Assembly (NCBI GenBank): GCA_944363555.1
Contig: CALVUL010000020.1
Location: 1-55,271 of the forward strand
Length of the DNA: 55,271 nt
Direction: 5' to 3'
Origin: an uncultured Clostridia bacterium
GTDB lineage: Bacteria; Bacillota; Clostridia; Christensenellales; Borkfalkiaceae
In this document: positions 1 through 55,271 of the stretch, one piece after another
How positions within the stretch are numbered: position 1 is the stretch's first letter
Layout: every line of letters begins with the position of its first letter
Position numbers and translations under genes: made by a program
Notes under the pieces: generated by a model
Told to the model about the DNA's origin: nothing
Database searches by the model: none
What the model saw: the letters and a program-made list of their open reading frames with translations, nothing else

Positions 1-4
1 ACAA

Positions 5-40
5 CAACCAAGGGGGCGAAGTTTTGAAACTTCGCCCCCT
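5..40 (-). terminator. Putative rho-independent terminator downstream of the MFS gene
   Basis: 11-bp stem AGGGGGCGAAG (11-21) / CTTCGCCCCCT (30-40) with an 8-nt loop. On the minus strand it is followed by the T-rich TGGTTGTTGT. Confidence 0.4.
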
Positions 41-95
41 TCATCATTGCATCGTTGATCCGACGGGGTCTTACCCGCAAAGGTTTGTGCCGAAA

Positions 96-1364
96 TTATT
101 GCAGTTTGCTTTCCGTTCCGTTCAGCAGTACCGCTTTTTTCTTTTTTGACAATTTATAAAGGATTCCGAAACACACCGCCGCCAAAACGGGAAAGATTGC
201 GGCGAACAAAACGCCGGCTTTCATGCCGAGTTGCTCGACGGTAAGCTGAAGCGACGAGGCAAGACCCGCCGCGTCGGGGTTCAGGATGATCGCGTCCGCA
301 ATCAGTCCGATGAGCTGCGGGCCGACGGAGGCACCGAGATCCCCTCCGGCCGCCATAAGCGCAAAAACAGCCACATTGGCGTGCGGGAAAAAATCGGAAG
401 TTGCAATCAGGCTGCCCGGCCAGAGCATCGACGTACAGAATCCCGTAAGCGCACAGGCAATCAATCCGAGAACGGGCAGAGACGTTACCGCCGCAACCAC
501 ATAACACACGATCGCGCCGCAGGCTCCCGCAATGAGAAAGCGGTAGATGCTCTTACCGCAAAGCGCGTAAATCGTTCTTCCGAGTCCGAGCATGAACGCG
601 AACATTGCCACGCCGAAAATATCCCCCAGAAGTTTGGAAATCCCGAGCGCCTGTTCCAGATATCCGGAACACCATTGCGACATGATGTTTTCGCTTGCTC
701 CCCCGAAGAAAATACATAAAATACAGAGAATCAGGGATTTATCCGTAAACAGCTTCACCGCGCCGGACGTCTTTTGCGGAGTTTCCATTTCGGGCATGGG
801 CGCGAAAAAAAACAATCCCGCCGCCACAACGGGGATCGCCGTCAGTCCCAACGCCAGCCAATACCAATTTTCCTTTCCGATCAGATACAGGATTCCGCTG
901 CTCGCCAATACGATCGCAACGACGCCCCATGCGTACACGGAGTGAAGTTTGCTCATTTCCCGTTCCGGATGTTCGGAAGGCATCGCGGCGATCAGCGGAC
1001 TGATGAGAACTTCCGCCAGACCGCCGGAAAGGGCAAAAATCATCGTTCCCGCCACAAGTCCCCAATATGCCGCCTGCGGAAAGAGCATCGGCAGCGTGGC
1101 ATAAACCGCAAACCCGACCGCCGTCAGAACGGGCATGATCCTGATCGTCAGTTTGAGATTGAACTTATGCGAATAGAACGAAAAAATCAGATCGATGGCA
1201 AGCTGCGTGCAGAAGTTCACAAGCACGAGCAAGCCGAGCAGACTGTATGAAATTCCGTAGTGCGTATAGAATGTGGAAAAAAGCAGCGGAGAAATCGTCG
1301 CAACAGCGGACATGGAAATATTGGTGATATACGCGGCAGCCTTTGCCGTTCTGAAATTTTGCAT
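96..1364 (-). CDS. MFS-type transporter
   Basis: 422-aa ORF that is hydrophobic throughout, with about 12 predicted TM segments in a 6+6 layout and a central loop (PSEHPEREMSK). Family call is from topology only; substrate unknown. Confidence 0.7.
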   Translation of the reverse strand: MQNFRTAKAAAYITNISMSAVATISPLLFSTFYTHYGISYSLLGLLVLVNFCTQLAIDLIFSFYSHKFNLKLTIRIMPVLTAVGFAVYATLPMLFPQAAYWGLVAGTMIFALSGGLAEVLISPLIAAMPSEHPEREMSKLHSVYAWGVVAIVLASSGILYLIGKENWYWLALGLTAIPVVAAGLFFFAPMPEMETPQKTSGAVKLFTDKSLILCILCIFFGGASENIMSQWCSGYLEQALGISKLLGDIFGVAMFAFMLGLGRTIYALCGKSIYRFLIAGACGAIVCYVVAAVTSLPVLGLIACALTGFCTSMLWPGSLIATSDFFPHANVAVFALMAAGGDLGASVGPQLIGLIADAIILNPDAAGLASSLQLTVEQLGMKAGVLFAAIFPVLAAVCFGILYKLSKKKKAVLLNGTESKLQ

Positions 1365-1395
1365 CTTCTTTTCGACCGATCATTCAGTTTTTTTA

Positions 1396-1425
1396 ATTAT
1401 AACACAATTTTTCTCAGTATGTAAA
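1396..1425 (-). promoter_or_regulatory. SigA-type promoter for the MFS gene
   Basis: Minus strand reads TTTACA (1425-1420), an 18-nt spacer, then TGT-TATAAT (1401-1396). It lies about 31 nt upstream of the ATG at 1364. Confidence 0.45.
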
Positions 1426-1496
1426 GAATTTAACTGCCACTCGCTTGCGTTTTGATCGATTTTCGGCGCAGAAAACGAGCAGTTTTTTCCGCTTAA

Positions 1497-1531
1497 TCAA
1501 AAAGCGGTCTGCCCGACGGCAAACCGCTTTC
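1497..1531 (-). terminator. Rho-independent terminator of gdhA
   Basis: Minus strand reads GAAAGCGGTTTGCC-GTCG-GGCAGACCGCTTTTT, directly after the gdhA stop at 1557. Confidence 0.6.
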
Positions 1532-1556
1532 AACCGTTTTAAGTGAAACGCTTTTA

Positions 1557-2942
<1,386 letters not shown>

Positions 2943-2953
2943 TTACGTTTTTT

Positions 2954-2982
2954 ATTTTAGCACAACTTTTTCCGCTTGACAA
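2954..2982 (-). promoter_or_regulatory. SigA-type promoter for gdhA
   Basis: Minus strand reads TTGTCA (2982-2977), a 17-nt spacer, then TGC-TAAAAT (2959-2954), an extended -10. Confidence 0.5.
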
Positions 2983-3099
2983 CTTTATGGCAAAATGTTT
3001 CCCCAAAAAATATTTTATAGGGTATATTATCCCGACTTATACTTTTTCGGCTTGTTTTCTCGTCGGAAATGTGGTATACTGAAAAAAAGGAGCGCGAAG

Positions 3100-4371
3100 A
3101 TGAAGACCATCTCCAGACCCGTAAAAAAAAGCAAAGTAAAGCGTTTCGACTTCGTGAAAAAGCCGTATTATTTTTCGCCGATGCGGCATATCGCCTATCT
3201 CGCGGCGAAATTCGTGCTGCGCGGCGGGGACGTGCGCATCCGCCGCGTCGGTATGGAAGGGCTGAAACCGCCCTATTTCATACTGGCGAACCACGCCTCC
3301 GTTTACGATATGGCCACGAGCATGCTCGTAAATTACCCGCACCGCACCTATAACGTGGTCGCCCTCGACGGGCTGTACGACTTCACCGAACCGCTGATGC
3401 GCAGCATCGGCACCATCGCCAAACGCAAATTCATCAAGGATTTCATGCTGCTCAAAAACATGAAATACGTCGTTACCCGCTGTAAGGACGCCATTTTGAT
3501 GATGTACCCCGAAGCGAAATATTCCCTGCAGGGGGCGACCTCCTATCTGCCGCCGACGCTCGGCAAACTGGCGAAGTTCCTCGGCGTTCCGGTGGTTTCC
3601 TGCCATTTGAGCGGCTGTTACGTAAACGCGCCGCAGTGGCACAAAATCTACAACAAGCGCCCGAAAATCGAAGCGGTGATCACGCAGACCTGCACCGCGG
3701 AGGACGTGAAAAACCTTTCGGAAGAGGAACTGCAGAAAAAGATCGTGGACAATTTCGTTTACGACGATTTCAAATGGCAGAAGGAAAACAACGTGATCAT
3801 AGACGTGCCTTACCGCGCGCAGGGGCTCAACCGCATCCTCTATAAATGCCCGCACTGCGGCACGGCGCACCGGATGGAGGGCGAGGGCATCCGCCTTACC
3901 TGCAAAGCCTGCGGCAAGGTGTGGGAGATGACCCCCCTCGGCGAACTGAAAGCGCTGGAAGGCGAAACGGAATTTTCCCATATTCCCGACTGGTTCGACT
4001 GGGAAAAGGCGGATGTGGAACGCCGCGTGCGGGAGGGCTCGTACCGTTTCGAGGACGAAGTAAGGGTAAAGACCATGCCCAACGCCAAGCACATGTACCG
4101 CCACCCCAACGGCAGGCTGATCCACGACAATTCCGGCTTCCGCTTTATCGGGCACGTGTACGACGAGGACGTCGATTTGTTTTTCGATTCCAAAATTCAG
4201 GACGGCGTGCACATCGAATACCCCATCAAGAACAACGATTATACCGACAGCGTGATCTTATACACGCAGGAGGAAAGTTATTACCTGATGCCCGTCAACG
4301 CGCGGGACGTCATTACCGAGATTTCCCTCGCCACCGACGCGATCTACGCCCTCCGCAACGAAAAAAAATAA
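3100..4371 (+). CDS. PlsC-family lysophospholipid/glycerol-phosphate acyltransferase with a C-terminal Zn-ribbon domain
   Basis: HX4D acyltransferase motif NHASVYD. Cys pairs CPHCG...CKACG occur in the C-terminal half. Start moved from the ORF-track 2995 to ATG 3100 (MKTISRP), which follows AAAGGAG at 3086-3092. Confidence 0.7.
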   Translation: MKTISRPVKKSKVKRFDFVKKPYYFSPMRHIAYLAAKFVLRGGDVRIRRVGMEGLKPPYFILANHASVYDMATSMLVNYPHRTYNVVALDGLYDFTEPLMRSIGTIAKRKFIKDFMLLKNMKYVVTRCKDAILMMYPEAKYSLQGATSYLPPTLGKLAKFLGVPVVSCHLSGCYVNAPQWHKIYNKRPKIEAVITQTCTAEDVKNLSEEELQKKIVDNFVYDDFKWQKENNVIIDVPYRAQGLNRILYKCPHCGTAHRMEGEGIRLTCKACGKVWEMTPLGELKALEGETEFSHIPDWFDWEKADVERRVREGSYRFEDEVRVKTMPNAKHMYRHPNGRLIHDNSGFRFIGHVYDEDVDLFFDSKIQDGVHIEYPIKNNDYTDSVILYTQEESYYLMPVNARDVITEISLATDAIYALRNEKK

Positions 4372-4390
4372 TTTCCGCTCCGGCATGAAA

Positions 4391-4438
4391 ACGCGCCCGC
4401 CGCAAAATGTATTTGCGTCGGGCGCGCTCTGTTTTTTT
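4391..4438. terminator. Bidirectional terminator between the convergent acyltransferase and rseP genes
   Basis: Stem ACGCGCCCGcCGCAAA / TTTGCGtCGGGCGCG followed by CTCTGTTTTTTT on the plus strand. TTTTC follows the stem on the minus strand. Confidence 0.6.
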
Positions 4439-4457
4439 GTATTTTTAATTTGTATTT

Positions 4458-5540
4458 TTAAAATAATTGCAGCACGTCCACGAGCACGGCGAAACCGACG
4501 AGAAGGAGCAGCCCCGCGAAATGAATCGCCCCCTCCACCTTTCGGTTGAGCGGTTTTTTGCGCGCCCATTCGATAAGGGTGAAGATCACGCGGCTGCCGT
4601 CCAGCGCGGGGATGGGCAGCAGATTGAACACCGCGAGGTTGACCCCGATAAACGAAGAGATCATCAAAAGATAATTGAGCCCGCCCGTTTTAATGGCGTT
4701 GGCGGTTACGGTAACGGTGGTGATCGTTCCCCCAAGCGAGGAAAGACCCAGCCGCCCCGTCAGCAATTGGCCGAGCACGGTGAAGATGGTGCCGGCGATG
4801 CGGAACGAGTATTCCAAACTGCCGCCCAGCGTTTCCCAAAACCCGCTGCGCACGTTGACGGCGTACAGGCTCTTGCAGCCGAGCGCTTTAAGCAGGGTTA
4901 CAGTGTCCTCGACGTTGACGAAATCGCCGTCGCTCTTCAACGCGATTTCCAGTTCCTTTTTCTCCCCGTTCCGCAAAACCGTTACGGGCACGACGTCGCC
5001 CGCGGCGAAATCGTCGATGGATTTCATGATGTCCGTCGCCATATAGATGCTGCGGCGGTTGATGCTTAAAATCACGTCGTCCACGCAAAGCGCCTGTTCG
5101 CGCGCGATCGCCGAACCGCCGGCGAGTTCCTGCACGCGGTACGCCGGCCGGCCGTAGGCGGCGAACATGGCGACGACGAGCAGAAGGGCGAGCACGTAAT
5201 TCATCAGCGCGCCGGAAACGAGCACGGCGATCCTCTGCCACGGCTTTTTGTTGTTGCACGCGTCGGGCTCGGCAGCGTCTTCATCCTCCCCCGCGAAAGC
5301 GCAGAACCCCCCGAGGGGCAGCGCGCGCACCGAAAAGACCTCCCCGCTTTTCGCTTTGCGCGAAAAGAGTTTCGGTCCGAACCCGACGGCGAATTCATCG
5401 ATCTTGAAACGGAAAATTTTGCCCGCCGCGTAATGCCCGAATTCGTGCACGGTGATCATCGCCAGCAGCACGACGATTGCCAGCAGCACATACAGGATAT
5501 TCTGCATTACGCCCGCGAAACTAAGCAGTTGATGTTCCAT
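4458..5540 (-). CDS. rseP: Site-2 (RIP) zinc metalloprotease, M50 family
   Basis: 360 aa. HEFGH zinc motif in TM1, a central PDZ-like segment, and the NLLPIPALDG motif. GGAG lies 5 nt upstream of ATG 5540. Conserved position after dxr. Confidence 0.9.
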   Translation of the reverse strand: MEHQLLSFAGVMQNILYVLLAIVVLLAMITVHEFGHYAAGKIFRFKIDEFAVGFGPKLFSRKAKSGEVFSVRALPLGGFCAFAGEDEDAAEPDACNNKKPWQRIAVLVSGALMNYVLALLLVVAMFAAYGRPAYRVQELAGGSAIAREQALCVDDVILSINRRSIYMATDIMKSIDDFAAGDVVPVTVLRNGEKKELEIALKSDGDFVNVEDTVTLLKALGCKSLYAVNVRSGFWETLGGSLEYSFRIAGTIFTVLGQLLTGRLGLSSLGGTITTVTVTANAIKTGGLNYLLMISSFIGVNLAVFNLLPIPALDGSRVIFTLIEWARKKPLNRKVEGAIHFAGLLLLVGFAVLVDVLQLF

Positions 5541-6720
5541 TCAGCTCCGATATGATCTCTTTCGCCAGCGCGCGCGCTTTTTTATCCTCGCGCACCAGCG
5601 TTTCTTCCCCGTCGACAGCGACGCGCGCCGTGCGCTCCAACGTTTTTTCGAGCACCCGCGCGATGTCCGTAAAGCGGATATTGCCCCCGAGAAATTCCCC
5701 CACCGCGACTTCGTCCGCCGCGTTCAGGGCGCAGGGGTAGTTGTCTCCCATCTTCATGCTTTCCAGCGCGATGTAAAAACAGGGATACTTTTCCCTTTCC
5801 ACAGGCTGAAAGGTCAGCGCGCCGAGCGTTTGGAAATCGAGTTTTCTGCACGCCGTATCCAGCCGCCTTGGCGCGGTGAGCGCCAGTTGTATGGGCACTT
5901 CCATGGACGGCGCGCCCAACTGCGCGAGCACGGCGCCGTCTTTCATCTCCACCATGGAATGGATGACGCTCTGCGGGTGCACGACGACTTCCACCTGTTC
6001 CGCCTTCGCGCCGTACAGCCACATCGCCTCCATCACCTCGAACGCCTTGTTGACCATCGTGGCGCAGTCCACCGTGATGCGCCCGCCCATGTTCCAGTTG
6101 GGGTGCCTGAGCGCTTCCGCCGCGGTTACGTTTTCCAGTTCCGCGGCGCTTTTGTCGCGGAACGCCCCGCCCGACGCCGTCAGAATGATCTTTTCGTATT
6201 CCGCGCCGCGGTCGAACCCCAGCGCCTGCCAGATCGCCGAATGTTCGCTGTCGATCGGCGCGATCTCCACCCCCGCCGCCTTCGCCGCGGGAATGACCAG
6301 CGACCCGCCGACGACGAGGCTTTCCTTGTTGGCGAGGGCGATCTTTTTCTTTTTCCGGATCGCTTCGAGCACGGCGCGCACGCCGATGAACCCGACGAGC
6401 GCCACCACGACGACGTCCGCTTCCTCGACGATCGCCTGCAAATAAGCGTCCTCCCCGAAGAAGAGCGCGCAGCGTTCGCCGTTCCCGTAATCGTAATAAA
6501 AGCCGCCCTCCCCCCGTTTGACGGCGGGGCATATCCCCGCCGCGCCGCGCGCCAGCGCGGCGGTGCGGGGACGGAACGTTTCGATCTGTTCAAAAAAAGC
6601 GCGGGCATTCCCGCCCGCGGCAAGGGAAACGATTTCAAATTCGCCTCTATGCCGCAGGGCGATGTTCAGCGTCTGTACGCCGATCGAACCCGTGCTTCCG
6701 AGAAGTGCTATTTTTATCAT
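5521..6720 (-). CDS. dxr: 1-deoxy-D-xylulose-5-phosphate reductoisomerase
   Basis: N-terminal NADPH motif LLGSTGSIG and full-length Dxr similarity (SEHSAIWQ, NKGLE-like NKAFEVMEA). The track ORF starts at TTG 6726; ATG 6720 (MIKIALLG) is better spaced from AGG. Confidence 0.93.
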   Translation of the reverse strand: MIKIALLGSTGSIGVQTLNIALRHRGEFEIVSLAAGGNARAFFEQIETFRPRTAALARGAAGICPAVKRGEGGFYYDYGNGERCALFFGEDAYLQAIVEEADVVVVALVGFIGVRAVLEAIRKKKKIALANKESLVVGGSLVIPAAKAAGVEIAPIDSEHSAIWQALGFDRGAEYEKIILTASGGAFRDKSAAELENVTAAEALRHPNWNMGGRITVDCATMVNKAFEVMEAMWLYGAKAEQVEVVVHPQSVIHSMVEMKDGAVLAQLGAPSMEVPIQLALTAPRRLDTACRKLDFQTLGALTFQPVEREKYPCFYIALESMKMGDNYPCALNAADEVAVGEFLGGNIRFTDIARVLEKTLERTARVAVDGEETLVREDKKARALAKEIISELNGTSTA

Positions 6721-6758
6721 ATTCAACCTGATGGGTTTTTATACCGCCCGCCGGCGGA

Positions 6759-7589
6759 TTATAACGCCAAAAACACCAGCGCGACGAACACCGCGCAGAA
6801 AGAGATGCCGTCGATCCTGTCCATCACGCCGCCGTGCCCCGGCATAATCTTCCCCATATCCTTGACGCCCGCGCGGCGTTTGAGCCAACTTTCGAACAGA
6901 TCGCCCGCTTCCGTAAACAGCGCGGCAACCAGCCCGATCGCCAGAAAGATCAGCCAGCCGAGGGGCAGTTCGGGGCGGAAGACGAAATAAAGAACGAGCG
7001 CCCCCGTCGCGCCGCCGACGAGCCCGCCGACCGCGCCGGACACCGTTTTGTTGGGGCTGATCGCGGGGCAGAGTTTTCTGCCGCCGATCATGCTGCCGAC
7101 GAGATACGCAAAGGTATCCGCGAGGGGGGATGTTACAAAGATCAGCAGCAGCGCCAAAAGCGCGTTTTCCCCGTAGGTATTCGCGGCGAGCATACCCGCA
7201 AGCAGCGCGTTCGGATAAAATACGGGCAGCATGCACGCCCCCGCGTTGAAGCCGAATTCCTCTTTGGAAAACGCCCGCGCGAGGACGACGCCCGCGCCGC
7301 AGAGGACGAGGACGACGCTCCCCCATTCCAACCCGAAAAAGGTGGTAACCGGCACAAACGCCAGCGCGCACAGCGCGACGATCGCGCCCGCCGCCGCGCC
7401 CGCGCCGCCCTTGAAGGCGCCGCCGAAGGCTTCGCTGTTTTTCAGCGCCCGCCATACCTCGAAGGTGCCGACGAGCGAGAAAAAATACACGAGTATGTTG
7501 AACAGCCGGTAATCGACGTATTCCCTCAGAAAGAAAAACCCGACGACGAGGGCGACGAACACCGCGCCGGAAATCGTTCTTTTCAGCAT
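6759..7589 (-). CDS. cdsA: Phosphatidate cytidylyltransferase
   Basis: 276-aa polytopic protein carrying the CdsA signature KRRAGVKDMGKIMPGHGGVMDRIDG. Overlaps the uppS stop by 7 nt. Confidence 0.88.
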   Translation of the reverse strand: MLKRTISGAVFVALVVGFFFLREYVDYRLFNILVYFFSLVGTFEVWRALKNSEAFGGAFKGGAGAAAGAIVALCALAFVPVTTFFGLEWGSVVLVLCGAGVVLARAFSKEEFGFNAGACMLPVFYPNALLAGMLAANTYGENALLALLLIFVTSPLADTFAYLVGSMIGGRKLCPAISPNKTVSGAVGGLVGGATGALVLYFVFRPELPLGWLIFLAIGLVAALFTEAGDLFESWLKRRAGVKDMGKIMPGHGGVMDRIDGISFCAVFVALVFLAL

Positions 7590-8272
7590 CCTATTTTCCC
7601 GTACCTGCGCTTTCTTTTGGAAAAACTTTCCACGGCTTTATCGAATTCCGCCTCGTCGAAATCGGGCCAGAGCACATCGGTGAAATACAGTTCCGCATAC
7701 GCCGCCTGATACAATAAAAAGTTGGAAAGGCGGATCTCTCCCCCCGTGCGGATGATGAGATCGAGGGGGGGCTGCCCCGCGGTATAAAGGTGCTTTTCGA
7801 TGTTTTCTTCGGTAATCGCGCCCTCCGCCGCGGCGGCGCGCGCCGCGTGCGCGATCTCCCCGCGCCCGCCGTAATCCACCAAGATGTTGAGATTGCGTTC
7901 GGTGAACGCCGCCGTCTTGCCCGTATACTTGTCGATGACCGCGACGAGTTCCGCGGAAAGGCGGTCCTTCCTGCCCAACACGTTGAGGCGGATCTGCTTT
8001 TTCACCGCCTTCGCCGTCAGTTTTTTCAGATATTGGGCGAGCAGTTTCATCAGTTCCTTCACTTCCTCTTCCGGCCGCGCCCAGTTTTCCGAAGAAAACG
8101 CGTAGAGCGTGAGACTCTTCACCCCCGAAGAAAAGGCGTGCTCGGCGATACGGTCGACGTTTTCCGAACCGAATTTATGCCCGTAAGAGCGTTTTTTGCC
8201 CCGTTTTTCCGCCCAGCGCCCGTTGCCGTCCATGACGATGCCCACGTGCGCCGGCATTTTGATGTTTTCCAT
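7583..8272 (-). CDS. uppS: Undecaprenyl-diphosphate synthase (cis-isoprenyl transferase)
   Basis: Motifs HVGIVMDGNGRWA and LIIRTGGEIRLSNFLLYQAAYAELYF. Confidence 0.93.
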   Translation of the reverse strand: MENIKMPAHVGIVMDGNGRWAEKRGKKRSYGHKFGSENVDRIAEHAFSSGVKSLTLYAFSSENWARPEEEVKELMKLLAQYLKKLTAKAVKKQIRLNVLGRKDRLSAELVAVIDKYTGKTAAFTERNLNILVDYGGRGEIAHAARAAAAEGAITEENIEKHLYTAGQPPLDLIIRTGGEIRLSNFLLYQAAYAELYFTDVLWPDFDEAEFDKAVESFSKRKRRYGKIGC

Positions 8273-8273
8273 A

Positions 8274-8849
8274 TCAGACGGAAAGAACGTCCTTTTCCTT
8301 TTCCGCGGCGGCGGCGTCGATGGAGGAAACGGTTTTCGCCGCGATCTTTTCCGCCTCCTTTTCCGCCTGCGCGAGTTCGTCTTCGGAAAGTTCCTTGTTG
8401 TTTTTCAGTTTTTTCAGATCGTCCATGCAGTCGCGGCGGACGTTGCGCACCGCCACCTTGGCGTCCTCCGCCATCTTTTTGACCTGTTTGACGAGTTCCT
8501 TTCTGCGCTCTTCGGTGAGCTGCGGAAAGACGAGGCGGATGACCTTGCCGTCGTTGGTCGGCGTGATGCCGAGATTTTCCGCCAACAGCTGTTTTTCGAT
8601 GACTTTGAGCATGGAGTTGTCCCACGGGGCGATGACGAGGCAGCGCGCGTCGCTCACCGAAAGGTTCCCCACCTGATTGATGGGCGTGGGCGTGCCGTAG
8701 TAATCGACGAGCACTTTATCCAGAATGTGCGGATTCGCGCGCCCCGCGCGCAGCACCGCGTAATCGGCTTTGAGCACGGAAACGGTTTTTTCCATGCGCT
8801 CTTCCGCGTCGAGTAAGATCATTTCCACCTGTTCGTTTTCAAATGCCAT
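8274..8849 (-). CDS. frr: Ribosome recycling factor
   Basis: 191 aa with full-length RRF similarity. SD AAGGAGG lies 7 nt upstream of the ATG. Confidence 0.95.
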   Translation of the reverse strand: MAFENEQVEMILLDAEERMEKTVSVLKADYAVLRAGRANPHILDKVLVDYYGTPTPINQVGNLSVSDARCLVIAPWDNSMLKVIEKQLLAENLGITPTNDGKVIRLVFPQLTEERRKELVKQVKKMAEDAKVAVRNVRRDCMDDLKKLKNNKELSEDELAQAEKEAEKIAAKTVSSIDAAAAEKEKDVLSV

Positions 8850-8919
8850 TTTCTTTCCTCCTTTATTCCCCCGTTTGCGCCTTTTGCCCGCGCATACGGC
8901 TAAAGCGTTTGTTTTTCGT

Positions 8920-9627
8920 TTATTTTATCAGCGTGCCGATCCTTTCGCCAGCCACCGCGCGGCGGATGGCGTTCTCTTCAAACAGCCCGAACGCCAGCAC
9001 GGGGATGTCGTTTTCCATACAGATGGTAACCGCGGTGGCGTCCATCGCCTTTAAATTGCGGTTGATGAATTCCATGTGCGTGATCTCGTCGATCTTCTTC
9101 GCCGCGGGGTTGCGTTTGGGGTCGGAATCGTAGATCCCGTCCACATTCTTCGCCAGAAGAAGGATATCCGCGTTGATTTCCGCCGCCCGCAGCGCCGCGC
9201 CGGTATCGGTGGAAAAATACGGATTGCCCGTGCCGCACGCGAAGATGACGATGCGCCCCTTTTCGAGATGGGAAAGCGCCTTCCTTAAAATGTACGGCTC
9301 CGCCACCCGCGTGATGGTGAGCGCCGTCTGCACCCGCGTTTCCAGCCCGCGCCGTTCGAGCGCGTCCTGCAAAGCGAGGGAATTGATGACCGTGGCGAGC
9401 ATACCCATGTGGTCCGCCGTCGTCCTGTCCATTTCCTTGCCTTCGCGCCCCCGCCAGAAGTTCCCCCCGCCGATGATGATGCCGATTTCCACGCCCATTT
9501 CCTTCACGGCGCAGATCTGATCCACCACCTGTGAAATCACCTTTTCATCGAGCCCGAAACCCGCTTCGCCCGCGAGCGCCTCGCCCGAGAGTTTGATCAC
9601 TACCCTTCCGTATTTCGCCTTAGACAT
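8920..9627 (-). CDS. pyrH: UMP kinase
   Basis: Motifs RVVIKLSGEAL and IIIGGGNFWRG; 235 aa. Confidence 0.95.
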   Translation of the reverse strand: MSKAKYGRVVIKLSGEALAGEAGFGLDEKVISQVVDQICAVKEMGVEIGIIIGGGNFWRGREGKEMDRTTADHMGMLATVINSLALQDALERRGLETRVQTALTITRVAEPYILRKALSHLEKGRIVIFACGTGNPYFSTDTGAALRAAEINADILLLAKNVDGIYDSDPKRNPAAKKIDEITHMEFINRNLKAMDATAVTICMENDIPVLAFGLFEENAIRRAVAGERIGTLIK

Positions 9628-9656
9628 ATCCTCTCCTTTGCCGGCGCCCGAATACC

Positions 9657-9688
9657 AAAAGAAACACTTAACGCAAAGTGTTTCTTTT
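9657..9688 (-). terminator. Rho-independent terminator after tsf
   Basis: Minus strand reads AAAAGAAACACTT-TGCGTT-AAGTGTTTCTTTT. Confidence 0.6.
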
Positions 9689-9718
9689 CAGTTTTCGGTG
9701 TTTTGCCGTAAAATTCAA

Positions 9719-10600
9719 TTATTTTTTCATCTGCGCTTCGACTTCCGCCGCGAAATCGTTGGATTTCTTTTCCAAGCCTTCGCCCATCTCGAAACGCGCG
9801 AACCGTTTGACCTTCACGCCGCCGGCTTTCGCGGAAACTTCCTTTTCCACCTGCGCGATGGTCTTTTCGGGATCTTTGACGAATTTCTGGAAAAGCAGAC
9901 AGAAATCCTCGTAATATTTTACGATCCTGCCTTCCACCATCCTTTCGATGATCTTTTCGGGCTTGCCTTCGTTGAGCGCCTGCGCGCGGAGGATCTCCTT
10001 TTCGTGCTCCAGCACTTCCGCGGGCACGTCCTCCTTATTGACGTAGAGGGGCTTCGCCGCGGCGATCTGCAGCGCCACGTCGTGCGCGAACGCCTTCACT
10101 TCGTCGGTAACGTTTTCCGCCTCGATCTCCACCAGAACGCCCACTTTGCCGCCCATGTGGATGTAACTTTCCACCAATCCCTTTTCGGCGACGTATTTTT
10201 CAAAGCGGCGGATGGCGATTTTTTCGCCGATCTTCGCGGTTGCGGCGACGGTTTCTTCCTTTTTCGCCTCCACGAGCGCGTCGATATCCTTCACGTCGTT
10301 TTTGAGCACATAGTCGACGACGCCGTCCACGAACTCCTTATACTGATCGCCCTTGGCGACGAAATCGGTTTCGCAGTTGACTTCCGCCATCGCGCCGGCG
10401 TTGCCGGCGATCTTCGCCGCGACGATCCCTTCCGCCGCAATGCGCGACGCTTTCTTCGCCGCGGTGGCGATGCCTTTTTCCCTCAGATAGTCCACCGCCT
10501 TATCCATATCGCCGTCGGTTTCCGTAAGCGCTTTTTTGCAATCCAGTATTCCCGCGCCGGTCTTCTGACGGAGCGCGACCACATCGCTGCCTGTAAACAT
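9719..10600 (-). CDS. tsf: Elongation factor Ts
   Basis: N-terminal UBA-like region [35 protein letters not shown]. The track start (TTG 10618) sits inside the SD, so I use ATG 10600, 7 nt after AAGGAGG. Confidence 0.93.
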
Positions 10601-10639
10601 AGTCATTCCTCCTTGCAATTTCCGTTATATCCGTTAAAA

Positions 10640-11446
10640 TTATTCTTCCGTTTTCGTCTCTTCCGCCGCGGGGGCTTCCTCTTCGGGCTGCGCCTCTTCC
10701 GCCTTGGCGCTCTCTTCCTCGTTCACGCCTTCGGCGGGTTCTTCGGGAATGGAATATTCCTCACCCTGATTGGCTTCGATGACGGCGTTGGCGATGACCG
10801 ACGCGATGAGTTTGACCGCGCGGATGGCGTCGTCGTTGCCCGGAATCACGTGATCGATGAGATCGGGGTCGCAGTTGGTATCGGTGATGGCGACGATGGG
10901 GATGTTGAGTTTGCGCGCTTCCTTCACGGCGATGTCCTCATGACTGGGGTCGACGACGAACATCACGCCCGGCAGCGTGCGCATTTCCTTGATGCCGCCG
11001 AGATTGGTTTCCAGTTTGTCGCGTTCCGCTTTCAGCCCGATCACTTCCTTTTTGGGAAGCAGATCGAACTCGCCCATCTTTTCCATGTTGTTGAGTTTGT
11101 TCAAGCGGTCCACGCGGCTGCGGATGGTCTTGAAATTGGTAAGCGTGCCGCCGAGCCATCTGGAATTGACGTAAAACATCCCGCAGCGTTCGGCTTCCTG
11201 TTTCACCGCTTCCTGCGCCTGTTTTTTCGTGCCGACGAACAGCACGCTCTTGCCCGCTTTCACCGATTCGACGATGAATTTGTACGCGTCGTTTTCAATG
11301 AGATCGACGGTCTGTTCGAGGTTGATGATGTGGATGCCGTTTCTTTCCCCGTAGATGTACTTCTTCATCTTGGGGTTCCACCTTCTGGTCTGGTGCCCGA
11401 AATGGACGCCGGCTTCCAGCAACTGCTTCATAGAAATCACTGCCAT
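10640..11446 (-). CDS. rpsB: 30S ribosomal protein S2
   Basis: Motif [19 protein letters not shown] with an acidic C-terminal tail. Start set to ATG 11446, preceded by GGAGG plus 7 nt, rather than the track start at 11488. Confidence 0.95.
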
Positions 11447-11567
11447 TTTGAATCCTCCGTTTTTCCCTCCCCACGCCCTTTTAAGCACGGCTTATATCCC
11501 GCATGCACAAAATTTACGGGACAACGAACGCCGAAAGACGCGGGTGCGAATTTCTTATAGCCGATTT

Positions 11568-11596
11568 ATTTTACCACAGTTTCAAAGATTTTGCAA
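11568..11596 (-). promoter_or_regulatory. SigA-type promoter for rpsB-tsf
   Basis: Minus strand reads TTGCAA (11596-11591), a 17-nt spacer, then TGG-TAAAAT (11573-11568). This gives a leader of about 115 nt. Confidence 0.5.
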
Positions 11597-11745
11597 GGAT
11601 TTTCGAGCAGTTTTAACGGCGCGGGCGAAAATTGCCGCGCCGCCGGCGGCCGCGGGACGCGCCCCGCGATTTCCCCCGCGCCGCTTTACGCGCGTAAATT
11701 TCCGTAATTTGTTTAAAATTTACCGTTTCTTTACCCCCTGCGCGG

Positions 11746-11774
11746 TTGACAAATTTCCGCTTGTATTGTATCAT
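11746..11774 (+). promoter_or_regulatory. SigA-type promoter for the P-type ATPase
   Basis: TTGACA (11746-11751), a 17-nt spacer ending in TG, then TATCAT (11769-11774). Confidence 0.5.
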
Positions 11775-11809
11775 AAAAGAAAATTTTTTTCAGGAGGGTT
11801 GTTGTACAA

Positions 11810-14458
11810 TTGACACCTTACGGCAAAAAGGCGGAAGACGTTTTAAAAGATCTTAACGTAACCGCCGAAAGCGGTCTGAGCGCGGAAGAAGTCCTTGCGC
11901 GCAGGGCGCAGTACGGGGAAAACCGGCTGCGGGAAAAGAAGAAAAAGAGCCTTGCGGCGCGGTTCTTCGAGCAGTTCAAAGACGTGATGATCGTCATCCT
12001 GCTGCTGGCGGCGGTGATCTCCTTCGTCATCGCCTGCGTGGAGGGCGATCCAAAGGAATTTATCGAGCCGGCGCTCATCCTGCTCATCGTCATCCTGAAC
12101 GCCGTCATCGGCGTGGCGCAGGAAAGTAAGGCGGAAAAGGCGCTCGAAGCGCTGAAAAACATGTCCGCGCCCCACGCCCGCGTCATCCGCGGCGGCAAGG
12201 AAAGCCTCGTCAATTCCGCGGAGATCGTGCCGGGCGACATCATCCGGCTGGAAGCCGGCGACTTCGTTCCCGCGGACGCGCGCCTTTTAAAGAGCGTCAA
12301 TCTGAAATCGGAGGAATCCGCCCTCACCGGCGAATCGGTTCCCGCCGAAAAGAACGCGCTGGCGGAAATCGACGAAAACGCGCCTTTGGGCGATCGGAGC
12401 AACATGGTGTATTCCGGCTGCTCGATCACCTACGGCACGGCGACCGCCGTCGTAACCGGCACGGGCATGCAGACGGAAATGGGCAAGATCGCCGACCTTC
12501 TGAGCGGCGAAAAAGAGACCGCCACGCCCCTGCAGCAGAAACTCGCCAAACTCGGCAAACTTTTGGGCTTTATGGCTCTGGCGGCTTGCGTGATCATCTT
12601 CATCGTCGGTCTCATCGACAAGATGCCCGTGATGGAAATGTTCATGACGGCGGTCTCGCTGGCGGTTTCCGCCATTCCCGAAGGGCTGCCGGCGATCGTA
12701 ACCATCGTCCTTTCCATCGGCGTTACCCGTATGGTGAAGAAAAATGCCATCATCAAGCGGCTGCCCGCCGTGGAGACACTCGGCAGCGCGTCGGTCATCT
12801 GTTCGGATAAGACGGGCACGCTGACGCAAAACCGCATGACGCTCGTCAAAGCATACGCGGACGGCGGCGAGATCGCGGACATCACCGACGACAACGACGC
12901 CGTCGTGAAAAAACTCCTCGTCTACGGCACGCTGTGTTCCGACGGTTCGGTAACCGTAAACGAAAACGGCGAACAGCAGCACATCGGCGACCCGACGGAA
13001 ACCTCCATCGTCTACGCGGCGCTCCGCAACGGCTACGAAAAAGCCGACCTCAACGCGAAATACAGGCGCGTTGCGGAACTGCCCTTCGATTCCGACCGCA
13101 AACTGATGACGACGGTCAACGAAATGGACGGCAAATACGTGGTCATCACCAAAGGCGCGTGCGACATCCTCTTTGAAAGATGCATAAAAGGCGACGTCGA
13201 AAAGGCGCGCCGGATCAACGAAGAGATGAGCAAAAACGCCCTCCGCGTGCTGGCGGTGGCGTATAAGGTCCTCGACAAGGCGCCTGAGGACGTTTCCTTC
13301 GATTCCCTCGAAAACGGCCTGACCTTCATGGGGCTCGTCGGCATGATCGATCCCCCGCGCCCCGAAGCGAAAGAGGCGGTGGCGCTCTGCCGCAAGGCGG
13401 GCATCAAACCCGTCATGATCACGGGCGACCACGTGGTTACGGCGTCCGCGATCGCAAGGGAACTCGGCATCCTGACGGAAAGCGACAGGGCGATCACCGG
13501 CGCGGAACTCGACAGGATGGACGACGACGAACTCGATAAGGAAGTCGCCAACATCGCGGTATACGCCCGCGTATCCCCCGAAAACAAGATCCGCATCGTG
13601 AAGGCTTGGCAGAAACGCGGGCAGGTGGTCTCCATGACGGGCGACGGCGTGAACGACGCTCCCGCGCTCAAAGCGGCGGACATCGGCTGCGCGATGGGCA
13701 TCACGGGGACGGACGTCGCCAAAGGCGCGGCGGATATGACGCTCACCGACGACAATTTCGCCACCATCGTGGACGCGGTCAAGGAAGGCCGCGGCATCTA
13801 CGCCAACATCAAAAAAGTGGTAGGATACCTGCTCGGCACGAATATCGGCGAGGTGCTCACGGTGTTCTTCGCCATGGTCATCTGGCAGATCTCCCCGTTT
13901 ATTTCCATTCAGCTTTTGTGGATCAACCTCGTTACCGACTCTCTGCCCGCCATCGCCCTCGGCATGGAAAAGGTGGAAAGCGACGTGATGAACCGGCCGC
14001 CCAAACCGAAAAACGAAGGCATCTTCGCCCACGGGCTGGGCATCAAAGTGGTCATACAGGGCGTGATGTTCGCCGCGCTCACCATCGGCGCGCTGCACCT
14101 CGGCAGATATTTCGGCGCCGTCGCGGGCATGAGCGAAGCGGACTGCGAGGCGGCGGGCTCCACGCTGGCGTTCATGGTGCTGGCGCTGTGTCAGGTGGTG
14201 CAGGCGTACAACATGCGCTCTTCCCACTCCATCTTCAAAATCGGCATGTTCGGCAACAGGATGCTCAACCTCGCCGCCGTCGTGTCTTTGGTGCTGGTGG
14301 CGTTCGTGCTCTTCGTGCCCGGCGTGAACGAAGCCTTCGGCATGGTTTATCTGCCGCAGTGGTGGGCGTACCTCGTCGGGCTGGGTTTGGCGCTCGTTCC
14401 CGTGCCGGTCATGGAAATCAGCAAAGCCGCGGGGCTCATCAAAAAACATCATCACTGA
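11810..14458 (+). CDS. P-type cation-transporting ATPase (Ca2+-ATPase, type IIA-like)
   Basis: 882 aa. Phosphorylation motif CSDKTGTLTQN, TGES actuator motif (LTGESVP), hinge TGDGVNDAPALK, and 10 TM segments. TTG start follows CAGGAGGG. Confidence 0.9.
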   Translation: MTPYGKKAEDVLKDLNVTAESGLSAEEVLARRAQYGENRLREKKKKSLAARFFEQFKDVMIVILLLAAVISFVIACVEGDPKEFIEPALILLIVILNAVIGVAQESKAEKALEALKNMSAPHARVIRGGKESLVNSAEIVPGDIIRLEAGDFVPADARLLKSVNLKSEESALTGESVPAEKNALAEIDENAPLGDRSNMVYSGCSITYGTATAVVTGTGMQTEMGKIADLLSGEKETATPLQQKLAKLGKLLGFMALAACVIIFIVGLIDKMPVMEMFMTAVSLAVSAIPEGLPAIVTIVLSIGVTRMVKKNAIIKRLPAVETLGSASVICSDKTGTLTQNRMTLVKAYADGGEIADITDDNDAVVKKLLVYGTLCSDGSVTVNENGEQQHIGDPTETSIVYAALRNGYEKADLNAKYRRVAELPFDSDRKLMTTVNEMDGKYVVITKGACDILFERCIKGDVEKARRINEEMSKNALRVLAVAYKVLDKAPEDVSFDSLENGLTFMGLVGMIDPPRPEAKEAVALCRKAGIKPVMITGDHVVTASAIARELGILTESDRAITGAELDRMDDDELDKEVANIAVYARVSPENKIRIVKAWQKRGQVVSMTGDGVNDAPALKAADIGCAMGITGTDVAKGAADMTLTDDNFATIVDAVKEGRGIYANIKKVVGYLLGTNIGEVLTVFFAMVIWQISPFISIQLLWINLVTDSLPAIALGMEKVESDVMNRPPKPKNEGIFAHGLGIKVVIQGVMFAALTIGALHLGRYFGAVAGMSEADCEAAGSTLAFMVLALCQVVQAYNMRSSHSIFKIGMFGNRMLNLAAVVSLVLVAFVLFVPGVNEAFGMVYLPQWWAYLVGLGLALVPVPVMEISKAAGLIKKHHH

Positions 14459-14481
14459 TCGCGCTCCGGCGTGATCGCAAA

Positions 14482-14516
14482 ACGGCGGCGTCCGCGCGGA
14501 CGCCGCCGTTTTTTTT
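14482..14516 (+). terminator. Rho-independent terminator of the ATPase gene
   Basis: ACGGCGGCGTCCG/CGGACGCCGCCGT stem followed by T8. Confidence 0.75.
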
Positions 14517-14529
14517 ATCGGAAAAAGCC

Positions 14530-14571
14530 CGAAAAAGACTTCCGGCGCGGAAAATTTTTCCGCGCCGGAAG
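14530..14571 (-). terminator. Rho-independent terminator of the BFD-like gene
   Basis: 16-bp palindrome CTTCCGGCGCGGAAAA/TTTTCCGCGCCGGAAG (14539-14571). On the minus strand it is followed by TCTTTTTC. Confidence 0.6.
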
Positions 14572-14682
14572 GTTCGCCGAAATATATCCTGTTCGCCAAA
14601 ACATATCATGGCGGATCATTTCGTTGTTTCTGCCCGCCGCGCCCGATTTTGCCCGCCGCGCACAGAAAACGACCGTTCTTCG

Positions 14683-14880
14683 TCAGCCCATCATGATTTC
14701 GGAGATGACGCCCAGCACCTTGTCGTGGCAGCCGCCGCACCCCGTGGAGCACTGCGTGATCTTCTGCACCTCGTCGAAGAGCGAAAGCACGTCCTCAAAC
14801 TTGTCGTGCCCTTCCAGCGCGTCGGCGATGTCGTTATAACTGACCTGCTTGCAGTTGCAGACCGTGTAATTTTCCTTCAT
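14683..14880 (-). CDS. BFD-like [2Fe-2S]-binding domain protein
   Basis: 65 aa. Cys pattern VCNCKQV...CSTGCGGCH is typical of bacterioferritin-associated-ferredoxin-like domains. It has its own promoter, SD (AAAGGAGAAAA) and terminator. Confidence 0.75.
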   Translation of the reverse strand: MKENYTVCNCKQVSYNDIADALEGHDKFEDVLSLFDEVQKITQCSTGCGGCHDKVLGVISEIMMG

Positions 14881-14939
14881 CCGTTTTCTCCTTTTGCCGC
14901 GGCGGGCGACAACGCCGCCCGCCGCGCGCTTTTTTAACG

Positions 14940-14968
14940 ATTATATCGCATTTTTCCGAAATAGTCAA
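14940..14968 (-). promoter_or_regulatory. Consensus SigA promoter for the BFD-like gene
   Basis: Minus strand reads TTGACT (14968-14963), a 17-nt spacer, then TATAAT (14945-14940). Confidence 0.6.
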
Positions 14969-14989
14969 ACCAAAAGCGCGGGGACTTTT

Positions 14990-15027
14990 ATAAACGAAAG
15001 GCGGCGCGCCTGCATCCGCGCGCCGCC
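14990..15027 (-). terminator. Rho-independent terminator ending the 17-kb glycan operon
   Basis: 10-bp GC stem GGCGGCGCGC (15000-15009) / GCGCGCCGCC (15018-15027). On the minus strand it is followed by TTTCGTTTA. Confidence 0.6.
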
Positions 15028-15060
15028 GCGATACACAGCCGAAATCTTTCCGGCTCCTTT

Positions 15061-17256
15061 TCAGTCTTTGACTTCCACGATCTCGAAGGCGATCCCGCTG
15101 CCCGCTTTTCCGGCTTTCAGGGCGATGCGCGAAGGATCTTCCTCTTTCCAATGCGGGCAGAGCAGATCGGAGATCCTCACCCCCGCCTTTTCCAGCGTGC
15201 GCCCGTAAAGGACCAGCCCGCTTTCCCCCACCTTGTAGCGCGCGTCGCTTTTGAGCCCCTTCAGCCGCAGAACGAGCGATTCGTAACGGATCTGCGCGTC
15301 CACCTGTATAAAGGTAAGCAGCGCGGCGGAACGGTCCTTCAGCACCTGCAGGCAGGCGTAATAATACTTGCCGTCGGCATCCAGTTTGTAAAAATCGCCG
15401 CCGAGCACGTACTTGTCGTAAGAACGCCGCTTTTCGGTGAAGGCGCGGCAGGCGGCGATCTCCTCCCCGCTCAGTTTCGTAAGGTCGAGTTCGTAACCGA
15501 AACAGGCGAAATTCGCCGCGAGCATTCTGAAATACGGTCCGGAAGGCTTGCCGGAAGTCCCTTCCCCTTTGGAAAAGTGGTAACTCAGCGCGCAAGGCGG
15601 ATACGCCGTCGCCGCGCCGAACTGGATCTCCGTGCGGTTATACGGGTCGGTGTTGTCGGAAAGCCAGATCATCGGCTCATAGTAAAGCATCCCCAGATCG
15701 AACCTTCCGCCGCCGCCCGCGCAGCCTTCCACGAGCACGCCGAATTCTTCCGTAATGCGTTCGAGCAGCGCGTACACGCCCAGCGCGTAACGGTGGCTCG
15801 CCTCCCCCTGATTGGAAAGACAGCCGCTGCCGACTTCCGAAAGGTAGCGGTTCATATCCCACTTGACGTAAGAAATATCGTAGCGGGAAAGATACGCCGC
15901 CATCACGCCGAACACGTGATCCACCACGGCGGGGTTCGCCATGTCGAGCACGTATTGGTTTCTGCTTTCGCTGCCCTTATCGCCGTTTTGCAGCAGCCAT
16001 TCGGGGTGCGCTTTGAAGAGTTTGCTCCGCCTGCTGATCATTTCCGGCTCGAACCACAACCCGAAATTCAGCCCTTCCGCTTTCACCGCCTCCACGAGTT
16101 TTCCCAGCCCCGACGGAAAGCGGCGGGAATCGGGTTCCCAATCCCCTAAATTTTCGTTGTCCTCGTTGCGGAACCAGCCGTCGTCCAGCACGACGGTATC
16201 CGCCCCGATCTCCTTCGCCTTCTTCGCAAAGGCGCGCACCTTGTCCTCGTCCACGGTGAAATAAAAACTTTCCCACGTGTTCGCCACGACGGGGCGCGTA
16301 TCTTTGTAGCGCGGGGGGATGACGTGCTCTCTGCACAGCCTGTGGAACCGGCGGGACATCCCCCCGATCCCCTCTTCGGAAAATACGCAGACCGCCTGCG
16401 GGGTGTAAAAGGAATCGCCGTCTTTCAGCGTCCAGAAAAAGTTTTCGTCGCTGATGCCGGAAACCACGCGCACGCAGCCGTGGCAGTCGCATTCGATCTC
16501 GTTTTTGAAATTGCCGCTGTAAAGCAGGTTGAAGCCGTAACATTCGCCGGCGTCCTCCGTGGCGGAGGGGGCGCACAGCGCGAAGAACGGGTTCGCCGAA
16601 TGCCCCGTTACGCCGAAACGGGAAGAAATTTCCGCCTTTCCCTGCGTTACGGGGCGGCGGAGATTGCGCATCTCGTCCCCGGGCGCGCCCGCCACGGAAA
16701 GGAGGTCGAACCGCCCGTTATCGAAATCGAGCTGCAAACTCGCGGCTTTTTTCAGCGAAACAACGCCCCCCGAACGGTTGACGATCCGCGCGTACCGCAC
16801 GAAGGCGTCGCAGTCCTCCGCCGGCTGAAAGTACAGTTCCGCGTCGATTTTTTTGTCCCGATCCGTCAGAAGGATCTTCAGCGTCTCGCCGCCGCCGCGG
16901 ATCTTCGGCATTGCGAAATCCGCCGGCGTTTCGGGCAGGATCTCGTAGCCCGCGTAAGAAAAGCGGCACCCCGTGTAGCCGTTTTGATCGACAACGTCGC
17001 ACGCGGGCGTTCTGAAATCCCCGCTGTTCGCGCCGCTGTAAAGATAAAGCCGCGCCCCGTAGATGTATTTCAGCCCCAAATCGGCGTCGTAAGGCGCAAA
17101 ATTCAGGATCTGGGTGTTGACGAGATATTCCAGATCGCAGTCGGGAACGTCCGCGCCGTAGTAGAGGCTCTCCAAATACCCCTCTGCGATGCGGAGAATC
17201 CACGCCGTGTTGTCCGTCTTTAAGATAAATTTGCTGTCCCTGACCGTGATTGCCAT
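15061..17256 (-). CDS. GH36 alpha-galactosidase (melibiase-type), cytoplasmic
   Basis: 731 aa. GH36 hallmarks YVKWDMNR and CAGGGGRFD, and a typical N-terminus FILKTDNTAWILR. No signal peptide. Confidence 0.85.
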   Translation of the reverse strand: MAITVRDSKFILKTDNTAWILRIAEGYLESLYYGADVPDCDLEYLVNTQILNFAPYDADLGLKYIYGARLYLYSGANSGDFRTPACDVVDQNGYTGCRFSYAGYEILPETPADFAMPKIRGGGETLKILLTDRDKKIDAELYFQPAEDCDAFVRYARIVNRSGGVVSLKKAASLQLDFDNGRFDLLSVAGAPGDEMRNLRRPVTQGKAEISSRFGVTGHSANPFFALCAPSATEDAGECYGFNLLYSGNFKNEIECDCHGCVRVVSGISDENFFWTLKDGDSFYTPQAVCVFSEEGIGGMSRRFHRLCREHVIPPRYKDTRPVVANTWESFYFTVDEDKVRAFAKKAKEIGADTVVLDDGWFRNEDNENLGDWEPDSRRFPSGLGKLVEAVKAEGLNFGLWFEPEMISRRSKLFKAHPEWLLQNGDKGSESRNQYVLDMANPAVVDHVFGVMAAYLSRYDISYVKWDMNRYLSEVGSGCLSNQGEASHRYALGVYALLERITEEFGVLVEGCAGGGGRFDLGMLYYEPMIWLSDNTDPYNRTEIQFGAATAYPPCALSYHFSKGEGTSGKPSGPYFRMLAANFACFGYELDLTKLSGEEIAACRAFTEKRRSYDKYVLGGDFYKLDADGKYYYACLQVLKDRSAALLTFIQVDAQIRYESLVLRLKGLKSDARYKVGESGLVLYGRTLEKAGVRISDLLCPHWKEEDPSRIALKAGKAGSGIAFEIVEVKD

Positions 17257-17260
17257 ACCG

Positions 17261-19576
17261 TTACTTCTTTTTCGTTATGCTTAAATTTCTGATGAACAAC
17301 GTAAATTCCGTAAGACGGCGTTCCACGTTGTCGTCGAGCATCTTTCTGTCGTTCAAAACGCCGATCTTCAGCCCCGTAACGCGCTTAAAATCGAACGCCG
17401 CCGCGCGCGCCTCGTTTTCCGCGCGGTGATGCCACCAGACGGTATCCTCCGCGTTGTTGAGGCGGTTGACCGCCATATCGGTGCAGTAAACGGAAATTTC
17501 GCTTTCCGCGCCCTGCTCCGCCATATCGTAGCCCATGGGGTATTCCCCGCCCTTGCGGTCGACGAGGGAAACGGTAACGACCGCCTCGTTTTCCGAAAGG
17601 TTGCCGATTTTGCCCTCCACCCGCAGGAGGTTTTCCGCATTCATCGGGAAGGGCACGAACACGGAGGGCGCGCAGTCGTTTTCAAACTTTTCGGTGAAAA
17701 TCCCCGCGTCCCCGCCGGCGAAACGCACTTCGCACCGCGCGGGTTCGATGTTTTCCAGCGGCACCGCCTCCCTTGCGGGGGAAATGCGCTTGACAAAGGT
17801 CTTTTCCCTGCCGTTCACGGTATATTTCAAGGTGAAAAACGTGGTTTTCCGCCCGAAAGGCAGCCGCGTTTCCGCCTTATACGCGTTGCCCAGCCGCACC
17901 CGTTCCATGCCGGAAAGCGTTACCCCCTCCGCGCAGTAAACGGAAATTTTGTATTCGCCCCGCTCCGTTTCGGGCAGGACGAACACGCCGTCCTCCGCGG
18001 CGGTAACGTGGGCGGCGAGTTCGGCTTTGAGTTCCTCCGCGCCCGCGCGGTAAACGAGCGCGGCGCCGGCGGCGATTTCGTCGAAAATCGGTTTCAGCGA
18101 GGCGCGGGGATCGAGTCTGACCCCGCACTCCTTTTCCAAAGCCTTCACATGCCTGTCGAAGAGGTAAAAATATTCGTAATCCTGATTGCCTTCAAAGATC
18201 GACATCATGCGGTAGGAAGGCAAAATTTTGCCGTAATACGTTTCGGTGTACAAAAGCAGTCCGTCGCCGTTTACGCCGCCGAAAGCAATCGGTTCGTTGA
18301 GAATATCCGCGGACACGTATTGCTGCTTTTCGCTGTCGTAACGCTTGGTGAGGTTGACCGCCCAGAATAAATTGCCCGCAATATCGTACTTGTAGCGCAG
18401 CCACGGTTCGAAACGGGCGTCCGCCGCGGGGCTGTCGGTATGATAGTTCAAAATGGGGTGCCACGGCGCCATACAGCCGTACCACCAGTTCTTTTTGCCG
18501 AGGCGGCGCAGGTGCTTTTCCTCGTACACGTATTCCGGTTTGCTGTACGCGAAGAAGGTGGGGCACCACGTATCCACCTGCCCGTAGATCGGCTCTTTGT
18601 TGAACACCGTAACGACGTTGGGCAGCGCGTTCAGACTTGCCCGCACGTTTTCCTTGCCGGTGAAATCGCATTCGGCGGAAACTTCCCGCAAGATCTTGTA
18701 ATATTCGTCGTAAACGCGGGTTACCGAATGGAAACGCTCGGGGGTGGGCTCGTCGATAAACGTGATGTAAAAATACGCCTTTTTGAAAAGGTCCAGCTCC
18801 GCCGTACTCGCCTCCGCCATGGCGGTGAGGATGTCTTTTAAGAATTTTTTATCGAGCACTTCCTGATTTTTCTGGAAAATCGTATCTTCCCTGAGCGTGG
18901 TATAGTTTATGGAATAGGACGGCACTTTATCGTCCGCCGCCGCCTTTTTATAGCGTTCGACGAGATAGGGAATATCCTCCGCCCGTTCGGAAAAGGGCAG
19001 GGCGACGGAAGCCGCCGCCACGCGGTATTTCAAAAGTTCTTGATAAATCCCATCGTATTTTTCGTATTTTTCTTCCTGTGTGCCGAAGATCATATCGTCG
19101 CGCACGGCGAAGGATGACGCCGCGTGCACCTGTTCCGGTAGCGCGAAGGGGTAAATTTCGGCGGAGATCTTCGCCGAAGCCGACGCTTTTCCCTTGACGT
19201 TCAGCGTAAAGGAAAGCGTTTTCTTCCCGTAAAAACGGGGCACGGGCACCTGTATGAACAAAAATTGCGCCTCGTTCGCCCGCAGTACGTTTTCGCCGAA
19301 TTTTTCCGCGGAGGCGTTATCCACCAAAACGTCCGGATAATCGCCCGCCTCGTAATAAGAACAACTCGGCTGCGGGATGGTTACGTACCTTTCCCAGAAG
19401 ATTTCGCAGGCGGGCGCGCCGGAAACGAATACCGTTTCGTCCTCGCCGCTTGTCAAAACCGCCTGAAAGCATAAAGTTTCCCCGCGCGCCGCCGCAAGGC
19501 GGGGTTCGGGGAGATGCGCGAAGGATTCGCCTTTTTTCAGTTTATGCGAACTGCTTAAAAAACGGATTTCGATCAT
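17261..19576 (-). CDS. DUF4091 / GH123-like glycosidase, cytoplasmic paralog
   Basis: 771 aa. Shares FIDEPT (an adjacent Asp-Glu pair), WWYGCM, GNLFWAVN and GDGLLLY with the protein at 25565-27994. No signal peptide. Start moved to ATG 19576 (MIEIRF), after AAAAAAGGAA. Confidence 0.6.
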   Translation of the reverse strand: MIEIRFLSSSHKLKKGESFAHLPEPRLAAARGETLCFQAVLTSGEDETVFVSGAPACEIFWERYVTIPQPSCSYYEAGDYPDVLVDNASAEKFGENVLRANEAQFLFIQVPVPRFYGKKTLSFTLNVKGKASASAKISAEIYPFALPEQVHAASSFAVRDDMIFGTQEEKYEKYDGIYQELLKYRVAAASVALPFSERAEDIPYLVERYKKAAADDKVPSYSINYTTLREDTIFQKNQEVLDKKFLKDILTAMAEASTAELDLFKKAYFYITFIDEPTPERFHSVTRVYDEYYKILREVSAECDFTGKENVRASLNALPNVVTVFNKEPIYGQVDTWCPTFFAYSKPEYVYEEKHLRRLGKKNWWYGCMAPWHPILNYHTDSPAADARFEPWLRYKYDIAGNLFWAVNLTKRYDSEKQQYVSADILNEPIAFGGVNGDGLLLYTETYYGKILPSYRMMSIFEGNQDYEYFYLFDRHVKALEKECGVRLDPRASLKPIFDEIAAGAALVYRAGAEELKAELAAHVTAAEDGVFVLPETERGEYKISVYCAEGVTLSGMERVRLGNAYKAETRLPFGRKTTFFTLKYTVNGREKTFVKRISPAREAVPLENIEPARCEVRFAGGDAGIFTEKFENDCAPSVFVPFPMNAENLLRVEGKIGNLSENEAVVTVSLVDRKGGEYPMGYDMAEQGAESEISVYCTDMAVNRLNNAEDTVWWHHRAENEARAAAFDFKRVTGLKIGVLNDRKMLDDNVERRLTEFTLFIRNLSITKKK

Positions 19577-19639
19577 GATGAGTTCCTTTTTTATTTTTCG
19601 GGAACGGCTTTCCGCCGTTCCCGAAAACAAATTGCTTTT

Positions 19640-21553
19640 TTAAGAGAGCTTATAGCCTGCAAGATACATCGTAAACGGATCGGAACCGTCTCCGCCGCCA
19701 CCGCCTTCCACGTGCGCCAACGTTACAACGTATATCCTCTCCATATTCTCCGCGACCATCTCTTCTTCGATCGCGCTCCACTTTTCCGGAGTGATGGAAA
19801 TTTCCGCAAATTTCTCGCCGGAAACTATACTTACATGAGCGACTTTATTGCCGACGTACGTTTTGTGATCGCCGTCCACGTTCCCGAGTTTGAATACCAA
19901 GGTAAGGGTTTTTCCTTCATCTATGAACGCTTTCACCATGTCCTTGTTCAGTTCGATGCGCGGATACGCGCCCTCACTATCCATGCGGAGCATGCTCGTT
20001 CCCCTGTACTCTTCCGATACGGGCGCCGTATACTCGTTTATGGCTTGAATCAGCTTTCCTTCTCCGTACCAGTCTTCCACGCTGTCGAACACCTCGTCCA
20101 GCACCTTAACGCTGCCTTTTACCGTGGAATCCTCATATCCTTCGATGGATTGCACGCACTCGAACGTATAGTCGCCGTATTCCGTAAAGGTATAACTTTC
20201 CGCGCCCTCGTCGGTAACGGGTTCGCCGTCCTTATATACGGTGAAGGATTTCAGCGTCGCGTTTGTACCGAGCAGGTCCGCCGCGGAAAGCGTTTCGCCT
20301 TTTTCGACGGTCATATCTTTCGCCGCGCCGCGCACGTTATCGAGATAATATTCCAAATTGGATTCACAAATTGCACCGTCGTTTAAAACACAGAACATTA
20401 AATCATTCCCCGAATCAACGATGGATTTTAAAATTTCGCCATCTACCGTGATCGTTACACCGGTTTTCGGTGCAAGATTTTCGTAGTAATTCTGGGTTCC
20501 GCCGTTGAGATACGATGACCAATAACCGTTATGCGCAAGCGAGCCGTTGTTGTAAAGATCGAAGGAAATCCCGCCGTACGCGTTGTAGAAATCGGTCAAT
20601 ACCGAATTTTTGATGATGATGTGCGGATAACCCGAGCCTTCCGCATTGCGGTACAGACCTTGTTTGCCGTCCGTACAGCCTGCCGCGAGGTTGCCGACTT
20701 TCAGATAATCCCATGCGCCGTCCTTAGAGGCGAACAGCGTTTTATCATAAATCGAGCCGACTTCTTCCTCTTCAAAACTATAGAACAGTTTTTTCACCGC
20801 GTTAACGGTAACGGCAACGCTGTCCGTTCTGCTGCCCAGCGCGGCGGTGATGTTCGCCGTGCCCGTGCCGACGGCGCGCACCACGCCGTTTTCATCCACC
20901 GTGGCGATTTCGTCGTTATCGGAAGAGAATTTTACAACAAGCCCTTCCGCGCCCTCTGCCGCAAGCGTTTTTTCATCGCCGACGTTCAGTGCAAAATCTT
21001 CCCCCAACGAGATCGCCGGAACCGCCTTATCCACGATGGAGGTATAGACGGGATCTTCCTGCCCTGCCGCCAGCGCCGCGCTGGCAACATACGCCACCGA
21101 ACGCGTTTGCGGATTGGAAACGTAGGTCTTTACCCCGTCCACCGCGTAATACGCCTTGGCGGTGAGCTTTGTAAGATACTGCGTACCGGGGATGTTGGTG
21201 AGCACCGCCTTGAAACACTTCACCGTTTCGGTGCTCTCTTCCGCCCATACGGTCTGCGGAATATCGAGGGGTTCAACATCTTCCCTGCCCGCGGGTACGA
21301 TCTCCGTGCCGAAGGTGATTTCGGCTTCGGGATTTGCTTCTTCAAGCCCGTCGATGAACGCCTGATCCACCTTGGTGATAAAGCGCAGCCCGCTCGGTTC
21401 TTCCAGCCGGATCTCCGCGCCCGTTTCCATGGCGAACGTGCCGGCGTTTTCCTGTGCCCTGACCGGCAGATTGACCGCCGCCAGAACGCCGAGGCTCACC
21501 GTCAGAGCCGCGGCAAACAACCCGTAAAATACATTCTTCAATCTTTTCGTCAT
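19640..21553 (-). CDS. Secreted Big_2 (Ig-like) protein carrying two CBM-like modules
   Basis: SPase-I signal MTKRLKNVFYGLFAAALTVSLGVLAAVNLPVRA-QE. Big_2 signature IATVDENGVVRAVGTGTANITAA. Start moved to ATG 21553; the 39-aa Arg/Gly-rich extension in the track is not credible. Confidence 0.7.
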   Translation of the reverse strand: MTKRLKNVFYGLFAAALTVSLGVLAAVNLPVRAQENAGTFAMETGAEIRLEEPSGLRFITKVDQAFIDGLEEANPEAEITFGTEIVPAGREDVEPLDIPQTVWAEESTETVKCFKAVLTNIPGTQYLTKLTAKAYYAVDGVKTYVSNPQTRSVAYVASAALAAGQEDPVYTSIVDKAVPAISLGEDFALNVGDEKTLAAEGAEGLVVKFSSDNDEIATVDENGVVRAVGTGTANITAALGSRTDSVAVTVNAVKKLFYSFEEEEVGSIYDKTLFASKDGAWDYLKVGNLAAGCTDGKQGLYRNAEGSGYPHIIIKNSVLTDFYNAYGGISFDLYNNGSLAHNGYWSSYLNGGTQNYYENLAPKTGVTITVDGEILKSIVDSGNDLMFCVLNDGAICESNLEYYLDNVRGAAKDMTVEKGETLSAADLLGTNATLKSFTVYKDGEPVTDEGAESYTFTEYGDYTFECVQSIEGYEDSTVKGSVKVLDEVFDSVEDWYGEGKLIQAINEYTAPVSEEYRGTSMLRMDSEGAYPRIELNKDMVKAFIDEGKTLTLVFKLGNVDGDHKTYVGNKVAHVSIVSGEKFAEISITPEKWSAIEEEMVAENMERIYVVTLAHVEGGGGGDGSDPFTMYLAGYKLS

Positions 21554-21555
21554 GA

Positions 21556-21684
21556 TCAGTTCCCCCATTCCTCCGGCCATTCGCCGAAGTCCTCGTCTGC
21601 CGTCGTCGCCACGGAGTTTAAAACCGCGTCGTTTGTGCCGAACAGCAGAATTTCCGCCGTCGGCTGCCAATACTTTTTCTTCAT
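21556..21684 (-). CDS. Unannotated 42-aa ORF: MKKKYWQPTAEILLFGTNDAVLNSVATTADEDFGEWPEEWGN
   Basis: Hand translation of the minus strand. ATG 21684 lies 6-7 nt after AAAGGAGGAG. The TGA at 21558-21556 ends 2 nt before the ATG of the next gene. It is too short for the supplied ORF track. Confidence 0.5.
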   Translation of the reverse strand: MKKKYWQPTAEILLFGTNDAVLNSVATTADEDFGEWPEEWGN

Positions 21685-21792
21685 TTTTCTCCTCCTTTAT
21701 TTTTTTCCCGCAGTGCGGGAGGATGCCGTGTTTTTAAACGGCTTTTTTTCCGCCCGCTTCCGCAGGCGGAAAAGGTTGCCGTTTCTGCCGTT

Positions 21793-24312
21793 TTACAGCG
21801 CGCCGCGCACGTTGTCGATATAATAGCGGAACGCCGCGTTTTCATAAGCGGGGGTGCCACCCTCGTTCATGATCTGGAACATCATATCCTCGCCGGAAGA
21901 CAGGATCGCCGCAAGCTGTTCGGCGGTCAGGCTGACTGTCGTCCGCGACGCGGGCGCAAGGCTCTGCCGCACGTATTCGCCACCCGCCTCGATATAACTG
22001 TCGTGCTGTTTCGCGCCGGCGTTATACACGTCGAAATGCATTTCGCCGCAGAAGTAGTAGAAATCGCGCACCACCGACCTTGCGACGACGAAGTAGGGAT
22101 ACCCGTCGTTCACGCCGTCGAAATTAAACGTAAGGCTCTGCGTTCCCTCGCTCGTGCCGGCAGCGTCCGTGGAGACGAGAACGCTCGTTTTCCTGCAGTC
22201 CCCGCCGAACAGACCGCCGCCGTAGGCGCTCCCCGCGGTCTCCTCTTCAAAGCCGTAGAAGGGGGTATAATCTTCGCGCACGACGAGTTTCGCCGTAAAC
22301 ACGCCCTCCGCATAGAACGCTTTATTCACGGTGAGCTGCGCCGTATATTCGCCCGCCGGCAGGGTGATCGCGCCGCCCTGCGCCGCGCCGGTTACTTCCG
22401 CGCCGTCCGCGCCGAAAATCTTCAGCGCGTATTCTTCTTCGAGCAGCCCGCCGAACACGTAGGCGAGGTCGAAGGCTTTATTTGCCGGCACGTTCACGTC
22501 GGTATACGCGCCGCGGAAATCGTCGAAGAGGAAGAACCCGTCCTCCGCCTTACCCGAAGCGGAATTGTCGTTGAACAGCACGATGTGCAGATCGTAAGCC
22601 GCCTCGACATAGGTTTGCAGTTCGTGGCTGTAAATAACGAGTTCCGCCGTCTGCCCCGCGCCGAGCACATAGCGGCGGAGCGCGCCGCGCGTGGGCGTTT
22701 CGATATAGAACTGGTGTTCGAACTGCCCGCCGTTATAGATCTTGAAGGTGAAATAATCGTAGTAATCGACAAACTGCGCGAGATAATCGATGTCGATGGC
22801 AAGCCCGGGCCAGCCGTTCGACGTTGTATAACTGCCGATGAGGGCGTTTTTCCCTTCGGGAGCGAAGGAAGAATCGCCGCGCTTGATCGTCGCGCCGTCC
22901 ATGCCGGCATACACGGAAAGATCCGTATCGCCTTCAAAGTTCTCGTTTAAGGACATCTGCCTGCCGCGCACGTCGAAATCGAAGGCGGCAAAGCCGTCCG
23001 CGCCGAAGAGCACGCGCACCTGATACGCGCCGGCTTTCTGCGGGATGAAGGAATCGGCGGCAACGCCGTCTTCCGTCTTCACGCCGTCGCAGTACACTTC
23101 AAAACCGGTGTAGGTCTTGCCGGCGAGTTTTTCTACGTTCTGATAAATCGGAGCGACGGCAATTTCGTCCCCCGTATAGGCGACGGCTGTATCGGCGAAC
23201 CTGCCGCTGATCTTTTCAAAGTACAGCGAAAGCATTTCGTTGTTGCCGTCCGCGGGGTCGTTCATCGTAACGAGGGTGATGTCGTTGCCCCTTTCCAGAC
23301 TCCACTGAATGCTTTCCGCGGTAAATTCGATCTCGCCTCTGCCGCCCGCGGGAATGGTGAACCGGCTGTACGCCGCGTTCTTGGTATATCCGCCGTTTTC
23401 GTCGAGTTCGCCCGCCGTCTGATAATAGATCTGGTGCGCGTGCGCGCCGGCGTTGTATACCGTCAGAAGAACTTTATCGTAGATTGCCGTATACGTTTCG
23501 AAGAATTCTGCGGAAAAGCGGATGTTCGGCCAGTAATTGCCGTTGGTGTTCGCCTGAATGGAAACGCTTTCCCCCTCGACGTGCGGCAGAAGAGTAACCT
23601 GTCCGTCGGGGCTGTAAATCAGCGAAGGATCGTATCCGGAAGAGAAATCTTCGACCACGTCCGTCAGCACCTCGGGATCCTTTTCGCCGTAAGCGAAGAG
23701 GATGGCGCTGTTGCCGCCCGTGTTGCCGAGGGCGTCCTCCGCCTCGATCTCGATGCGGTAGAACCCGATTTCTTCGGGCGTGAATTTGTTGGTTTCCGCG
23801 TTCACGCTTATTCCCGTTTCGCCGTTTTTATAATGGGCGGTGATGCGGGTTTCCGCAATGGGGGAATAATCCTGCACCACGTATTCGGGAAGATCGGCTT
23901 CCTCGCCCACCGGCACGCGCACGCTCGTTTCCCTGAAATAGACGGTCGGGGCGATGGTGTCGGTTACCTTGACGGTGGTCGTTACGCTGTGTTCCTCCCC
24001 CGCGACGGTGGCGGTGTAGGTGATCACGTACCCGTCGATGGAAGTTACCGGCAGCCTGCCGCGGGAAACTTCCACCACGCTGTCGCCCTGCTTCACGGTG
24101 TAGGCGGCGGGGTATTCCTTGCCCTCGCTGTCGACGGCGAGCACGTCCGGAATATAATACTCCGAACCGAGTTCCACCGTAACCTCGTCGATGACGGAAA
24201 ATTCTTTCAACGTGATCTTCCCGTCGTCGTTGCAGGCGGCGAGCCCCGCTGCGGCGGCGATCGCCGCGGCGACGCACAGCGCGATCAAAGCGCGCTTAGT
24301 CTGTTTTTTCAT
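21793..24312 (-). CDS. Surface lipoprotein: Ig-like (DUF5011-type) region plus three CBM-like modules
   Basis: Lipobox MKKQTKRALIALCVAAAIAAAAGLAAC. DTIAPTV-type Ig segment. Three modules each show the FE/FS start, an xVYN/IYN core, and a DNVRG / DDFRG / FEKISG end. No catalytic motif recognised. Confidence 0.7.
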   Translation of the reverse strand: MKKQTKRALIALCVAAAIAAAAGLAACNDDGKITLKEFSVIDEVTVELGSEYYIPDVLAVDSEGKEYPAAYTVKQGDSVVEVSRGRLPVTSIDGYVITYTATVAGEEHSVTTTVKVTDTIAPTVYFRETSVRVPVGEEADLPEYVVQDYSPIAETRITAHYKNGETGISVNAETNKFTPEEIGFYRIEIEAEDALGNTGGNSAILFAYGEKDPEVLTDVVEDFSSGYDPSLIYSPDGQVTLLPHVEGESVSIQANTNGNYWPNIRFSAEFFETYTAIYDKVLLTVYNAGAHAHQIYYQTAGELDENGGYTKNAAYSRFTIPAGGRGEIEFTAESIQWSLERGNDITLVTMNDPADGNNEMLSLYFEKISGRFADTAVAYTGDEIAVAPIYQNVEKLAGKTYTGFEVYCDGVKTEDGVAADSFIPQKAGAYQVRVLFGADGFAAFDFDVRGRQMSLNENFEGDTDLSVYAGMDGATIKRGDSSFAPEGKNALIGSYTTSNGWPGLAIDIDYLAQFVDYYDYFTFKIYNGGQFEHQFYIETPTRGALRRYVLGAGQTAELVIYSHELQTYVEAAYDLHIVLFNDNSASGKAEDGFFLFDDFRGAYTDVNVPANKAFDLAYVFGGLLEEEYALKIFGADGAEVTGAAQGGAITLPAGEYTAQLTVNKAFYAEGVFTAKLVVREDYTPFYGFEEETAGSAYGGGLFGGDCRKTSVLVSTDAAGTSEGTQSLTFNFDGVNDGYPYFVVARSVVRDFYYFCGEMHFDVYNAGAKQHDSYIEAGGEYVRQSLAPASRTTVSLTAEQLAAILSSGEDMMFQIMNEGGTPAYENAAFRYYIDNVRGAL

Positions 24313-24333
24313 CTTTTTTCCTCCTTTTTCTGT

Positions 24334-25557
24334 TTATGCATTCGCTTCAAAACGGAAATTGTCGTAATAATACACCCTGTCGTCCGCCGTGGAATCGCCG
24401 GGGAATTCGCCCCAGATGCAGGCGATGCCTTCGATGAGTTCGCACGCCGTGGGGGGCTGTTCCTCCCCCTCCTCGACTTTCGGCGGGGGGAGTTTCGCGT
24501 TGATGTCCGAAAGGGCTACCCGCACTTCCGTCCACTTGCCGGGCTCCGCGTAGAAGTTCATGGCGTACGTGCCGCGGTCCCCCGCGAAGAAATCGAGTTC
24601 TATGCGCATGGACACGGAAGAATCGTTATACACGTCGAACACGAAGGAATAACCTTCCTGATACTTTGCGAAATCCGCCGCCTTGACGAGTTTGTCGGAA
24701 AAGCGGAACATGATCCAGCTGTTATCCTGCGTGACGCCGTGCGGGCAGTACACTTTGAGCGAACGGCTGCCTTCGCTGGCGTAAATGGGGTCTTTGTTGA
24801 GGGAAAGCACCGCCTCGTAATCGGTGTACGGGCCGTAGCCGCTGGTGTAGGTGATGAATTCCTGATACTCCTTTTCAAAGGTGCAGAATTCGTTTTCTTC
24901 CAGCGCGATGTTCGCCGTCGGCAGCGCCTCTTCGGAATAGGCGATCTCGAAATTGTCGAGATAATAGTGTTTCGCCTCCTCTTCCATGACCGCCACGTTT
25001 TCGAAATAGATGCGGATCTCCCTTAAATCTTTCAGATTGTACACGAGGTCGAAATTTTCGGTGTCGTTGTTGTAGATGATCTTCGTCCACTTCCCCGCCG
25101 CCAGCGTGTATTTCAGGCGCGGCGTTTCCAGCGCGGCGGTCGCCGTGCCGTAGAAGAAACTCACTTCGATCTCTTTGTTTTCCTCGTTGGCGTTGAAGAT
25201 GTCGAACTGCACCTTTTTCACCGAGGAGAAATCCTTATACGCCTCGTTTACCTTCGACGGCTGCACGACGAGGTAGGGATCGGCGGAAGTCGCCAACCCG
25301 TATCCCGTGGGCGTGAGCGCCAGCGATTTTGCCCCCGTCCTGACGTACGCGGGGTCGTCGTTGAGAACGTATTTGCCGAAATATTCCCCGCCGGTGAGGC
25401 AGTTGAGTTCGTCCCACGATTCGAAATCGTGGAGCAGAAGATTGCCGTTTTCATCCAACGCCGAAGCGTTGTTTTCCGTTTCATCGCCCCTCTCGGCGCA
25501 CCCCGCAAGGGGGCAAAGCAGCACAAGGCACAATGCGAATATCAAAAGTTTTTTCAT
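24334..25557 (-). CDS. Surface lipoprotein made of two CBM-like modules
   Basis: Lipobox LLCPLAGC. Modules end in YYLDNFEIAY and YYYDNFRFEANA. Confidence 0.7.
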   Translation of the reverse strand: MKKLLIFALCLVLLCPLAGCAERGDETENNASALDENGNLLLHDFESWDELNCLTGGEYFGKYVLNDDPAYVRTGAKSLALTPTGYGLATSADPYLVVQPSKVNEAYKDFSSVKKVQFDIFNANEENKEIEVSFFYGTATAALETPRLKYTLAAGKWTKIIYNNDTENFDLVYNLKDLREIRIYFENVAVMEEEAKHYYLDNFEIAYSEEALPTANIALEENEFCTFEKEYQEFITYTSGYGPYTDYEAVLSLNKDPIYASEGSRSLKVYCPHGVTQDNSWIMFRFSDKLVKAADFAKYQEGYSFVFDVYNDSSVSMRIELDFFAGDRGTYAMNFYAEPGKWTEVRVALSDINAKLPPPKVEEGEEQPPTACELIEGIACIWGEFPGDSTADDRVYYYDNFRFEANA

Positions 25558-25564
25558 TTTCCAC

Positions 25565-27994
25565 CTATCCTTTCAACACGAAGTTGTCAAAGTACAGCGT
25601 TTTCGCCGATTCGTTCTTGCCGCCCGCGCGGAACACGATGCTTTCCACGCTGATATATTTTTCCCAATTGAACCCGTCGAAGGGAAGTTCGACAACCGTC
25701 TTTCCGGGCAGCAGCGTGCCTGCGTAGATCTGCATGAGCACGGCTTCGCCGCTCGTATCGACGAATGCGACAAGCGGGATGTTCGCGCCCGACGGGTTGT
25801 ACACTTCCACCGCCAGCGACTTCGCCGTTTTCAGCACGTCGAACGACGTGGTGAAGCGGAGTTCCGCCGTAACGTCCGTCGTCGCCGCGAAGTCCGCGCG
25901 GAGCGCATACCCTTCGTAACCGAACATCGACGCGTTCGCAAGGGTCAGCCTGTCGTTTTCCCCGGCGGTAAACAGGGAGAGATCGTTTTGCGTTTCCACG
26001 GGGTTGAAGATCATGCTCCTGCCGCCGAGATCGTGGGAGTACGTCGCGCTCTTGCCGTCCTTTTCCAGTTCCAGAACGAAACTGTTCTGCGCTTTATCGA
26101 GGGCCACGGTGTAAACGTATTCGTTGAGCGTGCCGTTTTCCGAAACGGGGGAAACCGCTTCCCCGTTGATCTTCACCGTAACGCCCTTTTCCGCCGCCAC
26201 GCCGAATTCCGCTTCGGTGCTGCGCTCTTCCACCTTCGTGATGTACGCGCCGAAGGTCTGGTTGATGACGCCGAGTTCCATCAGTTCTTCCCGCGCCGCG
26301 GCGAATACGGAGGGATCGTTCATCACCTCTTTTTTCACCTGCGCGTTGGAGTACAGTTTTTTATACAGCGTCTGTAAAATGCCGTCGGCGTCGTAGCCCT
26401 TCGCCGCATAGTTTTCTTCCAGTTCGTTGAGGATCTCGTACTCTTCCAGCCCGTCGCGGATGCTGTGCAGGCGGATGGACGCCACGGGACCGATGCCGTA
26501 CTTCGTGCCCGGGTAGAACAAATATCCGTCCCCGTTGTCGCCCGGGAAATGCATGGGCGACGCCGTATACGGGTCGATCCTGTTGTAAGTGCCGTCGTAA
26601 TCGATCCAGAAACAGGTATCCCAGTACAGGTTGCCGCTGGCGCCGTAATCTTTCTGCATCCAGCTTGCCACCCGCGAAGTGATGAGATAATCGTCCAGCT
26701 GATAGGTCGGGAACGGGTTGTTCGGCCCGATGCAACCGTACCACCAGTATTCCACGCCCGAATTTTCGTAAAATTCCTGCCGCGCGACCGAATTGAAATC
26801 GTCGAAGAGCGGCACCCAGTATTTCACCCCCTCGCCGTCGTTATACAGTTCGTCGGTATAGCGGTTGGTTACGATGTGCGGAAAATTGCGCACCGCATCG
26901 ATGATCTCCGCCCCCAGCGCGCCGGCATACGCCGAATCGCTTTCCATTTCCGCGGCGATCTCCTCTTTGGTGATCTCCACCTGATGGGAAATGCGCACCG
27001 CGCGGTCGACGGTGCCGGCCATAGTGGGCTCGTCGATGAGGGAGCCGAGGTATAAATACGCCTTGTCGAGATAATTCTTTTCGTCTTGCAGGGAAATTTC
27101 CGCCAAGGCGAAAATCGTGTCTTTGAACTTGTCGTAATCCATATCCGTATCCGCCGCGGACGTGTTGTACTTGATGGAGTACGGCACGGAATAGGAAGGC
27201 GTTTTATCGTAATATTCCCGAACCGACGCGAGGTAGTAGTTCGTATCCTCCACGAGGGTGGGCAGGTTGATCCCCGCAAGGCGGTAATCGAGCAGCAGAT
27301 CGTACGCCGCTTTATAGTGTTCGAGGGTGTCGTCGCCGGAGGCGTTCAGGAAGTGGCGGCTGATGGCGAAGGCGCTTTTGGCGGTGATGTCGTCCGTCAG
27401 CGTGTAATCGTAAACGGTTACGCTTGCCGCGATCTCGTAATCCTTATCGTCGCAATGCACCGTGAACGTGCCTTCGTATGTGCCCGCCGCCTGCTCTTTC
27501 GGGCAGTAGCAGGTGATCCAGATCCCCTGATTTTCCCCCGCCTTCACGGTGTTTTCGCCGTATTCTTCGGCGGTCTCCATCGGCAGAAGGGCGTCGGGAT
27601 ACCAGCCGAAACCGGTGGAAAAACCGTCCGACTGCTTGGTTACGTTGAGGTATTTCTGATTGTAAACGGAAAAGTTTTCCTTTTTAAGGGTTTTCCCTTC
27701 CGCGCTCGTGAGATCGCCGAGGGTAACCGAATAGGCGCTTATGTCCTTTTCCGGCGTCAGGATGATCTGCGCGCTTTCGTATTCGTTCCTCGTCATCGAA
27801 ACGCGGAACACGGGGTTGTTTTCGGCAACGTCATCCTCATCGCGGTTGCGGTTGATCCGGACGGTGCCGTCCGCCGCCCAGATCGCCACGTCGTTTTCGC
27901 CCCCGTTCTTGTTGTCGTTACAGGCGCCGAGCGAGAAGATCATCCCCGCGGCGAGACAGAGGGAAATTGTTTTGTAAAACAGTTTTTTCATCAC
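25565..27994 (-). CDS. DUF4091 / GH123-like glycosidase lipoprotein with a C-terminal CBM-like module
   Basis: Lipobox MIFSLGAC. Motifs LIDEPT, WWYGCI, GNLYWDTC and GDGYLFYPG are shared with 17261-19576. The C-terminal module ends LYFDNFVLKG. Confidence 0.65.
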   Translation of the reverse strand: MMKKLFYKTISLCLAAGMIFSLGACNDNKNGGENDVAIWAADGTVRINRNRDEDDVAENNPVFRVSMTRNEYESAQIILTPEKDISAYSVTLGDLTSAEGKTLKKENFSVYNQKYLNVTKQSDGFSTGFGWYPDALLPMETAEEYGENTVKAGENQGIWITCYCPKEQAAGTYEGTFTVHCDDKDYEIAASVTVYDYTLTDDITAKSAFAISRHFLNASGDDTLEHYKAAYDLLLDYRLAGINLPTLVEDTNYYLASVREYYDKTPSYSVPYSIKYNTSAADTDMDYDKFKDTIFALAEISLQDEKNYLDKAYLYLGSLIDEPTMAGTVDRAVRISHQVEITKEEIAAEMESDSAYAGALGAEIIDAVRNFPHIVTNRYTDELYNDGEGVKYWVPLFDDFNSVARQEFYENSGVEYWWYGCIGPNNPFPTYQLDDYLITSRVASWMQKDYGASGNLYWDTCFWIDYDGTYNRIDPYTASPMHFPGDNGDGYLFYPGTKYGIGPVASIRLHSIRDGLEEYEILNELEENYAAKGYDADGILQTLYKKLYSNAQVKKEVMNDPSVFAAAREELMELGVINQTFGAYITKVEERSTEAEFGVAAEKGVTVKINGEAVSPVSENGTLNEYVYTVALDKAQNSFVLELEKDGKSATYSHDLGGRSMIFNPVETQNDLSLFTAGENDRLTLANASMFGYEGYALRADFAATTDVTAELRFTTSFDVLKTAKSLAVEVYNPSGANIPLVAFVDTSGEAVLMQIYAGTLLPGKTVVELPFDGFNWEKYISVESIVFRAGGKNESAKTLYFDNFVLKG

Positions 27995-28019
27995 TTTCTC
28001 CTTTTATTTTATCCCGATT

Positions 28020-29648
28020 TCAGTTCGTTGGGTCTATGCCGGAGTTTTTCAGCATCAGATTGAACTTTTCCACCGTCCACTCGTCTTCGTATTCGCTCCG
28101 GTACAGTTCGTAAGGCGTTTTATAGTGCTTTTCGTCCTTGGTGGCGAAAAATTCTTCCGCATACTGCCCGTCCCCGATCCAGAGCGTCAGCCCGCCGAGG
28201 GTGGTGAGGGGCGTGGTGCCGTAGGTGGTGATCAGATTTTCGTATTCGGGGTTGGCGATGGTTACTTCGTAACGCGATTTTGCGAAAGCCGACATCGAAC
28301 CCCACCGCTCCGTATCGTTTTGCAGATCGTATTTGATGGGCAGCTGGTTGCCGGTGGTGGCGTCGAAGTAGATCCTGTACCCTTCGTCGCTCAGCATGAA
28401 TTTCAGAAATTCCTTGGCGAGGTCCTTCGCCGTGGCGTACACGGGGATGCCCACGGTGTGGTTGCCGCCGATGGTGTAGCCCACGTTGCGCGCGTTCTTC
28501 ACGATCAGAACGTCGTCCTCCTTCGCAAACGACGGTTTTTCGCCCTCGGGTTCGCCCGCGTCCACATAATCGATGATGGCGGAAAGTTTTTCGTCGTATT
28601 CCTTGCGCGTTTTGGCGGGCATCGTTTTCGTCGCCTCCGCGAACGTCTTGCCCTCCTTCCAATAGGAAAGTTTTTCGGAAAGCGCGCTGACGACAGGCGT
28701 TTTCATCATGCGGAATTCAAACTTGTTCTCGTCTTCGTTGGCGACGTTGCGCATCTCGTTTTCCAGCCAGTCGCCGTTGACCATCATCAGCCCGTTGCCG
28801 GAAATGAACTGCGCCTGCGACTGCGCGAAGTTCATCAGATTGACGTTGTCGTGATTGTTCCCGAGTTCGTGCCGGATGAGGGAATTGAGGGCTTCCAGAC
28901 TTTCCAGCCTGCCCTGCTGCAGGAAAATATCCCGCGAATAGGCGCCGTTATCGATGCCGAGGAAGAAATTCTTCACGTTCTCCGCCCCTTCGTACTGCAT
29001 ATACCACAGGCGGGTCATATATTCCCAATAGTTGGTGGAAACGGAGAACACGAAGGGGATTTCGCCCGCGGCTTTGATGTCCTCGCAAAGCTGCACGAGT
29101 TCGTCCGTCGTGTTGGGAACGGCGATGTTCGGGTTATCCTGCGCAAGGATCTCGAACTTGCTCGCGTTGTAGATCAGCCCCGTGGCGCCCACCGCCCACG
29201 AGAAGGAATAATAATGCCCGTCGATTTCCTGCGGCACGGCGTCCCGTATGAATTTATCTTTCAGCATGACGCCGTTTTCCTCGTATTCCATCACCTCGTC
29301 GATATTTTCGAGGATGATGTCGTAATCGGGGTGCACGTTTGCGCCCGCCATGGCATAGGAATCCATATCGCCGCCGATGATGAACAGATCCACCGTGTTG
29401 GTCGTGCCGGATTGCAGCAGCGCGGCGGTCTGATCGAGGTCGTCCCCCCAATATTCCACGTTCACGCCCTCGTGTTCGTCTTCGAACGCCGCGGCGAGAT
29501 CCGCCACGAACTGATCGCCGTATCCGGCGTTGAGGAAATAGATTTCCAGCGTGTTTTCGTCGTTGGAAATTCTCGGTTTGCATCCGGCGAGCGCGCCCGC
29601 CGAAACCGCGATCGCCGCGGCAAGCACAAAGGTAAGAATTTTTTTCAT
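28020..29648 (-). CDS. ABC transporter extracellular solute-binding lipoprotein (large LplA-type)
   Basis: 542 aa with lipobox GALAGC. Family-1 SBP size and layout; immediately precedes two sugar permease genes. Confidence 0.85.
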   Translation of the reverse strand: MKKILTFVLAAAIAVSAGALAGCKPRISNDENTLEIYFLNAGYGDQFVADLAAAFEDEHEGVNVEYWGDDLDQTAALLQSGTTNTVDLFIIGGDMDSYAMAGANVHPDYDIILENIDEVMEYEENGVMLKDKFIRDAVPQEIDGHYYSFSWAVGATGLIYNASKFEILAQDNPNIAVPNTTDELVQLCEDIKAAGEIPFVFSVSTNYWEYMTRLWYMQYEGAENVKNFFLGIDNGAYSRDIFLQQGRLESLEALNSLIRHELGNNHDNVNLMNFAQSQAQFISGNGLMMVNGDWLENEMRNVANEDENKFEFRMMKTPVVSALSEKLSYWKEGKTFAEATKTMPAKTRKEYDEKLSAIIDYVDAGEPEGEKPSFAKEDDVLIVKNARNVGYTIGGNHTVGIPVYATAKDLAKEFLKFMLSDEGYRIYFDATTGNQLPIKYDLQNDTERWGSMSAFAKSRYEVTIANPEYENLITTYGTTPLTTLGGLTLWIGDGQYAEEFFATKDEKHYKTPYELYRSEYEDEWTVEKFNLMLKNSGIDPTN

Positions 29649-29669
29649 GATCGCTCCTTTTCGAATTTT

Positions 29670-30542
29670 TTATCCTTTCAACCCGCCCATACTGAGGCTG
29701 GTCATAAACGTCTTTCTCATCGAAATGAAGATGATTAAAATGGGGATCGCGGAAATGACGATGCCCGCGAAATACACCGGATAGTTCATGCCGCGGATCA
29801 TCTGGCTTTCGTACTGATAAAGGCCCGAAGCGATGGTCGGATAACTCGGCATATAGATGAGCGGGCTCATATAGTCGTTCCAGCCGGCAATGAAATCCTG
29901 AATGGCGAACACCGCCAGCGGCGCGAGCGCCTGCGGGAACATCACGTTCCAGAACACCTGAAAGTGCGAAGCGCCGTCGATATACGCCGCCTCCGCGTAC
30001 GACCACGATACGCTCTTGAAAAACGCGTACAGGATGAGGAACTTATATCCCCCCACCGCGAAGGTGGAAACGAGAACGTTGAACACGTTGTCGAACACCC
30101 CGAGCTGTTTCTTGATCTGTAAACTCGACGCCATCGAACCGTAGATCGGCAGCATCATCATAAAGAGGATGACGGCGTAAAACACCTTTTTCCCCGGGAA
30201 CTGCAGTTTGGCGATGGTATAGGTGGTGATCGCCGAAACGAGCGTGCCTAAAACGATGCTGATACCGTTCATCCACACGCTGTTCCACACCATGCCGAAA
30301 AAGGACGTCGTGCCGCCGCCTTTGTTGCGCACCACCAGCGATTCGAACGCCAGCCCGTAGTTGGAAAACAGCCAGCGTTTCGGAAGATCGAGGGAGTTGC
30401 CCGTTTCGTATTCCAAAGAACCTTTCAGCGAGGAAAGGAACATCCATATCATCGGGTAAAGCAGGGTAACGGCGTAGAGGACGAACAGCGCGAAAATAAC
30501 GCCCATTACGATTCTTTGCGATTTACTTTTTCTTACTGCCAT
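29670..30542 (-). CDS. Carbohydrate ABC transporter permease (LplC/MalG-like)
   Basis: 290 aa, 6 TM, EAA loop AEAAYIDGASHFQVFWNVMFP. Confidence 0.85.
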   Translation of the reverse strand: MAVRKSKSQRIVMGVIFALFVLYAVTLLYPMIWMFLSSLKGSLEYETGNSLDLPKRWLFSNYGLAFESLVVRNKGGGTTSFFGMVWNSVWMNGISIVLGTLVSAITTYTIAKLQFPGKKVFYAVILFMMMLPIYGSMASSLQIKKQLGVFDNVFNVLVSTFAVGGYKFLILYAFFKSVSWSYAEAAYIDGASHFQVFWNVMFPQALAPLAVFAIQDFIAGWNDYMSPLIYMPSYPTIASGLYQYESQMIRGMNYPVYFAGIVISAIPILIIFISMRKTFMTSLSMGGLKG

Positions 30543-30551
30543 ATCCTCACC

Positions 30552-31535
30552 TCAAAACTCGATCGTTTCCACTTTATTGGAAAGCCACCTGCATATCACG
30601 ACGAGCGGCAGGGACGCGATCGTCATTAAAATACCCATTGCCGAAGGCACGTTGTAGCGGTCGTTCACCACCACCTGATCGTACAGCCAGTAACTTAGCG
30701 TCGTGGTGTTGTATCTGCCCTCGGTGAGCAGCAGCACGTTGCCGCTTGCGCCGAAAAAGCCGATGACGGCGAAGAGCAGATTCGTGGAGATCGCCGGCCA
30801 GATGAGAGGCACGGTGATGTTGGCGATCTCCCGCCAGAATCCCACGCCGTCGAGTTCCGCCGCCTCCATCACGTCCTGCGGGATGCGCGCCAGCGTGCCC
30901 AGATACACCAGCATGCTCGACGGGATCCCCAGCCACAGCGAGGACATCAGCACCGCCCATATCGCGGTATCGGTGTTCGCCAGAAGTTCCGGCGCTTCCG
31001 TAATGAGCTGCAGATCCAAAAGGATGGTGAAAAGCGGGCCGTTGGGGTGGATGAAGTTTTTATACGCCGTCATCCACACCACGCCGCCGATGATGCTCGG
31101 CAGATAGAAGATGACTTCGAAAAACTTATATCCCCACACCTGTTTGTAAAGCGCGTAACTGACGACGATGTTGACGGGCATCAGCAGCAGCGACAGCGTG
31201 AAAAACAGCAACGTGTTTCGCAGCGCGATCAGAATTTCGCCGTCGCTCTTGACGATTTCCTGAATGACCGTATTGAAGTTTTCAAGGGTGAAGTTGTTGT
31301 TGACGTCCTTGAACGCGAGCATCACCGAATTGAAATTCAGATACACGTAGAAGATGAGGAAATACACGATGGGCAGCGCCCACACCGCGTAGGAAAAAAG
31401 CCACATCCCCTTTTTCATGGAAACGTTCTTGTTCTTGTTCACCCGCGGAAAGATCCTGCGTTTCGCCTCGTAAAGCGATTGTTTCAGATTGCCCCAAAAA
31501 CCGAGGTTTGTCGCGTTATAACTGTCCTTCTTCAT
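30552..31535 (-). CDS. Carbohydrate ABC transporter permease (LplB/MalF-like)
   Basis: 327 aa, EAA loop MEAAELDGVGFWREIANITVP. GGAG lies 6 nt upstream of the ATG. Confidence 0.85.
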   Translation of the reverse strand: MKKDSYNATNLGFWGNLKQSLYEAKRRIFPRVNKNKNVSMKKGMWLFSYAVWALPIVYFLIFYVYLNFNSVMLAFKDVNNNFTLENFNTVIQEIVKSDGEILIALRNTLLFFTLSLLLMPVNIVVSYALYKQVWGYKFFEVIFYLPSIIGGVVWMTAYKNFIHPNGPLFTILLDLQLITEAPELLANTDTAIWAVLMSSLWLGIPSSMLVYLGTLARIPQDVMEAAELDGVGFWREIANITVPLIWPAISTNLLFAVIGFFGASGNVLLLTEGRYNTTTLSYWLYDQVVVNDRYNVPSAMGILMTIASLPLVVICRWLSNKVETIEF

Positions 31536-32382
31536 TCCCGCTCCTGAGTTTCTGCGTTTCCGTACGGTATTCTTTGGCGGAAACGCCGTATTTTTTTCTG
31601 TACGCTTTGGAAAACGTTACGTAATTTTCAAAGCCCAAATTCTGTGCGATCGTCTTGATGGGAAGCTGCGTTTCCCCCAGATATTCCTTTGCGAGTTCCA
31701 GTTTGTAAGAGGAAATGTATTCGCTGGGCGAAACGCCGTATTTTTTCTTGAAGATCCTGAAAAGCCACGTCCTGTCCACCGAAAGCGCCGAACTCAGCGT
31801 GGAAACGGTGATGTTGTCCGAAACGTTTTTCTTGATATATTCCACCGCGTCGTAAAGTTCCACGCTGTCGGCGGCGTCCAGCCCGCTGTCCCGCCGGCCC
31901 CTGCCCTGCGCGTGAAGCAGATCCATCAGGGCGAAAAACCGGCTTTTCAGATAAAAGGGGTCGAGGCCCTCGTTTTCCGGCAGACACAGTTCTTTGACGA
32001 TTTCGGTCACGGAATCGATGTTTTTCACGTCGAGAACGAGCCTGCCCGCGACAAAGCCGAGTTCCGCGGCGAGGCGGGCGGCGTCGTCCCCGTTAAAGCC
32101 CACCCAATAGTATTCCCAAGGGCATAACTTATTATAGTAATAAAAAACGTGTTCGCCGGGGCGCAGGAGAAACATCTGGTTTTTTTCCACGCTCATCGTG
32201 CGCCCGCCCGCGATGTACGTGCCTTTGCCCTCCACGACGAAGTGCAGCACGTATTCCCTTTTCACGCAGGGCGCGACTTCCGTTGCCGGCGTGTGTTTCT
32301 GCCAGCCGAACTGCGTGAAATCCACCTTGTAATATTCGCTTTCGTCCAATGTCCGATAGATGAAATTTTTCGACCGTATCAT
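31516..32382 (-). CDS. AraC-family transcriptional regulator (cupin sensor plus HTH), first gene of the glycan operon
   Basis: 288 aa. N-terminal AraC-type ligand-binding region, and a C-terminal double HTH (ITVSTLSSALSVDRTWLFRIFKK..., IKTIAQNLGFENYVTFSKAYRKKYG). Its 3' end overlaps the permease start by 20 nt. Confidence 0.85.
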   Translation of the reverse strand: MIRSKNFIYRTLDESEYYKVDFTQFGWQKHTPATEVAPCVKREYVLHFVVEGKGTYIAGGRTMSVEKNQMFLLRPGEHVFYYYNKLCPWEYYWVGFNGDDAARLAAELGFVAGRLVLDVKNIDSVTEIVKELCLPENEGLDPFYLKSRFFALMDLLHAQGRGRRDSGLDAADSVELYDAVEYIKKNVSDNITVSTLSSALSVDRTWLFRIFKKKYGVSPSEYISSYKLELAKEYLGETQLPIKTIAQNLGFENYVTFSKAYRKKYGVSAKEYRTETQKLRSGNEEGQL

Positions 32383-32419
32383 TTCGCCACGCCGCCTTAC
32401 GCCGTTTCTGTACTATTTA

Positions 32420-32448
32420 ATTTTAAGTTGTTTTCGGCAATATGTAAA
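32420..32448 (-). promoter_or_regulatory. SigA-type promoter of the glycan operon
   Basis: Minus strand reads TTTACA (32448-32443), a 17-nt spacer, then TAAAAT (32425-32420). Confidence 0.5.
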
Positions 32449-32633
32449 TATACTCCGGTTGTCTGTTGTTGTCGTTATGTTGCTTTTTGAAAAACGACAA
32501 GGCAACAAAAAGAACATTGCGGCGGCGCATGGCGGAATAAAACGCCGTTGCGTTTTATTCCGCCGCGCGGGGAGCGCAGCGGCGGTTTTTCGGGAAAAAA
32601 CGCCTGAATTTTGCACTTTTACGGCGATTTGCG

Positions 32634-32676
32634 GCAAAAAAACGCCCCGAAACGGAGTATTTCCCGTTTCGGGGCG
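32634..32676 (-). terminator. Rho-independent terminator after the PnuC-like gene
   Basis: 13-bp stem CGCCCCGAAACGG / CCGTTTCGGGGCG, followed on the minus strand by T7. Confidence 0.7.
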
Positions 32677-32714
32677 GAAGATAAGCGAAATCGCCGCTTT
32701 CCGACAAGTTGTCT

Positions 32715-33437
32715 TTATGTTGCCGCGTTGTTTTCGATGTGTTGCTTTTTCGTTGCCGCCGCGCACTGTCTTTTATAGAGTTTAACCCAGTTGACGCAAA
32801 GCACAACCGTGCAGTACGCGCTGAACAGCGCGCCGATAAAATAAGTGATTTCCGCAAATTCTCCCTGCGCGAGCTGTACGCACCATATGGCAAGGGATGA
32901 CGCGATGTTGACGATTTGAAACGCCAGCGTTTCCATCAGCGCGAACATCGTCAAAAAGGTCGCCGCCGTGCCGAATACCAGACACGTTACGTCGAGTGCC
33001 GACTGGTTCGCCCCCGAAAGTCCGCGGATGACGAAAAATGCCGCCGTCCACACCGCCGCCGTCGCTGCAAACAGGACGATTTCCCATTTTACGGACAGCT
33101 TTTTCAAAACCGTAGCCGTGCCGTAAGCGCGCTTTTTCCACCGCGCGAAGGTGACGAACTGTACGGGCGCGCTCACTACGCTCGCCTGTATCGCCAGCCC
33201 GTACAGTCCTTCTGCAAAATAACCGACGGCGTAAAGGAGAGCGTTAAGCCCCCCGACGAGAAAGCCCAGACGGTTCACGCGGGAATTGAGCAGCATCACC
33301 GCCAGCGAAACGAGCGCGGGCAGCATTTTAAACCATTTCTGTCCCGAAAGGATGCCGAGCGTTAAAATGGCGATAAAGCATACCGCCAAAAGCGCGTAGT
33401 TGAAAATATCGCCGCGCCGTATTTTTGTTTCAGTCAT
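32715..33437 (-). CDS. PnuC-family (nicotinamide-riboside-transporter-like) membrane protein
   Basis: 240 aa, about 7 TM. PnuC-like segments LNSRVNRLGFLVGGLNALLYAVGYFAEGLYG and PVQFVTFARWKK. Assigned from memory of the family, not by search. Confidence 0.55.
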   Translation of the reverse strand: MTETKIRRGDIFNYALLAVCFIAILTLGILSGQKWFKMLPALVSLAVMLLNSRVNRLGFLVGGLNALLYAVGYFAEGLYGLAIQASVVSAPVQFVTFARWKKRAYGTATVLKKLSVKWEIVLFAATAAVWTAAFFVIRGLSGANQSALDVTCLVFGTAATFLTMFALMETLAFQIVNIASSLAIWCVQLAQGEFAEITYFIGALFSAYCTVVLCVNWVKLYKRQCAAATKKQHIENNAAT

Positions 33438-34749
33438 CTTCCACTTCCACGACGCGCGTCAGACAGGTTTTGCGCTTTACGCCCTTTTCGTCGGGCACGT
33501 AAAAATCCGAATAGGCGACGAGCAGGCGGTTGTCGCCTATCGGCAGAACCGACATGTTGCAGCAGCTTCCCGCCCACTGGTGAAAGGTGGGGCGCGCGGG
33601 GCGTTCGTTCATCAAAAAACTTCTGTCCTCTTCCGTCATGATTTCCACCGGCGCTTCCCAGACTTCCGCATTGCCGCGCGCGGCGCGCACGTAAATTCCC
33701 GGTCTGCCGTAAACCGCCAGCGTTGCGCCGCAGTTCAGGCGCACGATTTGCGGGATGACGCCGCGCTTGTCGAACACCTGCGGCTTTGCCCACGTCTTTC
33801 CGCCGTCCGCGGAACGGGTGATGTAACTTTTTCCCCATTCCGGCGCGCCGTGGAACACCCCCGCCGTACGCAGAAGGGCGACAATCGAGCCGTCCGGCAT
33901 GAATTCGATATCGGGCTCCGTGAACCCGTCGCAGTAATACGCCGCGGGGTTTTCGTCGGGCGCGGGGATATAGGGAATATGGCTGACGTATTTCCAACTG
34001 CGCCCGTTATCCTCCGATTTATAAAAATACGCCGCGGAATAGAGATAATGCGCGCCGTTCACCGGAGACGCGCCGAACATTTCATAAGTAGGCAGCCACA
34101 GCGCGCCGTCGGGCGCGACGCGAATATTGCCCCACGGGTTGGGTACGTTGAGCCGAACGGCGCCGTTCGCCCCCGAATAGGTAAATACCGACATGTGCGG
34201 GCGCGTAACCTTCGCGCTTTCCAGCGCGCTCACGCCCGTAACGGGGTTATAGCGGGTAAATTGCCAGCTCTTTTGCAAAAGCCCCCGCGGCAGGGCGTCG
34301 ATTTCGTAAATGCGGTAAATCTGACCGAATACGTCCACAAACCGCCCCAGCCCCTCGGGAAAGGACGTGTTCTCTCCCCCTTTCGCGTATAAGGGGTTTT
34401 CGTCGGAGGGCAGAAAATAATTGCCCGCGCGAAAGGGCGGCGGGTTTTTATCGGTAACGTCGATAACGGCGCGCGGCTCGGCGCGGAGATACTCCCCGTT
34501 TTTGAGTTTCGTGCCGCAGCGGAAACGCGCGGATTCGTCGGTTTCCGTCCAATGCCCCCCGCCGTCGCGGGAAACGAACCATTTTTCCGGCATGCCGTAG
34601 CAGTCGGGGCTGTCGTCCTCCACGTGCACGCAGGCGTAAACGCCGTCCTCCCCCGCGAAGAGTTTCGGGAACTGATAAAACCCCCACGGGGTATCTTCGC
34701 ATTTGCCGCCGCGCACGATAACGCGCGGCGCGCCGATCTTCAGCCGCAT
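33430..34749 (-). CDS. BNR/Asp-box repeat protein (sialidase-like beta-propeller), cytoplasmic
   Basis: Three Asp-boxes: SRDGGGHW, SEDNGRSW and SADGGKTW. No signal peptide. SD AAAGGAG. Its 3' end overlaps the PnuC-like start by 8 nt. Confidence 0.7.
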   Translation of the reverse strand: MRLKIGAPRVIVRGGKCEDTPWGFYQFPKLFAGEDGVYACVHVEDDSPDCYGMPEKWFVSRDGGGHWTETDESARFRCGTKLKNGEYLRAEPRAVIDVTDKNPPPFRAGNYFLPSDENPLYAKGGENTSFPEGLGRFVDVFGQIYRIYEIDALPRGLLQKSWQFTRYNPVTGVSALESAKVTRPHMSVFTYSGANGAVRLNVPNPWGNIRVAPDGALWLPTYEMFGASPVNGAHYLYSAAYFYKSEDNGRSWKYVSHIPYIPAPDENPAAYYCDGFTEPDIEFMPDGSIVALLRTAGVFHGAPEWGKSYITRSADGGKTWAKPQVFDKRGVIPQIVRLNCGATLAVYGRPGIYVRAARGNAEVWEAPVEIMTEEDRSFLMNERPARPTFHQWAGSCCNMSVLPIGDNRLLVAYSDFYVPDEKGVKRKTCLTRVVEVEDD

Positions 34750-34780
34750 ATACCGCTCCTTTGCAATGTTGATCGCTTAT

Positions 34781-34809
34781 ATTGTACACGGGCGGCGGTA
34801 TGTTGTAAA
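34781..34809 (-). promoter_or_regulatory. SigA-type promoter for the BNR/PnuC-like operon
   Basis: Minus strand reads TTTACA (34809-34804), a 17-nt spacer, then TACAAT (34786-34781). Confidence 0.5.
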
Positions 34810-34814
34810 GGCTT

Positions 34815-34844
34815 TTTCGTTGCTTTGTTTTAGCCTTTCGTTGC
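34815..34844. repeat. Direct repeat TTTCGTTGC x2 with 21-bp phasing, next to the -35 of the BNR promoter
   Basis: Identical 9-mers at 34815-34823 and 34836-34844. The proximal copy lies 5 nt from the -35 box. Candidate AraC-type activator half-sites. Confidence 0.3.
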
Positions 34845-34858
34845 CGAAAAATTTTCAG

Positions 34859-34967
34859 AAAAGCGTACTTTTTCTGAATGATAATCCGTTGACAGAGCCC
34901 CCGCCCCGTGGTATAATTTAAAAAAATGAAAAGTTAGTTTTTTGCAGTTCAGGAAAAGTACGCTTTT
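34859..34967. repeat. 21-bp inverted repeat bracketing the araC-type promoter
   Basis: 34859-34879 reads AAAAGCGTACTTTTTCTGAAT. The reverse complement of 34947-34967 reads AAAAGCGTACTTTTCCTGAAC (19/21 identical). It also shows up as the shared peptide KSVLFLN in two opposite-strand ORFs of the track. Confidence 0.6.
34889..34917 (+). promoter_or_regulatory. Consensus extended -10 SigA promoter for the second AraC-family gene
   Basis: TTGACA (34889-34894), a 17-nt spacer, then TGg-TATAAT (34909-34917). This gives a leader of about 145 nt. Confidence 0.6.
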
Positions 34968-35069
34968 CCCGAATACGCGGCGCGCCGCGGCATGCGCCGG
35001 CGCGTTCCCCCGCCGAAAGGGCGGCGGCGCGCGGACCCCGAACCGCGCGTTTTTAAAAAGGAGCGGAAA

Positions 35070-35921
35070 ATGGCGAAAAAACGGCTGTTTGAATACAACC
35101 ACATCAAAAGTTCTTCGTTATCGGAGATACAGGTGTACAACGCCGGCTACGAAAAGACCACCGGCAAGAAAGCGCCGCGGGTGCTGACGGATTTCGGCGG
35201 TTATTCCATGCACTACGTGTTTTCCGGCAGCGGCGTGGTGGAACTGGACGGCAAGGCTTACAAGGTGCATAAAGACGAGATCTTCTTTCTGTTCCCCGAC
35301 GTAAAGACGGCGTACTACCCCGACAAAAAGACGCCGTGGCGGTATTCTTGGATCGATTTTTTCGGCACGAAAGCCGCGGAGACCCTCGCCGCCGTGCGCG
35401 TGGACCTCGACCACCCGATTTTGAAGATCAACGACTCCGAAATCGGCAAACTGTTCATGAAAAACGTTTCGGAATGCAACAAGTATGTGGAAGTTTCCGA
35501 CTGGATCTCCGTTTCCTACTTTTACAAGATCATGGCGCAGATTGCCGTGCAGAACGGCGGCGAGACGGAAACCAAAGCCGCGCCTTCCCGCACCAACCTC
35601 ATCGAGCAGGCGCTCGGCGTTATCGAAAACAACTACCGCGACCCCGAATTCAACTTAAAACTCCTCGCGTACCAGATCGGCGTCAGCAGCGAATATCTTT
35701 CCCGCCTGTTCGCCGCCCATCTGGGGACGACCTTTACCAACTATCTGCGCAAAAAGCGCATCGCCAAGGCGGTGGAACTTTTCGACAAGGGAAACTACAC
35801 CGTAAAGGAAGTCGCCGATATGACGGGGTTTTCCGATCCCTATTACTTTTCCACGGTGTTCAAAAAACTCAACCTCGTATCCCCCCGCCAACACCTGAAA
35901 AACATCGGCAAACTGCAATGA
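35070..35921 (+). CDS. AraC-family transcriptional regulator
   Basis: 283 aa with a cupin-type N-terminus and a C-terminal HTH pair (LKLLAYQIGVSSEYLSRLF..., VKEVADMTGFSDPYYFSTVFKK). Start moved to ATG 35070, after AAAAGGAG. Confidence 0.85.
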   Translation: MAKKRLFEYNHIKSSSLSEIQVYNAGYEKTTGKKAPRVLTDFGGYSMHYVFSGSGVVELDGKAYKVHKDEIFFLFPDVKTAYYPDKKTPWRYSWIDFFGTKAAETLAAVRVDLDHPILKINDSEIGKLFMKNVSECNKYVEVSDWISVSYFYKIMAQIAVQNGGETETKAAPSRTNLIEQALGVIENNYRDPEFNLKLLAYQIGVSSEYLSRLFAAHLGTTFTNYLRKKRIAKAVELFDKGNYTVKEVADMTGFSDPYYFSTVFKKLNLVSPRQHLKNIGKLQ

Positions 35922-35936
35922 TTTTTTTAATGAACA

Positions 35937-35970
35937 GGCGCGCCCGCAGCTGCGGGCGCGCCCTTTTGTT
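35937..35970. terminator. Terminator after the AraC gene (perfect GC palindrome)
   Basis: GGCGCGCCCGCAGCTGCGGGCGCGCC followed by CTTTTGTTTG. Confidence 0.7.
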
Positions 35971-35974
35971 TGCC

Positions 35975-36380
35975 TTTTTTCCCGCGTTTCCCGCGCGGGA
36001 TACAGCGTTTCGTCGGGGGCGAGATACCTGACGCCGAGATATTTTTCCAAAAAACGGTATACGGCGTAAACGCTCGCCGCGGCGGAAAAGCGGTCGGCTT
36101 TTCCGAAACAGTACAGATTTTCCCCGTCGCAGGCGAGAACGGTCTCGTCCGTGCAAAGCGCCGCGTAAACCGCGCCGTAATGCGCCTTTGCGCGGCGGGT
36201 CTCCCCCACGAACACCGCGTTCTTTATTCCGCGCCGTTCGCGGATGACGCGCGGGGCAAATCCGAAGATTTCCCCTATCGCGGCGGCAAGTTCTTTTGCC
36301 GCGAATTCTTCCTCTTTCGTCGCGCCGTTTCTCAGCGCGATGCGGCATTTCGCCGCGGCGCCTTTTCCGATTTCAAACAT
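35975..36380 (-). pseudogene. 5' fragment (about 130 codons) of a DUF4838/GH20b-N-terminal-like glycosidase gene
   Basis: The N-terminal 130 aa look genuine (ASVYAVYRFLEKYLGVRYLAPDET). The frame then runs into the palindromic terminator (GRARSCGRA) and antisense into the AraC gene. Relatives of this family are several hundred aa long. Confidence 0.4.
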
Positions 36381-36526
36381 CTTTGCTCTTTCCTTTTATC
36401 CGTTTTCAGTATAGCACATGCGCCGCTTTCATGAAATAGGCTTCTTTGACGGAAAGATTTAAAATGATGACATCCTTAAAAATCAACGTAATTTTATAAA
36501 ATTTTCCGCCGCGCGCGGCGCAAAAC

Positions 36527-36560
36527 GGCAAAAAAGGCGGAACGCTCCGCCTTTTTTGCC
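36527..36560. terminator. Perfect 15-bp hairpin flanked by A6/T6 (bidirectional terminator-like)
   Basis: GGCAAAAAAGGCGGA-ACGC-TCCGCCTTTTTTGCC. Confidence 0.5.
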
Positions 36561-36605
36561 GTAAAATTTTCTCTGTTCCGCGCCCTTCCGCGCGGGCGGA
36601 AGGGC

Positions 36606-36635
36606 ATAAAAAAAGCCGCCGGAATTTCCGGCGGC
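36606..36635 (-). terminator. Rho-independent terminator of icd
   Basis: Stem GCCGCCGGA/TCCGGCGGC, followed on the minus strand by T7. It lies 17 nt after the icd stop. Confidence 0.65.
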
Positions 36636-36651
36636 AAAAACGCTTTTACGC

Positions 36652-37851
36652 TTACAGTCTTTCGGCGATCGCCTGCAAAAACGCGCGGCTTTCGAGTTTC
36701 TTCGGCGTTACGCCTTCCTTTTTGAAGAGGGGCACCAGATCGCCCGTCATCAGCCCCGCTTCGATGGTGCCGAGGGTGGCTTTTTCCAGCCGTTTGGCGA
36801 AATCCGTGAGGGCGGCGACGCCGTCGAGTTCGCCGCGCTTCGCCAGCGCGCCCGTCCACGCGAAGATCGTCGCCACGGGGTTGGTGGAGGTTTCGCCCCC
36901 CTCGACGTAGCGGTAGTAATGCCGCGTTACCGTGCCGTGCGCCGCTTCGTACTCGTAGATCCCGTCCGGAGAAACGAGCACGGAGGTCATCATCGCCAGC
37001 GAGCCGTACGCGGTGGCGACCATATCGCTCATCACGTCCCCGTCGTAATTTTTGCACGCCCAGACGACGCCGCCTTCCGAACGCACGATGCGCGCAACGA
37101 CGTCGTCGATGAGGGTATACATGTATTCGATGCCCGCCGCCGCGAACTTTTCCTTATATTCGTTTTCGTAAACTTCCGCAAAAATATCCTTGAAACGGTG
37201 GTCGTACACCTTGGAGATGGTGTCCTTCGTGGAAAACCAGAGCGGCATCTTCACGTCGAGCGCGTAGTTAAAGCAGGCGCGCGCGAAAGAATAGATCGAT
37301 TTATCGGTGTTGTGCATGCCGAGCGCCACGCCGTTGCCGTCGAAATCGTGCACCGTCATGCGGGTTTCCTTTCCCGCTTTATCGGTGTAAACGAGTTCCA
37401 CCTTTCCCGCCCCGACCTTCATATCCGCCGCCTTGTAGATGTCGCCGTAGGCGTGGCGGGCGATGACGATGGGCTTTTTCCATGTTGGGATATACGGGGT
37501 GATGCCGTCTATCAAAATGGGCGCGCGGAACACCGTGCCGTCCAGCGCGGCGCGGATGGTGCCGTTGGGGCTCTTCCACATCTTTTTGAGGTTGTATTCC
37601 TCCACCCGCTGCGCGTTGGGGGTAATGGTGGCGCACTTCACCGCCACGCCGTATTTCTTCGTCGCTTCCGCCGAATCCAGCGTAACGCGATCGTCCGTTT
37701 CGTCGCGGTGCTTTAATCCGAGGTCGTAATATTCCGTTTTCAGTTCCACGAACGGTTCGATGAGCAGTTCCTTGATCCACTGCCACAAGACCCGCGTCAT
37801 TTCGTCGCCGTCCATTTCCACGAGCGGCGTTTTCATCTTGATCCTTTCCAT
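36652..37851 (-). CDS. icd: NADP-dependent isocitrate dehydrogenase (IDH1-like, about 400 aa)
   Basis: N-terminal [13 protein letters not shown], and full-length similarity to the eukaryote-type dimeric IDH subfamily. GGAGAG lies 5 nt upstream of the ATG. Confidence 0.9.
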
Positions 37852-37892
37852 GCGTACTCTCCGTTTTTTCTTTTGGAAACATTATAACGGAT

Positions 37893-39005
37893 TTACCGCT
37901 TTTTGTCAAAGCGTTTGCCCCCCTTCGCGCCGGCGTTTTCCCAAATATTGCCGTCGAAACGGGTGATGAGCGTCTGGGCGGCGTTAAAACGCGCGAGCGC
38001 TTCGGCGATGAGTTCGTCCAGCACGGCGGAAAATTCCTGAAAGGTGTCGCAGAAAAGATAGTAAGCGAGCGACCCGGGCACGGTGTTGACTTCGTTGACG
38101 TACACCTCGCCCCCGCTGACGAGAAAATCCACCCGCACGACGCCCGAACAATCCAGCCCCGCGTATACCTTCGCGGTGAGCGAACGGATCTTATCGGAAA
38201 GTTTTTTATCGATGGGCGCGGGAAACAGCCGTTCGCCCCTGATGTATTTGTCCTCGAAGGTCAGAAAGCGGTTTTCCGTCGCCGGCATTTCGCATTCCGA
38301 TACGACGATCTCCCCCTTCCTGCGGTACGCCGCCGCGTTGATCTCCAGTTTCCCCGCGGCGAATTTTTCCGCGATGACCTTGGTATCGAACTTGCGCGCC
38401 TTGTTGAGGCTGCGTTCCGCCTCGGCGCGGTTTTCCGCCTTGTTCACGCCGATGGAAGAGCCTTGCCGCGCGGGTTTGATGAACATGGGATAGCCGAATT
38501 TTCTTTCCGCCGCGGCGAGATCGTCCTCCGAATCGACGATGACGAAGGGCAGCGTTCTGATCCCCAGCCCTTTCAAGGCGTACTTTGCGGCGGCTTTATC
38601 GAACGCCGCGGAAGACGCCGCGATCTCCGAACCGACGATGGGTATGCCGCTGAGCGCGGCGACGGCGGCGAGCGCGCCGTCCTCCCCCCGCGCGCCGTGC
38701 ATGCAGTTGACGATGCACGCCGTTTTGAAAAGCGGTTTTAACTTTTTGTTCCTTCCGATCCCGTACAGCGCGTTGTCCCCGCCGAGCAGGCAGACTTTCT
38801 GCGGCAGTTTCTTATTTTCCGCGTAAAAGGAAAGATCGCAAAGTTCCTCCCCCGTATGCCAGCTCCCTTCCCGCGCGACGTACACGGGGTGCGCCGTATA
38901 CGCCGCGTTCCCCCGCAGGGCGGAAAGCGTCATGATCCCCGTCAGCACGGATATGTCGTGCTCCGTGCTCTGCCCGCCGAAAAACACCAAAACGTTTTTA
39001 CCCAT
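37893..39005 (-). CDS. ddl: D-alanine--D-alanine ligase
   Basis: MGKNVLVFFGGQSTEHDISVLTG, an ATP-grasp core, and a C-terminal EVNTVPG. Start moved to ATG 39005 after GGAGG; the 69-aa track extension is Arg/Lys-rich noise. Confidence 0.9.
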   Translation of the reverse strand: MGKNVLVFFGGQSTEHDISVLTGIMTLSALRGNAAYTAHPVYVAREGSWHTGEELCDLSFYAENKKLPQKVCLLGGDNALYGIGRNKKLKPLFKTACIVNCMHGARGEDGALAAVAALSGIPIVGSEIAASSAAFDKAAAKYALKGLGIRTLPFVIVDSEDDLAAAERKFGYPMFIKPARQGSSIGVNKAENRAEAERSLNKARKFDTKVIAEKFAAGKLEINAAAYRRKGEIVVSECEMPATENRFLTFEDKYIRGERLFPAPIDKKLSDKIRSLTAKVYAGLDCSGVVRVDFLVSGGEVYVNEVNTVPGSLAYYLFCDTFQEFSAVLDELIAEALARFNAAQTLITRFDGNIWENAGAKGGKRFDKKR

Positions 39006-39111
39006 AAAAAAACACCTCCGCTTTTTCGCTTTGGTGCCTTTCCCGCCGTAACGAAGGCTTGCGGAGGAGAAAAATTCCGCTCCTTCCGTTCCGGTCTCTT
39101 TTTTCCGCCGT

Positions 39112-40788
39112 TCAAGAATACGTATCCGGCAAATCGTTTTCAAACAGGACCACGTCCCCCGCGCGCATGATCTCGTTGAGTTTTTCGTTGCCTTTGGCGA
39201 GGCTCTTTGCAAAAAACGCGTCCTCGCCGCTCCTGCCGCTTTCCAGCCAGCCTTTGATGAGCATATCGCCGTTGTGCCTGCCGATGACGATCAGAATATC
39301 CGCCACCGCGGCGACCGCCTTGCCCATCTCGTAGTTGGCGAACGCCTCGTCCTTGCCCAGTTCCACAAGCCCGGGCGTGAGCACGATCTTGCGCCCCGAA
39401 AAGCCGGAAAGCACTTCGAGCGCCGCCTTCACCCCGTCGCGGTTGGCGTTATAGGAATCGTCTATGATCTTGATGTCCCTGTTGTTGGTTACCATTTCCA
39501 GCCGGTGGCTGACGGCTTTGAGCCGGTTGACGCCCTCGGCGATCTCCTTGGGGGTCAGCCCGATCTTATAGGCGACCGCCGCCGCGAGGCATATATTACT
39601 AATATTATGCTTGCCGAGCAGCGTGGTGTTACACTTTACGCCCCGCTCCCCCGCGATGCGCAGCATAAAGGACGAGCCGCCCTCCCCCTGCGCGATCTGC
39701 TCCGCGCACACGAAATCCCCCGCGATGCCGGCGAGGTATTTTTTGCATTTCGCGTCCTCGTAAAGTTCGCGGCTGATGTCGTTGTCCGCACTGAAAAAAC
39801 CGCAGGCGTTTTCCGGCAGCCGTTCGAAAAGTTCAAACTTCGTCAGGCGGATGTTCTCCTCCGTCTTGAACGTTTCGAGATGCTGGTCGTTCACCCCCGT
39901 GAGCACCGCGTACTGCGGGTTGACCAGACTCGCCAGATCGGAAATATCCCCCACGTGCCGCGCGCCCATTTCCGCGATGAACACGTCGTGCGTGCTGTCG
40001 AGTTTCTTGGCGGCGAGCGCCACGCCGAGGGGGGTGTTGTAGGAAGCGGGGGTTGCGAGCACGCGGTATTTTTGCGAAAGGAGCGTCGTTAAAATGTTCT
40101 TTACGCCCGTTTTACCGTAACTGCCGGTGATGCCGATCTTGATGACATCGGAATTTTCCAGTTTTTTCTTCGTACGGTTGATGTAGCGGCGGTTGTTGAG
40201 ATTTTCAAACGGCGCGTTGACGAGCGCCGCGAGCATTAAGACGAGGGGCGCGAGCAGGGGCGTTACGCAGATCGCGGAATTGATGAGCAGCGCGAGGATC
40301 TCCCCGCCCGCGAAATAGACGACGATATTTTCCAGCGTGATGACCCCGAACGTCATGGCGAAGAGGAACAGGCAGTAGGTCACGCAAAGGCGCACCATCC
40401 GGCGCGTCTTTTTGAGCTGCACCTTGGCGTTGACGTGGCGTTCGGTATTGATATACGCCACGACGAACAGGATATAGGAAGCGAACCCGACGTACGACGC
40501 CGCGAATTCCCCCACGACGCCCGCGAAGGTGGTGGAGAGCACGCAGAAAAAGAGGAACGCCAGCACGCAGAGCACGGCAAGGCGCATGATGTAGGTGTTG
40601 TTCTTGCTCGTGAACCACTTGGCGTATTCCCGCTTTTTATAGCCGCACTGCTGGAACGCCAGCAGAAATTTAGAGGAAGAAAAGAGCAGCAGCACGGTGT
40701 TTAAAGCGCAGATCGCCAGATAGATGGCGAGGTATTTCCATTGATAAAGTTCGGCAAAATTTTGCGCCGTAAGGCTCGGTACAGCCAT
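39112..40788 (-). CDS. murF: MurF-type UDP-MurNAc-tripeptide--D-Ala-D-Ala ligase with an N-terminal polytopic membrane domain
   Basis: P-loop GITGSYGKTG at about residue 210. Mur-ligase motif NTPLGVA, and DDSYNAN in the C-domain. The first 195 aa or so contain about 5 hydrophobic helices instead of the usual soluble N-domain. Confidence 0.8.
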   Translation of the reverse strand: MAVPSLTAQNFAELYQWKYLAIYLAICALNTVLLLFSSSKFLLAFQQCGYKKREYAKWFTSKNNTYIMRLAVLCVLAFLFFCVLSTTFAGVVGEFAASYVGFASYILFVVAYINTERHVNAKVQLKKTRRMVRLCVTYCLFLFAMTFGVITLENIVVYFAGGEILALLINSAICVTPLLAPLVLMLAALVNAPFENLNNRRYINRTKKKLENSDVIKIGITGSYGKTGVKNILTTLLSQKYRVLATPASYNTPLGVALAAKKLDSTHDVFIAEMGARHVGDISDLASLVNPQYAVLTGVNDQHLETFKTEENIRLTKFELFERLPENACGFFSADNDISRELYEDAKCKKYLAGIAGDFVCAEQIAQGEGGSSFMLRIAGERGVKCNTTLLGKHNISNICLAAAVAYKIGLTPKEIAEGVNRLKAVSHRLEMVTNNRDIKIIDDSYNANRDGVKAALEVLSGFSGRKIVLTPGLVELGKDEAFANYEMGKAVAAVADILIVIGRHNGDMLIKGWLESGRSGEDAFFAKSLAKGNEKLNEIMRAGDVVLFENDLPDTYS

Positions 40789-41484
40789 TCAGACCTCCTT
40801 TCCCCGCGTGAGGAGAAATTCCCGCACGGGATAATTGAACGCCGCAACCCGTTCCGCAAACGCGAAATGACCGGCGTTTTTCAAGACGAGCAGCCTGCTG
40901 CCCGCGATGAGTTTTTTATAGCGCCGCGCCATATAAAGCGGCGTTTCCCGATCGTTTTCCCCGTAAACGAGCAGCACGGGATTTTTCACCTTTTTCGCAC
41001 ACGCTTCCAGATGTTCGTTGACGATCTTCACGAAACTTTCCCGCATGACGCCGGAAAGCGCGCGGTAATCGGAAGAATAATATTTTTCCAGTTCCTTTCG
41101 GGTCCTGAACGGTTTCAGCAGTAAAAATTTCAGCCGTTTTGCCCGATACGCCAAAGACCGCCGCGGCCGGAGCCCCGCCGCCCCCGTGAGCACGAGGGCG
41201 GAAAAGAGCGCGCCGTCCTCCGCCGCGGCTTTCACCGCGACGCGCGCGCCGAAGGAATGGGCGACGACGTGCGGCTTTACGACGCCGTTTTCCCGCATAT
41301 AGTCTTTCAGCCAGTTTACGTAATCGCCGAGGGCGTAGGGATAAGGCATCGCCGCGTTTTTGCCGAACCCCGGCAGATCGGGCGCGAAACAATCGAAATA
41401 TTGCGAAAAAAAGCGCGTCTGCGCCGCGAACGCCCCGCCTTCGGAAAGATACCCGTGTAAAAATAAAAGCTGTTTTTTTTCCAT
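40789..41484 (-). CDS. Alpha/beta-fold hydrolase
   Basis: 231 aa. LFLHGY oxyanion region, nucleophile elbow AHSFGA, and a C-terminal GHFAF His. Its stop abuts the murF start with a 0-nt gap. Confidence 0.7.
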   Translation of the reverse strand: MEKKQLLFLHGYLSEGGAFAAQTRFFSQYFDCFAPDLPGFGKNAAMPYPYALGDYVNWLKDYMRENGVVKPHVVAHSFGARVAVKAAAEDGALFSALVLTGAAGLRPRRSLAYRAKRLKFLLLKPFRTRKELEKYYSSDYRALSGVMRESFVKIVNEHLEACAKKVKNPVLLVYGENDRETPLYMARRYKKLIAGSRLLVLKNAGHFAFAERVAAFNYPVREFLLTRGKEV

Positions 41485-41541
41485 TTTTCACCCGAAACGC
41501 CCGCGCGGCTTCAAGCCGCTTTTTCTTCGGTAAAAAATCGC

Positions 41542-41976
41542 TCAGCCTTTTAAACACATCACGTCGGCGTCTTCGCCGTCCGCATAGTACGCGCGGCGGG
41601 AACCGACCTTTTCAAACCCGTATTTTTTATACAGCGCGATGGCGGGCGCGTTGCCCGCCCGAACTTCCAAAAAGAGTTTTTTCAACTCCCGCCTGCCGCA
41701 CTCGCGCAAAAGCGTTTGCATCAGCGCGTCGGCGACGCCCTGTCTGCGGCGGTCTTTCGCCACGAGGATGTCGAGAAGATCCGCCCCCTCCGGATGAAAC
41801 AGGATCGCGCCCATCCCGCTCAGAACGCCGTTTTCTTCCGCGAGAACGCCGAAAAAACCGTCGTTTAAGAAGGATTCCGCCAGCATGTTGAAATTCCAAC
41901 GGTCGGGGAACTCCTGCGCCTCTTCGAAAACGGCGAGGGCGGCGATGTCGGTATATTTCCACTTCCGTATCGTCAT
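41542..41976 (-). CDS. rimI: GNAT acetyltransferase, RimI-like (ribosomal-protein-alanine N-acetyltransferase)
   Basis: 144 aa. Acetyl-CoA motif RRRQGVADALM. Conserved position after tsaB, with an ATGA start/stop overlap at 41973-41976. Confidence 0.75.
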   Translation of the reverse strand: MTIRKWKYTDIAALAVFEEAQEFPDRWNFNMLAESFLNDGFFGVLAEENGVLSGMGAILFHPEGADLLDILVAKDRRRQGVADALMQTLLRECGRRELKKLFLEVRAGNAPAIALYKKYGFEKVGSRRAYYADGEDADVMCLKG

Positions 41977-42578
41977 CTTCCCTCTTCCGCCTGCGATTTC
42001 CTGATATAAAGGGGGGCAAGCGCCGCGAGATCGCCCGTGTTTTCCGCCGCCTTGCCCTCGATGGCTTTTCGCAGCCCCTCGTGCACGTTGCAGCGGTAAA
42101 CGAGGTGCGGGACCTCCGTCGCCGCGGCGACGGGGAGGGATCTGCACAGCGTTTCGTATTCTTCGGCAAGGACGAATTTCGCCGCCCCCGCGGGGCGGAA
42201 ATCTTTATACGCCTGCACGTAATACGCGCCGTGGCGGGCGTCGACGGCGCACAGGGCGCTGCCATCCGGTACATCGTATGCGAGCACGTCGAAAGATGTG
42301 AGGGGCAGGCAGTTTTTCTGTTCCGCAAAGCACAGCGCCTTGATTGCGGACACCCCGATGCGTATGCCCGTAAAGGAGCCCGCGCCGACGACGCAGGCGA
42401 AAAAATCGAAATCCGAAAGGCGCGCCCCCGCCTGCCGGAGAAGCGCGTCGATCGCCGGCATGAGCGCCGCGGAATGGCGGGCGCCGCAGTCGTCGTCCGC
42501 ATACCGGTAATATCTGCCGCCGTATTTCATCTCTACGGAGAGCGGCGCGCCGCTCGTATCGATGCCGAGATAGTTCAT
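41973..42578 (-). CDS. tsaB: tRNA t6A37 biosynthesis protein TsaB
   Basis: MNYLGIDTSGAPLSV N-terminus and ASKHA fold. ATGA overlap with the tsaE stop at 42575-42578. Confidence 0.85.
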   Translation of the reverse strand: MNYLGIDTSGAPLSVEMKYGGRYYRYADDDCGARHSAALMPAIDALLRQAGARLSDFDFFACVVGAGSFTGIRIGVSAIKALCFAEQKNCLPLTSFDVLAYDVPDGSALCAVDARHGAYYVQAYKDFRPAGAAKFVLAEEYETLCRSLPVAAATEVPHLVYRCNVHEGLRKAIEGKAAENTGDLAALAPLYIRKSQAEEGR

Positions 42579-42979
42579 TGGATGGTGATCTTCCTTTCGT
42601 TTTCTCCCGTCTTTTCGATGGTTATCTCCACGCAGCCTTCCGGCAGCGCGGAACGGATGTTCTGCGCCCATTCGACAACGCACACGTTGTCGCCGCCGAA
42701 ATAATCCGTCAGACCGAGGGCGACGGCGTCCTCCCCCGAAGAGAGGCGGTAACAATCGTAATGATACAGATAATCCCCGTAAACGTTCAGATAGGTATAG
42801 GTGGGCGAAACGACTTCCTCGCCGATGCCCAGCCCTTCCGCCATGCCTTTGACGAATACGGTTTTCCCCGCGCCGAGATCGCCGCCGAGCAGAACCACCG
42901 CGCCCTTTTTCAGCCCCTTGGCGAACGCCGCGGCAAACTTACGCGTGGCGGCTTCGCCGCCGCTGAAAAAAACTTCCAT
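42575..42979 (-). CDS. tsaE: tRNA t6A37 biosynthesis ATPase TsaE
   Basis: 134 aa with Walker A GDLGAGKT and the SPTYTYLNVY motif. Start at ATG 42979 (MEVFFSGGE), not the track start at 43195. Confidence 0.85.
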   Translation of the reverse strand: MEVFFSGGEAATRKFAAAFAKGLKKGAVVLLGGDLGAGKTVFVKGMAEGLGIGEEVVSPTYTYLNVYGDYLYHYDCYRLSSGEDAVALGLTDYFGGDNVCVVEWAQNIRSALPEGCVEITIEKTGENERKITIQ

Positions 42980-42985
42980 GCCTCT

Positions 42986-43014
42986 ATTATAGTATGGCGC
43001 GCCTTTTTTGTAAA
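42986..43014 (-). promoter_or_regulatory. Consensus SigA promoter positioned for a leaderless tsaE-tsaB-rimI mRNA
   Basis: Minus strand reads TTTACA (43014-43009), a 17-nt spacer, TATAAT (42991-42986), 6 nt, then ATG (42979). Confidence 0.55.
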
Positions 43015-43028
43015 GGGTTTCGGCGCAT

Positions 43029-43628
43029 TTATTCCTCTTCGGGTTTTTCGCCGCCCTTCTTTTTATGCACCGGTCCGATCGCCTTGAACAGCCGCGAAAC
43101 GTGTTTGTACAAAAGCAGCGTAACCGCGCCGACGGCGACCCCTTTGATGAGGTTGAAAAACAGCACGAAAGGCCATAATACGGAAAAATCCACAACTTCG
43201 GGGGGCAGCGAAAATATCGCCTGATAAAGGGGGAAATTGATGAATTTATTGACCAGAAGCCCCGCCCCCGCCTGCAGAATCACGGCGCAGACGAGATACA
43301 AACACACCCATTTAAGCCCCTTTTTGAAACGATAGGCGATCGTCGGCAGCAGGATGAAAGAACAGGTGAGCAGAAAGTTGGCGACCTCCCCCACGCCGCC
43401 GGTGGAGGACTTGGTCAGAAAACAGATAAATTCCTTTACGGCGGAGATCGCCACCCCCGCGACGGGACCGAACATGAACCCGCCGAGCAGGGTGAACACG
43501 TTGGAAAAATCCAGTTTCAGAAAGGACGCGGCGGGAAAAATCGGGAATTCCAGAAAGGAAACGAGATATGCCAGCGCGGCGAACACCGCGCTCCCCGCCA
43601 GAATTTTGGTCTTGGAATAGGTTTGCAT
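43029..43628 (-). CDS. ribU: ECF-transporter S component, riboflavin-specific (RibU-type)
   Basis: 199 aa and about 6 TM, with an S-component-like sequence. Directly downstream of an FMN riboswitch. GGAGG lies 9 nt upstream of the ATG. Confidence 0.75.
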   Translation of the reverse strand: MQTYSKTKILAGSAVFAALAYLVSFLEFPIFPAASFLKLDFSNVFTLLGGFMFGPVAGVAISAVKEFICFLTKSSTGGVGEVANFLLTCSFILLPTIAYRFKKGLKWVCLYLVCAVILQAGAGLLVNKFINFPLYQAIFSLPPEVVDFSVLWPFVLFFNLIKGVAVGAVTLLLYKHVSRLFKAIGPVHKKKGGEKPEEE

Positions 43629-43645
43629 GAAAAAACGCCTCCGAT

Positions 43646-43680
43646 AAAAAAATTTTCCGAAAATCCAAAATCTTCGGAAA
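43646..43680 (-). terminator. Intrinsic terminator forming the expression platform of the FMN riboswitch
   Basis: Minus strand reads TTTCCGAA-GATTTTGGATT-TTCGGAAA followed by ATTTTTTT. It lies between the aptamer and the ribU SD. Confidence 0.6.
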
Positions 43681-43715
43681 GCGATTTTATCCGCGGCGCG
43701 AAAAAGCGGACCATC

Positions 43716-43834
43716 GTTCTTTTCTCATCCGGACTATAACCGTCGGTCGGGGAATTGCGCCCCGTCGGCGCGCCGTAAAAGCGCGTTCATAGACTTTCAC
43801 TATCGGATAGGAATTTCACCTAACCCCAAAGAAC
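43716..43834 (-). promoter_or_regulatory. FMN riboswitch (RFN element) aptamer
   Basis: Minus strand reads GTTCTTTGGGGTTAGGTGAAATTCCTATCCGATAGTGAAAGTCTATGA...GGGGCGCAATTCCCCGACCGACGGTTATAGTCCGGATGAGAAAAGAAC. This matches the conserved RFN blocks (GGTGAAATTCC, CCGACnGT-ATAGTCnGGATG-AGAA), with P1 closed by GTTCTTT/AAAGAAC. Confidence 0.88.
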
Positions 43835-43854
43835 CTTGAATTTCAGTTTTCTTA

Positions 43855-43884
43855 ATGATATACCTTTTCCGCGGATTTGTAAAG
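43855..43884 (-). promoter_or_regulatory. Possible promoter for the FMN riboswitch-ribU unit
   Basis: Minus strand reads TTTACA (43884-43879), an 18-nt spacer, then TATCAT (43860-43855). Confidence 0.35.
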
Positions 43885-44019
43885 CGATTTCATCGCGGGC
43901 GCGCGGAAAATTTTATCCGGATTTTTACAAAATAGCCCTTTTTTCGCCGTCCTTTCCCATTTTCGCCCCCGCAAGGCGCGCTATGATGATCGGGATAAAC
44001 GTTTGAGGAGACGAACATC

Positions 44020-44316
44020 ATGCAAAATCAACTTCTTTCCACCTTTTTTTCGGGGCTTTTGTGTACGATCCTGCTTTTCGCGCTGGCTTTCGCCGCCGTG
44101 CTTTTCGTGCGGCTTTGCGTCTATTACATAAAGACCAACGCCCCCGCCGCGGCGAAAAAGGAGGAAAAACCCGAACAGCCCGCCGCCAAGGCGCAAAGCG
44201 AGCCCGCAGACGAAACGCCTGCCGCGCCCAAGCGGGCGCGCCCCAGAAGGCGGGTGCATACCATCGAGATCCGCCCCGACGAGATCAACCGCATCTACGT
44301 GGCGGAGCAAAAATAA
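44020..44316 (+). CDS. Small single-pass membrane protein, unknown function
   Basis: 98 aa. GAGGAG lies 9 nt upstream of the ATG. One N-terminal TM helix, a Pro/Ala/Glu/Lys-rich linker, and the tail RRRVHTIEIRPDEINRIYVAEQK. Confidence 0.5.
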   Translation: MQNQLLSTFFSGLLCTILLFALAFAAVLFVRLCVYYIKTNAPAAAKKEEKPEQPAAKAQSEPADETPAAPKRARPRRRVHTIEIRPDEINRIYVAEQK

Positions 44317-44432
44317 CCCGCCGGCGCAAAGCAAAACAGCGCGGAAAAACGCCTGTGCCCGCGCCCTTCGCGCGTTCCCGCCTTCTTCCCTTGCGGACGA
44401 CGCGCGACCGCGCCGCTTGCCCGAAAAAACCG

Positions 44433-44465
44433 CGCGCGCCGTTTCTTTAACGGCGCGCGTTTTTG
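44433..44465 (+). terminator. Rho-independent terminator (plus strand)
   Basis: CGCGCGCCGT-TTCTTTA-ACGGCGCGCG followed by T5. Confidence 0.6.
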
Positions 44466-44510
44466 TGTAAACGAAAACCACGCGACTATCGCGGGGTTTT
44501 CGTTTACACA
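44464..44510. repeat. Long near-perfect hairpin (16-bp outer stem plus 4-bp inner stem) without a U-tract
   Basis: TGTGTAAACGAAAACC (44464-44479) pairs with GGTTTTCGTTTACACA (44495-44510). The inner stem is CGCG/CGCG. Confidence 0.5.
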
Positions 44511-44511
44511 A

Positions 44512-44537
44512 TAAAAACCACGTGCTGTGCACGTGGA
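44512..44537 (-). terminator. Rho-independent terminator of rsfS
   Basis: CCACGTGC-TGT-GCACGTGG, followed by T5 on the minus strand. It lies 11 nt after the rsfS stop. Confidence 0.6.
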
Positions 44538-44547
44538 TGATTTTTCT

Positions 44548-44892
44548 TCAATCCATCTTTTCGGTGTTTTCGCCGTTGTCCCACAGCCGTTCGAGGTGGT
44601 AAAACAGGCGGCTTTCGTCGTTGAAAATATGCACGATGACGTCGCCGTAATCGAGCGCCGCCCAGCGCCCTTCCCGCACGCCCTCCCGCCGCAGGGGTGA
44701 ACTCCCCAGTTTGTCGAGTTCCTCCTCGAGGTTCTCGGCAAGGCTTCTGACGTGCGTGAGGCTGCGCCCCGTCGCAATGACGTAATAATCCGCCAGTATG
44801 GTCTTGTCCGCAACGTCGATCTTCAAAATATCCGTCGCTTTTTTGTCCGATAGGATCCGGCAAACCGCCAGAGCCAGTTCTTTGCTGTTCAA
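44548..44892 (-). CDS. rsfS: Ribosome silencing factor RsfS
   Basis: 114 aa with ILADYYVIATGRSLTHVRSLAENL. I use the TTG start at 44892, 7 nt after AAGGAG, which overlaps the nadD/yqeK stop (TTGA). The track's longer N-terminus runs antisense-like into the previous gene. Confidence 0.85.
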   Translation of the reverse strand: MNSKELALAVCRILSDKKATDILKIDVADKTILADYYVIATGRSLTHVRSLAENLEEELDKLGSSPLRREGVREGRWAALDYGDVIVHIFNDESRLFYHLERLWDNGENTEKMD

Positions 44893-46013
44893 ATTCTTTT
44901 CTCCTTTACATAATAGTCGTAACATTCTTCGGTGAGGCGGTAAGGCGTTTTCCCCGCCTCGAGAAGGTGGCGGCGCGTCGTTTCCACGCAGGCGGAAAAG
45001 CATGCGTCGAAATCGGCGTCGAACAGCCGCCTAAGCCGTTCCGCGCCGTCGAACGTGCGCCCCTCCTCCACCATGTCGGCAACGAACACCAGTTTTTCGA
45101 GGTCGCTCATGCCTGCCCTGCCCGTAGTGTGGTAACGCACGGCGTTGATTACGTCCCGATCCTTTACGCCGTATACGTGTTCGAGCATATACGCGCCGAG
45201 GAAGGCGTGCGCCACCGGCGCGGGCGCGTCCGCGGGGACGGCTGCGGGAAACTTCGCCTTGTCGGCGTATTTGGCGATGTCGTGGTACACGCAGGCGTCG
45301 AACACCTTGTCGCGGTCGAGCCCCAGCGATTTCGCCTTGTCGAGGGCGCACGCCGCCACGTTCGCCGTATGCGCAAAACGCTTTTCGCCGAGCACGGTGC
45401 GCACCAGCCGCACGGCGGGCGTGGGCGGATAAAGCCCGTTTCCGGCGATATACCGCGCGACGGCGGAAGGCACGTAAGGCGAAATATCCAGCCCGAACAT
45501 CGCATAAAGGCGGATCTTGGTGGAAGAAACCCGTTTGCCGCGGTAGGAAAGGCGGATGACGTCCGCGCCGAAACGCGTCTTTATCGCCCCGCATTCCCGA
45601 TCGAAATCGACGTACGCCCCCTCCCGTTCGAAAGCGGCAAGGTTCGCCGCCGCCAGAATGCGTTCGGGAAAGCGCCACGTCTTGAAATCTTCCAGCATGT
45701 CGCCGCCGACGAGGAAAACGAGTTGGCTTTCGGGATATACCGCTTTGAAATGTTCCAGCGTTTTATAGGTGTAACTCGTGCCGCCTTCGCGGATCTCGTA
45801 ATCGCAGACGTTTTCCCCCCCGAACGCCAGTTCGAGCATTTCGAGGCGCGCCGCGGCGGGGGCGCATTCGCTGTGCGTTTTATGCGGCGGGGAAAAGGTC
45901 GGCACCGCGACGACGCGGGAAAGGCAAAGTTCTTCTTTCACCCGTTCCGCCATCCGGATATGTTCGTTGTGCACGGGATCGAACGTCCCGCCGAATATAC
46001 CGATTTTCTCCAT
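44889..46013 (-). CDS. nadD: Fusion protein: nicotinate-nucleotide adenylyltransferase (NadD) plus an HD-domain YqeK-like phosphohydrolase
   Basis: The N-terminal 190 aa carry GIFGGTFDPVHNEH. The C-terminal 180 aa are an HD domain (FAHTANVA...CVYHDIAKY...RYHTTG). In Bacillus, yqeJ(nadD)-yqeK-yqeL(rsfS) are separate adjacent genes. Confidence 0.85.
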   Translation of the reverse strand: MEKIGIFGGTFDPVHNEHIRMAERVKEELCLSRVVAVPTFSPPHKTHSECAPAAARLEMLELAFGGENVCDYEIREGGTSYTYKTLEHFKAVYPESQLVFLVGGDMLEDFKTWRFPERILAAANLAAFEREGAYVDFDRECGAIKTRFGADVIRLSYRGKRVSSTKIRLYAMFGLDISPYVPSAVARYIAGNGLYPPTPAVRLVRTVLGEKRFAHTANVAACALDKAKSLGLDRDKVFDACVYHDIAKYADKAKFPAAVPADAPAPVAHAFLGAYMLEHVYGVKDRDVINAVRYHTTGRAGMSDLEKLVFVADMVEEGRTFDGAERLRRLFDADFDACFSACVETTRRHLLEAGKTPYRLTEECYDYYVKEKRI

Positions 46014-46019
46014 GATTTC

Positions 46020-46048
46020 ATTATAGCAAATCGCCGCCGTTTTTACAA
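46020..46048 (-). promoter_or_regulatory. Consensus SigA promoter positioned for a leaderless nadD/yqeK-rsfS mRNA
   Basis: Minus strand reads TTGTAA (46048-46043), a 17-nt spacer, TATAAT (46025-46020), 6 nt, then ATG (46013). No SD is present. Confidence 0.55.
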
Positions 46049-46118
46049 CTTGTTTTTTACGTTTATCTTCCGCAAAATCGGGGAAAGATCATAAAAAAAC
46101 GGAATCGAGGAGAAAAAA

Positions 46119-46916
46119 ATGAAAAGAATGTTGTTTTCCGTGTTTTTCGACGCGTTTTTCGCCGGATTCGCCGCCTTTTTGGTGCTGTTCGTCGTCTTTT
46201 CGGGCTTTGCGGAGACGACGCCCGCCGCGCTCTTCGCCGCCCTGCTCGCGGCGGGGACGGCTGCGCTGTGCTTTTACCGCCTGTACGGCAAGCGGGAAAA
46301 GACCGCCCTTTCTTTGCAGGAACGCAGGCGGACGGAAAATCTGCTTTTTTATCTGGGGCTCAGGCGGGAGGTGAACAAACTCTTCGCCGACGCCTTCGTA
46401 AAACTCGGCAAAACCGCCGCCGTGACCAAAAAAGGAGTGTATTTAAGGGAGGACGACGCCTATGTATACCCCTGCTTTTCCTTCGACGGCGTGAAAAAGG
46501 ACGATCTCGGCCGCGCGTACTTTCTGAGCGGCAGCAAAAAAGCGTACGTTTTCGCGCCGGAATTTTCCGCGGAACTATGCGCGTTCGCGCGGGCGTTCGG
46601 AGAAAAGATCGAACTCTGCGACGGGGCGGAAACCTACCGGCTCTTCAAAAACGCCGGCATGCTCCCCGCCGAAGCCCTCAAAGAAAACAAGCCGACCTTT
46701 GCGGAAAAGATGAAAAACCTGCTAAAACCCGTGTTCACCCGCCGCCGCGCGCCGAAATACTTCCTCTTCGGGCTGACGTTTTTGCTGTTTTCCTTTCTGG
46801 TGCCGTACAAACTGTATTACGTTCTGTTCGGATCCGTCCTGACGGTGTTTTCGGTGATCTGCCTGTTCTTCGCCGTTCCGCCCCAAAAGGGCGAAAGCCG
46901 GCTTTGCAAACGCTGA
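46119..46916 (+). CDS. Membrane protein of unknown function (2 N-terminal TM, a soluble middle domain, 2 C-terminal TM)
   Basis: 265 aa. GAGGAG lies 8 nt upstream of the ATG. No family recognised by eye. Confidence 0.55.
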   Translation: MKRMLFSVFFDAFFAGFAAFLVLFVVFSGFAETTPAALFAALLAAGTAALCFYRLYGKREKTALSLQERRRTENLLFYLGLRREVNKLFADAFVKLGKTAAVTKKGVYLREDDAYVYPCFSFDGVKKDDLGRAYFLSGSKKAYVFAPEFSAELCAFARAFGEKIELCDGAETYRLFKNAGMLPAEALKENKPTFAEKMKNLLKPVFTRRRAPKYFLFGLTFLLFSFLVPYKLYYVLFGSVLTVFSVICLFFAVPPQKGESRLCKR

Positions 46917-46940
46917 TTTTACGGCGCGCGCCGCACGCGT

Positions 46941-47792
46941 TCAGCCGCGCGGCGGTTTGAAGGCTTCGGGGGATCTTCCGAAATAGCGCTTGAAGGCGCG
47001 GCTGAAATTGCAGATCGAATTGTAGGAAAGCGCTTCCGCCGCCTCCGTTACGCTCTTTCCCTCCTGCAGCATTTCCTTTGCGTGTTCCATGCGCTTTTCC
47101 GCGAAATACCGCCTGAGGCTCATCCCCACCGAAGCGGAAAAGATTTTCGACAAATACGGATAGGAATACCCGCAGCGGGCGGAAAGTTCGGCAAGGGAAT
47201 TCAATTCGAGATAATGCCCGTCGATATAGTTTCTCGCCTCCAGCGCCGCCTGTTTCCCGTCGTTGATCTCCAGCGACTTCTCCTCCGCGCCGCCCCGCCG
47301 GAGTTCCACCACGATTTCCCCCAGAAGGCAATCGAGCAGATCGGCGCACACCTCCCCCCGCATAAACTCGGAAATGATCCTGCCCGCAAGCGCCGTAACG
47401 GTTCTGCTCTGCAGGATCTTCTCCTGCGCGTAGCGCGCGTTGATTTCCGGCAGATAGGCGCGGAACTTGGAATTTTCCCGAACGTCGAAAGCGAAATACC
47501 GGTAGCGGAAGGTGTTTTTCGCGGAGATGGCGTGCGTTTCCCCTTTCAAAGACACGTAAACGTCGTTCTTTTTCGCCTCCGTGCCCTCGCCGTCGGTAAA
47601 AAACGTCGCCGCGTTGTATGCCGCGATGCTCAGTTCCACGTCGAAATACTGTTCGTGCCCGCAGATCTGCAGCCCGTTGTAATAATATGCGTCCCCCACC
47701 TGATAAAGCAGAAAATTTTCCGTTTTCACGGGGTCGGAACGCACGTTTCCTTCCGTATAATAATTCTTTTCGAAGATGATCCTGCTCTCCAT
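46941..47792 (-). CDS. AraC-family transcriptional regulator
   Basis: 283 aa with a C-terminal double HTH (LNSLAELSARCGYSYPYLSKIFSA..., VTEAAEALSYNSICNFSRAFKRYFG). Confidence 0.8.
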   Translation of the reverse strand: MESRIIFEKNYYTEGNVRSDPVKTENFLLYQVGDAYYYNGLQICGHEQYFDVELSIAAYNAATFFTDGEGTEAKKNDVYVSLKGETHAISAKNTFRYRYFAFDVRENSKFRAYLPEINARYAQEKILQSRTVTALAGRIISEFMRGEVCADLLDCLLGEIVVELRRGGAEEKSLEINDGKQAALEARNYIDGHYLELNSLAELSARCGYSYPYLSKIFSASVGMSLRRYFAEKRMEHAKEMLQEGKSVTEAAEALSYNSICNFSRAFKRYFGRSPEAFKPPRG

Positions 47793-47798
47793 ACCCCC

Positions 47799-47827
47799 AT
47801 ACTAACGCGCCGCCGCGGATTTGTCAA
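47799..47827 (-). promoter_or_regulatory. SigA promoter positioned for a leaderless AraC-family mRNA
   Basis: Minus strand reads TTGACA (47827-47822), a 17-nt spacer, TAGTAT (47804-47799), 6 nt (GGGGGT), then ATG (47792). Confidence 0.5.
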
Positions 47828-47921
47828 TTGTTTTTTGATTAAAAAATGATAAATAACTGCGGATATTATGATATTTACTGCGCCGCGCCGGCGTGGTATG
47901 ATGGTATGCGGGAGGACAACC

Positions 47922-49100
47922 ATGGATAACGAAAAAATCATACGATCGGTAAAGAACTGTTTCAACTGGCTCGAAGATTATATGCTCACCTTCGGGCGGG
48001 GCGCGTGGGGCGTTTACGAACGCATCCGCACCGACATCAACATGCGCGTGGGCTATTCCCGCCCCGACACCGCCACGGAATTTCTGCGGGCGGCGCGGCT
48101 GTATAAAACAAAACTGCGCGACAGCCGGTATGACGACGTTTACGAAAACCTCGTAAAATGGCTCGCTTTCGCGCAGAATAAAACGGAAACGGAGGGCAAC
48201 GAAGCCTTTCCCTTCTACCTTGCGGACGGCTGCAAGGACTGGAAAGTGATGCAAATGCTTTTCCAGAACGACAACGGCAAGATCATGCTCAACCTCGCGC
48301 TTTTATACATGGAGACAAAGGACGAACGCCTGCTCGCCATGGCGGAAAAATGCGCGGCGTTCTGGCTTTCCGTTCAGCGGGAAAACGGCACGTTCTACGA
48401 CGCGTGCCTGAACATCGGCGAACCCGACAGCGCCGGCGCGTGTTTCGTGTTGTGGCCGATGGCGGCGATGTTCGCCCTCTTTAAGGCGACGGGAAAAGAA
48501 TCTTACCGCCGAAGCGGGGAAAAGGCGTTCGCCTATATGCAGACGCAGCAAAAAGACGGAAGGATCTTCACCTCTTACGAACGCACCAAAACGGAGGCGT
48601 GGCGGCCGGTTTCTTCCGAGCAGTACATCGCCCTTTTGTGTTACGCGATCTCTTTCAACCTGCTCGGCGACGAACGCTTTTTAACGGAAGCGCGCAAACT
48701 TCTTTTGTACAGCGAAACGCTGATCGACGCGGAAACGGGGGCGATCAAAAACTGCGTCGAACGGGATCAGGCGCTTTCGCTGAACGACGATCCTGCCCTG
48801 TGCGATCTTGTGTACACGCAGGGATTCGCCCTCAACGCCTTCGTCGAACTTTACCGCGCCGCGAAGGAGGAAAAATTCCTTGCCCGCGCGCAGAAACTGG
48901 CGGAATTTCTGGCGGATATTCAGTGCAAAGACGATCTGCCCTGCGTAAACGGCGGCTGGCGCGGCTCGTACAACCTGAAAACCGGACGGTACGACGGCAG
49001 GTGCAATCAGCTCAACGCGCTCGACGAGGGCGGCGAATACTCGGTATACGCCGGCTGGTGCGCCCTGCCCATCGCGTTCGGCATGCTGAAACTGCTGTAA
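47922..49100 (+). CDS. Cytoplasmic helical-repeat protein, probably an (alpha/alpha)6-toroid glycoside hydrolase/epimerase-like enzyme
   Basis: 393 aa. Start at ATG 47922 after GGGAGGA. Regularly spaced aromatic/Gly helix-hairpin pattern (ENGTFYD, KDGRIFTS, VNGGWRGSYN). Divergent from an AraC gene. Fold call is tentative. Confidence 0.5.
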   Translation: MDNEKIIRSVKNCFNWLEDYMLTFGRGAWGVYERIRTDINMRVGYSRPDTATEFLRAARLYKTKLRDSRYDDVYENLVKWLAFAQNKTETEGNEAFPFYLADGCKDWKVMQMLFQNDNGKIMLNLALLYMETKDERLLAMAEKCAAFWLSVQRENGTFYDACLNIGEPDSAGACFVLWPMAAMFALFKATGKESYRRSGEKAFAYMQTQQKDGRIFTSYERTKTEAWRPVSSEQYIALLCYAISFNLLGDERFLTEARKLLLYSETLIDAETGAIKNCVERDQALSLNDDPALCDLVYTQGFALNAFVELYRAAKEEKFLARAQKLAEFLADIQCKDDLPCVNGGWRGSYNLKTGRYDGRCNQLNALDEGGEYSVYAGWCALPIAFGMLKLL

Positions 49101-49175
49101 AATTTACGCGCCGAAAGGCAAAAGCGTTTGCCCGTCTTTTTCCTTTCCCGAAACGGCGTATGAACGATCCGAAAA

Positions 49176-49215
49176 CGCTGCGCCCGCGGTTTTTGAAAAC
49201 CGCGGGCGCTTTTGC
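49176..49215. terminator. Bidirectional terminator between convergent genes
   Basis: 14-bp stem GCGCCCGCGGTTTT/AAAACCGCGGGCGC (49180-49209) followed by TTTTGCCGTTTTTT. Confidence 0.65.
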
Positions 49216-49227
49216 CGTTTTTTCGTT

Positions 49228-50112
49228 TTACAACATTTTCAGAAACTCGGAAGCAAAATACACGTCGTGCAGCGCGATGCCGATGTTGTAACATAAAATG
49301 CGCTCTCGTTCGCTCCCGCGCCCCTCGCAGACGCCTTTGACGTACTCCGCCGTTTCCCTGCACCAGCGGAAACGATCGTAATAGCGGAAGTTTTTCACAT
49401 GCGCGTAATCGTCGACGAATATCCTGTCGAACGCGGCGTCGCAATTCATAAATCCGCGCGTATGGACGGGCACGACGAGGACGCCTTCGTTATAACACGA
49501 AAGCGGGGCGAAATCCTCTTCCCGATACGTAACGCCGCTGACGATCACATCCGCGGCGGAAAACAGACTTTCCGGCGCGTCGTATATTTTATACTCCACA
49601 TTCGGAAAGCGATATTTTTGCATAAACGTTTCGTGCGCGTCCTTATATTTCAGCAGCCCGACGGTCAGTTTTTTTTCCCGATAAATTTCCGCCAGCATGG
49701 AAAACGTTGCCGAAACGACGTTGCCGAGCCCCGCAAGCGCGAGGAAGGAAAAATCTTTCCGCGCGAACGACTTTACGGCATGCGCGGCAACCGCTCCGGT
49801 GCGCACCGTCGTGATATATTCCGCGTCGAACGCCGCGGCAAGTTCCCCGTCCGCAAGGCGGTACAGCAGCAGATCGCCGCCGATGCTCGGATTCCGTTCG
49901 GGATAACGGTTGACGATCTTTACCCCCGCCACGCCCTTATACGGCAAGATGCAGGGCATGACGTTGTAAAATACATGTTCTTCCATTTTCATGCTGATCT
50001 TTTCGGGAAGTACGGACTCCGCCTTATGCAAAAGCGCGTTTTCCACCCAGCACAGATATTTTTCCGCCGGCACCCGAAGCGCCGCGAGTTCCTCGTTTGT
50101 GATATGTTTCAT
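49228..50112 (-). CDS. Ornithine cyclodeaminase / mu-crystallin family NAD(P)-dependent enzyme
   Basis: 294 aa. Family motif YITTVRTGAVAAHA and Rossmann loop LALAGLGNVV. Overlaps the upstream gene's stop by 4 nt. Confidence 0.72.
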   Translation of the reverse strand: MKHITNEELAALRVPAEKYLCWVENALLHKAESVLPEKISMKMEEHVFYNVMPCILPYKGVAGVKIVNRYPERNPSIGGDLLLYRLADGELAAAFDAEYITTVRTGAVAAHAVKSFARKDFSFLALAGLGNVVSATFSMLAEIYREKKLTVGLLKYKDAHETFMQKYRFPNVEYKIYDAPESLFSAADVIVSGVTYREEDFAPLSCYNEGVLVVPVHTRGFMNCDAAFDRIFVDDYAHVKNFRYYDRFRWCRETAEYVKGVCEGRGSERERILCYNIGIALHDVYFASEFLKML

Positions 50113-51914
50113 GAAAGAACGTCCTTCATCGCCGCAAGGAAGATATCGTTGTCTTTTTCGTCCCGAATCGCCACGCGGATAAAATTTTTGCCGATAAAAT
50201 AATTTTTCGAAGAAAGATCCTTGATCAGAATATTATGTTTATTGAGCATTTTTACGCAGAATTTATGAGAATCGACCTCGTTTAGATCGATCATCACGAA
50301 ATTCGCCTGCGACGGATAGACCTTCACGCCGAGCGTTTCCAGCGCCGCCGTGAACCGGCGGCGTTCCGCCGCCACGCGTTCGCAGGCGCGCGCATAGGAT
50401 TTGGCATACAGATTGAATATCTGCAAAAAATACTCCGCAAAACTGTTGATGTTCCAGATCTGCATCTCGCGGCGCACCGCCGCGATCAACGCGTCGTTTC
50501 CGGAAGCGAGCACGCCGAGGCGCAGCCCCGGCACGCCGTAGGATTTACTGATGCTTCTGATCACCGTGAGGTTCTTGTAGCGATCGAGGATCTCGTCGTC
50601 AAACAGCGTATATTTTTTGTCCGCGTCGGCAAAATCGATAAACGATTCATCCACGACGAGTTGCGTACCGCAACTTTCGCAACGATCCGCCAGCGCTAAA
50701 ATTTCTTTCTTGCTCAAAAGGCAGCCGCTCGGATTATCCGGCGAAACCACGCACAGCCAATCGGCGGTTTCCGCGGCGGCATAAAGGGCGTTCAGATCGA
50801 ATTGATAGTCCCTTCCGGAATTATCCACGGGGACGATCTCCGCATGGCGGAAACAACGCACGTATTCGTTGAAGGTGGGCAGGCTGACCGCAAACTTTCC
50901 GCGGCACACCGCACCCAACGCGTTGATCAGTTCCGCCGCGCCGTTGCCGACAAGGATCCGCGAATGCTCGACGCCGAACACGCTTTCCGCGTTCATGTTC
51001 TGCACGTCCAGTCCGGAAGGATAAGCCGTCAGCAGAGAAGCGAATTCCGCATTGAGTTTTTCCGTGAATTTTTTCGGCGGAAAGTACGGATTTACGAGAT
51101 AGCAAAAATCCAGCAATTTCGGATAGCGCCAATAACCGCCGAATTTCGAGATCAGCAGATCGTAACTGTCCTTTTTGGAAAAAAGCACGTTGGCGATGTC
51201 GAGATCGGCGGCGTTATCGATCTCGTACCACGGCAGATCCCCCACAAAATACGCTTTCAGTTCGCTTAAAGAAAGGTGCGCCACCACCTTGAGCACCGCT
51301 TCGTAATAACAGTTTTTGCCGTACGCCTGCATATAGGCTCTCAAAAAGGGAAGATACACGCTCTGGGAAAACTTTTTGGACAGTTTGTATACGTTTACCG
51401 TTTTATAATACTGCGAAAGCATCGCGTAGTTCATATCCGTTTTTTCGATGAACTGCGTGATCTTTCCGCTCTCGTCGCAGGTAACCACCGTGCCGTCCAT
51501 CCACGATTCGTACTTCGCCACCACGGCAAGATTTTCGTCCGGACATTCGCACACGCGCCGTATCAGCGATTTATCGAAGATCAGATCGGATTCCAGCAGC
51601 ACGGTATCGTCTTTGACGAGTTCGTCCCGCGCGAGATAAAAACTGTAAATATTGTTGGTGGTTGCGTATTCCCGATTATAAAGAAAGACAAATTCCACGG
51701 GCGCGCCGGCATACTTTTCCTCGATATAACGCATCAGATTTTCCGCTTTATATCCAACCACGAGCACGCACTTGTTTATTTTTGCCTCGATGATCGCTTC
51801 CACCGCGTAATCGATAAGCCTTTTTCCGGCGACTTTCACCATACACTTGGTGTTGTCGTCCGTATATTTCCCCAGCCGTTTTCCCATGCCGGCAGCCAAC
51901 ATTAACGCTTGCAT
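50109..51914 (-). CDS. Bifunctional protein: LicC-like nucleotidyl (cytidylyl) transferase fused to a CobD/HisC-like class I/II PLP enzyme
   Basis: Residues 1-245 carry LAAGMGKRLG, TTNNIYSFYLARDEL and WYEIDNAADLD (the LicC pattern). Residues 250-601 carry VNPYFPP, SPDNPSG and the PLP-Lys motif SISKSYGVPGLRLG. Confidence 0.75.
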   Translation of the reverse strand: MQALMLAAGMGKRLGKYTDDNTKCMVKVAGKRLIDYAVEAIIEAKINKCVLVVGYKAENLMRYIEEKYAGAPVEFVFLYNREYATTNNIYSFYLARDELVKDDTVLLESDLIFDKSLIRRVCECPDENLAVVAKYESWMDGTVVTCDESGKITQFIEKTDMNYAMLSQYYKTVNVYKLSKKFSQSVYLPFLRAYMQAYGKNCYYEAVLKVVAHLSLSELKAYFVGDLPWYEIDNAADLDIANVLFSKKDSYDLLISKFGGYWRYPKLLDFCYLVNPYFPPKKFTEKLNAEFASLLTAYPSGLDVQNMNAESVFGVEHSRILVGNGAAELINALGAVCRGKFAVSLPTFNEYVRCFRHAEIVPVDNSGRDYQFDLNALYAAAETADWLCVVSPDNPSGCLLSKKEILALADRCESCGTQLVVDESFIDFADADKKYTLFDDEILDRYKNLTVIRSISKSYGVPGLRLGVLASGNDALIAAVRREMQIWNINSFAEYFLQIFNLYAKSYARACERVAAERRRFTAALETLGVKVYPSQANFVMIDLNEVDSHKFCVKMLNKHNILIKDLSSKNYFIGKNFIRVAIRDEKDNDIFLAAMKDVLS

Positions 51915-51941
51915 CCCGCACTCCTTCCTTTGTATGCGCCC

Positions 51942-53087
51942 TTAAAATTTTCTCCACACCATCTTGTTGACGACGCCGGTGTAACTTTGGATCAGTTTCA
52001 CCACTTTGTTCGACACGTCCTCCGTATAAACCGGTACGTTTTCGCAAAGATCGCCGTTTTTCAGCATGGAAACCGCAAGGTCCACCGCCTGCAGCACCTG
52101 CTCTGCGGAGATCCCCGCCAGCACGAACGCGCCCTTGTCGAGCGCTTCCGGCCGCTCGGTGCTCGTACGGATGCAGACCGCGGCGATGTCTTTCCCGATC
52201 GAATGGTAAAACGCGCTCTCTTCGGGCAGCGTGCCGCTGTCGGACACGCAGCAGAACGCGTTCATCTGCAAATTGTTGTAATCGCTGAACCCGAAGGGTT
52301 TCAGGCTGCGCACCAACGGATGGAACTTAAAACGCCGCTTTTCGATGAACTTCGCGCTGCGCGGATGGGTGGAATACACGATGGGCATCCCGTAAGTTTC
52401 CGCCATGGCGTTGACCGCGTTCATCAAAGAGAAGAAATTTTCTTCCGTATCGATATTCTCCTCCCTGTGCGCGGAAAGGAGAAAATACTTTTTCTTTTCC
52501 AGACCGAGGGCGGCAAGCACCCCGCTCTTTTCGATCTTTTTCAGATTCGCCCGCAGCACTTCCGCCATCGGCGAGCCGGTAACGAACGTGCGTTCCTTCG
52601 CCGTGCCTTCCGCATTGAGATAGCGGCGGGCGTGTTCGGAATAACAAAGGTTCACGTCCGCAATGTGATCGACGATGCGGCGGTTGGTTTCCTCCGGCAG
52701 ACACTCGTCGAAACAGCGGTTGCCCGCCTCCATGTGAAAGATGGGGATATGCAGCCGCTTGGCGGAGATCGCCGAAAGGCAGGAATTGGTATCGCCCAGC
52801 ACCAGCACGGCGTCGGGCTTTTTTTCCGCCATCAGCGCGTAGGATTTCGCCAGCACGTTGCCCATCGTTTCGCCGAGGTCCTTCCCCACCACGCCGAGAT
52901 AATGATCGGGGGCGCGCAGTTCGAGATCTTCGAAAAACACCTGATTGAGTTCGTAATCGTAATTCTGCCCCGTATGCACCAGCGTCTGCTCGAAATATCG
53001 ATCGCACTTCTTGATGACCTCGGAAAGCCGGATGATCTCCGGCCGCGTGCCCACGATGGTCATCAGTTTGAGTTTATTCATTTTCAT
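51942..53087 (-). CDS. fnlC: UDP-N-acetylglucosamine 2-epimerase family (FnlC/CapG-type)
   Basis: 381 aa with N-terminal MTIVGTRPEIIRLS and a WecB/CapG-like sequence. Third gene of the CapE-CapF-CapG triad. Confidence 0.85.
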   Translation of the reverse strand: MKMNKLKLMTIVGTRPEIIRLSEVIKKCDRYFEQTLVHTGQNYDYELNQVFFEDLELRAPDHYLGVVGKDLGETMGNVLAKSYALMAEKKPDAVLVLGDTNSCLSAISAKRLHIPIFHMEAGNRCFDECLPEETNRRIVDHIADVNLCYSEHARRYLNAEGTAKERTFVTGSPMAEVLRANLKKIEKSGVLAALGLEKKKYFLLSAHREENIDTEENFFSLMNAVNAMAETYGMPIVYSTHPRSAKFIEKRRFKFHPLVRSLKPFGFSDYNNLQMNAFCCVSDSGTLPEESAFYHSIGKDIAAVCIRTSTERPEALDKGAFVLAGISAEQVLQAVDLAVSMLKNGDLCENVPVYTEDVSNKVVKLIQSYTGVVNKMVWRKF

Positions 53088-54231
53088 TCACCTTCAAAGC
53101 GTACGTGTCGGGGCGGGCGGGGTCGAAACATTCGTTGCTCCACATGAAGGTAACGAGATCGACGTCGCCGAGGTTTTCGATGTTGTGGGTGTATCCGGTG
53201 GGGATATCCACCACTTCCGGCTTGTCGCCGGAAACGTAATACTCCGTGATCTTATCGGAAAAGATATTGCGGAAACGCACCACGCCCTTGCCGCTCACCA
53301 CCAGAAATTTTTCGTTTTTGGTATGATGCCAGTGTTCGCCCTTCCTGACCCCGGGCTTTGTTACGTTGACGGAGAACTGCCCCGCGCCCTTCGTGCGCAA
53401 AATCTCGGTAAAACTGCCGCGCTCGTCCGCATGCACGGCAAGGGGGTAGGCAAATTCGCCTTCCGGAATATAACTCGTGTAGGTCGCGTGCAGTTTTTTC
53501 ACGAAGGGATCGGAAAGATCGGGCACCAGCCCCGTTTCCCGCGAGGCTTTGAAGGACATGATCAGATCGGCGATCTTCCCCAGCGTTACGCGGTATTCCT
53601 TATGCACGAACACATAGCCGCTCTCCTCCTCGCCGTCCGCGGCGATGAGTTCGATGATCGCCCGAACGATGTCGTCGATATACACGAGGGTGAGTTCGGT
53701 GTTTCTGTCGTTCACGCGGATATCCAGCCCCCGCGCGACATTGTTGCAGAACGTAGCCACCACACTGTTGTAATTAGGGCGGCACCACTTGCCGAACAGG
53801 TTGGGAAAACGGTACACGTACACCTTTACGCCCTGTTCCTCCCCGTATTGAAAGAGCCGCTCCTCCCCCGCCTTTTTGCTTTTGCCGTAGTCGTTGTCGA
53901 GTTCCGCCTGAATGGAAGAACTCATCGCCACGGGCGCTTTGTTGTTGTGCTTGGCGAGCAGATCCAGCAACTCGTCCGTAAACCCGAAATTGCCCTTCAT
54001 GAACTCCGCGGGATCCTGCGGGCGGTTGATGCCGGCGAGATGCACCACGAAATCGCATTCGCGGCAGTATGTATCGAGCAGCGATTTGTCGCTGTCCACA
54101 TCGTATAAAAACAATTCGAGATCGGGCGAAAGGGAAAAACTTTTGTCCTTGCCCTCCTTCACCGCGTTTAAAGTTGCCGTAAGATTTTTTCCGACGAATC
54201 CGTTCGCCCCCGTGATCAGTATCTTCTTCAT
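53074..54231 (-). CDS. fnlB: CapF/FnlB-type reductase (SDR domain plus C-terminal cupin)
   Basis: 385 aa with ILITGANGFVGKNL, and a C-terminal cupin-like segment (GEHWHHTKNEKFLVVSG). Confidence 0.8.
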   Translation of the reverse strand: MKKILITGANGFVGKNLTATLNAVKEGKDKSFSLSPDLELFLYDVDSDKSLLDTYCRECDFVVHLAGINRPQDPAEFMKGNFGFTDELLDLLAKHNNKAPVAMSSSIQAELDNDYGKSKKAGEERLFQYGEEQGVKVYVYRFPNLFGKWCRPNYNSVVATFCNNVARGLDIRVNDRNTELTLVYIDDIVRAIIELIAADGEEESGYVFVHKEYRVTLGKIADLIMSFKASRETGLVPDLSDPFVKKLHATYTSYIPEGEFAYPLAVHADERGSFTEILRTKGAGQFSVNVTKPGVRKGEHWHHTKNEKFLVVSGKGVVRFRNIFSDKITEYYVSGDKPEVVDIPTGYTHNIENLGDVDLVTFMWSNECFDPARPDTYALKVNENE

Positions 54232-55271
54232 AACGTCCCCTTTTTGCCGAGCGCTTCTTTGATATAATCGAGTTTCAGCAGTTTTTCCTTGACTTCTTCC
54301 ACCGTGAGTTGTTCGGTGTTGCTCGAATTGAATTCCGAAAGCGTGTTGCGTTCGGGATTGCCCTGTTTGAAATATTTATCGTAGTTGAGCCCGCGTTTGT
54401 CGCAGGGCACGCGGTAGAAATCGCCCATGTCGACGGCGTGCGCGCATTCCTCGTTGGTCAAAAGCGTTTCGTACATCTTTTCGCCGTGGCGGATGCCGAT
54501 GACTTTGACGGAATTCTTATCCCCGCCGAAAAGTTCGCACACCGCCTCTACCTGCGTTTGAATGGTGCACGCGGGCGCCTTCTGCACCAAAATATCGCCC
54601 GATACGCCGTGTTCGAAGGCGAAAAGCACCAGATCGACCGCCTCTTCCAAAGACATGATGAACCGCGTCATTTCCGGCTCGGTAACGGTGATGGGCTCGT
54701 GCGCGCGGATCTGTTCGATCCACAGCGGAATGACCGACCCGCGGGAACACATCACGTTGCCGTAACGGGTGCAGCAGATCTTGGTTTTCGCGGGATCCAC
54801 CGTGCGGGATTTCGCCACGATGACCTTTTCCATCATCGCCTTGCTCGTGCCCATGGCGTTTACGGGATAAGCCGCTTTATCGGTGGAAAGGCAGATGACC
54901 GTTTTCACGCCGGCGTTGATCGCGGCGGTGAGCACGTTATCGGTGCCGAGCACGTTGGTCTTTACCGCTTCGAGCGGGAAAAATTCGCAGGAAGGGACCT
55001 GTTTCAACGCGGCGGCGTGGAAGACGTAATCGACGCCGATCATCGCCGACGATACGGAATCGAGGCTGCGCACGTCCCCGATATAAAATTTAAGTTTTTC
55101 CGCGAAATCGGGGTGTTTCGCCTGAAACTCGTGGCGCATATCGTCCTGCTTTTTCTCGTCGCGCGAGAAAATGCGGATCTCCCCGATGTCCGTGGACATG
55201 AACCTTTTGAGAACGGCATTGCCGAAACTGCCCGTCCCCCCCGTGATCAACAGTGTTTTTCCTTTGAACAT
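54228..55271 (-). CDS. fnlA: UDP-GlcNAc 4,6-dehydratase/5-epimerase (CapE/FnlA-type)
   Basis: 347 aa. MFKGKTLLITGGTGSFGNAVLKRF...IRIFSRDEKKQDDMRHEF is typical of FnlA/CapE. The ATG is the last codon of the window, so the upstream region is not visible. Confidence 0.88.
   Translation of the reverse strand: MFKGKTLLITGGTGSFGNAVLKRFMSTDIGEIRIFSRDEKKQDDMRHEFQAKHPDFAEKLKFYIGDVRSLDSVSSAMIGVDYVFHAAALKQVPSCEFFPLEAVKTNVLGTDNVLTAAINAGVKTVICLSTDKAAYPVNAMGTSKAMMEKVIVAKSRTVDPAKTKICCTRYGNVMCSRGSVIPLWIEQIRAHEPITVTEPEMTRFIMSLEEAVDLVLFAFEHGVSGDILVQKAPACTIQTQVEAVCELFGGDKNSVKVIGIRHGEKMYETLLTNEECAHAVDMGDFYRVPCDKRGLNYDKYFKQGNPERNTLSEFNSSNTEQLTVEEVKEKLLKLDYIKEALGKKGTL

What the first reader, a model, noticed from the sequence alone, without database searches (positions are those of the whole stretch)
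19640..27994. Eight copies of one unassigned CBM-like module spread over four adjacent surface proteins (SusE/F-like layer in a Gram-positive locus?)
The four exported proteins encoded at 19640-21553, 21793-24312, 24334-25557 and 25565-27994 share a module of about 150 aa, recognisable by eye.

- It begins with an [FL]x[DE]F[ES]-type strand: FYSFEEEE, FYGFEEET, LNENFEGD, VVEDFSSG, LLHDFESW, CTFEKEY, FNPVETQ, FDSVEDW.
- It has a central hxFDhYN strand: ISFDLYNNG, MHFDVYNAG, FTFKIYNGG, LLTVYNAG, VQFDIFNAN, FVFDVYNDS, LAVEVYNPS.
- It ends in a YY(L/I)DN(V/F) strand: YYLDNVRGAA, YYIDNVRGAL, FLFDDFRGAY, YYLDNFEIAY, YYYDNFRFEA, LYFDNFVLKG.

Three of the four proteins (637, 839 and 407 aa) contain no recognisable catalytic domain. 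They consist only of these modules plus Ig-like domains, and two of the three are lipoproteins. Non-catalytic, multi-module glycan-capture lipoproteins are a hallmark of Bacteroidota Sus-like systems, not of typical Firmicute ABC-type loci.
Basis: partly seen in the sequence, partly recalled or inferred. Interest (0 to 1): 0.6.

Follow-up and report, generated by a model that had tools for sequence, protein, structure and literature searches.

The report
New CBM-like modules on Clostridial lipoproteins
Four neighbouring exported proteins of an uncultured gut Clostridia bacterium are built from repeats of an unannotated sugar-binding-type domain. The domain is distantly related to the glycan-capture domains of Bacteroidota surface proteins, so this Gram-positive sugar-import operon seems to have its own glycan-capture layer.

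Summary
A profile built only from 287 non-window relatives (below 40% identity) recovers seven of the eight modules: C1 5e-31, C2 1e-28, B3 8e-15, B1 2e-12, B2 6e-10, A1 2e-8 and D1 2e-8. The eighth, A2, is a probable degenerate copy, supported by its secondary-structure order, its position and a weak iterative-search link.

No module matches Pfam or NCBIfam. AlphaFold2 and Foldseek give a CBM4/11/22/30-type beta-sandwich. Deep profiles find remote homology to a laminarin-binding CBM of a Bacteroidota surface glycan-binding protein (8QX6, 9e-9), CBM22 (2e-6) and the SGBP-B xyloglucan-binding domain (5E7H 1e-4; PF18329 hits 10 of 62 relatives).

The family has about 1,374 clusters among 1.84 billion proteins, all named ones 'hypothetical'. 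It occurs as one-, two- and multi-module lipoproteins or appended to enzymes.

The cassette permease-permease-SBP, GH123-like lipoprotein, two-module lipoprotein, multi-module protein recurs in 12 of 13 related loci of distinct gut Clostridia MAG contigs. This 1.66-Mb genome has seven transporter-plus-enzyme units; three two-module lipoproteins follow a GH123-like gene.

Best reading: SGBP-like glycan capture serving a surface endo-type beta-GalNAc-ase and an ABC importer. Binding is inferred, not shown. This is a new variant of a known kind.

The parts
24334..25557 (-). Protein C: 407-aa lipoprotein (lipobox LAGC, Cys20) made only of two modules, C1 and C2
   Evidence: Lipobox. No Pfam or NCBIfam family. 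AlphaFold2 gives two beta-sandwiches whose Foldseek hits are CBM22, CBM11, CBM30, CBM4 and SGBP-B.
24934..25458 (-). Module C1 (residues 34-208)
   Evidence: Independent deep HMM 4.7e-31; hhalign 99.5%.
24337..24906 (-). Module C2 (residues 218-407)
   Evidence: Deep HMM 1.1e-28; hhalign 99.6%. Direct phmmer link (3.7e-5 at Z=1e6) to the second module of the C-like paralogue on contig C4, which PF18329 hits at 4e-5.
21793..24312 (-). Protein B: 839-aa lipoprotein (lipobox LAAC, Cys27). It has an unassigned N-terminal region (about residues 28-210) followed by three modules separated by about 75-aa spacers. By eye both look Ig-like; this was not tested, apart from the homologous A spacer folding as a beta-sandwich.
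   Evidence: Orthologues at 54-74% identity in five clusters.
23197..23679 (-). Module B1 (residues 212-372)
   Evidence: Deep HMM 1.6e-12; hhalign 96.6%.
22501..22971 (-). Module B2 (residues 448-604)
   Evidence: Deep HMM 6.1e-10; hhalign 96.9%.
21796..22281 (-). Module B3 (residues 678-839)
   Evidence: Deep HMM 8.2e-15; BLAST to A1 1e-26.
19640..21553 (-). Protein A: 637 aa with a signal-peptidase-I type signal and no lipobox. Domain order: N-terminal domain, Big_2, module A1, Ig-like spacer, module A2.
   Evidence: Big-like/Big_2 at residues 207-252. AlphaFold2 model, pLDDT 69. Foldseek hits to the SGBP-B of the B. ovatus mixed-linkage-glucan locus, 6E57, at 1e-9.
20318..20806 (-). Module A1 (residues 250-412)
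   Evidence: Deep HMM 1.9e-8; hhalign 94.4%.
19643..20110 (-). Module A2 (residues 482-637): probable degenerate copy. The YN motif is replaced by GN and Y-x-D-N by Y-L-A-G.
   Evidence: Not found by the deep HMM or by hhalign. Same secondary-structure order as A1. Positionally equivalent to a canonical module in L010. Weak jackhmmer link.
25565..27994 (-). Protein D: 809-aa lipoprotein (LGAC, Cys25) with a GH123-like (DUF4091) catalytic region and a C-terminal module D1
   Evidence: Pfam hits GH123_cat 2.4e-14, Glyco_hydro_123_N_2 5e-11 and GH123_N 2e-6. Best PDB relative is 8K2F, an oligosaccharide-releasing beta-N-acetylgalactosaminidase, at 7.9e-30. IDEP motif at residues 320-323.
25568..26029 (-). 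Module D1 (residues 656-809), appended to the enzyme
   Evidence: Deep HMM 1.9e-8; hhalign 96.2%.
28020..31535 (-). ABC importer: lipoprotein solute-binding protein (28020-29648) and two permeases (29670-30542 and 30552-31535)
   Evidence: SBP_bac_1/SBP_bac_8 hits. BPD_transp_1 on the orthologues. Conserved directly upstream of D-like genes in 10 related loci.
31516..32382 (-). AraC-family regulator, first gene of the operon. A promoter-like site lies at 32420-32448.
   Evidence: AraC_binding/HTH_18 on the orthologue; promoter scan.
15061..19630 (-). Cytoplasmic enzymes: GH123-like protein E (17261-19630, no signal peptide, IDEP at residue 292) and a GH36 alpha-galactosidase family enzyme (15061-17256). 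A terminator-like hairpin lies at 15000-15027.
21556..21684 (-). Conserved 42-codon ORF between B and A. Its function is unknown and it may not belong to the binding layer.
   Evidence: Called in L001, L004 and L005. 69% identity. A similar 48-aa ORF precedes the A-like gene in L002.

Best explanation
The modules belong to an unannotated family of about 150-190-aa beta-sandwich, type-B CBM-like domains. The family is a remote relative of the CBMxx/X584, CBM22, CBM27 and CBM11 families and of the SGBP-B xyloglucan-binding domain.

In this operon they form a non-catalytic glycan-capture layer:
- The two-module lipoprotein C and the three-module lipoprotein B are tethered to the membrane by a lipidated Cys. 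Spacers that look Ig-like hold them out through the cell wall.
- The secreted protein A is the third non-catalytic component.
- A single module is fused to the surface GH123-like lipoprotein D.

Proposed mechanism:
1. The modules bind a polymeric glycan, probably one containing beta-GalNAc or another beta-HexNAc, and concentrate it at the cell surface.
2. D, which is closest to an endo-type, oligosaccharide-releasing beta-N-acetylgalactosaminidase, cuts the polymer.
3. The lipoprotein SBP and two permeases import the fragments.
4. The cytoplasmic GH123-like enzyme E and the GH36 enzyme finish degradation.
5. The AraC regulator controls the operon.

Shown here: family membership of seven modules, the fold, the remote homology, the lipoboxes, the absence of catalytic domains, the conserved cassette and its multiplication. 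Inferred: ligand binding, the ligand's identity, surface exposure and the order of events.
For: **One family**
- An independent deep HMM finds seven modules at 2e-8 to 5e-31 in a whole-genome ORF search.
- hhalign gives 94-99.6% probability for the same seven.

**Fold**
- Foldseek on the model of C: CBM22 tandem 4XUP 1.4e-12, CBM11 1V0A/6R31 (TM 0.58-0.63 on the target), CBM30, CBM4, X584 8QX6 and SGBP-B 7KWB.
- Foldseek on the model of A: SGBP-B 6E57 at 1e-9.

**Remote sequence homology to proven glycan binders**
- The 63-module profile hits 8QX6 at 9.4e-9, 4XUP at 2e-6, 5E7H at 1.1e-4, 7K44 at 1.2e-4 and 1PMH at 2.1e-4.
- PF18329 hits 10 of 62 relatives, best E 4.8e-8. It also hits the C4 paralogue at 4e-5.
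- 8QX6 is one of four tandem laminarin-binding repeats of a non-catalytic SGBP. 72% of its family occurs in CBM-only proteins with up to eight repeats (preprint 10.1101/2023.09.07.556657). That is the same architecture as here.

**CBM-like behaviour**
- The module is appended to enzymes: D itself; GH123_cat+CBM9 in P0135; DUF4855+SLH in P0070.
- 96 of 148 relatives have a lipobox-like N-terminus.

**Functional coupling**
- The order permease-permease-SBP, D-like enzyme, two-module lipoprotein, multi-module protein is kept in loci where C is only 27-31% identical.
- It is also kept in two other genera of the same family.
- It is repeated within this genome.

**Enzyme context**
- D's best solved relative is NgaCa (8K2F, 7.9e-30), which is strictly oligosaccharide-releasing.

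**Operon**
- One promoter-like site lies upstream of araC.
- One strong terminator lies after GH36.
Against:
- Both AlphaFold2 models are of moderate confidence (mean pLDDT 62 and 69), and the alignments behind them have only five sequences.
- Homology to characterised CBMs is seen only with deep profiles. No window module scores against PF18329 or any CBM Pfam model, and there is no pairwise similarity to 8QX6. Ligand-binding residues therefore cannot be transferred.
- Some SGBP-B-type domains are known not to bind: the three Ig-like domains of BoSGBP-B do not contribute to binding (PMC4850273), and the N-terminal CBM-like domain of CHU_1279 contributes little (PMC12016534). Some of the eight modules may likewise be spacers.
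- A2 lacks the family's signature residues.
- In distant lineages the module occurs outside GH123-like contexts.
Confidence: 0.62

Rival explanations
1. The modules are structural or protein-protein interaction domains. They would act as spacers, or as subunits that dock onto the GH123-like enzyme or the SBP, and would not bind glycan themselves.
For: - The C-like protein sits directly after the D-like enzyme in all 13 related loci listed. The same holds for the three two-module (C-like) genes of this genome, on contigs C20, C4 and C47. That is as expected for an obligate partner.
- In Bacteroidota, the physical presence of an SGBP can matter more than its binding (PMC4850273; PMC12016534).
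- A2 has lost the conserved motifs yet is conserved among orthologues.
Against: - The fold and every detectable characterised relative are carbohydrate binders.
- The module is also found appended to unrelated enzymes and alone in about 200-aa lipoproteins.
- It also occurs in loci without a D-like gene.
Confidence: 0.17
2. The proteins are adhesins. They would be lectin-like surface proteins that attach the bacterium to host mucus or to other microbes, rather than nutrient-capture proteins.
For: - They are multi-repeat, elongated exported proteins with Ig-like spacers.
- All source MAGs with a stated origin come from animal guts.
- Foldseek also finds adhesin-like multi-Ig proteins, and the top hit for A is the ZmpB mucinase with CBM51.
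Against: - The genes lie inside a single operon with an AraC regulator, an ABC importer and three glycosidases.
- That cassette is conserved and multiplied, which is the pattern of substrate-specific utilisation loci.
- There is no LPXTG, SLH or other adhesin anchoring signal.
Confidence: 0.1
3. The 'eight copies of one module' is partly an illusion. The shared strands (FxDFE, hxFDhYN, YYxDN) would be generic features of the galactose-binding-like jelly roll, and the window would hold several unrelated CBM-like families.
For: - Shallow profiles and leave-one-out HMMs failed to link the A/B-type modules, the C-type modules, D1 and A2.
- Terminal YxD-type strands also align with CBM22, CBM11 and SGBP-B.
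- A2 is not detected by the family HMM.
Against: - A single HMM that contains no window sequence finds seven modules, and otherwise only similar lipoprotein ORFs, among 9,359 ORFs.
- Single linkage at a conservative threshold joins six of the modules.
- The family profile scores its own members far better (1e-8 to 1e-31) than any known CBM (best 9e-9, against a single PDB chain).
Confidence: 0.06

Closest known systems
CBMxx (X584) laminarin-binding CBM of the Christiangramia forsetii surface glycan-binding protein (PDB 8QX6; preprint 10.1101/2023.09.07.556657)
   Same: - Best sequence relative among solved structures: the module profile scores 9.4e-9 and 38.7 bits. It is also a Foldseek hit of the C model.
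- Beta-sandwich type-B CBM.
- It occurs as tandem repeats (four in Cf-SGBP, up to eight elsewhere) in non-catalytic lipoprotein-type (S)GBPs. It is sometimes fused to a GH.
   Different: - Detected only by deep profiles. There is no pairwise similarity (best phmmer E of 10), and the window-only HMMs give E above 500.
- CBMxx is mainly a marine Bacteroidota family linked to SusC/D and GH16_3 laminarin loci.
- Here the context is gut Clostridia with ABC importers and GH123-like enzymes, so the ligand is very unlikely to be the same.
SGBP-B xyloglucan-binding domain, Pfam PF18329 (B. ovatus BACOVA_02650, PDB 5E7G/5E7H) and other SGBP-B proteins (7K44, 6E57, 7KWB)
   Same: - Architecture: a lipoprotein with Ig-like domains plus a distal binding domain. 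B and A have spacers of this kind.
- The profile hits 5E7H at 1.1e-4 over the whole domain and 7K44 at 1.2e-4.
- PF18329 hits 10 of 62 family members and a paralogue in this genome at 4e-5.
- Foldseek on A finds 6E57 at 1e-9, and on C finds 7KWB at 4.6e-7.
   Different: - No window module reaches PF18329's cut-off or even E<=10.
- There are several binding-type modules per protein instead of one.
- The genes are not next to SusC/SusD, and the organism is a Clostridia member with an ABC importer.
CBM22 (tandem CBM22-1/CBM22-2 of Paenibacillus barcinonensis Xyn10C, PDB 4XUP), CBM11 (1V0A), CBM27 (1PMH), CBM30 and CBM4
   Same: - Same jelly-roll fold. 4XUP is the best Foldseek hit for the two-module protein C (1.4e-12), and CBM11 gives TM 0.58-0.63.
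- Profile E-values: 2e-6 for CBM22 and 2e-4 for CBM27, and 1.5e-3 for CBM11.
   Different: - No Pfam hit of any window module to CBM_4_9, CBM_11 or CBM30 above the cut-off; the best is C2 against CBM_4_9 at E 0.15.
- Those families are normally appended to plant-cell-wall glycanases rather than forming free-standing lipoproteins.
Bimodular SGBP-B-like proteins (B. thetaiotaomicron beta-1,3-glucan SGBP-B, 7KWB; Cytophaga hutchinsonii CHU_1279, PMC12016534)
   Same: Two tandem CBM-like beta-sandwiches on a surface lipoprotein or outer-membrane protein, encoded beside the transporter and enzyme of a utilisation locus. This is the architecture of protein C and its roughly 370-430-aa relatives, which make up 52 of the 148 top family members.
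   Different: Those are outer-membrane proteins of diderm Bacteroidota. Sequence similarity to protein C was not shown.
Gram-positive polysaccharide utilisation loci (gpPUL; Sheridan et al. 2016, PMC5320581; PMC10318527)
   Same: A co-located regulator, ABC transporter and glycoside hydrolases in a Firmicute.
   Different: gpPULs are described as lacking SGBPs, with that role taken by CBMs on endo-acting enzymes (PMC10318527). Here three dedicated non-catalytic multi-module proteins are a conserved part of the cassette.

Membership tests
Pfam PF18329 SGBP_B_XBD | Score at or above the family's gathering cut-off (26.4 bits) | tested here: not met
   - No window module is reported, even at E<=10.
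- A scan of the whole genome with PF18329 finds only the C-like paralogue on contig C4, at 23.7 bits and E 4e-5.
- 10 of 62 relatives hit at E<0.01, best 4.8e-8.
- Those inspected individually score 16-22 bits.
SGBP-B type surface glycan-binding protein (functional class) | Lipid-anchored, non-catalytic, multi-domain protein with Ig-like spacers and a distal CBM-like binding domain | tested here: met
   - Lipoboxes in B (LAAC) and C (LAGC).
- No catalytic family in A, B or C.
- The beta-sandwich modules and, in A, an Ig-like spacer appear in the models.
- Foldseek matches to 6E57 and 7KWB.
SGBP-B type surface glycan-binding protein (functional class) | Encoded in a SusC/SusD-centred PUL of a Bacteroidota member | tested here: not met
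   The locus has an ABC importer (an SBP and two permeases) and no SusC/D genes. Related records are Clostridia/Bacillota MAGs.
SGBP-B type surface glycan-binding protein (functional class) | Demonstrated binding of the locus's target glycan | not testable with these tools
   Needs recombinant protein and glycan binding assays.
CBMxx / X584 (laminarin-binding CBM, 8QX6) | Sequence membership (family HMM or significant pairwise similarity) | tested here: inconclusive
   - Deep module profiles hit 8QX6 at 9.4e-9 and 2.9e-6.
- Pairwise phmmer against all modules gives E>=10, and window-only HMMs give E>500.
- The CAZy/dbCAN family model was not available.
CBMxx / X584 (laminarin-binding CBM, 8QX6) | Binds laminarin in a cleft on the concave face | not testable with these tools
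   The locus has no GH16/GH17/GH30 context. Its enzymes are GH123-like and GH36, so the same ligand is unlikely. This is an inference.
Carbohydrate-binding module (CAZy sense) | Discretely folded module found within carbohydrate-active enzymes | tested here: met
   D1 is fused to a GH123-like catalytic region. Relatives are fused to GH123_cat+CBM9 (P0135) and to DUF4855 (P0070).
Carbohydrate-binding module (CAZy sense) | Carbohydrate-binding activity shown for at least one member | not testable with these tools
   All eight named family members are 'hypothetical protein' or carry only a DUF label. No paper on this family was found.
Pfam CBM_4_9 / CBM_11 / CBM30 (known jelly-roll CBM families) | Score above the family's gathering cut-off | tested here: not met
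   The best window hit is C2 against CBM_4_9 at E 0.15 and 12.8 bits, with a cut-off of 25.9. Relatives give only sub-threshold CBM_11 and CBM30 hits.
Bacterial lipoprotein | N-terminal signal peptide ending in a lipobox Cys | tested here: met
   - B: ...AGLAAC at Cys27.
- C: ...PLAGC at Cys20.
- D...SLGAC at Cys25. The Gly at position -2 falls outside the lipobox pattern used, so D was read by eye.
- The SBP also has a lipobox (read by eye from the translation).
- A has an SPI-type signal ending VRA|QE (read by eye, not run through a predictor).
GH123 / DUF4091 beta-N-acetylgalactosaminidase lineage (for D and E, context only) | GH123_cat (PF13320) above its cut-off, and the catalytic Asp-Glu pair | tested here: inconclusive
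   - PF13320 scores 53.9 bits for D and 35 bits for E, against a cut-off of 23.1.
- D hits 8K2F at 7.9e-30.
- An IDEP motif is present in D (residue 320), in E (residue 292) and in paralogues.
- The printed alignments do not cover that segment, so equivalence to the catalytic DE motif of PMC11087588 is not verified.

The most novel reading that the evidence does not exclude
The cassette is a previously unrecognised Gram-positive counterpart of the Bacteroidota Sus paradigm. It consists of an ABC importer, a surface endo-type GH123-like lipoprotein, an obligatory two-module SGBP-like lipoprotein and a multi-module SGBP-like protein. Its capture proteins would be homologous to SGBP-B/CBMxx binding domains, not merely analogous. 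The cassette has been multiplied in a small-genome, uncultured gut Clostridia genus: seven transporter-plus-enzyme units and about nine or more GH123-like genes in 1.66 Mb. This would make the genus a specialist on diverse beta-GalNAc/HexNAc-containing polymers. The module would found a new CBM family with new ligand specificities.
Probability: 0.35. Interest if true: 0.75.

Novelty: new variant of a known kind. Interest (0 to 1): 0.6.

Why it matters
Current descriptions of Gram-positive polysaccharide utilisation loci say they lack dedicated surface glycan-binding proteins and rely on CBMs carried by enzymes (PMC10318527).

This locus and its relatives show something different:
- A conserved set of non-catalytic, lipid-anchored, multi-module proteins is wired into an ABC-type locus.
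- The proteins are built from an unannotated domain family of about 1,374 clusters, all 'hypothetical'.
- The family's nearest characterised relatives are the binding domains of Bacteroidota SGBPs.

If binding is confirmed, three things follow:
- A new CBM family, and a handle (the family HMM) for finding such loci in uncultured Clostridia.
- Candidate ligands for the poorly understood endo-type DUF4091/GH123-like enzymes, whose natural substrates are unknown (PMC11087588).
- Evidence that the capture-cut-import logic of Sus systems has a homologous binding component in monoderm gut bacteria.

Tried and rejected
- **Pfam and NCBIfam scans.** Whole proteins and isolated modules were scanned, the modules at E<=10 against Pfam. 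No family was found for any module.
- **Window-only statistics.**
  - Leave-one-protein-out HMMs and shallow orthologue-profile hhalign failed to connect the C-type modules, D1 and A2 to the A/B-type modules.
  - This would have led to 'three or four unrelated families'. It was overturned for all but A2 once 287 outside relatives were used.
- **Word-index homologue searches.** They found only 5-7 clusters for C and B. The exhaustive profile search was needed.
- **The search for related loci.** The 5-sequence alignment worked.
- **Known CBM on GH123.** I considered that the module might be the CBM recently described on Akkermansia GH123. That one is a CBM32 and is unrelated.
- **A2 as a different fold.** I considered this and rejected it as the more likely reading, on secondary-structure order, position and jackhmmer evidence. 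It is not excluded.
- **Direct comparison with 8QX6.** Comparison with the aligned part of its sequence shows no pairwise similarity, so I do not file the modules as CBMxx members.
- **Model coordinates.** They are not exposed to scripts, so A1 and A2 could not be superposed.

Full report
**The locus**

All genes lie on the minus strand. Their order is:
- an AraC regulator (31516-32382)
- two ABC permeases (30552-31535 and 29670-30542)
- a lipoprotein solute-binding protein (28020-29648)
- D (25565-27994), C (24334-25557) and B (21793-24312)
- a 42-codon ORF (21556-21684)
- A (19640-21553)
- a signal-less GH123-like protein E (17261-19630)
- a GH36 enzyme (15061-17256)

A promoter-like site lies upstream of araC, and the only strong minus-strand terminator between araC and GH36 follows GH36. 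This fits one operon of about 17 kb.

Pfam assigns D to GH123 (GH123_cat 2.4e-14 plus both N-terminal domains), E to GH123_cat (1.3e-8) and the last gene to GH36. In A it finds only a Big_2-type Ig domain, and in B and C nothing above threshold. NCBIfam adds nothing. B and C have classical lipoboxes, and D ends in SLGAC with Cys25. A has an ordinary signal peptide, read by eye.

**Checking the observation**

I set the module boundaries at:
- A1 250-412 and A2 482-637
- B1 212-372, B2 448-604 and B3 678-839
- C1 34-208 and C2 218-407
- D1 656-809

With window sequences alone the case is incomplete.
- BLAST links A1 to B3 (1e-26), B2 (3e-8) and B1 (1e-7), but C to B only at 0.004-0.3 (the best of these overlaps the signal peptides), and D to nothing.
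- Leave-one-protein-out HMMs recover A1 and B3 but not C1, C2, D1 or A2.
- hhalign with four- to six-sequence orthologue profiles gives 96-100% within A1/B1/B2/B3 and 83% for C1-C2. It gives no link between the groups.

**Bringing in relatives**

A 16-module profile (eight window modules plus eight from the distant locus L002) was scored against all 1.84 billion representative proteins. It found 1,374 proteins at E<=1e-3, 502 at <=1e-10 and 37 at <=1e-30.

Among the best 148:
- 9 are single-module proteins of about 200 aa
- 52 are two-module proteins of 261-450 aa
- the rest carry up to eight modules by this count (the search reports up to nine matched stretches), in proteins of up to 2,699 aa
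- 96 have a lipobox-like N-terminus

From these I cut 293 near-full-length modules. An HMM built from the 287 retained contains no window sequence and no module at or above 40% identity to one. Searched against all 9,359 ORFs of the window's genome, it finds:

| Module | E-value |
|---|---|
| C1 | 4.7e-31 |
| C2 | 1.1e-28 |
| B3 | 8.2e-15 |
| B1 | 1.6e-12 |
| B2 | 6.1e-10 |
| A1 | 1.9e-8 |
| D1 | 1.9e-8 |

Otherwise it finds only similar exported ORFs. hhalign of each orthologue profile against this alignment gives 94.4-99.6% for those seven. Single linkage of phmmer hits at E<1e-3 with Z=1e6 puts A1, B1-3, C1 and C2 in one component of 295. Seven modules are therefore one family.

**The eighth module, A2**

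A2 is not detected by the deep HMM, and hhalign gives only 24%. Three observations still favour a degenerate copy.
- In the AlphaFold2 model of A, the ordered part of A2 (522-636) has the same succession of strands and helices as A1 (300-408): E-E-H-E-E-E-E-H-E-E.
- In the alignment with the 640-aa homologue in L010, A2 is positionally equivalent to a second module that the family HMM does detect.
- jackhmmer started from A2 converges on the A/B-type modules. Its first step outside the orthologues is a six-repeat protein with a summed E of 1.1e-7 but a best single domain of only 0.019.

I put A2 at about 75% likely to be a divergent copy.

**What the module is**

The AlphaFold2 model of C (pLDDT 62, five-sequence alignment) is two beta-sandwiches. 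Its Foldseek hits against the PDB are the CBM22 tandem 4XUP (1.4e-12), CBM11 (1V0A/6R31, TM 0.58-0.63 on the target), CBM30, CBM4, the laminarin-binding X584 module 8QX6 and SGBP-B 7KWB.

The model of A (pLDDT 69) matches the B. ovatus mixed-linkage-glucan SGBP-B 6E57 at 1e-9.

By sequence, a 63-module profile hits:
- 8QX6 at 9.4e-9
- CBM22 (4XUP) at 2e-6
- the SGBP-B xyloglucan-binding domain (5E7H) at 1.1e-4, over its full length
- SGBP-B (7K44) at 1.2e-4
- CBM27 (1PMH) at 2.1e-4

Pfam PF18329 (SGBP_B_XBD) hits 10 of 62 short family members, best E 4.8e-8. It also hits the second module of a C-like paralogue on contig C4 at 4e-5, 23.7 bits, just under the 26.4 cut-off. That module is directly similar to C2 (3.7e-5 at Z=1e6).

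No window module itself scores against any Pfam CBM model. There is also no pairwise similarity to 8QX6. The family is thus a separate, unannotated branch of the type-B jelly-roll CBM superfamily, not a member of a described family. All eight named relatives are 'hypothetical protein' or carry only a DUF label.

From general knowledge of these folds, the conserved acidic residue of the first strand and the near-invariant Y-x-D of the last strand are the kind of pair that forms the structural metal site of jelly-roll CBMs. It is an inference and was not tested.

**Context**

The arrangement is conserved far beyond the close orthologues. Thirteen related loci of gut Clostridia MAGs were examined; two of them (L005 and L006) look like the same sequence. 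In eleven of the 13, C is only 27-31% identical.
- In every one of the 13, a two-module lipoprotein directly follows a D-like gene.
- In 12 of the 13, it is followed by one or more multi-module or single-module proteins.
- Ten loci also show the SBP upstream, and nine of those both permeases. The other three lack it: two keep the D-C-B-A-E-GH36 block behind other genes, and one contig starts inside D.

Two other genera of the same family show the same cassette.

Inside the window's own genome (1.66 Mb, 94.8% complete):
- D/E-like genes occur on contigs C4, C10, C12, C18, C20, C24, C27, C40, C47 and C91.
- Seven of them sit beside the same SBP-permease set.
- Further C-like lipoproteins lie on C4 and C47, and a 1,517-aa protein on C18 starts with two C-type modules.
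- Several of these genes are cut by contig ends, so the count of distinct D-like genes is about nine or more, not exactly thirteen.

In other proteins the module is appended to GH123_cat+CBM9+Big_2, to DUF4855+SLH and to other extracellular domains.

**Taxonomic range**

| Group sampled | Genomes with the module (E<=1e-5) |
|---|---|
| Other genomes of the same genus | 7 of 7 |
| Other genera of the same family | 4 of 17 |
| Other families of the same order | 0 of 16 |
| Class-wide sample | 1 of 199 |
| Phylum-wide sample | 8 of 300 |

The family is patchy, with a strong expansion in this genus. One relative comes from Elusimicrobia.

**Mechanism**

D's best solved relative is NgaCa (8K2F, 7.9e-30). 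NgaCa is the only strictly oligosaccharide-releasing member of the DUF4091 enzymes. It has an open cleft, and its natural substrates are unknown but thought to be long repeating glycans (PMC11087588). E matches the mixed-type relatives only weakly (3e-6) and has no signal peptide.

The most economical reading is a capture-cut-import system.
1. Lipid-anchored B and C, secreted A, and the module on D bind the polymer.
2. D releases oligosaccharides.
3. The SBP and permeases import them.
4. E and GH36 finish degradation in the cytoplasm.

In Bacteroidota this role is played by SusE-positioned SGBPs. These have tandem Ig-like domains and a distal binding domain (PMC4850273) or tandem CBM-like domains (PMC12016534). 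The closest sequence relative, 8QX6, is itself one of four repeats in such a protein.

By contrast, Gram-positive PULs are described as lacking SGBPs (PMC10318527).

**What remains unshown**

There are no data on binding, ligand identity, surface exposure or expression. Both models are of moderate confidence. Some modules, A2 above all, may be non-binding spacers, as happens in known SGBPs.

**Verdict**

I rate this a new variant of a known kind: a new branch of CBM-like modules that forms an SGBP-like layer in ABC-type loci of uncultured Clostridia. Interest is 0.6.

Noticed in passing
window 21556-21684 (-); L001:13820-13948; L005:10596-10724; L002:13350-13496: A 42-codon ORF with no signal peptide (MKKKYWQPTAEILLFGTNDAVLNS...DEDFGEWPEEWGN) lies between B and A. 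It is called as a gene in three related loci at 69% identity. A similar 48-aa ORF sits directly upstream of the A-like gene in the distant locus L002. Its function is unknown.
   Followed up: partly
genome contigs C4, C10, C12, C18, C20, C24, C27, C40, C47, C91: The 1.66-Mb genome carries about nine or more GH123-like (DUF4091) genes. Seven of them sit beside paralogous permease-permease-SBP sets, and many contigs end inside these genes. This is a striking multiplication for so small a genome and the likely cause of the assembly breaks.
   Followed up: partly
window 25565-27994 (protein D): D's nearest solved relative is NgaCa (8K2F, 7.9e-30), the strictly oligosaccharide-releasing beta-N-acetylgalactosaminidase whose natural substrate is unknown. 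D and E both carry an IDEP motif. I did not verify by alignment that it corresponds to the catalytic DE pair.
   Followed up: partly
window 21082-21436 (protein A, residues 40-158, the stranded core; helices extend to about 177): The N-terminal domain of A (G-A-x-I/V-R-L...G-I/L-R-F) has no Pfam match but folds confidently (pLDDT 70-90). It recurs at the start of the A-like proteins in L010 and L002. Its role is unknown; it could be an anchoring or binding domain.
   Followed up: no
L005:2446-4227: In one related MAG the D-C-B-A-E-GH36 block is preceded by a DUF4838 protein instead of the AraC and ABC-importer genes. The enzyme and binding-protein block therefore moves as a unit independent of the transporter.
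   Followed up: no
L002:16031-18091: In the distant cassette the downstream enzyme is a GH78-like rhamnosidase rather than GH36. It also has two extra single-module lipoproteins of 208 and 209 aa. Different cassettes probably target different glycans.
   Followed up: no
P0060 (Elusimicrobia MAG): A family member carries the module together with a metallophosphatase domain, CarboxypepD_reg repeats and a sub-cut-off match (24.0 bits against a cut-off of 27) to the Por_Secre_tail (T9SS) sorting domain. The module therefore also occurs outside Bacillota, in diderm secretion contexts.
   Followed up: no

Follow-up and report, generated by a model that had tools for sequence, protein, structure and literature searches.

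What, if anything, is encoded in the gap between a lipoprotein gene and the gene of a secreted Ig-like protein in this clostridial glycan-utilisation operon, and what would its product do? The window, by which we mean the whole 55,271-nt stretch of DNA analysed, contains an operon with the order AraC regulator, ABC importer, GH123, two lipoproteins, peptide, Big_2 protein, GH123-like and GH36. The upstream neighbour of the peptide gene (21793..24312, minus strand) encodes an 839-aa lipoprotein with three copies of a module that is also present in the Big_2 protein; its C-terminal module is 34% identical to residues 209-410 of the latter over 211 aa (E = 2e-27). A 239-nt spacer had been reported between the end of this gene at 21793 and the true start of the Big_2 gene at 21553, and we confirmed it. 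On the minus strand of this spacer, an open reading frame (ORF) of 42 codons occupies positions 21556..21684 (ATG at 21684-21682, TGA at 21558-21556) and encodes MKKKYWQPTAEILLFGTNDAVLNSVATTADEDFGEWPEEWGN.

The sequence bears out the earlier account of the product, which has 42 residues, a KKK start, eight D/E, three Trp and no Cys. The peptide is acidic (pI 4.1), has a mass of 4.8 kDa (4803 Da) and yields the tryptic fragment YWQPTAEILLFGTNDAVLNSVATTADEDFGEWPEEWGN. Its hydrophobic stretch is indeed too short for a signal peptide: the maximal Kyte-Doolittle mean over 9 residues is 1.27, and the longest uncharged stretch is ILLFGTN. When modelled alone with AlphaFold2, the peptide showed no stable fold (pLDDT 61.6) and was predicted to be disordered. 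The ORF had been called hidden, which is true of the supplied ORF track, from which it is absent, but not of public assemblies, in many of which gene callers have already called the product. The identical 42-aa sequence is present on 41 contigs, but is unnamed in every source. The case illustrates that ORF tracks using length cut-offs can miss functional genes.

An ORF of this size is by itself within chance, as the surrounding 10-kb stretch (56% GC) is overlapped by 84 ORFs with 30 aa or more; its significance comes from its conservation. In seven divergent lineages, the homologous surface-protein gene has a relative of 41-47 codons directly 5' of it, and an eighth relative (P0103, lineage L018) lies directly downstream of a surface-protein gene, not upstream. 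All five of the closest lineages share a length of exactly 42 codons, and three others have 41-47. Identities for the five were 64-78% for the peptide, compared to 54-61% for the Big_2 protein and 54-57% for the lipoprotein. Variable sites in these lineages numbered 18, 16 and 33 at codon positions 1, 2 and 3. The dN/dS of the peptide gene was 0.10-0.35, with pS at 0.42-0.89 (near saturation) and pN at about 0.2, and Fisher tests of synonymous versus non-synonymous changes gave p values from 1e-3 to 1e-10. Only the frame of the peptide (+1) stays open throughout the five lineages tested. In the antisense direction, every frame is closed in at least one lineage, and a coding gene there was rejected. 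The preliminary description had proposed a real gene and suggested looking in relatives for conservation of the frame, the Shine-Dalgarno (SD) sequence and the 2-nt-type junction with dN/dS below 1; all of this was found, and no homologous locus carried a frameshift, a stop or lacked the ORF. Judged from these sequence comparisons, the 42-codon ORF is almost certainly a selected coding gene.

Conservation is unevenly distributed along the peptide. Across lineages whose neighbouring proteins are about 55% identical, 21 of the 42 residues are invariant. Purifying selection is strongest at residues 1-24 and at the [DE]DFGxW motif (residues 31-36), and the stretch 25-30 is variable. At the C-terminus, this motif is kept while the residues that follow it and the distance to the stop vary. 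Across distant relatives, the N-terminus (KKxYxxPxAE) is the best-conserved part. All eight relatives have Ser24 and, at position 31, either Glu or Asp; Ala10 is invariant in seven of them, being replaced by Ile in P0103. Variation within the species is concentrated in the last five codons, and 44-aa stop-loss variants were found on 5 contigs.

Scans of the peptide and its relatives against Pfam and NCBIfam returned no family, and a search of PDB sequences with the peptide profile gave nothing at E <= 10. Searching 1.84 billion representatives in full with HMMER retrieved only two further small relatives; three larger matches were dismissed as low-complexity or repeat proteins. The scan of metagenome contigs yielded a single near-identical short contig, and viral contigs scanned with the profile gave no match. 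The family HMM detected no second copy or paralogue when run against every six-frame ORF of the window and of 23 loci. Judged on Pfam, NCBIfam, PDB and named relatives, this is an unannotated new small-protein family. So far it is distributed only among uncultured Clostridia/Bacillota assemblies; carriers include GCA_964312325.1, GCA_964324845.1 and metagenome-assembled genomes with contigs QAKE01000052.1 and CALVZR010000087.1.

The peptide gene is kept across loci with differing enzyme sets, namely GH123/GH36, GH130 and GH106. Two more distant relatives have the same arrangement. The gene of the 47-aa P0101 (L019) overlaps that of a 759-aa Big_2 protein by ATGA in a GH123 ... GH36 locus. In L024, a GH106/DUF4838 locus has a 46-aa ORF that overlaps in the same way the gene of a 580-aa protein, the N-domain of which is about 30% identical. 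The 839-aa lipoprotein gene is the upstream neighbour in window-type loci, and tblastn detected no counterpart of it in L001, L002 and L019. On this comparison of gene orders, the peptide and Big_2 genes are a conserved two-gene cassette within glycan-utilisation operons.

The peptide gene is preceded by the SD sequence AAAGGAGGAG (21689..21698, minus strand). It is followed by 4 nt before the ATG, not by the 6 nt initially given, a value obtained only when counting from the GGAGG core. The predicted anti-SD duplex has an energy of -11.7 kcal/mol (5 nt spacing). The claim that it is the best SD of the locus thus has to be softened: among 11 operon genes, it is tied with that of the 839-aa lipoprotein gene (-11.8 kcal/mol). 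It is nevertheless strong, and a comparable SD precedes the peptide gene in all eight lineages (-7.3 to -12.1 kcal/mol, spacing 5-7 nt).

At the other end of the ORF, the peptide stop and the Big_2 start form the junction TGA-TC-ATG (21551..21558, minus strand). This tight 2-nt junction with a secreted-protein gene, which had already been pointed out, is conserved in all seven upstream-type lineages, as a gap of 1-2 nt (L001, L007, L008, L016) or an ATGA overlap (L010, L019, L024). The SD of the downstream gene was said to be embedded in the peptide's last codons. This is correct for a G-run at 21562..21566 (minus strand; codons W40-G41), which gives -8.4 kcal/mol and lies 7 nt before the ATG at 21553, but not for the GGAGGA part at 21574-21569, which sits 15 nt from that ATG and is too distant. 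In every lineage, a G-run or GGAGG is found 6-10 nt before the downstream ATG inside the last codons of the peptide gene, encoded by Trp/Gly codons of otherwise dissimilar tails (WGN, GGGD, TGGN). The last codons of the peptide are thus visibly shaped by the ribosome-binding site of the next gene. From this arrangement, we consider it likely that the two genes are translationally coupled. The frame of the downstream start relative to the peptide differs between lineages, which excludes that programmed frameshifting or read-through fuses the peptide to the Big_2 protein.

Two hairpins lie in the spacer upstream of the ORF. Directly 5' of the SD, a GC hairpin (TCCCGC-ACT-GCGGGA, 21706..21720, minus strand) is followed by an A-run, and an equivalent series of CCCG/CGGG hairpin, A-rich stretch and SD is present in L001, L007 and L008. 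Since no U-tract follows, it is not a canonical terminator; it may have a role in RNA processing or stability. A 12-bp GC-rich intercistronic hairpin 3' of the 839-aa gene (21746..21773, minus strand), folded with RNAfold, likewise has no U-tract after it on this strand, and L007 has a comparably strong one. Scans of the spacer gave no sigma-70 promoter site and no terminator on the coding strand, and Rfam returned only chance snoRNA matches (E > 0.5) for 21300-22000. Masking of the downstream start by RNA structure was rejected, as no such structure is common to the lineages.

The downstream gene encodes a protein of 637 aa built from two very different parts. Its constant 5' part (20850..21553, minus strand) comprises a Sec signal peptide, an N-domain of about 165 aa and a Big_2 Ig-like domain, placed by Pfam (Big_2/Big-like) at residues 207-252. 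Pfam returned no family for the isolated N-domain, and tblastn of this domain against plasmids gave no match. The 3' two-thirds (19640..20849, minus strand) are hypervariable between strains and encode CBM-like beta-sandwich modules according to AlphaFold2, which modelled the protein as all-beta and multi-domain. Within the species, the constant part is 93-100% identical at the nucleotide level, and the peptide and the first ~700 nt of the Big_2 gene are about 100% identical. The 3' two-thirds, in contrast, fall to 35-80% even when the flanking genes of the strains compared agree at 98-100%. A diversity-generating retroelement was rejected as the source of this variation, because a nucleotide identity of 35-60% over 1.2 kb far exceeds what that mechanism produces. 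Foldseek matched the model to surface glycan-binding proteins (SGBP-B-, Sas6- and CBM-type). Of the earlier label "secreted glycan-binding protein", secretion agrees with the Sec signal peptide, and glycan binding is putative, being suggested by the fold resemblance.

With which part of this protein does the peptide evolve? In L001, the peptide is 76% identical to that of the window, residues 1-181 of the downstream protein are 71% identical and the remainder only 23%; the upstream protein of this lineage has no tblastn-detectable similarity to the 839-aa lipoprotein. Likewise, the downstream proteins of L001, L019 and L024 have kept the constant part, and their C-terminal parts are 21-23% identical to that of the window. 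Peptide identity correlated with N-domain identity with a Spearman coefficient of 0.90, compared to 0.45 for the C-terminal part, the lineages being phylogenetically non-independent. By sequence identity, the peptide diverges in step with the ~165-aa N-domain and not with the hypervariable C-terminal part. The surface protein that precedes P0103 in L018 gave a weak N-domain match (16.9 bits; hhalign probability 79%). The peptide motif can still be recognised where the adjacent N-domain is down to ~30% identity. Simple linkage of adjacent DNA could also yield co-divergence of peptide and N-domain.

We lean, tentatively, towards a coupled two-gene cassette in which the peptide itself is functional, probably as a trans-acting partner of the constant module of the surface protein. 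The strong, well-spaced SD, whose anatomy and conservation are observed, would load ribosomes onto the short ORF. These ribosomes would terminate 1-2 nt before the surface-protein AUG, or overlapping it, beside the G-run SD in the Trp/Gly codons, so that synthesis of the exported protein would be tied to that of the peptide. Coupling need not be obligatory, because the downstream gene has its own SD. The acidic 4.8-kDa peptide would then serve as a trans-acting, stoichiometric partner of the constant N-module or of its biogenesis, probably folding on binding, e.g., into a beta-hairpin (AEILLF-GxxD-AVLNS) with an aromatic acidic tail. The partner or chaperone role listed in the preliminary description would gain indirect support from the co-divergence of peptide and N-domain; the reversed gene order and weak N-domain match in L018 count against it. 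We regard the trans-acting role as such as possible, if somewhat doubtful.

The Big_2 protein has a classical Sec signal peptide and would cross the membrane in the unfolded state. As the peptide itself lacks an export signal and would stay in the cytoplasm, it could encounter the surface protein only as a nascent or pre-secretory chain. Binding to the folded domain would require an unknown export route. How Gram-positive gut bacteria assemble and regulate the surface proteins with which they harvest host and dietary glycans is poorly understood, and the peptide gene offers a cheap experimental handle on the making, export or display of strain-variable surface proteins.

Among the other explanations, the one that survives best, although we consider it unlikely, is a cis-acting arrest peptide, in which the nascent chain, possibly assisted by a sugar or another metabolite, would stall the ribosome and thereby tune initiation at the adjacent AUG. 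The ORF lies directly 5' of an exported-protein gene in seven lineages, with its stop on top of the next start, and the conserved C-terminal motif DFGxWP resembles arrest sequences, in which Trp, Pro and acidic residues are typical (TnaC, SecM, SpeFL). In L018, a canonical terminator begins 10 nt after the P0103 stop and is followed by a lipoprotein gene; this layout is attenuator-like, and a stall would here tune read-through of the terminator. Sensors that stall at termination, such as TnaC and SpeFL, have a fixed spacing from the sensor residues to the stop codon. The conserved EW of our family, however, is found 5, 6, 9 or 12 residues from the stop among relatives, with unrelated tails, and both the 44-aa stop-loss alleles and C-terminal substitutions segregate naturally. 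Furthermore, the best-conserved segment, the N-terminus, would already be beyond the exit tunnel, and the downstream SD and AUG are sequestered by no conserved structure. Substrates that monitor Sec or YidC have 80-200 aa, an N-terminal signal or transmembrane (TM) segment and a sec or yidC gene downstream (PMC7897499). Our peptide has 42 aa and no such segment, and the gene downstream encodes the Big_2 surface protein.

Slightly more doubtful is the idea that the peptide, far from being a passive partner, is an exported or modified ligand docking on the constant N-domain common to a family of hypervariable, putatively glycan-binding surface proteins, or a metabolite-sensing nascent peptide gating synthesis of the surface protein. 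The leader-like conserved N-terminal half, the variable middle of 6 residues and the Trp-rich acidic tail are considered for the ligand version, which, if true, would represent a two-component surface module of a new type or a signal linked to foraging for glycans.

A precursor of an exported or modified peptide is improbable in our view. This could be a ribosomally synthesised, modified peptide (RiPP; lasso-like or radical-SAM) or an AgrD-like pheromone, with maturation and export genes elsewhere in the genome; the leader would correspond to the conserved N-terminal half, and the Trp-rich C-terminal part would become the product. The bipartite layout (conserved 1-24, variable 25-30, conserved acidic aromatic tail) and the disorder predicted for the peptide alone fit this explanation. 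AgrD precursors are encoded next to agrB; in them, a 5-residue ring begins at a Cys or Ser, has hydrophobic residues at its end and is followed by a conserved acidic tail with Pro. In our peptide, the invariant Ser24 is followed by 4-6 variable residues and by an acidic tail that includes Pro37; the putative ring residues are small and polar, not hydrophobic, and no AgrB family member was found among the scanned window ORFs. The same Ser24, with an acidic residue seven positions on in all eight relatives, would in theory allow a Ser1-Glu/Asp8 macrolactam. With its Y5-x-x-P8, the start of the peptide is reminiscent of the YxxPxL leader motif, which is bound by PqqD-like RRE domains (PMC10368454).

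It was this start that had led to the peptide being likened to the leaders of Firmicute peptide precursors, a likeness that fails in the lasso register. In lasso precursors, YxxPxL occupies leader positions -17 to -12, and core residue 1 is Gly, Ala, Ser or Cys (PMC10368454). Placed in this register, Y5-x-x-P8-x-A10 puts the invariant Leu22 at core position 1. The penultimate leader residue of lasso precursors is Thr, rarely Ile or Val, and an Asp or Glu at core positions 7-9 closes the macrolactam. Position -2 lacks Thr, Ile or Val in either case, being Ala20 in the motif register and Leu22 if Ser24 is core residue 1, and only in the latter, non-canonical register does an acidic residue (Glu/Asp31) fall at core positions 7-9. 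In addition, the peptide has no Cys. As already stated in the preliminary description, the window contains no maturase gene: Pfam found no radical-SAM, lasso B/C, LanM, YcaO, AgrB, PqqD or peptidase-ABC protein among ~40 of its ORFs that were scanned, and precomputed Pfam lists covering the loci of six further lineages name no maturase gene within 10 kb. NCBIfam precursor models, including AgrD (TIGR04223) and lasso leaders, did not match the peptide at E <= 1, nor did NCBIfam match P0101 and P0103 at E <= 0.01. In favour of a precursor, P0103 has a gene cluster 5.6 kb away in L018, the products of which are an ABC exporter, an HprK-like protein, PqqD, an S26-like peptidase and a nucleotidyltransferase. 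This cluster, however, is a separate operon without a cyclase, and an AraC gene and an opposite-strand fucosidase gene intervene. Fixed synteny and translational coupling in a catabolic operon are also atypical of RiPP precursors.

Very unlikely is a mini-cistron that serves only coupling or mRNA stabilisation, in which the act of translation alone would matter, delivering ribosomes or protecting a processed 5' end, and the peptide would be a by-product. The strong SD behind a 5' hairpin and A-rich stretch resembles known 5' mRNA stabilisers, and both the conserved tight junction and the peptide tail shaped by the downstream SD would fit. A by-product, however, would drift freely outside the SD-overlapping codons. 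Instead, the dN/dS stays low at saturated synonymous sites, half of the residues are invariant, and the motif persists where the N-domain is only ~30% identical. The coupling or regulatory upstream ORF that had been listed among the possible roles therefore leaves the amino-acid-level purifying selection over residues 1-36 unexplained. Finally, a chance ORF in the intergenic spacer, although such sizes are common here, is effectively refuted by the comparative data, as 7-8 lineages have kept frame, length, start, SD and junction, and substitutions in them follow a coding pattern.

How does the cassette compare with known systems? Small acidic partner or targeting proteins encoded directly 5' of the secreted protein that they bind are known as type III secretion chaperones and as Lap helpers of type VIIb LXG toxins. 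As in our case, the small acidic product is co-expressed and tied to a constant N-terminal region, and the C-terminal part is variable. Those helpers, however, are helical, have 80-150 aa and serve secretion systems that accept complexes, whereas the Big_2 protein carries an ordinary Sec signal peptide, the locus has no such system, and binding by the peptide is hypothetical.

SecM, MifM, VemP, ApcA/ApdA/ApdP, CliM, TnaC and SpeFL (PMC7897499; PMC13183943) share with our peptide the short ORF directly upstream of an export-connected gene, the conserved C-terminal Trp/Pro motif and a stop beside the downstream initiation site. Unlike them, our peptide has no signal or TM segment, its motif-to-stop spacing is variable, no stem-loop sequesters the SD, and the downstream product is a substrate of the export machinery and not a part of it. 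Lasso precursors (PMC10368454) have a similar M-K-K-x-Y-x-x-P start, length (~42 aa), acidic C-terminal half and disorder. Our peptide differs in having Ala, not Leu, at position 10, misfitting residues at -2 and core 1, no nearby B1, B2 and C genes, and fixed synteny in a catabolic operon. Our family also resembles the conserved, uncharacterised families of small proteins described from microbiomes (Sberro et al., bioRxiv 10.1101/494179; GMSC, PMC11364881), which are likewise at most 50 aa long, mainly metagenomic, marked by a coding signature and without domain, name or known function. Unlike those families, ours has a specific, conserved genomic partner, and the 3' end of its gene doubles as the ribosome-binding site of that partner.

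The preliminary description had proposed a 42-codon reading frame between the genes for an 839-aa lipoprotein and a 637-aa Big_2 protein. Reading the minus strand, we recovered this ORF (21556-21684) as described: it starts with ATG, runs for 42 codons, encodes MKKKYWQPTAEILLFGTNDAVLNSVATTADEDFGEWPEEWGN, and ends with a TGA (21558-21556) 2 nt ahead of the ATG of the Big_2 protein gene at 21553. Its Shine-Dalgarno sequence (SD), AAAGGAGGAG (21698-21689, minus strand), lies 4 nt from the ATG when counted from the 10-mer and 6 nt when counted from the GGAGG core. It had been described as the best SD in the locus; the predicted anti-SD pairing (-11.7 kcal/mol) shares first place among the 11 operon genes with that of the upstream lipoprotein gene (-11.8 kcal/mol). 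With 84 ORFs of 30 aa or more overlapping 10 kb here, the size of the ORF is unremarkable, and the case for a gene rests on comparative evidence.

For this comparison, loci were fetched via homologues of the 637-aa neighbour. Every locus obtained in this way had an ORF in the corresponding position, exactly 42 codons long, and the frame was kept, with no frameshifts or internal stops. The peptides fall into five distinct lineages (the window type and those of loci L001, L007/L015, L008/L014/L017, and L016), across which 21 of the 42 residues are invariant. Identity between lineages was 64-78% for the peptide, 54-61% for the flanking surface proteins, and 70-80% for the enzymes. Nei-Gojobori estimates between lineages gave a pS of 0.42-0.89, a pN of approximately 0.2, and a dN/dS of 0.10-0.35 for the peptide gene; its variable sites are distributed 18/16/33 over the codon positions, and Fisher tests of synonymous versus non-synonymous changes yielded p = 1e-3 to 1e-10. 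The peptide frame was also the sole frame open across all lineages compared. Judged by sequence comparison, this substitution pattern is that of a coding gene, and the ORF withstood the refutation check set out in the preliminary description. The exact window peptide was found on 41 contigs; when billions of proteins were searched by word matching and with full HMMER, only a few small relatives came up, none of them named. At this comparative level, the ORF is confirmed as a genuine small-protein gene under selection, belonging to a family not named before.

A profile search added two small relatives: P0103 (41 aa, locus L018) and P0101 (47 aa), from a more distant organism, whose gene lies in a GH123 ... 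GH36 locus and shares an ATGA overlap with the gene for a 759-aa Big_2 protein. Upstream of P0071, a protein sharing only ~30% identity with the 637-aa protein in the N-terminal domain, we found a strong-SD 46-codon ORF (product MMTKKAYVPPVAEQTGYTADIIMVSDNLTADKAWSEWTDITGGNAS) with an ATGA overlap with the P0071 start; both lie in a GH106/DUF4838 locus. The family signature is M-(x)-KKxYxxPxAE-x4-[FYL]-x3-D-xx[LM]xS-x6-8-[FW][GS]EW; the tails beyond it, 5-12 residues long, are unrelated. One short metagenome contig (L006:303-606) is window-like through the peptide gene and the first ~15 Big_2 codons and then switches to unrelated sequence, which reflects either a chimeric assembly or a strain with another downstream gene.

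In every lineage with the peptide gene upstream, its stop and the next start are 1-2 nt apart or overlap as ATGA. A frameshift fusion of the two products was ruled out, because their relative frame differs among lineages. Each peptide gene is preceded by a strong SD at a spacing of 5-7 nt, and each downstream gene by a G-run or GGAGG 6-10 nt ahead of the AUG. The suggestion that the downstream SD is embedded in the last peptide codons holds for the G-run in W40-G41, 7 nt from the ATG, but not for the GGAGGA, which at 15 nt is too far away. Since these G-runs are formed by Trp/Gly codons of otherwise unrelated tails (WGN, GGGD, TGGN), the extreme C-terminus seems to owe part of its sequence to constraint at the nucleotide level. 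A shared RNA structure that would sequester the downstream start was not found. The tight junction and the in-peptide SD, kept across lineages, are consistent with the translational coupling proposed earlier. Rare within-species variants (P0104-P0114, the cluster of P0001) gather at the C-terminal end: E38K/G/D, G41E, N42K, and stop-loss adding GS or WS. As the affected codons overlap SD-like sequences belonging to the next gene, these variants may influence how strongly that gene is expressed.

Pfam and NCBIfam scans gave the minus-strand operon order AraC regulator, two ABC permeases, solute-binding protein, GH123, 407-aa lipoprotein, 839-aa lipoprotein, 42-codon ORF, 637-aa signal-peptide and Big_2 protein, GH123-like protein, and GH36, flanked by the housekeeping genes tsf, pyrH, frr, uppS, cdsA, dxr, and rseP. 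The predicted structure of the 637-aa protein is a string of beta-sandwich domains (pLDDT 77.8). Foldseek matched it to, among others, Bacteroides SGBP-B, Ruminococcus Sas6, CBM51/ZmpB, and GH101, with low TM-scores, as expected for a flexible multi-domain model; by this analogy, the glycan-binding role assigned to it earlier is plausible. The 839-aa lipoprotein (21793-24312, minus strand) contains three copies of a ~140-aa module (GYP...YN.G..H...YY.DN.RG), also present twice in the Big_2 protein (19640-21553, minus strand; best pair 34% identity over 211 aa, E = 2e-27). The module is without a Pfam family and probably is a CBM-like beta-sandwich. The TTG start mechanically listed for the GH123-like gene (19630, minus strand; 789 aa) is probably wrong: an ATG at ~19576 after AAAAGGAA yields a product of 771 aa, in line with the gene calls in all related assemblies. 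Intercistronic hairpins at 21746-21773, 21706-21720, and ~19580-19625 (minus strand) are GC-rich and lack a U-tract; an A-rich stretch and an SD come after each. They stand 5' of both the peptide gene and the GH123-like gene and may be RNA processing or stability elements setting differential expression within the operon.

Between L001 and the window, identity is 76% for the peptide and 71% for residues 1-181 of the downstream protein, but only 23% for the remainder of that protein; the L001 upstream protein has no tblastn-detectable similarity to the window lipoprotein. Over all pairs, which are not phylogenetically independent, peptide identity correlated with that of the ~165-aa N-terminal domain (Spearman 0.90) and much less with that of the C-terminal part (0.45). 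By these sequence comparisons, the conserved unit is the peptide plus the N-terminal domain. Within the window's species, in comparisons with L003, L010, L011, and L013, identity is 98-100% for all other operon genes but 95, 81, 70, or 64% for the 637-aa protein. In 60-nt profiles, identity stays at ~100% across the peptide gene and into its neighbour for ~700 nt, and the 3' two-thirds of the neighbour gene (19640-20850, minus strand) form a hypervariable island of 35-80% nucleotide identity with sharp edges. Likewise, the P0048/52/58/62/69 proteins have near-identical N-terminal ~300 aa and swapped C-termini.

The evidence best supports a translationally coupled cassette whose peptide would act in trans as a functional partner of a strain-variable surface protein, at the constant N-terminal module of the latter. 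Topology poses a difficulty for this partnership, as the surface protein leaves the cell through Sec and the peptide lacks an export signal. Nothing yet shows an unprecedented mechanism; what emerges is a new, testable microprotein family with an unusually specific genomic partner.

An arrest peptide acting in cis as a nascent chain is unlikely. Selection on the amino-acid sequence over residues 1-36, an N-terminus that is the best-conserved part at long range, a varying distance from the EW motif ([FW][GS]EW) to the stop, natural 44-aa stop-loss alleles on 5 contigs, and the clustering of rare variants in the last five codons all argue against arrest at the stop or pure coupling. The peptide does not match the description of Sec/YidC monitoring substrates (PMC7897499). 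In L018, the P0103 gene comes after one for a Flg_new surface protein of 588 aa; the last ~150 aa of this protein show a weak resemblance to the N-terminal domain (16.9 bits; hhalign probability 79%, E = 1.6e-5, 43 columns). A canonical intrinsic terminator (GGCACCA-loop-TGGTGCC-TTTTTT) lies 10 nt past the P0103 stop, followed by an 85-aa lipoprotein gene (L018:9930-10227). This attenuator-like arrangement is ambiguous, fitting a trans-acting product at an operon end or an attenuator.

That the peptide is instead a modified or exported product (RiPP or pheromone) is quite improbable. In keeping with the preliminary description, no maturase gene was found in the window: among ~40 ORFs scanned, none matched radical-SAM, lasso, lanthipeptide, YcaO, PqqD, AgrB, or peptidase-exporter families, and the gene lists for the syntenic loci of six other lineages likewise showed none within 10 kb. 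The only nearby PqqD-type (RRE) cluster (L018:131-4203) belongs to a separate operon 5.6 kb from P0103. It encodes an ABC exporter, an HprK-like protein (weak ScmC match), a PqqD-family chaperone, an S26 signal-peptidase-like protein, and an NTP_transf_5 nucleotidyltransferase, and is a putative peptide-modification ('HPr-rel-A'-like) system; no cyclase is in view, because the contig ends at its left edge. On its own, the peptide is predicted to be disordered (AlphaFold2, pLDDT 61.6). In lasso precursors, the motif YxxPxL sits at -17 to -12 (PMC10368454). The Y5-x-x-P8 start recalls it, but the likeness to Firmicute precursor leaders noted earlier fails in the lasso register, which would make the invariant Leu22 core residue 1 and Ala20 position -2; neither fits. 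In favour of modification, an off-register Ser24...Glu/Asp31 pair occurs in 8/8 relatives, and the bipartite layout of the peptide, in which a variable middle separates the conserved N-terminal half from an acidic tail that is also conserved, is like that of AgrD or RiPP precursors.

What the first reader, a model, noticed from the sequence alone, without database searches (positions are those of the whole stretch)
49228..51914. LicC-like cytidylyltransferase fused to a CobD/HisC-like PLP enzyme, followed by an OCD/mu-crystallin enzyme, at the tail of an L-FucNAc operon
The 601-aa protein joins a LicC-type nucleotidyltransferase (LAAGMGKRLG, NNIYSFYLARDEL, WYEIDNAADLD) to a class I/II PLP domain. 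That domain's motifs (NPYFPP, SPDNPSG, SISKSYGVPGLRLG) look more like CobD-type phospho-amino-acid decarboxylases or HisC than like sugar aminotransferases.

Established knowledge:
- LicC activates phosphocholine, and related enzymes activate phosphonates, as CMP/CDP derivatives.
- CobD-like enzymes decarboxylate O-phospho-Thr or O-phospho-Ser to aminopropanol-phosphate or ethanolamine-phosphate, including in capsule pathways.

Inference: the fusion could make and CDP-activate a small amino-alcohol phosphate head group in one polypeptide, for decoration of the FucNAc-containing polymer.

The 4-nt-overlapping OCD-family gene (YITTVRTGAVAA) is unusual in polysaccharide loci. It could supply or modify the amino-acid precursor, by analogy with SbnB-type or opine-type chemistry. 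I know of no characterised system with this three-part arrangement.
Basis: partly seen in the sequence, partly recalled or inferred. Interest (0 to 1): 0.65.

Follow-up and report, generated by a model that had tools for sequence, protein, structure and literature searches.

The report
Fused enzyme making a polysaccharide phospho-head-group
The last two genes of a cell-surface polysaccharide operon probably make a CTP-activated amino-alcohol phosphate decoration and tailor it with an imine-reducing enzyme; the module is uncharacterised but occurs in hundreds of anaerobe species and in an archaeon.

Summary
Window 51914..50109 (minus strand) encodes a 601-aa fusion of a LicC/PntC-type nucleotidyltransferase and a class I/II PLP domain. 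That domain is closer to phospho-amino-acid decarboxylases (CobD, Ser-P decarboxylase) than to HisC. An intact OCD/mu-crystallin gene (50112..49228) overlaps it by 4 nt, and a hairpin then ends an FnlA/B/C-like operon.

A contig 99.5% identical to the window shows a LicD phosphotransferase, Wzx and a glycosyltransferase just beyond the window edge, and no kinase.

The fusion is not rare. At least 584 species genomes encode it (Bacillota, Bacteroidota, Treponema, Methanosarcina). Its neighbours are enzymes that use CDP-alcohols: LicD, TagF-like, or CDP-alcohol phosphatidyltransferase.

In 34 of 86 loci the adjacent gene (nearly always the next one downstream) is either this OCD-like enzyme or an opine-dehydrogenase-family enzyme. 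The two swap between near-identical loci, and two Bacteroidota carry all three domains in one protein.

Most likely the fusion makes a CDP-amino alcohol, probably CDP-ethanolamine from phosphoserine. The dehydrogenase probably adds an opine-type N-carboxyalkyl group. Both products are inferred, not shown.

No curated family or paper I could reach describes the module. It is a new variant of the LicC/LicD-type head-group pathways.

The parts
54228..55271 (-). FnlA-like UDP-GlcNAc 4,6-dehydratase/5-epimerase. It is the first operon gene visible, and its start codon is at the window edge.
   Evidence: TIGR04130 FnlA scores 521.6 bits, the best hit but below the 730 cut-off. Polysacc_synt_2 scores 1.2e-103.
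53074..54231 (-). FnlB/WbcJ-like UDP-2-acetamido-2,6-dideoxy-hexul-4-ose reductase
   Evidence: NF047837 scores 411 bits (cut-off 500). The protein has Epimerase and Polysacc_synt_C domains.
51942..53087 (-). FnlC-like non-hydrolysing UDP-HexNAc 2-epimerase
   Evidence: TIGR00236 scores 224 bits, above the 210 cut-off. Epimerase_2 scores 3.4e-80.
50109..51914 (-). Gene for the 601-aa bifunctional protein (nucleotidyltransferase plus PLP domain)
   Evidence: The protein is full-length and conserved at 45-84% identity in relatives from bacteria and Methanosarcina.
51165..51914 (-). LicC/PntC-type cytidylyltransferase domain (aa 1-250)
   Evidence: It matches LicC 1jyk at 1.4e-15 and Tde1415 PntC 6pd1 at 4e-9 over residues 2-241. 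GxGKRL and WYEID motifs are present. Glu108 aligns with the amine-binding Glu104 of Tde-PntC.
50112..51152 (-). CobD/Ser-P-decarboxylase-like PLP domain (aa 255-601). The Schiff-base Lys457 is encoded at 50546..50544.
   Evidence: CobD HMM 187.9 bits against HisC 150.8 bits. 6oux scores 4.7e-40. Identity is 33% to the Sulfurospirillum Ser-P decarboxylase, 27% to Listeria CobD and 23% to E. coli HisC. K457, N394, D422 and R465 are invariant.
49228..50112 (-). OCD/mu-crystallin-family NAD(P) enzyme (294 aa), translationally coupled to the fusion gene
   Evidence: PF02423 scores 55 bits. The AlphaFold2 model has pLDDT 91.5 and TM 0.84-0.88 to Pyr2C reductase, archaeal AlaDH, iminosuccinate reductase, CRYM and SbnB. 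The carboxylate-binding K65 and R104 and the GLG Rossmann motif are invariant.
49180..49209 (-). Terminator-like hairpin ending the operon (GCGCCCGCGG, 10-nt loop, CCGCGGGCGC)
   Evidence: Read directly from the sequence. The consensus scan did not list it, because its T-run is weak.

Best explanation
The two genes are the head-group arm of a Wzx/Wzy-type surface polysaccharide locus that also makes an L-FucNAc-type sugar.

Step 1 (inferred from homology): the PLP domain decarboxylates a phospho-amino acid already present in the cell. The most likely reaction is O-phospho-L-serine to ethanolamine phosphate.

Step 2 (inferred from homology and context): the LicC/PntC-like domain joins this product to CTP, giving a CDP-amino alcohol.

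Step 3 (context shown, chemistry inferred): the LicD protein encoded upstream in the same operon transfers the phospho-amino alcohol onto the glycan.

Step 4 (the least certain): the OCD-like enzyme is interchangeable with an opine-dehydrogenase-family enzyme. It uses NAD(P)H to condense the free amine with a 2-oxo acid, giving an opine-type N-(1-carboxyalkyl)amino-alcohol phosphate. The fusion's active sites do not differ between loci with and without the dehydrogenase, so this step probably acts on the CDP-activated or already transferred head group rather than between steps 1 and 2.

My confidence is about 0.7 for steps 1-3 as a class (a CDP-amino-alcohol phosphate head group), about 0.5 for ethanolamine specifically, and about 0.35 for step 4. 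The overall figure of 0.45 is for the statement as a whole.
For: Domain homology:
- Glu108 of the nucleotidyltransferase domain aligns with Glu104 of Tde-PntC, which contacts the primary amine of AEP. LicC has Asp there for the bulkier choline.

Context in the window's own species:
- Contig L095 is 99.5% identical to the window over 16 kb. It reads GT4, LicD, a 381-aa protein, Wzx, FnlA, FnlB, FnlC, fusion, OCD, with no kinase.

Context in relatives:
- At least 584 species genomes encode the fusion.
- In 86 loci its neighbours are LicD, TagF-like or sulfatase-type transferases, and in one locus (L066) a CDP-alcohol phosphatidyltransferase.

The dehydrogenase belongs to the same pathway:
- 34 of 86 loci carry an OCD-like or Octopine_DH-like gene, nearly always directly 3' of the fusion.
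- L063 and L069 fuse the nucleotidyltransferase, PLP and Octopine_DH domains in one protein of about 946 aa; Pfam was run on L063.

The two dehydrogenase types are equivalent:
- The window and L001 are 83% and 76% identical on the two flanks, and L008 and L004 are 96.6-97% identical. In both pairs only the dehydrogenase gene differs, OCD against Octopine_DH.
- The two partner types are interleaved on the fusion tree.

Shared chemistry of the two dehydrogenase families:
- The Octopine_DH-like partner keeps the His212/Arg324/Asp329 catalytic triad of Pecten octopine dehydrogenase.
- The OCD-like partner keeps the carboxylate-binding Lys and Arg. Every structural neighbour acts on a C-N bond at the alpha carbon of a carboxylic acid.
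- Each partner family has extra invariant basic residues that its nearest solved relative lacks: R69 and R271 in the OCD-like family; R124, R190 and K262 in the Octopine_DH-like family. This hints at an anionic, phosphate-bearing substrate.
Against: - No enzyme activity or glycan structure is known for any member.
- CobD-like and HisC-like enzymes share a fold and phosphate-binding residues, so decarboxylase against aminotransferase cannot be settled from sequence. All NCBIfam scores are below the curated cut-offs.
- About 60% of the loci have no dehydrogenase nearby, so it is not obligatory.
- No position separates the fusions that have a dehydrogenase from those that lack one, and 120 positions are at least 97% invariant. 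This argues against an N-substituted substrate for the nucleotidyltransferase domain. It leaves open that the dehydrogenase acts upstream of the PLP step.
- No opine-dehydrogenase-family enzyme is known to me to use a phospho-amine.
- I could not compare the module with the pneumococcal Gtp1-3 proteins.
Confidence: 0.45

Rival explanations
1. The dehydrogenase acts upstream as a supply enzyme. The OCD-like or Octopine_DH-like protein reductively aminates a phospho-2-oxo acid, for example 3-phosphohydroxypyruvate plus ammonia, to give the phospho-amino acid that the PLP domain then decarboxylates. In other lineages the substrate would come from other sources, such as SerC or the choline-kinase-like or HAD proteins seen next to some fusions. 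The final head group would be plain phosphoethanolamine.
For: - The fusion's active-site residues are the same with or without a dehydrogenase.
- The accessory neighbours vary: choline-kinase-like (L021, L024), HAD (L005), DUF1015 (L088, L093).
- The OCD family includes the ammonia-using archaeal alanine dehydrogenase, which is a top structural neighbour.
Against: - Known Octopine_DH-family enzymes condense amines with oxo acids rather than using ammonia (my own knowledge). The partner keeps the opine-dehydrogenase catalytic triad.
- Phosphoserine is a common metabolite, so a dedicated and tightly coupled supply enzyme seems unnecessary.
- The three-domain fusion is neutral on the order of steps.
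Confidence: 0.17
2. The PLP domain is an aminotransferase of the Cj1437 or HisC type. It converts a keto-phosphate such as DHAP into an amino-alcohol phosphate such as serinol phosphate, which is then CDP-activated. The dehydrogenase either tailors the amine or regenerates the amino donor.
For: - The fold and the PLP and phosphate-binding residues are shared with HisC. The HisC HMM still scores 150.8 bits.
- Both reaction types occur in this clade. From my own recollection, Campylobacter jejuni Cj1436 is a decarboxylase and Cj1437 a DHAP aminotransferase; I did not check this here.
- A split relative sits beside PEP mutase without a phosphonopyruvate decarboxylase on a Bradyrhizobium plasmid. 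There a transaminase role is conceivable.
Against: - All the closest characterised relatives are decarboxylases: 6oux at 141 bits and CobD at 110 bits, against 42-68 bits for HisC structures. Identity is 33% to the Ser-P decarboxylase and 23% to E. coli HisC.
- The Treponema loci next to Ppm/Ppd already carry a separate Tde1415-type AEP transaminase (shown by Pfam for L083), so the fusion is not needed for that step.
Confidence: 0.15
3. The module is a fused version of the pneumococcal CDP-2-glycerol pathway (Gtp1 reductase, Gtp2 cytidylyltransferase, Gtp3, WchX). The head group would be glycerol 2-phosphate or another polyol phosphate, with the dehydrogenase acting as a carbonyl reductase.
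For: - The pneumococcal gene order is wchX, gtp1, gtp2, gtp3, and WchX is the glycerol phosphotransferase. From my own recollection WchX is a LicD-type enzyme and the pathway comprises a reductase, a cytidylyltransferase and a third enzyme; I could not check either point. This mirrors LicD, fusion and dehydrogenase here.
- Glycerol 2-phosphate also occurs in E. coli O33.
Against: - I could not obtain the Gtp sequences or the primary paper, so homology is untested.
- A PLP enzyme has no obvious role in making a polyol phosphate.
- Both dehydrogenase families here act on C-N bonds, not C-O bonds.
Confidence: 0.07
4. The genes are ordinary enzymes: a histidinol-phosphate or sugar aminotransferase fused to a sugar-1-phosphate nucleotidyltransferase, plus an unrelated proline or ornithine metabolism gene.
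For: The generic Pfam families match. Weak NCBIfam hits go to archaeal GlmU and AglF over the shared N-terminal Rossmann core.
Against: - LicC is the best structural match for the N-terminal half, and the LicC/PntC-specific C-terminal WYEID region is present.
- No his-operon or cobalamin genes are nearby.
- The pair is conserved as a unit, with translational coupling, across phyla. It always lies in glycan loci with CDP-alcohol transferases.
- OCD and Octopine_DH genes swap as a cassette at the same position.
Confidence: 0.02

Closest known systems
LicC/LicD phosphocholine decoration pathway (Streptococcus pneumoniae, Haemophilus)
   Same: A LicC-type cytidylyltransferase makes a CDP-amino alcohol and a LicD-family enzyme transfers the phospho-head group to a surface glycan. 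Sequence similarity is clear: 1jyk at 1.4e-15, and LicD in the operon.
   Different: - No LicA kinase or LicB importer is present.
- The substrate is apparently made de novo by a fused PLP domain.
- The amine-pocket residue is Glu108, as in PntC, not Asp as in LicC.
- A dehydrogenase partner is added.
Tde1415 (PntC-AEPT) of Treponema denticola, phosphonate tailoring (Rice et al. 2019, PMC6697681; PDB 6pd1)
   Same: It has the same logic and domain order. A LicC-like cytidylyltransferase is fused to the PLP enzyme that makes its amine substrate, giving an activated aminoethyl head group for the cell surface.
   Different: - The PLP domain there is a class V aminotransferase that makes a phosphonate (AEP) from phosphonoacetaldehyde. 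Here it is a class I/II, CobD-like domain.
- The window locus has no PEP mutase or phosphonopyruvate decarboxylase.
- In L083 both fusion types occur side by side.
CobD L-threonine-O-3-phosphate decarboxylase and SMUL_1544-type L-serine-O-phosphate decarboxylase (cobamide linker synthesis)
   Same: These are the closest characterised relatives of the PLP domain (6oux 4.7e-40; TIGR01140 is the best NCBIfam hit; 33% identity to the annotated Sulfurospirillum enzyme). All PLP-binding residues are conserved.
   Different: - The score is below the CobD equivalog cut-off.
- The domain is fused to a cytidylyltransferase.
- It lies in a polysaccharide locus, not next to cbiB/cobU.
- It has a family-specific N-terminal GGYWRY...DFCYLVNPYFPP segment.
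Opine dehydrogenases (octopine dehydrogenase, CntM-type) and OCD-family imine enzymes such as SbnB, which works with a phosphoserine-using PLP enzyme
   Same: These are NAD(P)-dependent enzymes that form or cleave a secondary amine at the alpha carbon of a carboxylic acid. The catalytic or carboxylate-binding residues are conserved in both partner types.
   Different: - The partners are only 14-23% identical to any solved OCD-family member.
- The proposed amine substrate carries a phosphate or CDP group.
- They sit in glycan loci, not in siderophore, metallophore or amino-acid pathways.
Pneumococcal CDP-2-glycerol genes gtp1-gtp3 with wchX (serotypes 15 and 23)
   Same: A phosphotransferase gene (wchX), which I recall to be LicD-family, is followed by gtp1-3 at the 3' part of a cps locus. 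I recall gtp1 as a reductase and gtp2 as a cytidylyltransferase.
   Different: Homology is untested because the sequences and the primary paper were not available. The reported product is a polyol phosphate, for which a PLP domain has no evident role.

Membership tests
LicC/PntC-type phospho-base cytidylyltransferase | N-terminal GxGxRL nucleotide-binding signature, with sequence similarity to LicC and PntC across the domain, including the C-terminal W/Y-x-E-I-D region | tested here: met
   AAGMGKRLG and WYEIDNAADLD are present. 1jyk scores 1.4e-15 (residues 2-119) and 6pd1 scores 4e-9 (residues 2-241).
LicC/PntC-type phospho-base cytidylyltransferase | An acidic residue contacts the substrate amine (Glu104 in Tde-PntC, Asp in LicC) | tested here: met
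   Glu108 aligns with Tde-PntC Glu104 and is at least 97% invariant in 84 fusions.
LicC/PntC-type phospho-base cytidylyltransferase | A partner transferase that uses the CDP/CMP-activated product is encoded in the same locus | tested here: met
   LicD lies in the 99.5%-identical contig L095. Relatives have LicD, TagF-like or CDP-OH_P_transf neighbours.
LicC/PntC-type phospho-base cytidylyltransferase | CTP-dependent activation of a phospho- or phosphono-amine | not testable with these tools
   This needs an enzyme assay.
CobD (threonine-phosphate decarboxylase, TIGR01140) | Score at or above the curated equivalog cut-off | tested here: not met
   187.9 bits against a cut-off of 290.55. It is the best family but below threshold.
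CobD (threonine-phosphate decarboxylase, TIGR01140) | Fold-type I PLP residues: Schiff-base Lys, Asp to the pyridine N, Asn, and a phosphate-binding Arg | tested here: met
   K457, D422, N394 and R465 are invariant.
CobD (threonine-phosphate decarboxylase, TIGR01140) | Cobamide-biosynthesis gene context (cbiB, cobU and others) | tested here: not met
   The context is a polysaccharide locus. Compare the Sulfurospirillum enzyme, which lies between cbiB and cobU.
CobD (threonine-phosphate decarboxylase, TIGR01140) | Decarboxylation rather than transamination of a phospho-amino acid | not testable with these tools
   The only indication is the relative similarity: decarboxylases at 110-141 bits against HisC structures at 42-68 bits.
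HisC histidinol-phosphate aminotransferase (TIGR01141) | Score above the cut-off and his-operon context | tested here: not met
   150.8 bits against 276.55. Identity to E. coli HisC is 23%. There are no his genes nearby.
OCD/mu-crystallin family (PF02423) | Pfam gathering score and the complete two-domain fold | tested here: met
   55.2 bits against 24. The AlphaFold2 model has pLDDT 91.5 and TM 0.84-0.88 to 6t3e, 1omo, 6rqa, 4bv8 and 4mpd.
OCD/mu-crystallin family (PF02423) | Conserved Lys and Arg that hold the substrate alpha-carboxylate, plus a GxG Rossmann motif | tested here: met
   K65, R104 (in TTVRTGA) and G128-L-G130 are invariant in the partner family. Their role is inferred by alignment only.
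OCD/mu-crystallin family (PF02423) | Assignment to a characterised subfamily (OCD, AlaDH, Pyr2C reductase, SbnB, BhcD and others) | tested here: not met
   All NCBIfam equivalogs fall far below their cut-offs. The best is 66 bits against 417.
Tde1415-type phosphonate tailoring (Ppm, Ppd, PntC-AEPT) | Class V AEP transaminase domain, with PEP mutase and phosphonopyruvate decarboxylase in the locus | tested here: not met
   The PLP domain is class I/II. No Ppm or Ppd is present in the window or in L095.
FnlA/FnlB/FnlC UDP-L-FucNAc pathway | Three consecutive genes that match the FnlA, reductase and 2-epimerase models | tested here: inconclusive
   The order and best hits fit. However, FnlA (521.6 against 730) and the reductase (411 against 500) are below their cut-offs, and only the epimerase passes. 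The sugar could be L-FucNAc or a related 6-deoxy-L-HexNAc.
Pneumococcal Gtp1-3/WchX CDP-2-glycerol pathway | Homology of the three proteins to Gtp1, Gtp2 and Gtp3 | not tested
   The sequences and the primary paper could not be obtained.

The most novel reading that the evidence does not exclude
A widespread, undescribed pathway gives surface glycans of gut and rumen anaerobes (Christensenellales, Lachnospiraceae, Alistipes, Muribaculaceae and others) and of Methanosarcina an opine-type head group: N-(1-carboxyalkyl)aminoethyl phosphate. The head group would be built from phosphoserine by a decarboxylase-cytidylyltransferase fusion and then tailored by either of two unrelated imine reductases. 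The OCD/Octopine_DH cassette swaps between near-identical strains could then be a means of antigenic variation, through a different oxo acid or a different stereochemistry.
Probability: 0.3. Interest if true: 0.8.

Novelty: new variant of a known kind. Interest (0 to 1): 0.6.

Why it matters
Phospho-linked head groups such as phosphocholine, phosphoethanolamine and aminoethylphosphonate shape how hosts and phages recognise microbial surfaces.

If the reading is right, the fusion is a de novo bacterial and archaeal route to a CDP-amino alcohol. It would need no imported base and no kinase. It occurs in at least 584 species genomes, yet databases label it only as 'aminotransferase class I/II'.

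The dehydrogenase partner points to a new zwitterionic or anionic decoration on commensal glycans. Support comes from its translational coupling to the fusion, from the repeated exchange of OCD-like and opine-dehydrogenase-like genes, and from their fusion into one protein in two Bacteroidota.

The hypothesis can be tested directly with three purified proteins and with cultured carriers.

Tried and rejected
Searches that led nowhere:
- An exact-sequence lookup of the fusion found no contig. The 99%-identical OCD protein P0121 gave the conspecific contig instead.
- All ten literature searches found no paper on this fusion or on an OCD or opine-dehydrogenase gene in a LicD context.
- The pneumococcal Gtp papers were not held. 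Bentley 2006 has no supplement on file.
- The Proteus O-antigen genetics paper says nothing about genes for the O14 carboxyethylaminoethyl phosphate.
- Source names for homologues of the Octopine_DH-like partner were only generic.

Explanations rejected:
- Phosphonate (AEP) pathway. Four of 86 loci have Ppm and/or Ppd nearby; where checked these carry their own PntC-type enzyme (L083 a Tde1415-type PntC-AEPT, L028 a PntC-Ppm fusion). The window locus has neither Ppm nor Ppd.
- Sugar-1-phosphate nucleotidyltransferase or HisC.
- OCD gene as a truncated pseudogene. The short C-terminus is shared by its subclade and the model is confident.

Analysis with a negative result:
- A search for specificity-determining positions between fusions with and without a dehydrogenase found none. 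This weakens the simplest order of steps (decarboxylase, then dehydrogenase, then cytidylyltransferase).

Full report
**What is in the window.** On the minus strand the window ends with five tightly packed genes:
- 55271..54228, FnlA-like;
- 54231..53074, FnlB/WbcJ-like;
- 53087..51942, FnlC-like 2-epimerase;
- 51914..50109, a 601-aa protein;
- 50112..49228, a 294-aa protein.

The last two overlap by ATGA. A ribosome-binding site precedes the 601-aa gene. A perfect 10-bp GC-rich hairpin (49209..49180) follows the last stop codon.

Pfam assigns NTP_transferase plus Aminotran_1_2 to the long protein and OCD_Mu_crystall to the short one.

**The two halves of the fusion.** The N-terminal 250 residues match pneumococcal LicC best (1jyk, 1.4e-15). 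They match the PntC domain of Treponema denticola Tde1415 over the whole domain (6pd1, residues 2-241), including the C-terminal WYEID region.

Glu108 aligns with Tde-PntC Glu104. Rice et al. describe this residue as contacting the primary amine of aminoethylphosphonate, while LicC has the smaller Asp for choline. This points to a small primary-amine phospho-substrate, not a sugar-1-phosphate.

The C-terminal half scores highest with the CobD model (187.9 bits) and lower with HisC (150.8 bits). Both are below the curated cut-offs. Among solved structures the order is:
- the Ser-P decarboxylase-like 6oux, 141 bits;
- 3ftb, 119 bits;
- Salmonella CobD, 110 bits;
- true HisC enzymes, 42-68 bits.

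In a direct alignment the domain is 33% identical to the annotated Sulfurospirillum serine-O-phosphate decarboxylase, 27% to Listeria CobD and 23% to E. coli HisC. The PLP lysine (K457), D422, N394 and R465 are conserved. The reaction type, decarboxylation or transamination, remains an inference.

**What lies beyond the window edge.** The OCD protein has a 99%-identical copy, P0121, on a 42-kb contig. That contig, L095, is 99.5% identical to window 55271..39231 over 16 kb. It continues upstream as GT4, LicD (273 aa), a 381-aa protein with no Pfam hit (perhaps Wzy), and Wzx, followed by FnlA/B/C, the fusion and OCD.

No LicA- or PduX-like kinase is present. The substrate of the PLP domain must therefore already exist in the cell as a phosphate ester.

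**How common the fusion is.**
- The protein search saturated at 8000 hits. More than 120 full-length relatives share at least 56% identity.
- A scan of one genome per species found at least 584 genomes with a full-length relative. They span Bacillota, Bacteroidota, Spirochaetota (Treponema), Campylobacterales, a gammaproteobacterium and Methanosarcina.
- Across 84 fusions, 120 positions are at least 97% invariant, including a family-specific linker, GGYWRY...DFCYLVNPYFPP.
- Databases name these proteins only 'aminotransferase class I/II-fold PLP-dependent enzyme'. No NCBIfam equivalog covers them.

**Neighbourhoods.** I catalogued 86 loci by ORF calling, BLAST and Pfam.
- Within 2.5 kb of the fusion, 22 loci carry a TagF-like glycerophosphotransferase and 18 carry LicD.
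- The Treponema clade has a 900-aa membrane protein with a sulfatase (EptA/LtaS-type) domain.
- One gammaproteobacterial locus has a CDP-alcohol phosphatidyltransferase directly downstream.
- One Lachnospiraceae locus places the fusion right after a 1669-aa flagellin gene.

LicD, TagF-like and CDP-alcohol phosphatidyltransferase enzymes use CDP-alcohol donors; the sulfatase-type transferases move phospho-alcohol head groups. This fits the idea that the fusion's product is a CDP-activated alcohol phosphate.

Four loci carry PEP mutase and/or phosphonopyruvate decarboxylase genes within 10 kb. Pfam showed a separate Tde1415-type PntC-AEPT in L083 and a PntC-Ppm fusion in L028. The fusion is therefore not needed for aminoethylphosphonate.

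**The dehydrogenase partner.** In 34 of the 86 loci an adjacent gene, nearly always the one immediately 3' of the fusion, is either an OCD-like protein like the window's or a member of the Octopine_DH (opine dehydrogenase) family. Four results tie the dehydrogenase to the pathway and show that the two types are interchangeable:
- The OCD-like family is large (1462 hits). In every context examined it follows a fusion gene: Clostridia MAGs, Anaerotaenia torta and Methanosarcina sp. WWM596.
- The closest relative of the window locus, L001, is 83% identical up to the last codons of the fusion gene and 76% identical again from the next conserved gene. Between these it has an Octopine_DH gene (plus a recombinase island) where the window has OCD.
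- L008 and L004 are 96.6-97% identical on both flanks and differ only in this gene.
- On a tree of the fusions the two partner types are interleaved in both dehydrogenase-associated clades. L063 and L069 (Bacteroidota MAGs) encode a fusion ORF of about 946 aa, which Pfam on L063 shows to combine the nucleotidyltransferase, PLP and Octopine_DH domains.

**What the dehydrogenase may do.** The Octopine_DH-like partner retains the His212/Arg324/Asp329 triad of Pecten octopine dehydrogenase.

The window's OCD-like protein models confidently (pLDDT 91.5) as a complete OCD/mu-crystallin fold. Its neighbours, at TM 0.84-0.88, are pyrroline-2-carboxylate reductase, archaeal alanine dehydrogenase, iminosuccinate reductase, mu-crystallin, SbnB and CmnK. 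It keeps the Lys and Arg that hold the alpha-carboxylate in these enzymes.

What the two unrelated families have in common is NAD(P)-dependent formation or cleavage of a secondary amine next to a carboxylate, which is opine-type chemistry. Both partner families also carry invariant basic residues that their nearest solved relatives lack: R69 and R271 in one, and R124, R190 and K262 in the other. This hints at an anionic substrate.

My preferred reading is that the enzyme condenses the head-group amine with a 2-oxo acid. From my own recollection, a comparable substituent, 2-[(R)-1-carboxyethylamino]ethyl phosphate, is known in the Proteus mirabilis O14 antigen. I could not find its genes.

**A complication.** No alignment position distinguishes the fusions that have a dehydrogenase from those that lack one. 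The fusion therefore appears to do the same reaction everywhere. This argues against the dehydrogenase acting between the PLP step and the cytidylyltransferase step. It acts either later, on the CDP-amino alcohol or the transferred head group, or earlier, supplying the phospho-amino acid. The earlier role would resemble the choline-kinase-like, HAD or DUF1015 neighbours seen in other loci. I rank tailoring first and supply second. Only assays can decide.

**Comparison with known systems.**
- The module works like the LicC/LicD phosphocholine pathway.
- It most resembles Tde1415, where a LicC-like domain is fused to the PLP enzyme that makes its substrate.
- It differs in having a CobD-like class I/II PLP domain, in lacking a kinase and PEP mutase, and in having the dehydrogenase partner.
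- It fails the equivalog tests for CobD and HisC and is not in a cobamide or histidine context.
- The pneumococcal gtp1-3/wchX genes for CDP-2-glycerol have a similar layout, but I could not test homology.

**Verdict.** This is a widespread, uncharacterised variant of CDP-alcohol head-group decoration pathways. The core function is reasonably well supported. The role of the dehydrogenase is open and testable.

Noticed in passing
window 43713-43837 (-), upstream of ORF 43628..43029: An FMN riboswitch (RF00050, 94.7 bits) precedes an ECF-transporter S component, presumably a riboflavin transporter.
   Followed up: partly
window 44889-46013 (-): A 374-aa ORF combines a cytidylyltransferase-like domain (NadD-type) and an HD domain (YqeK-type) in one protein, followed by RsfS. 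The Pfam calls come from the identical gene in L095.
   Followed up: no
L001 13098-16822: In the closest relative, a serine-recombinase island (Resolvase/Recombinase plus three small genes) sits directly after the Octopine_DH gene. This is exactly where the window and L001 stop being alignable, and it may be the vehicle or a scar of the cassette exchange.
   Followed up: partly
L063 10001-12841 and L069 10001-12838: ORFs of about 946 aa in Muribaculaceae and Bacteroidales MAGs extend the fusion by about 340 aa. Pfam on L063 shows all three domains in one protein: nucleotidyltransferase, PLP and Octopine_DH.
   Followed up: yes
L083 10001-16613 (also L045, L055): In rumen Treponema the class I/II fusion sits directly before Ppm and Ppd. 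In L083 a Tde1415-type NTP_transf+Aminotran_5 fusion follows, so two different cytidylyltransferase-PLP fusions lie in one locus.
   Followed up: partly
L088 11820-12869; L093 and L094 3944-5170: A DUF1015 (PF06245) protein recurs next to the fusion, in Fusobacterium vincentii and in a Bacillota metagenome contig. It has no solved relative and its role is unknown.
   Followed up: partly
L030 4944-11833: In a Lachnospiraceae MAG the fusion gene directly follows a 1669-aa flagellin gene and precedes UDP-galactopyranose mutase. This suggests a phospho-linked flagellin glycan modification.
   Followed up: no
L089 5753-9737 (Bradyrhizobium sp. 187 plasmid p187_1): This is a split version of the module: PEP mutase (aepX), a LicC-like gene, a CDP-alcohol phosphatidyltransferase, and a stand-alone PLP protein carrying the family-specific GGYWKY...DFVLLVNPYFPP motif. 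No phosphonopyruvate decarboxylase is nearby. It may be a phosphonolipid pathway that uses this PLP family.
   Followed up: partly
L090 (Rahnella sikkimica plasmid), L091 (Bacillus cereus plasmid); also Priestia, Erwinia and Gloeothece hits: More distant fusions (about 32% identity) lie in clusters that look like natural-product pathways. Their neighbours include a CDP-alcohol phosphatidyltransferase, HAD phosphatases, ATP-grasp enzymes, an acyl carrier protein and an aminoacyl-tRNA-ligase-like protein.
   Followed up: no
L088 source record NZ_CP084075.1: A 2.1-Mb 'plasmid' record of Fusobacterium vincentii SB055 is evidently a chromosome, and the collection holds almost no annotation for it.
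   Followed up: no
L092 7001-8125: An Octopine_DH-family protein 38% identical to the L001 partner is very common in Acutalibacteraceae. There it sits next to amylase genes, not a fusion gene. Only a subclade of this family belongs to the module.
   Followed up: no
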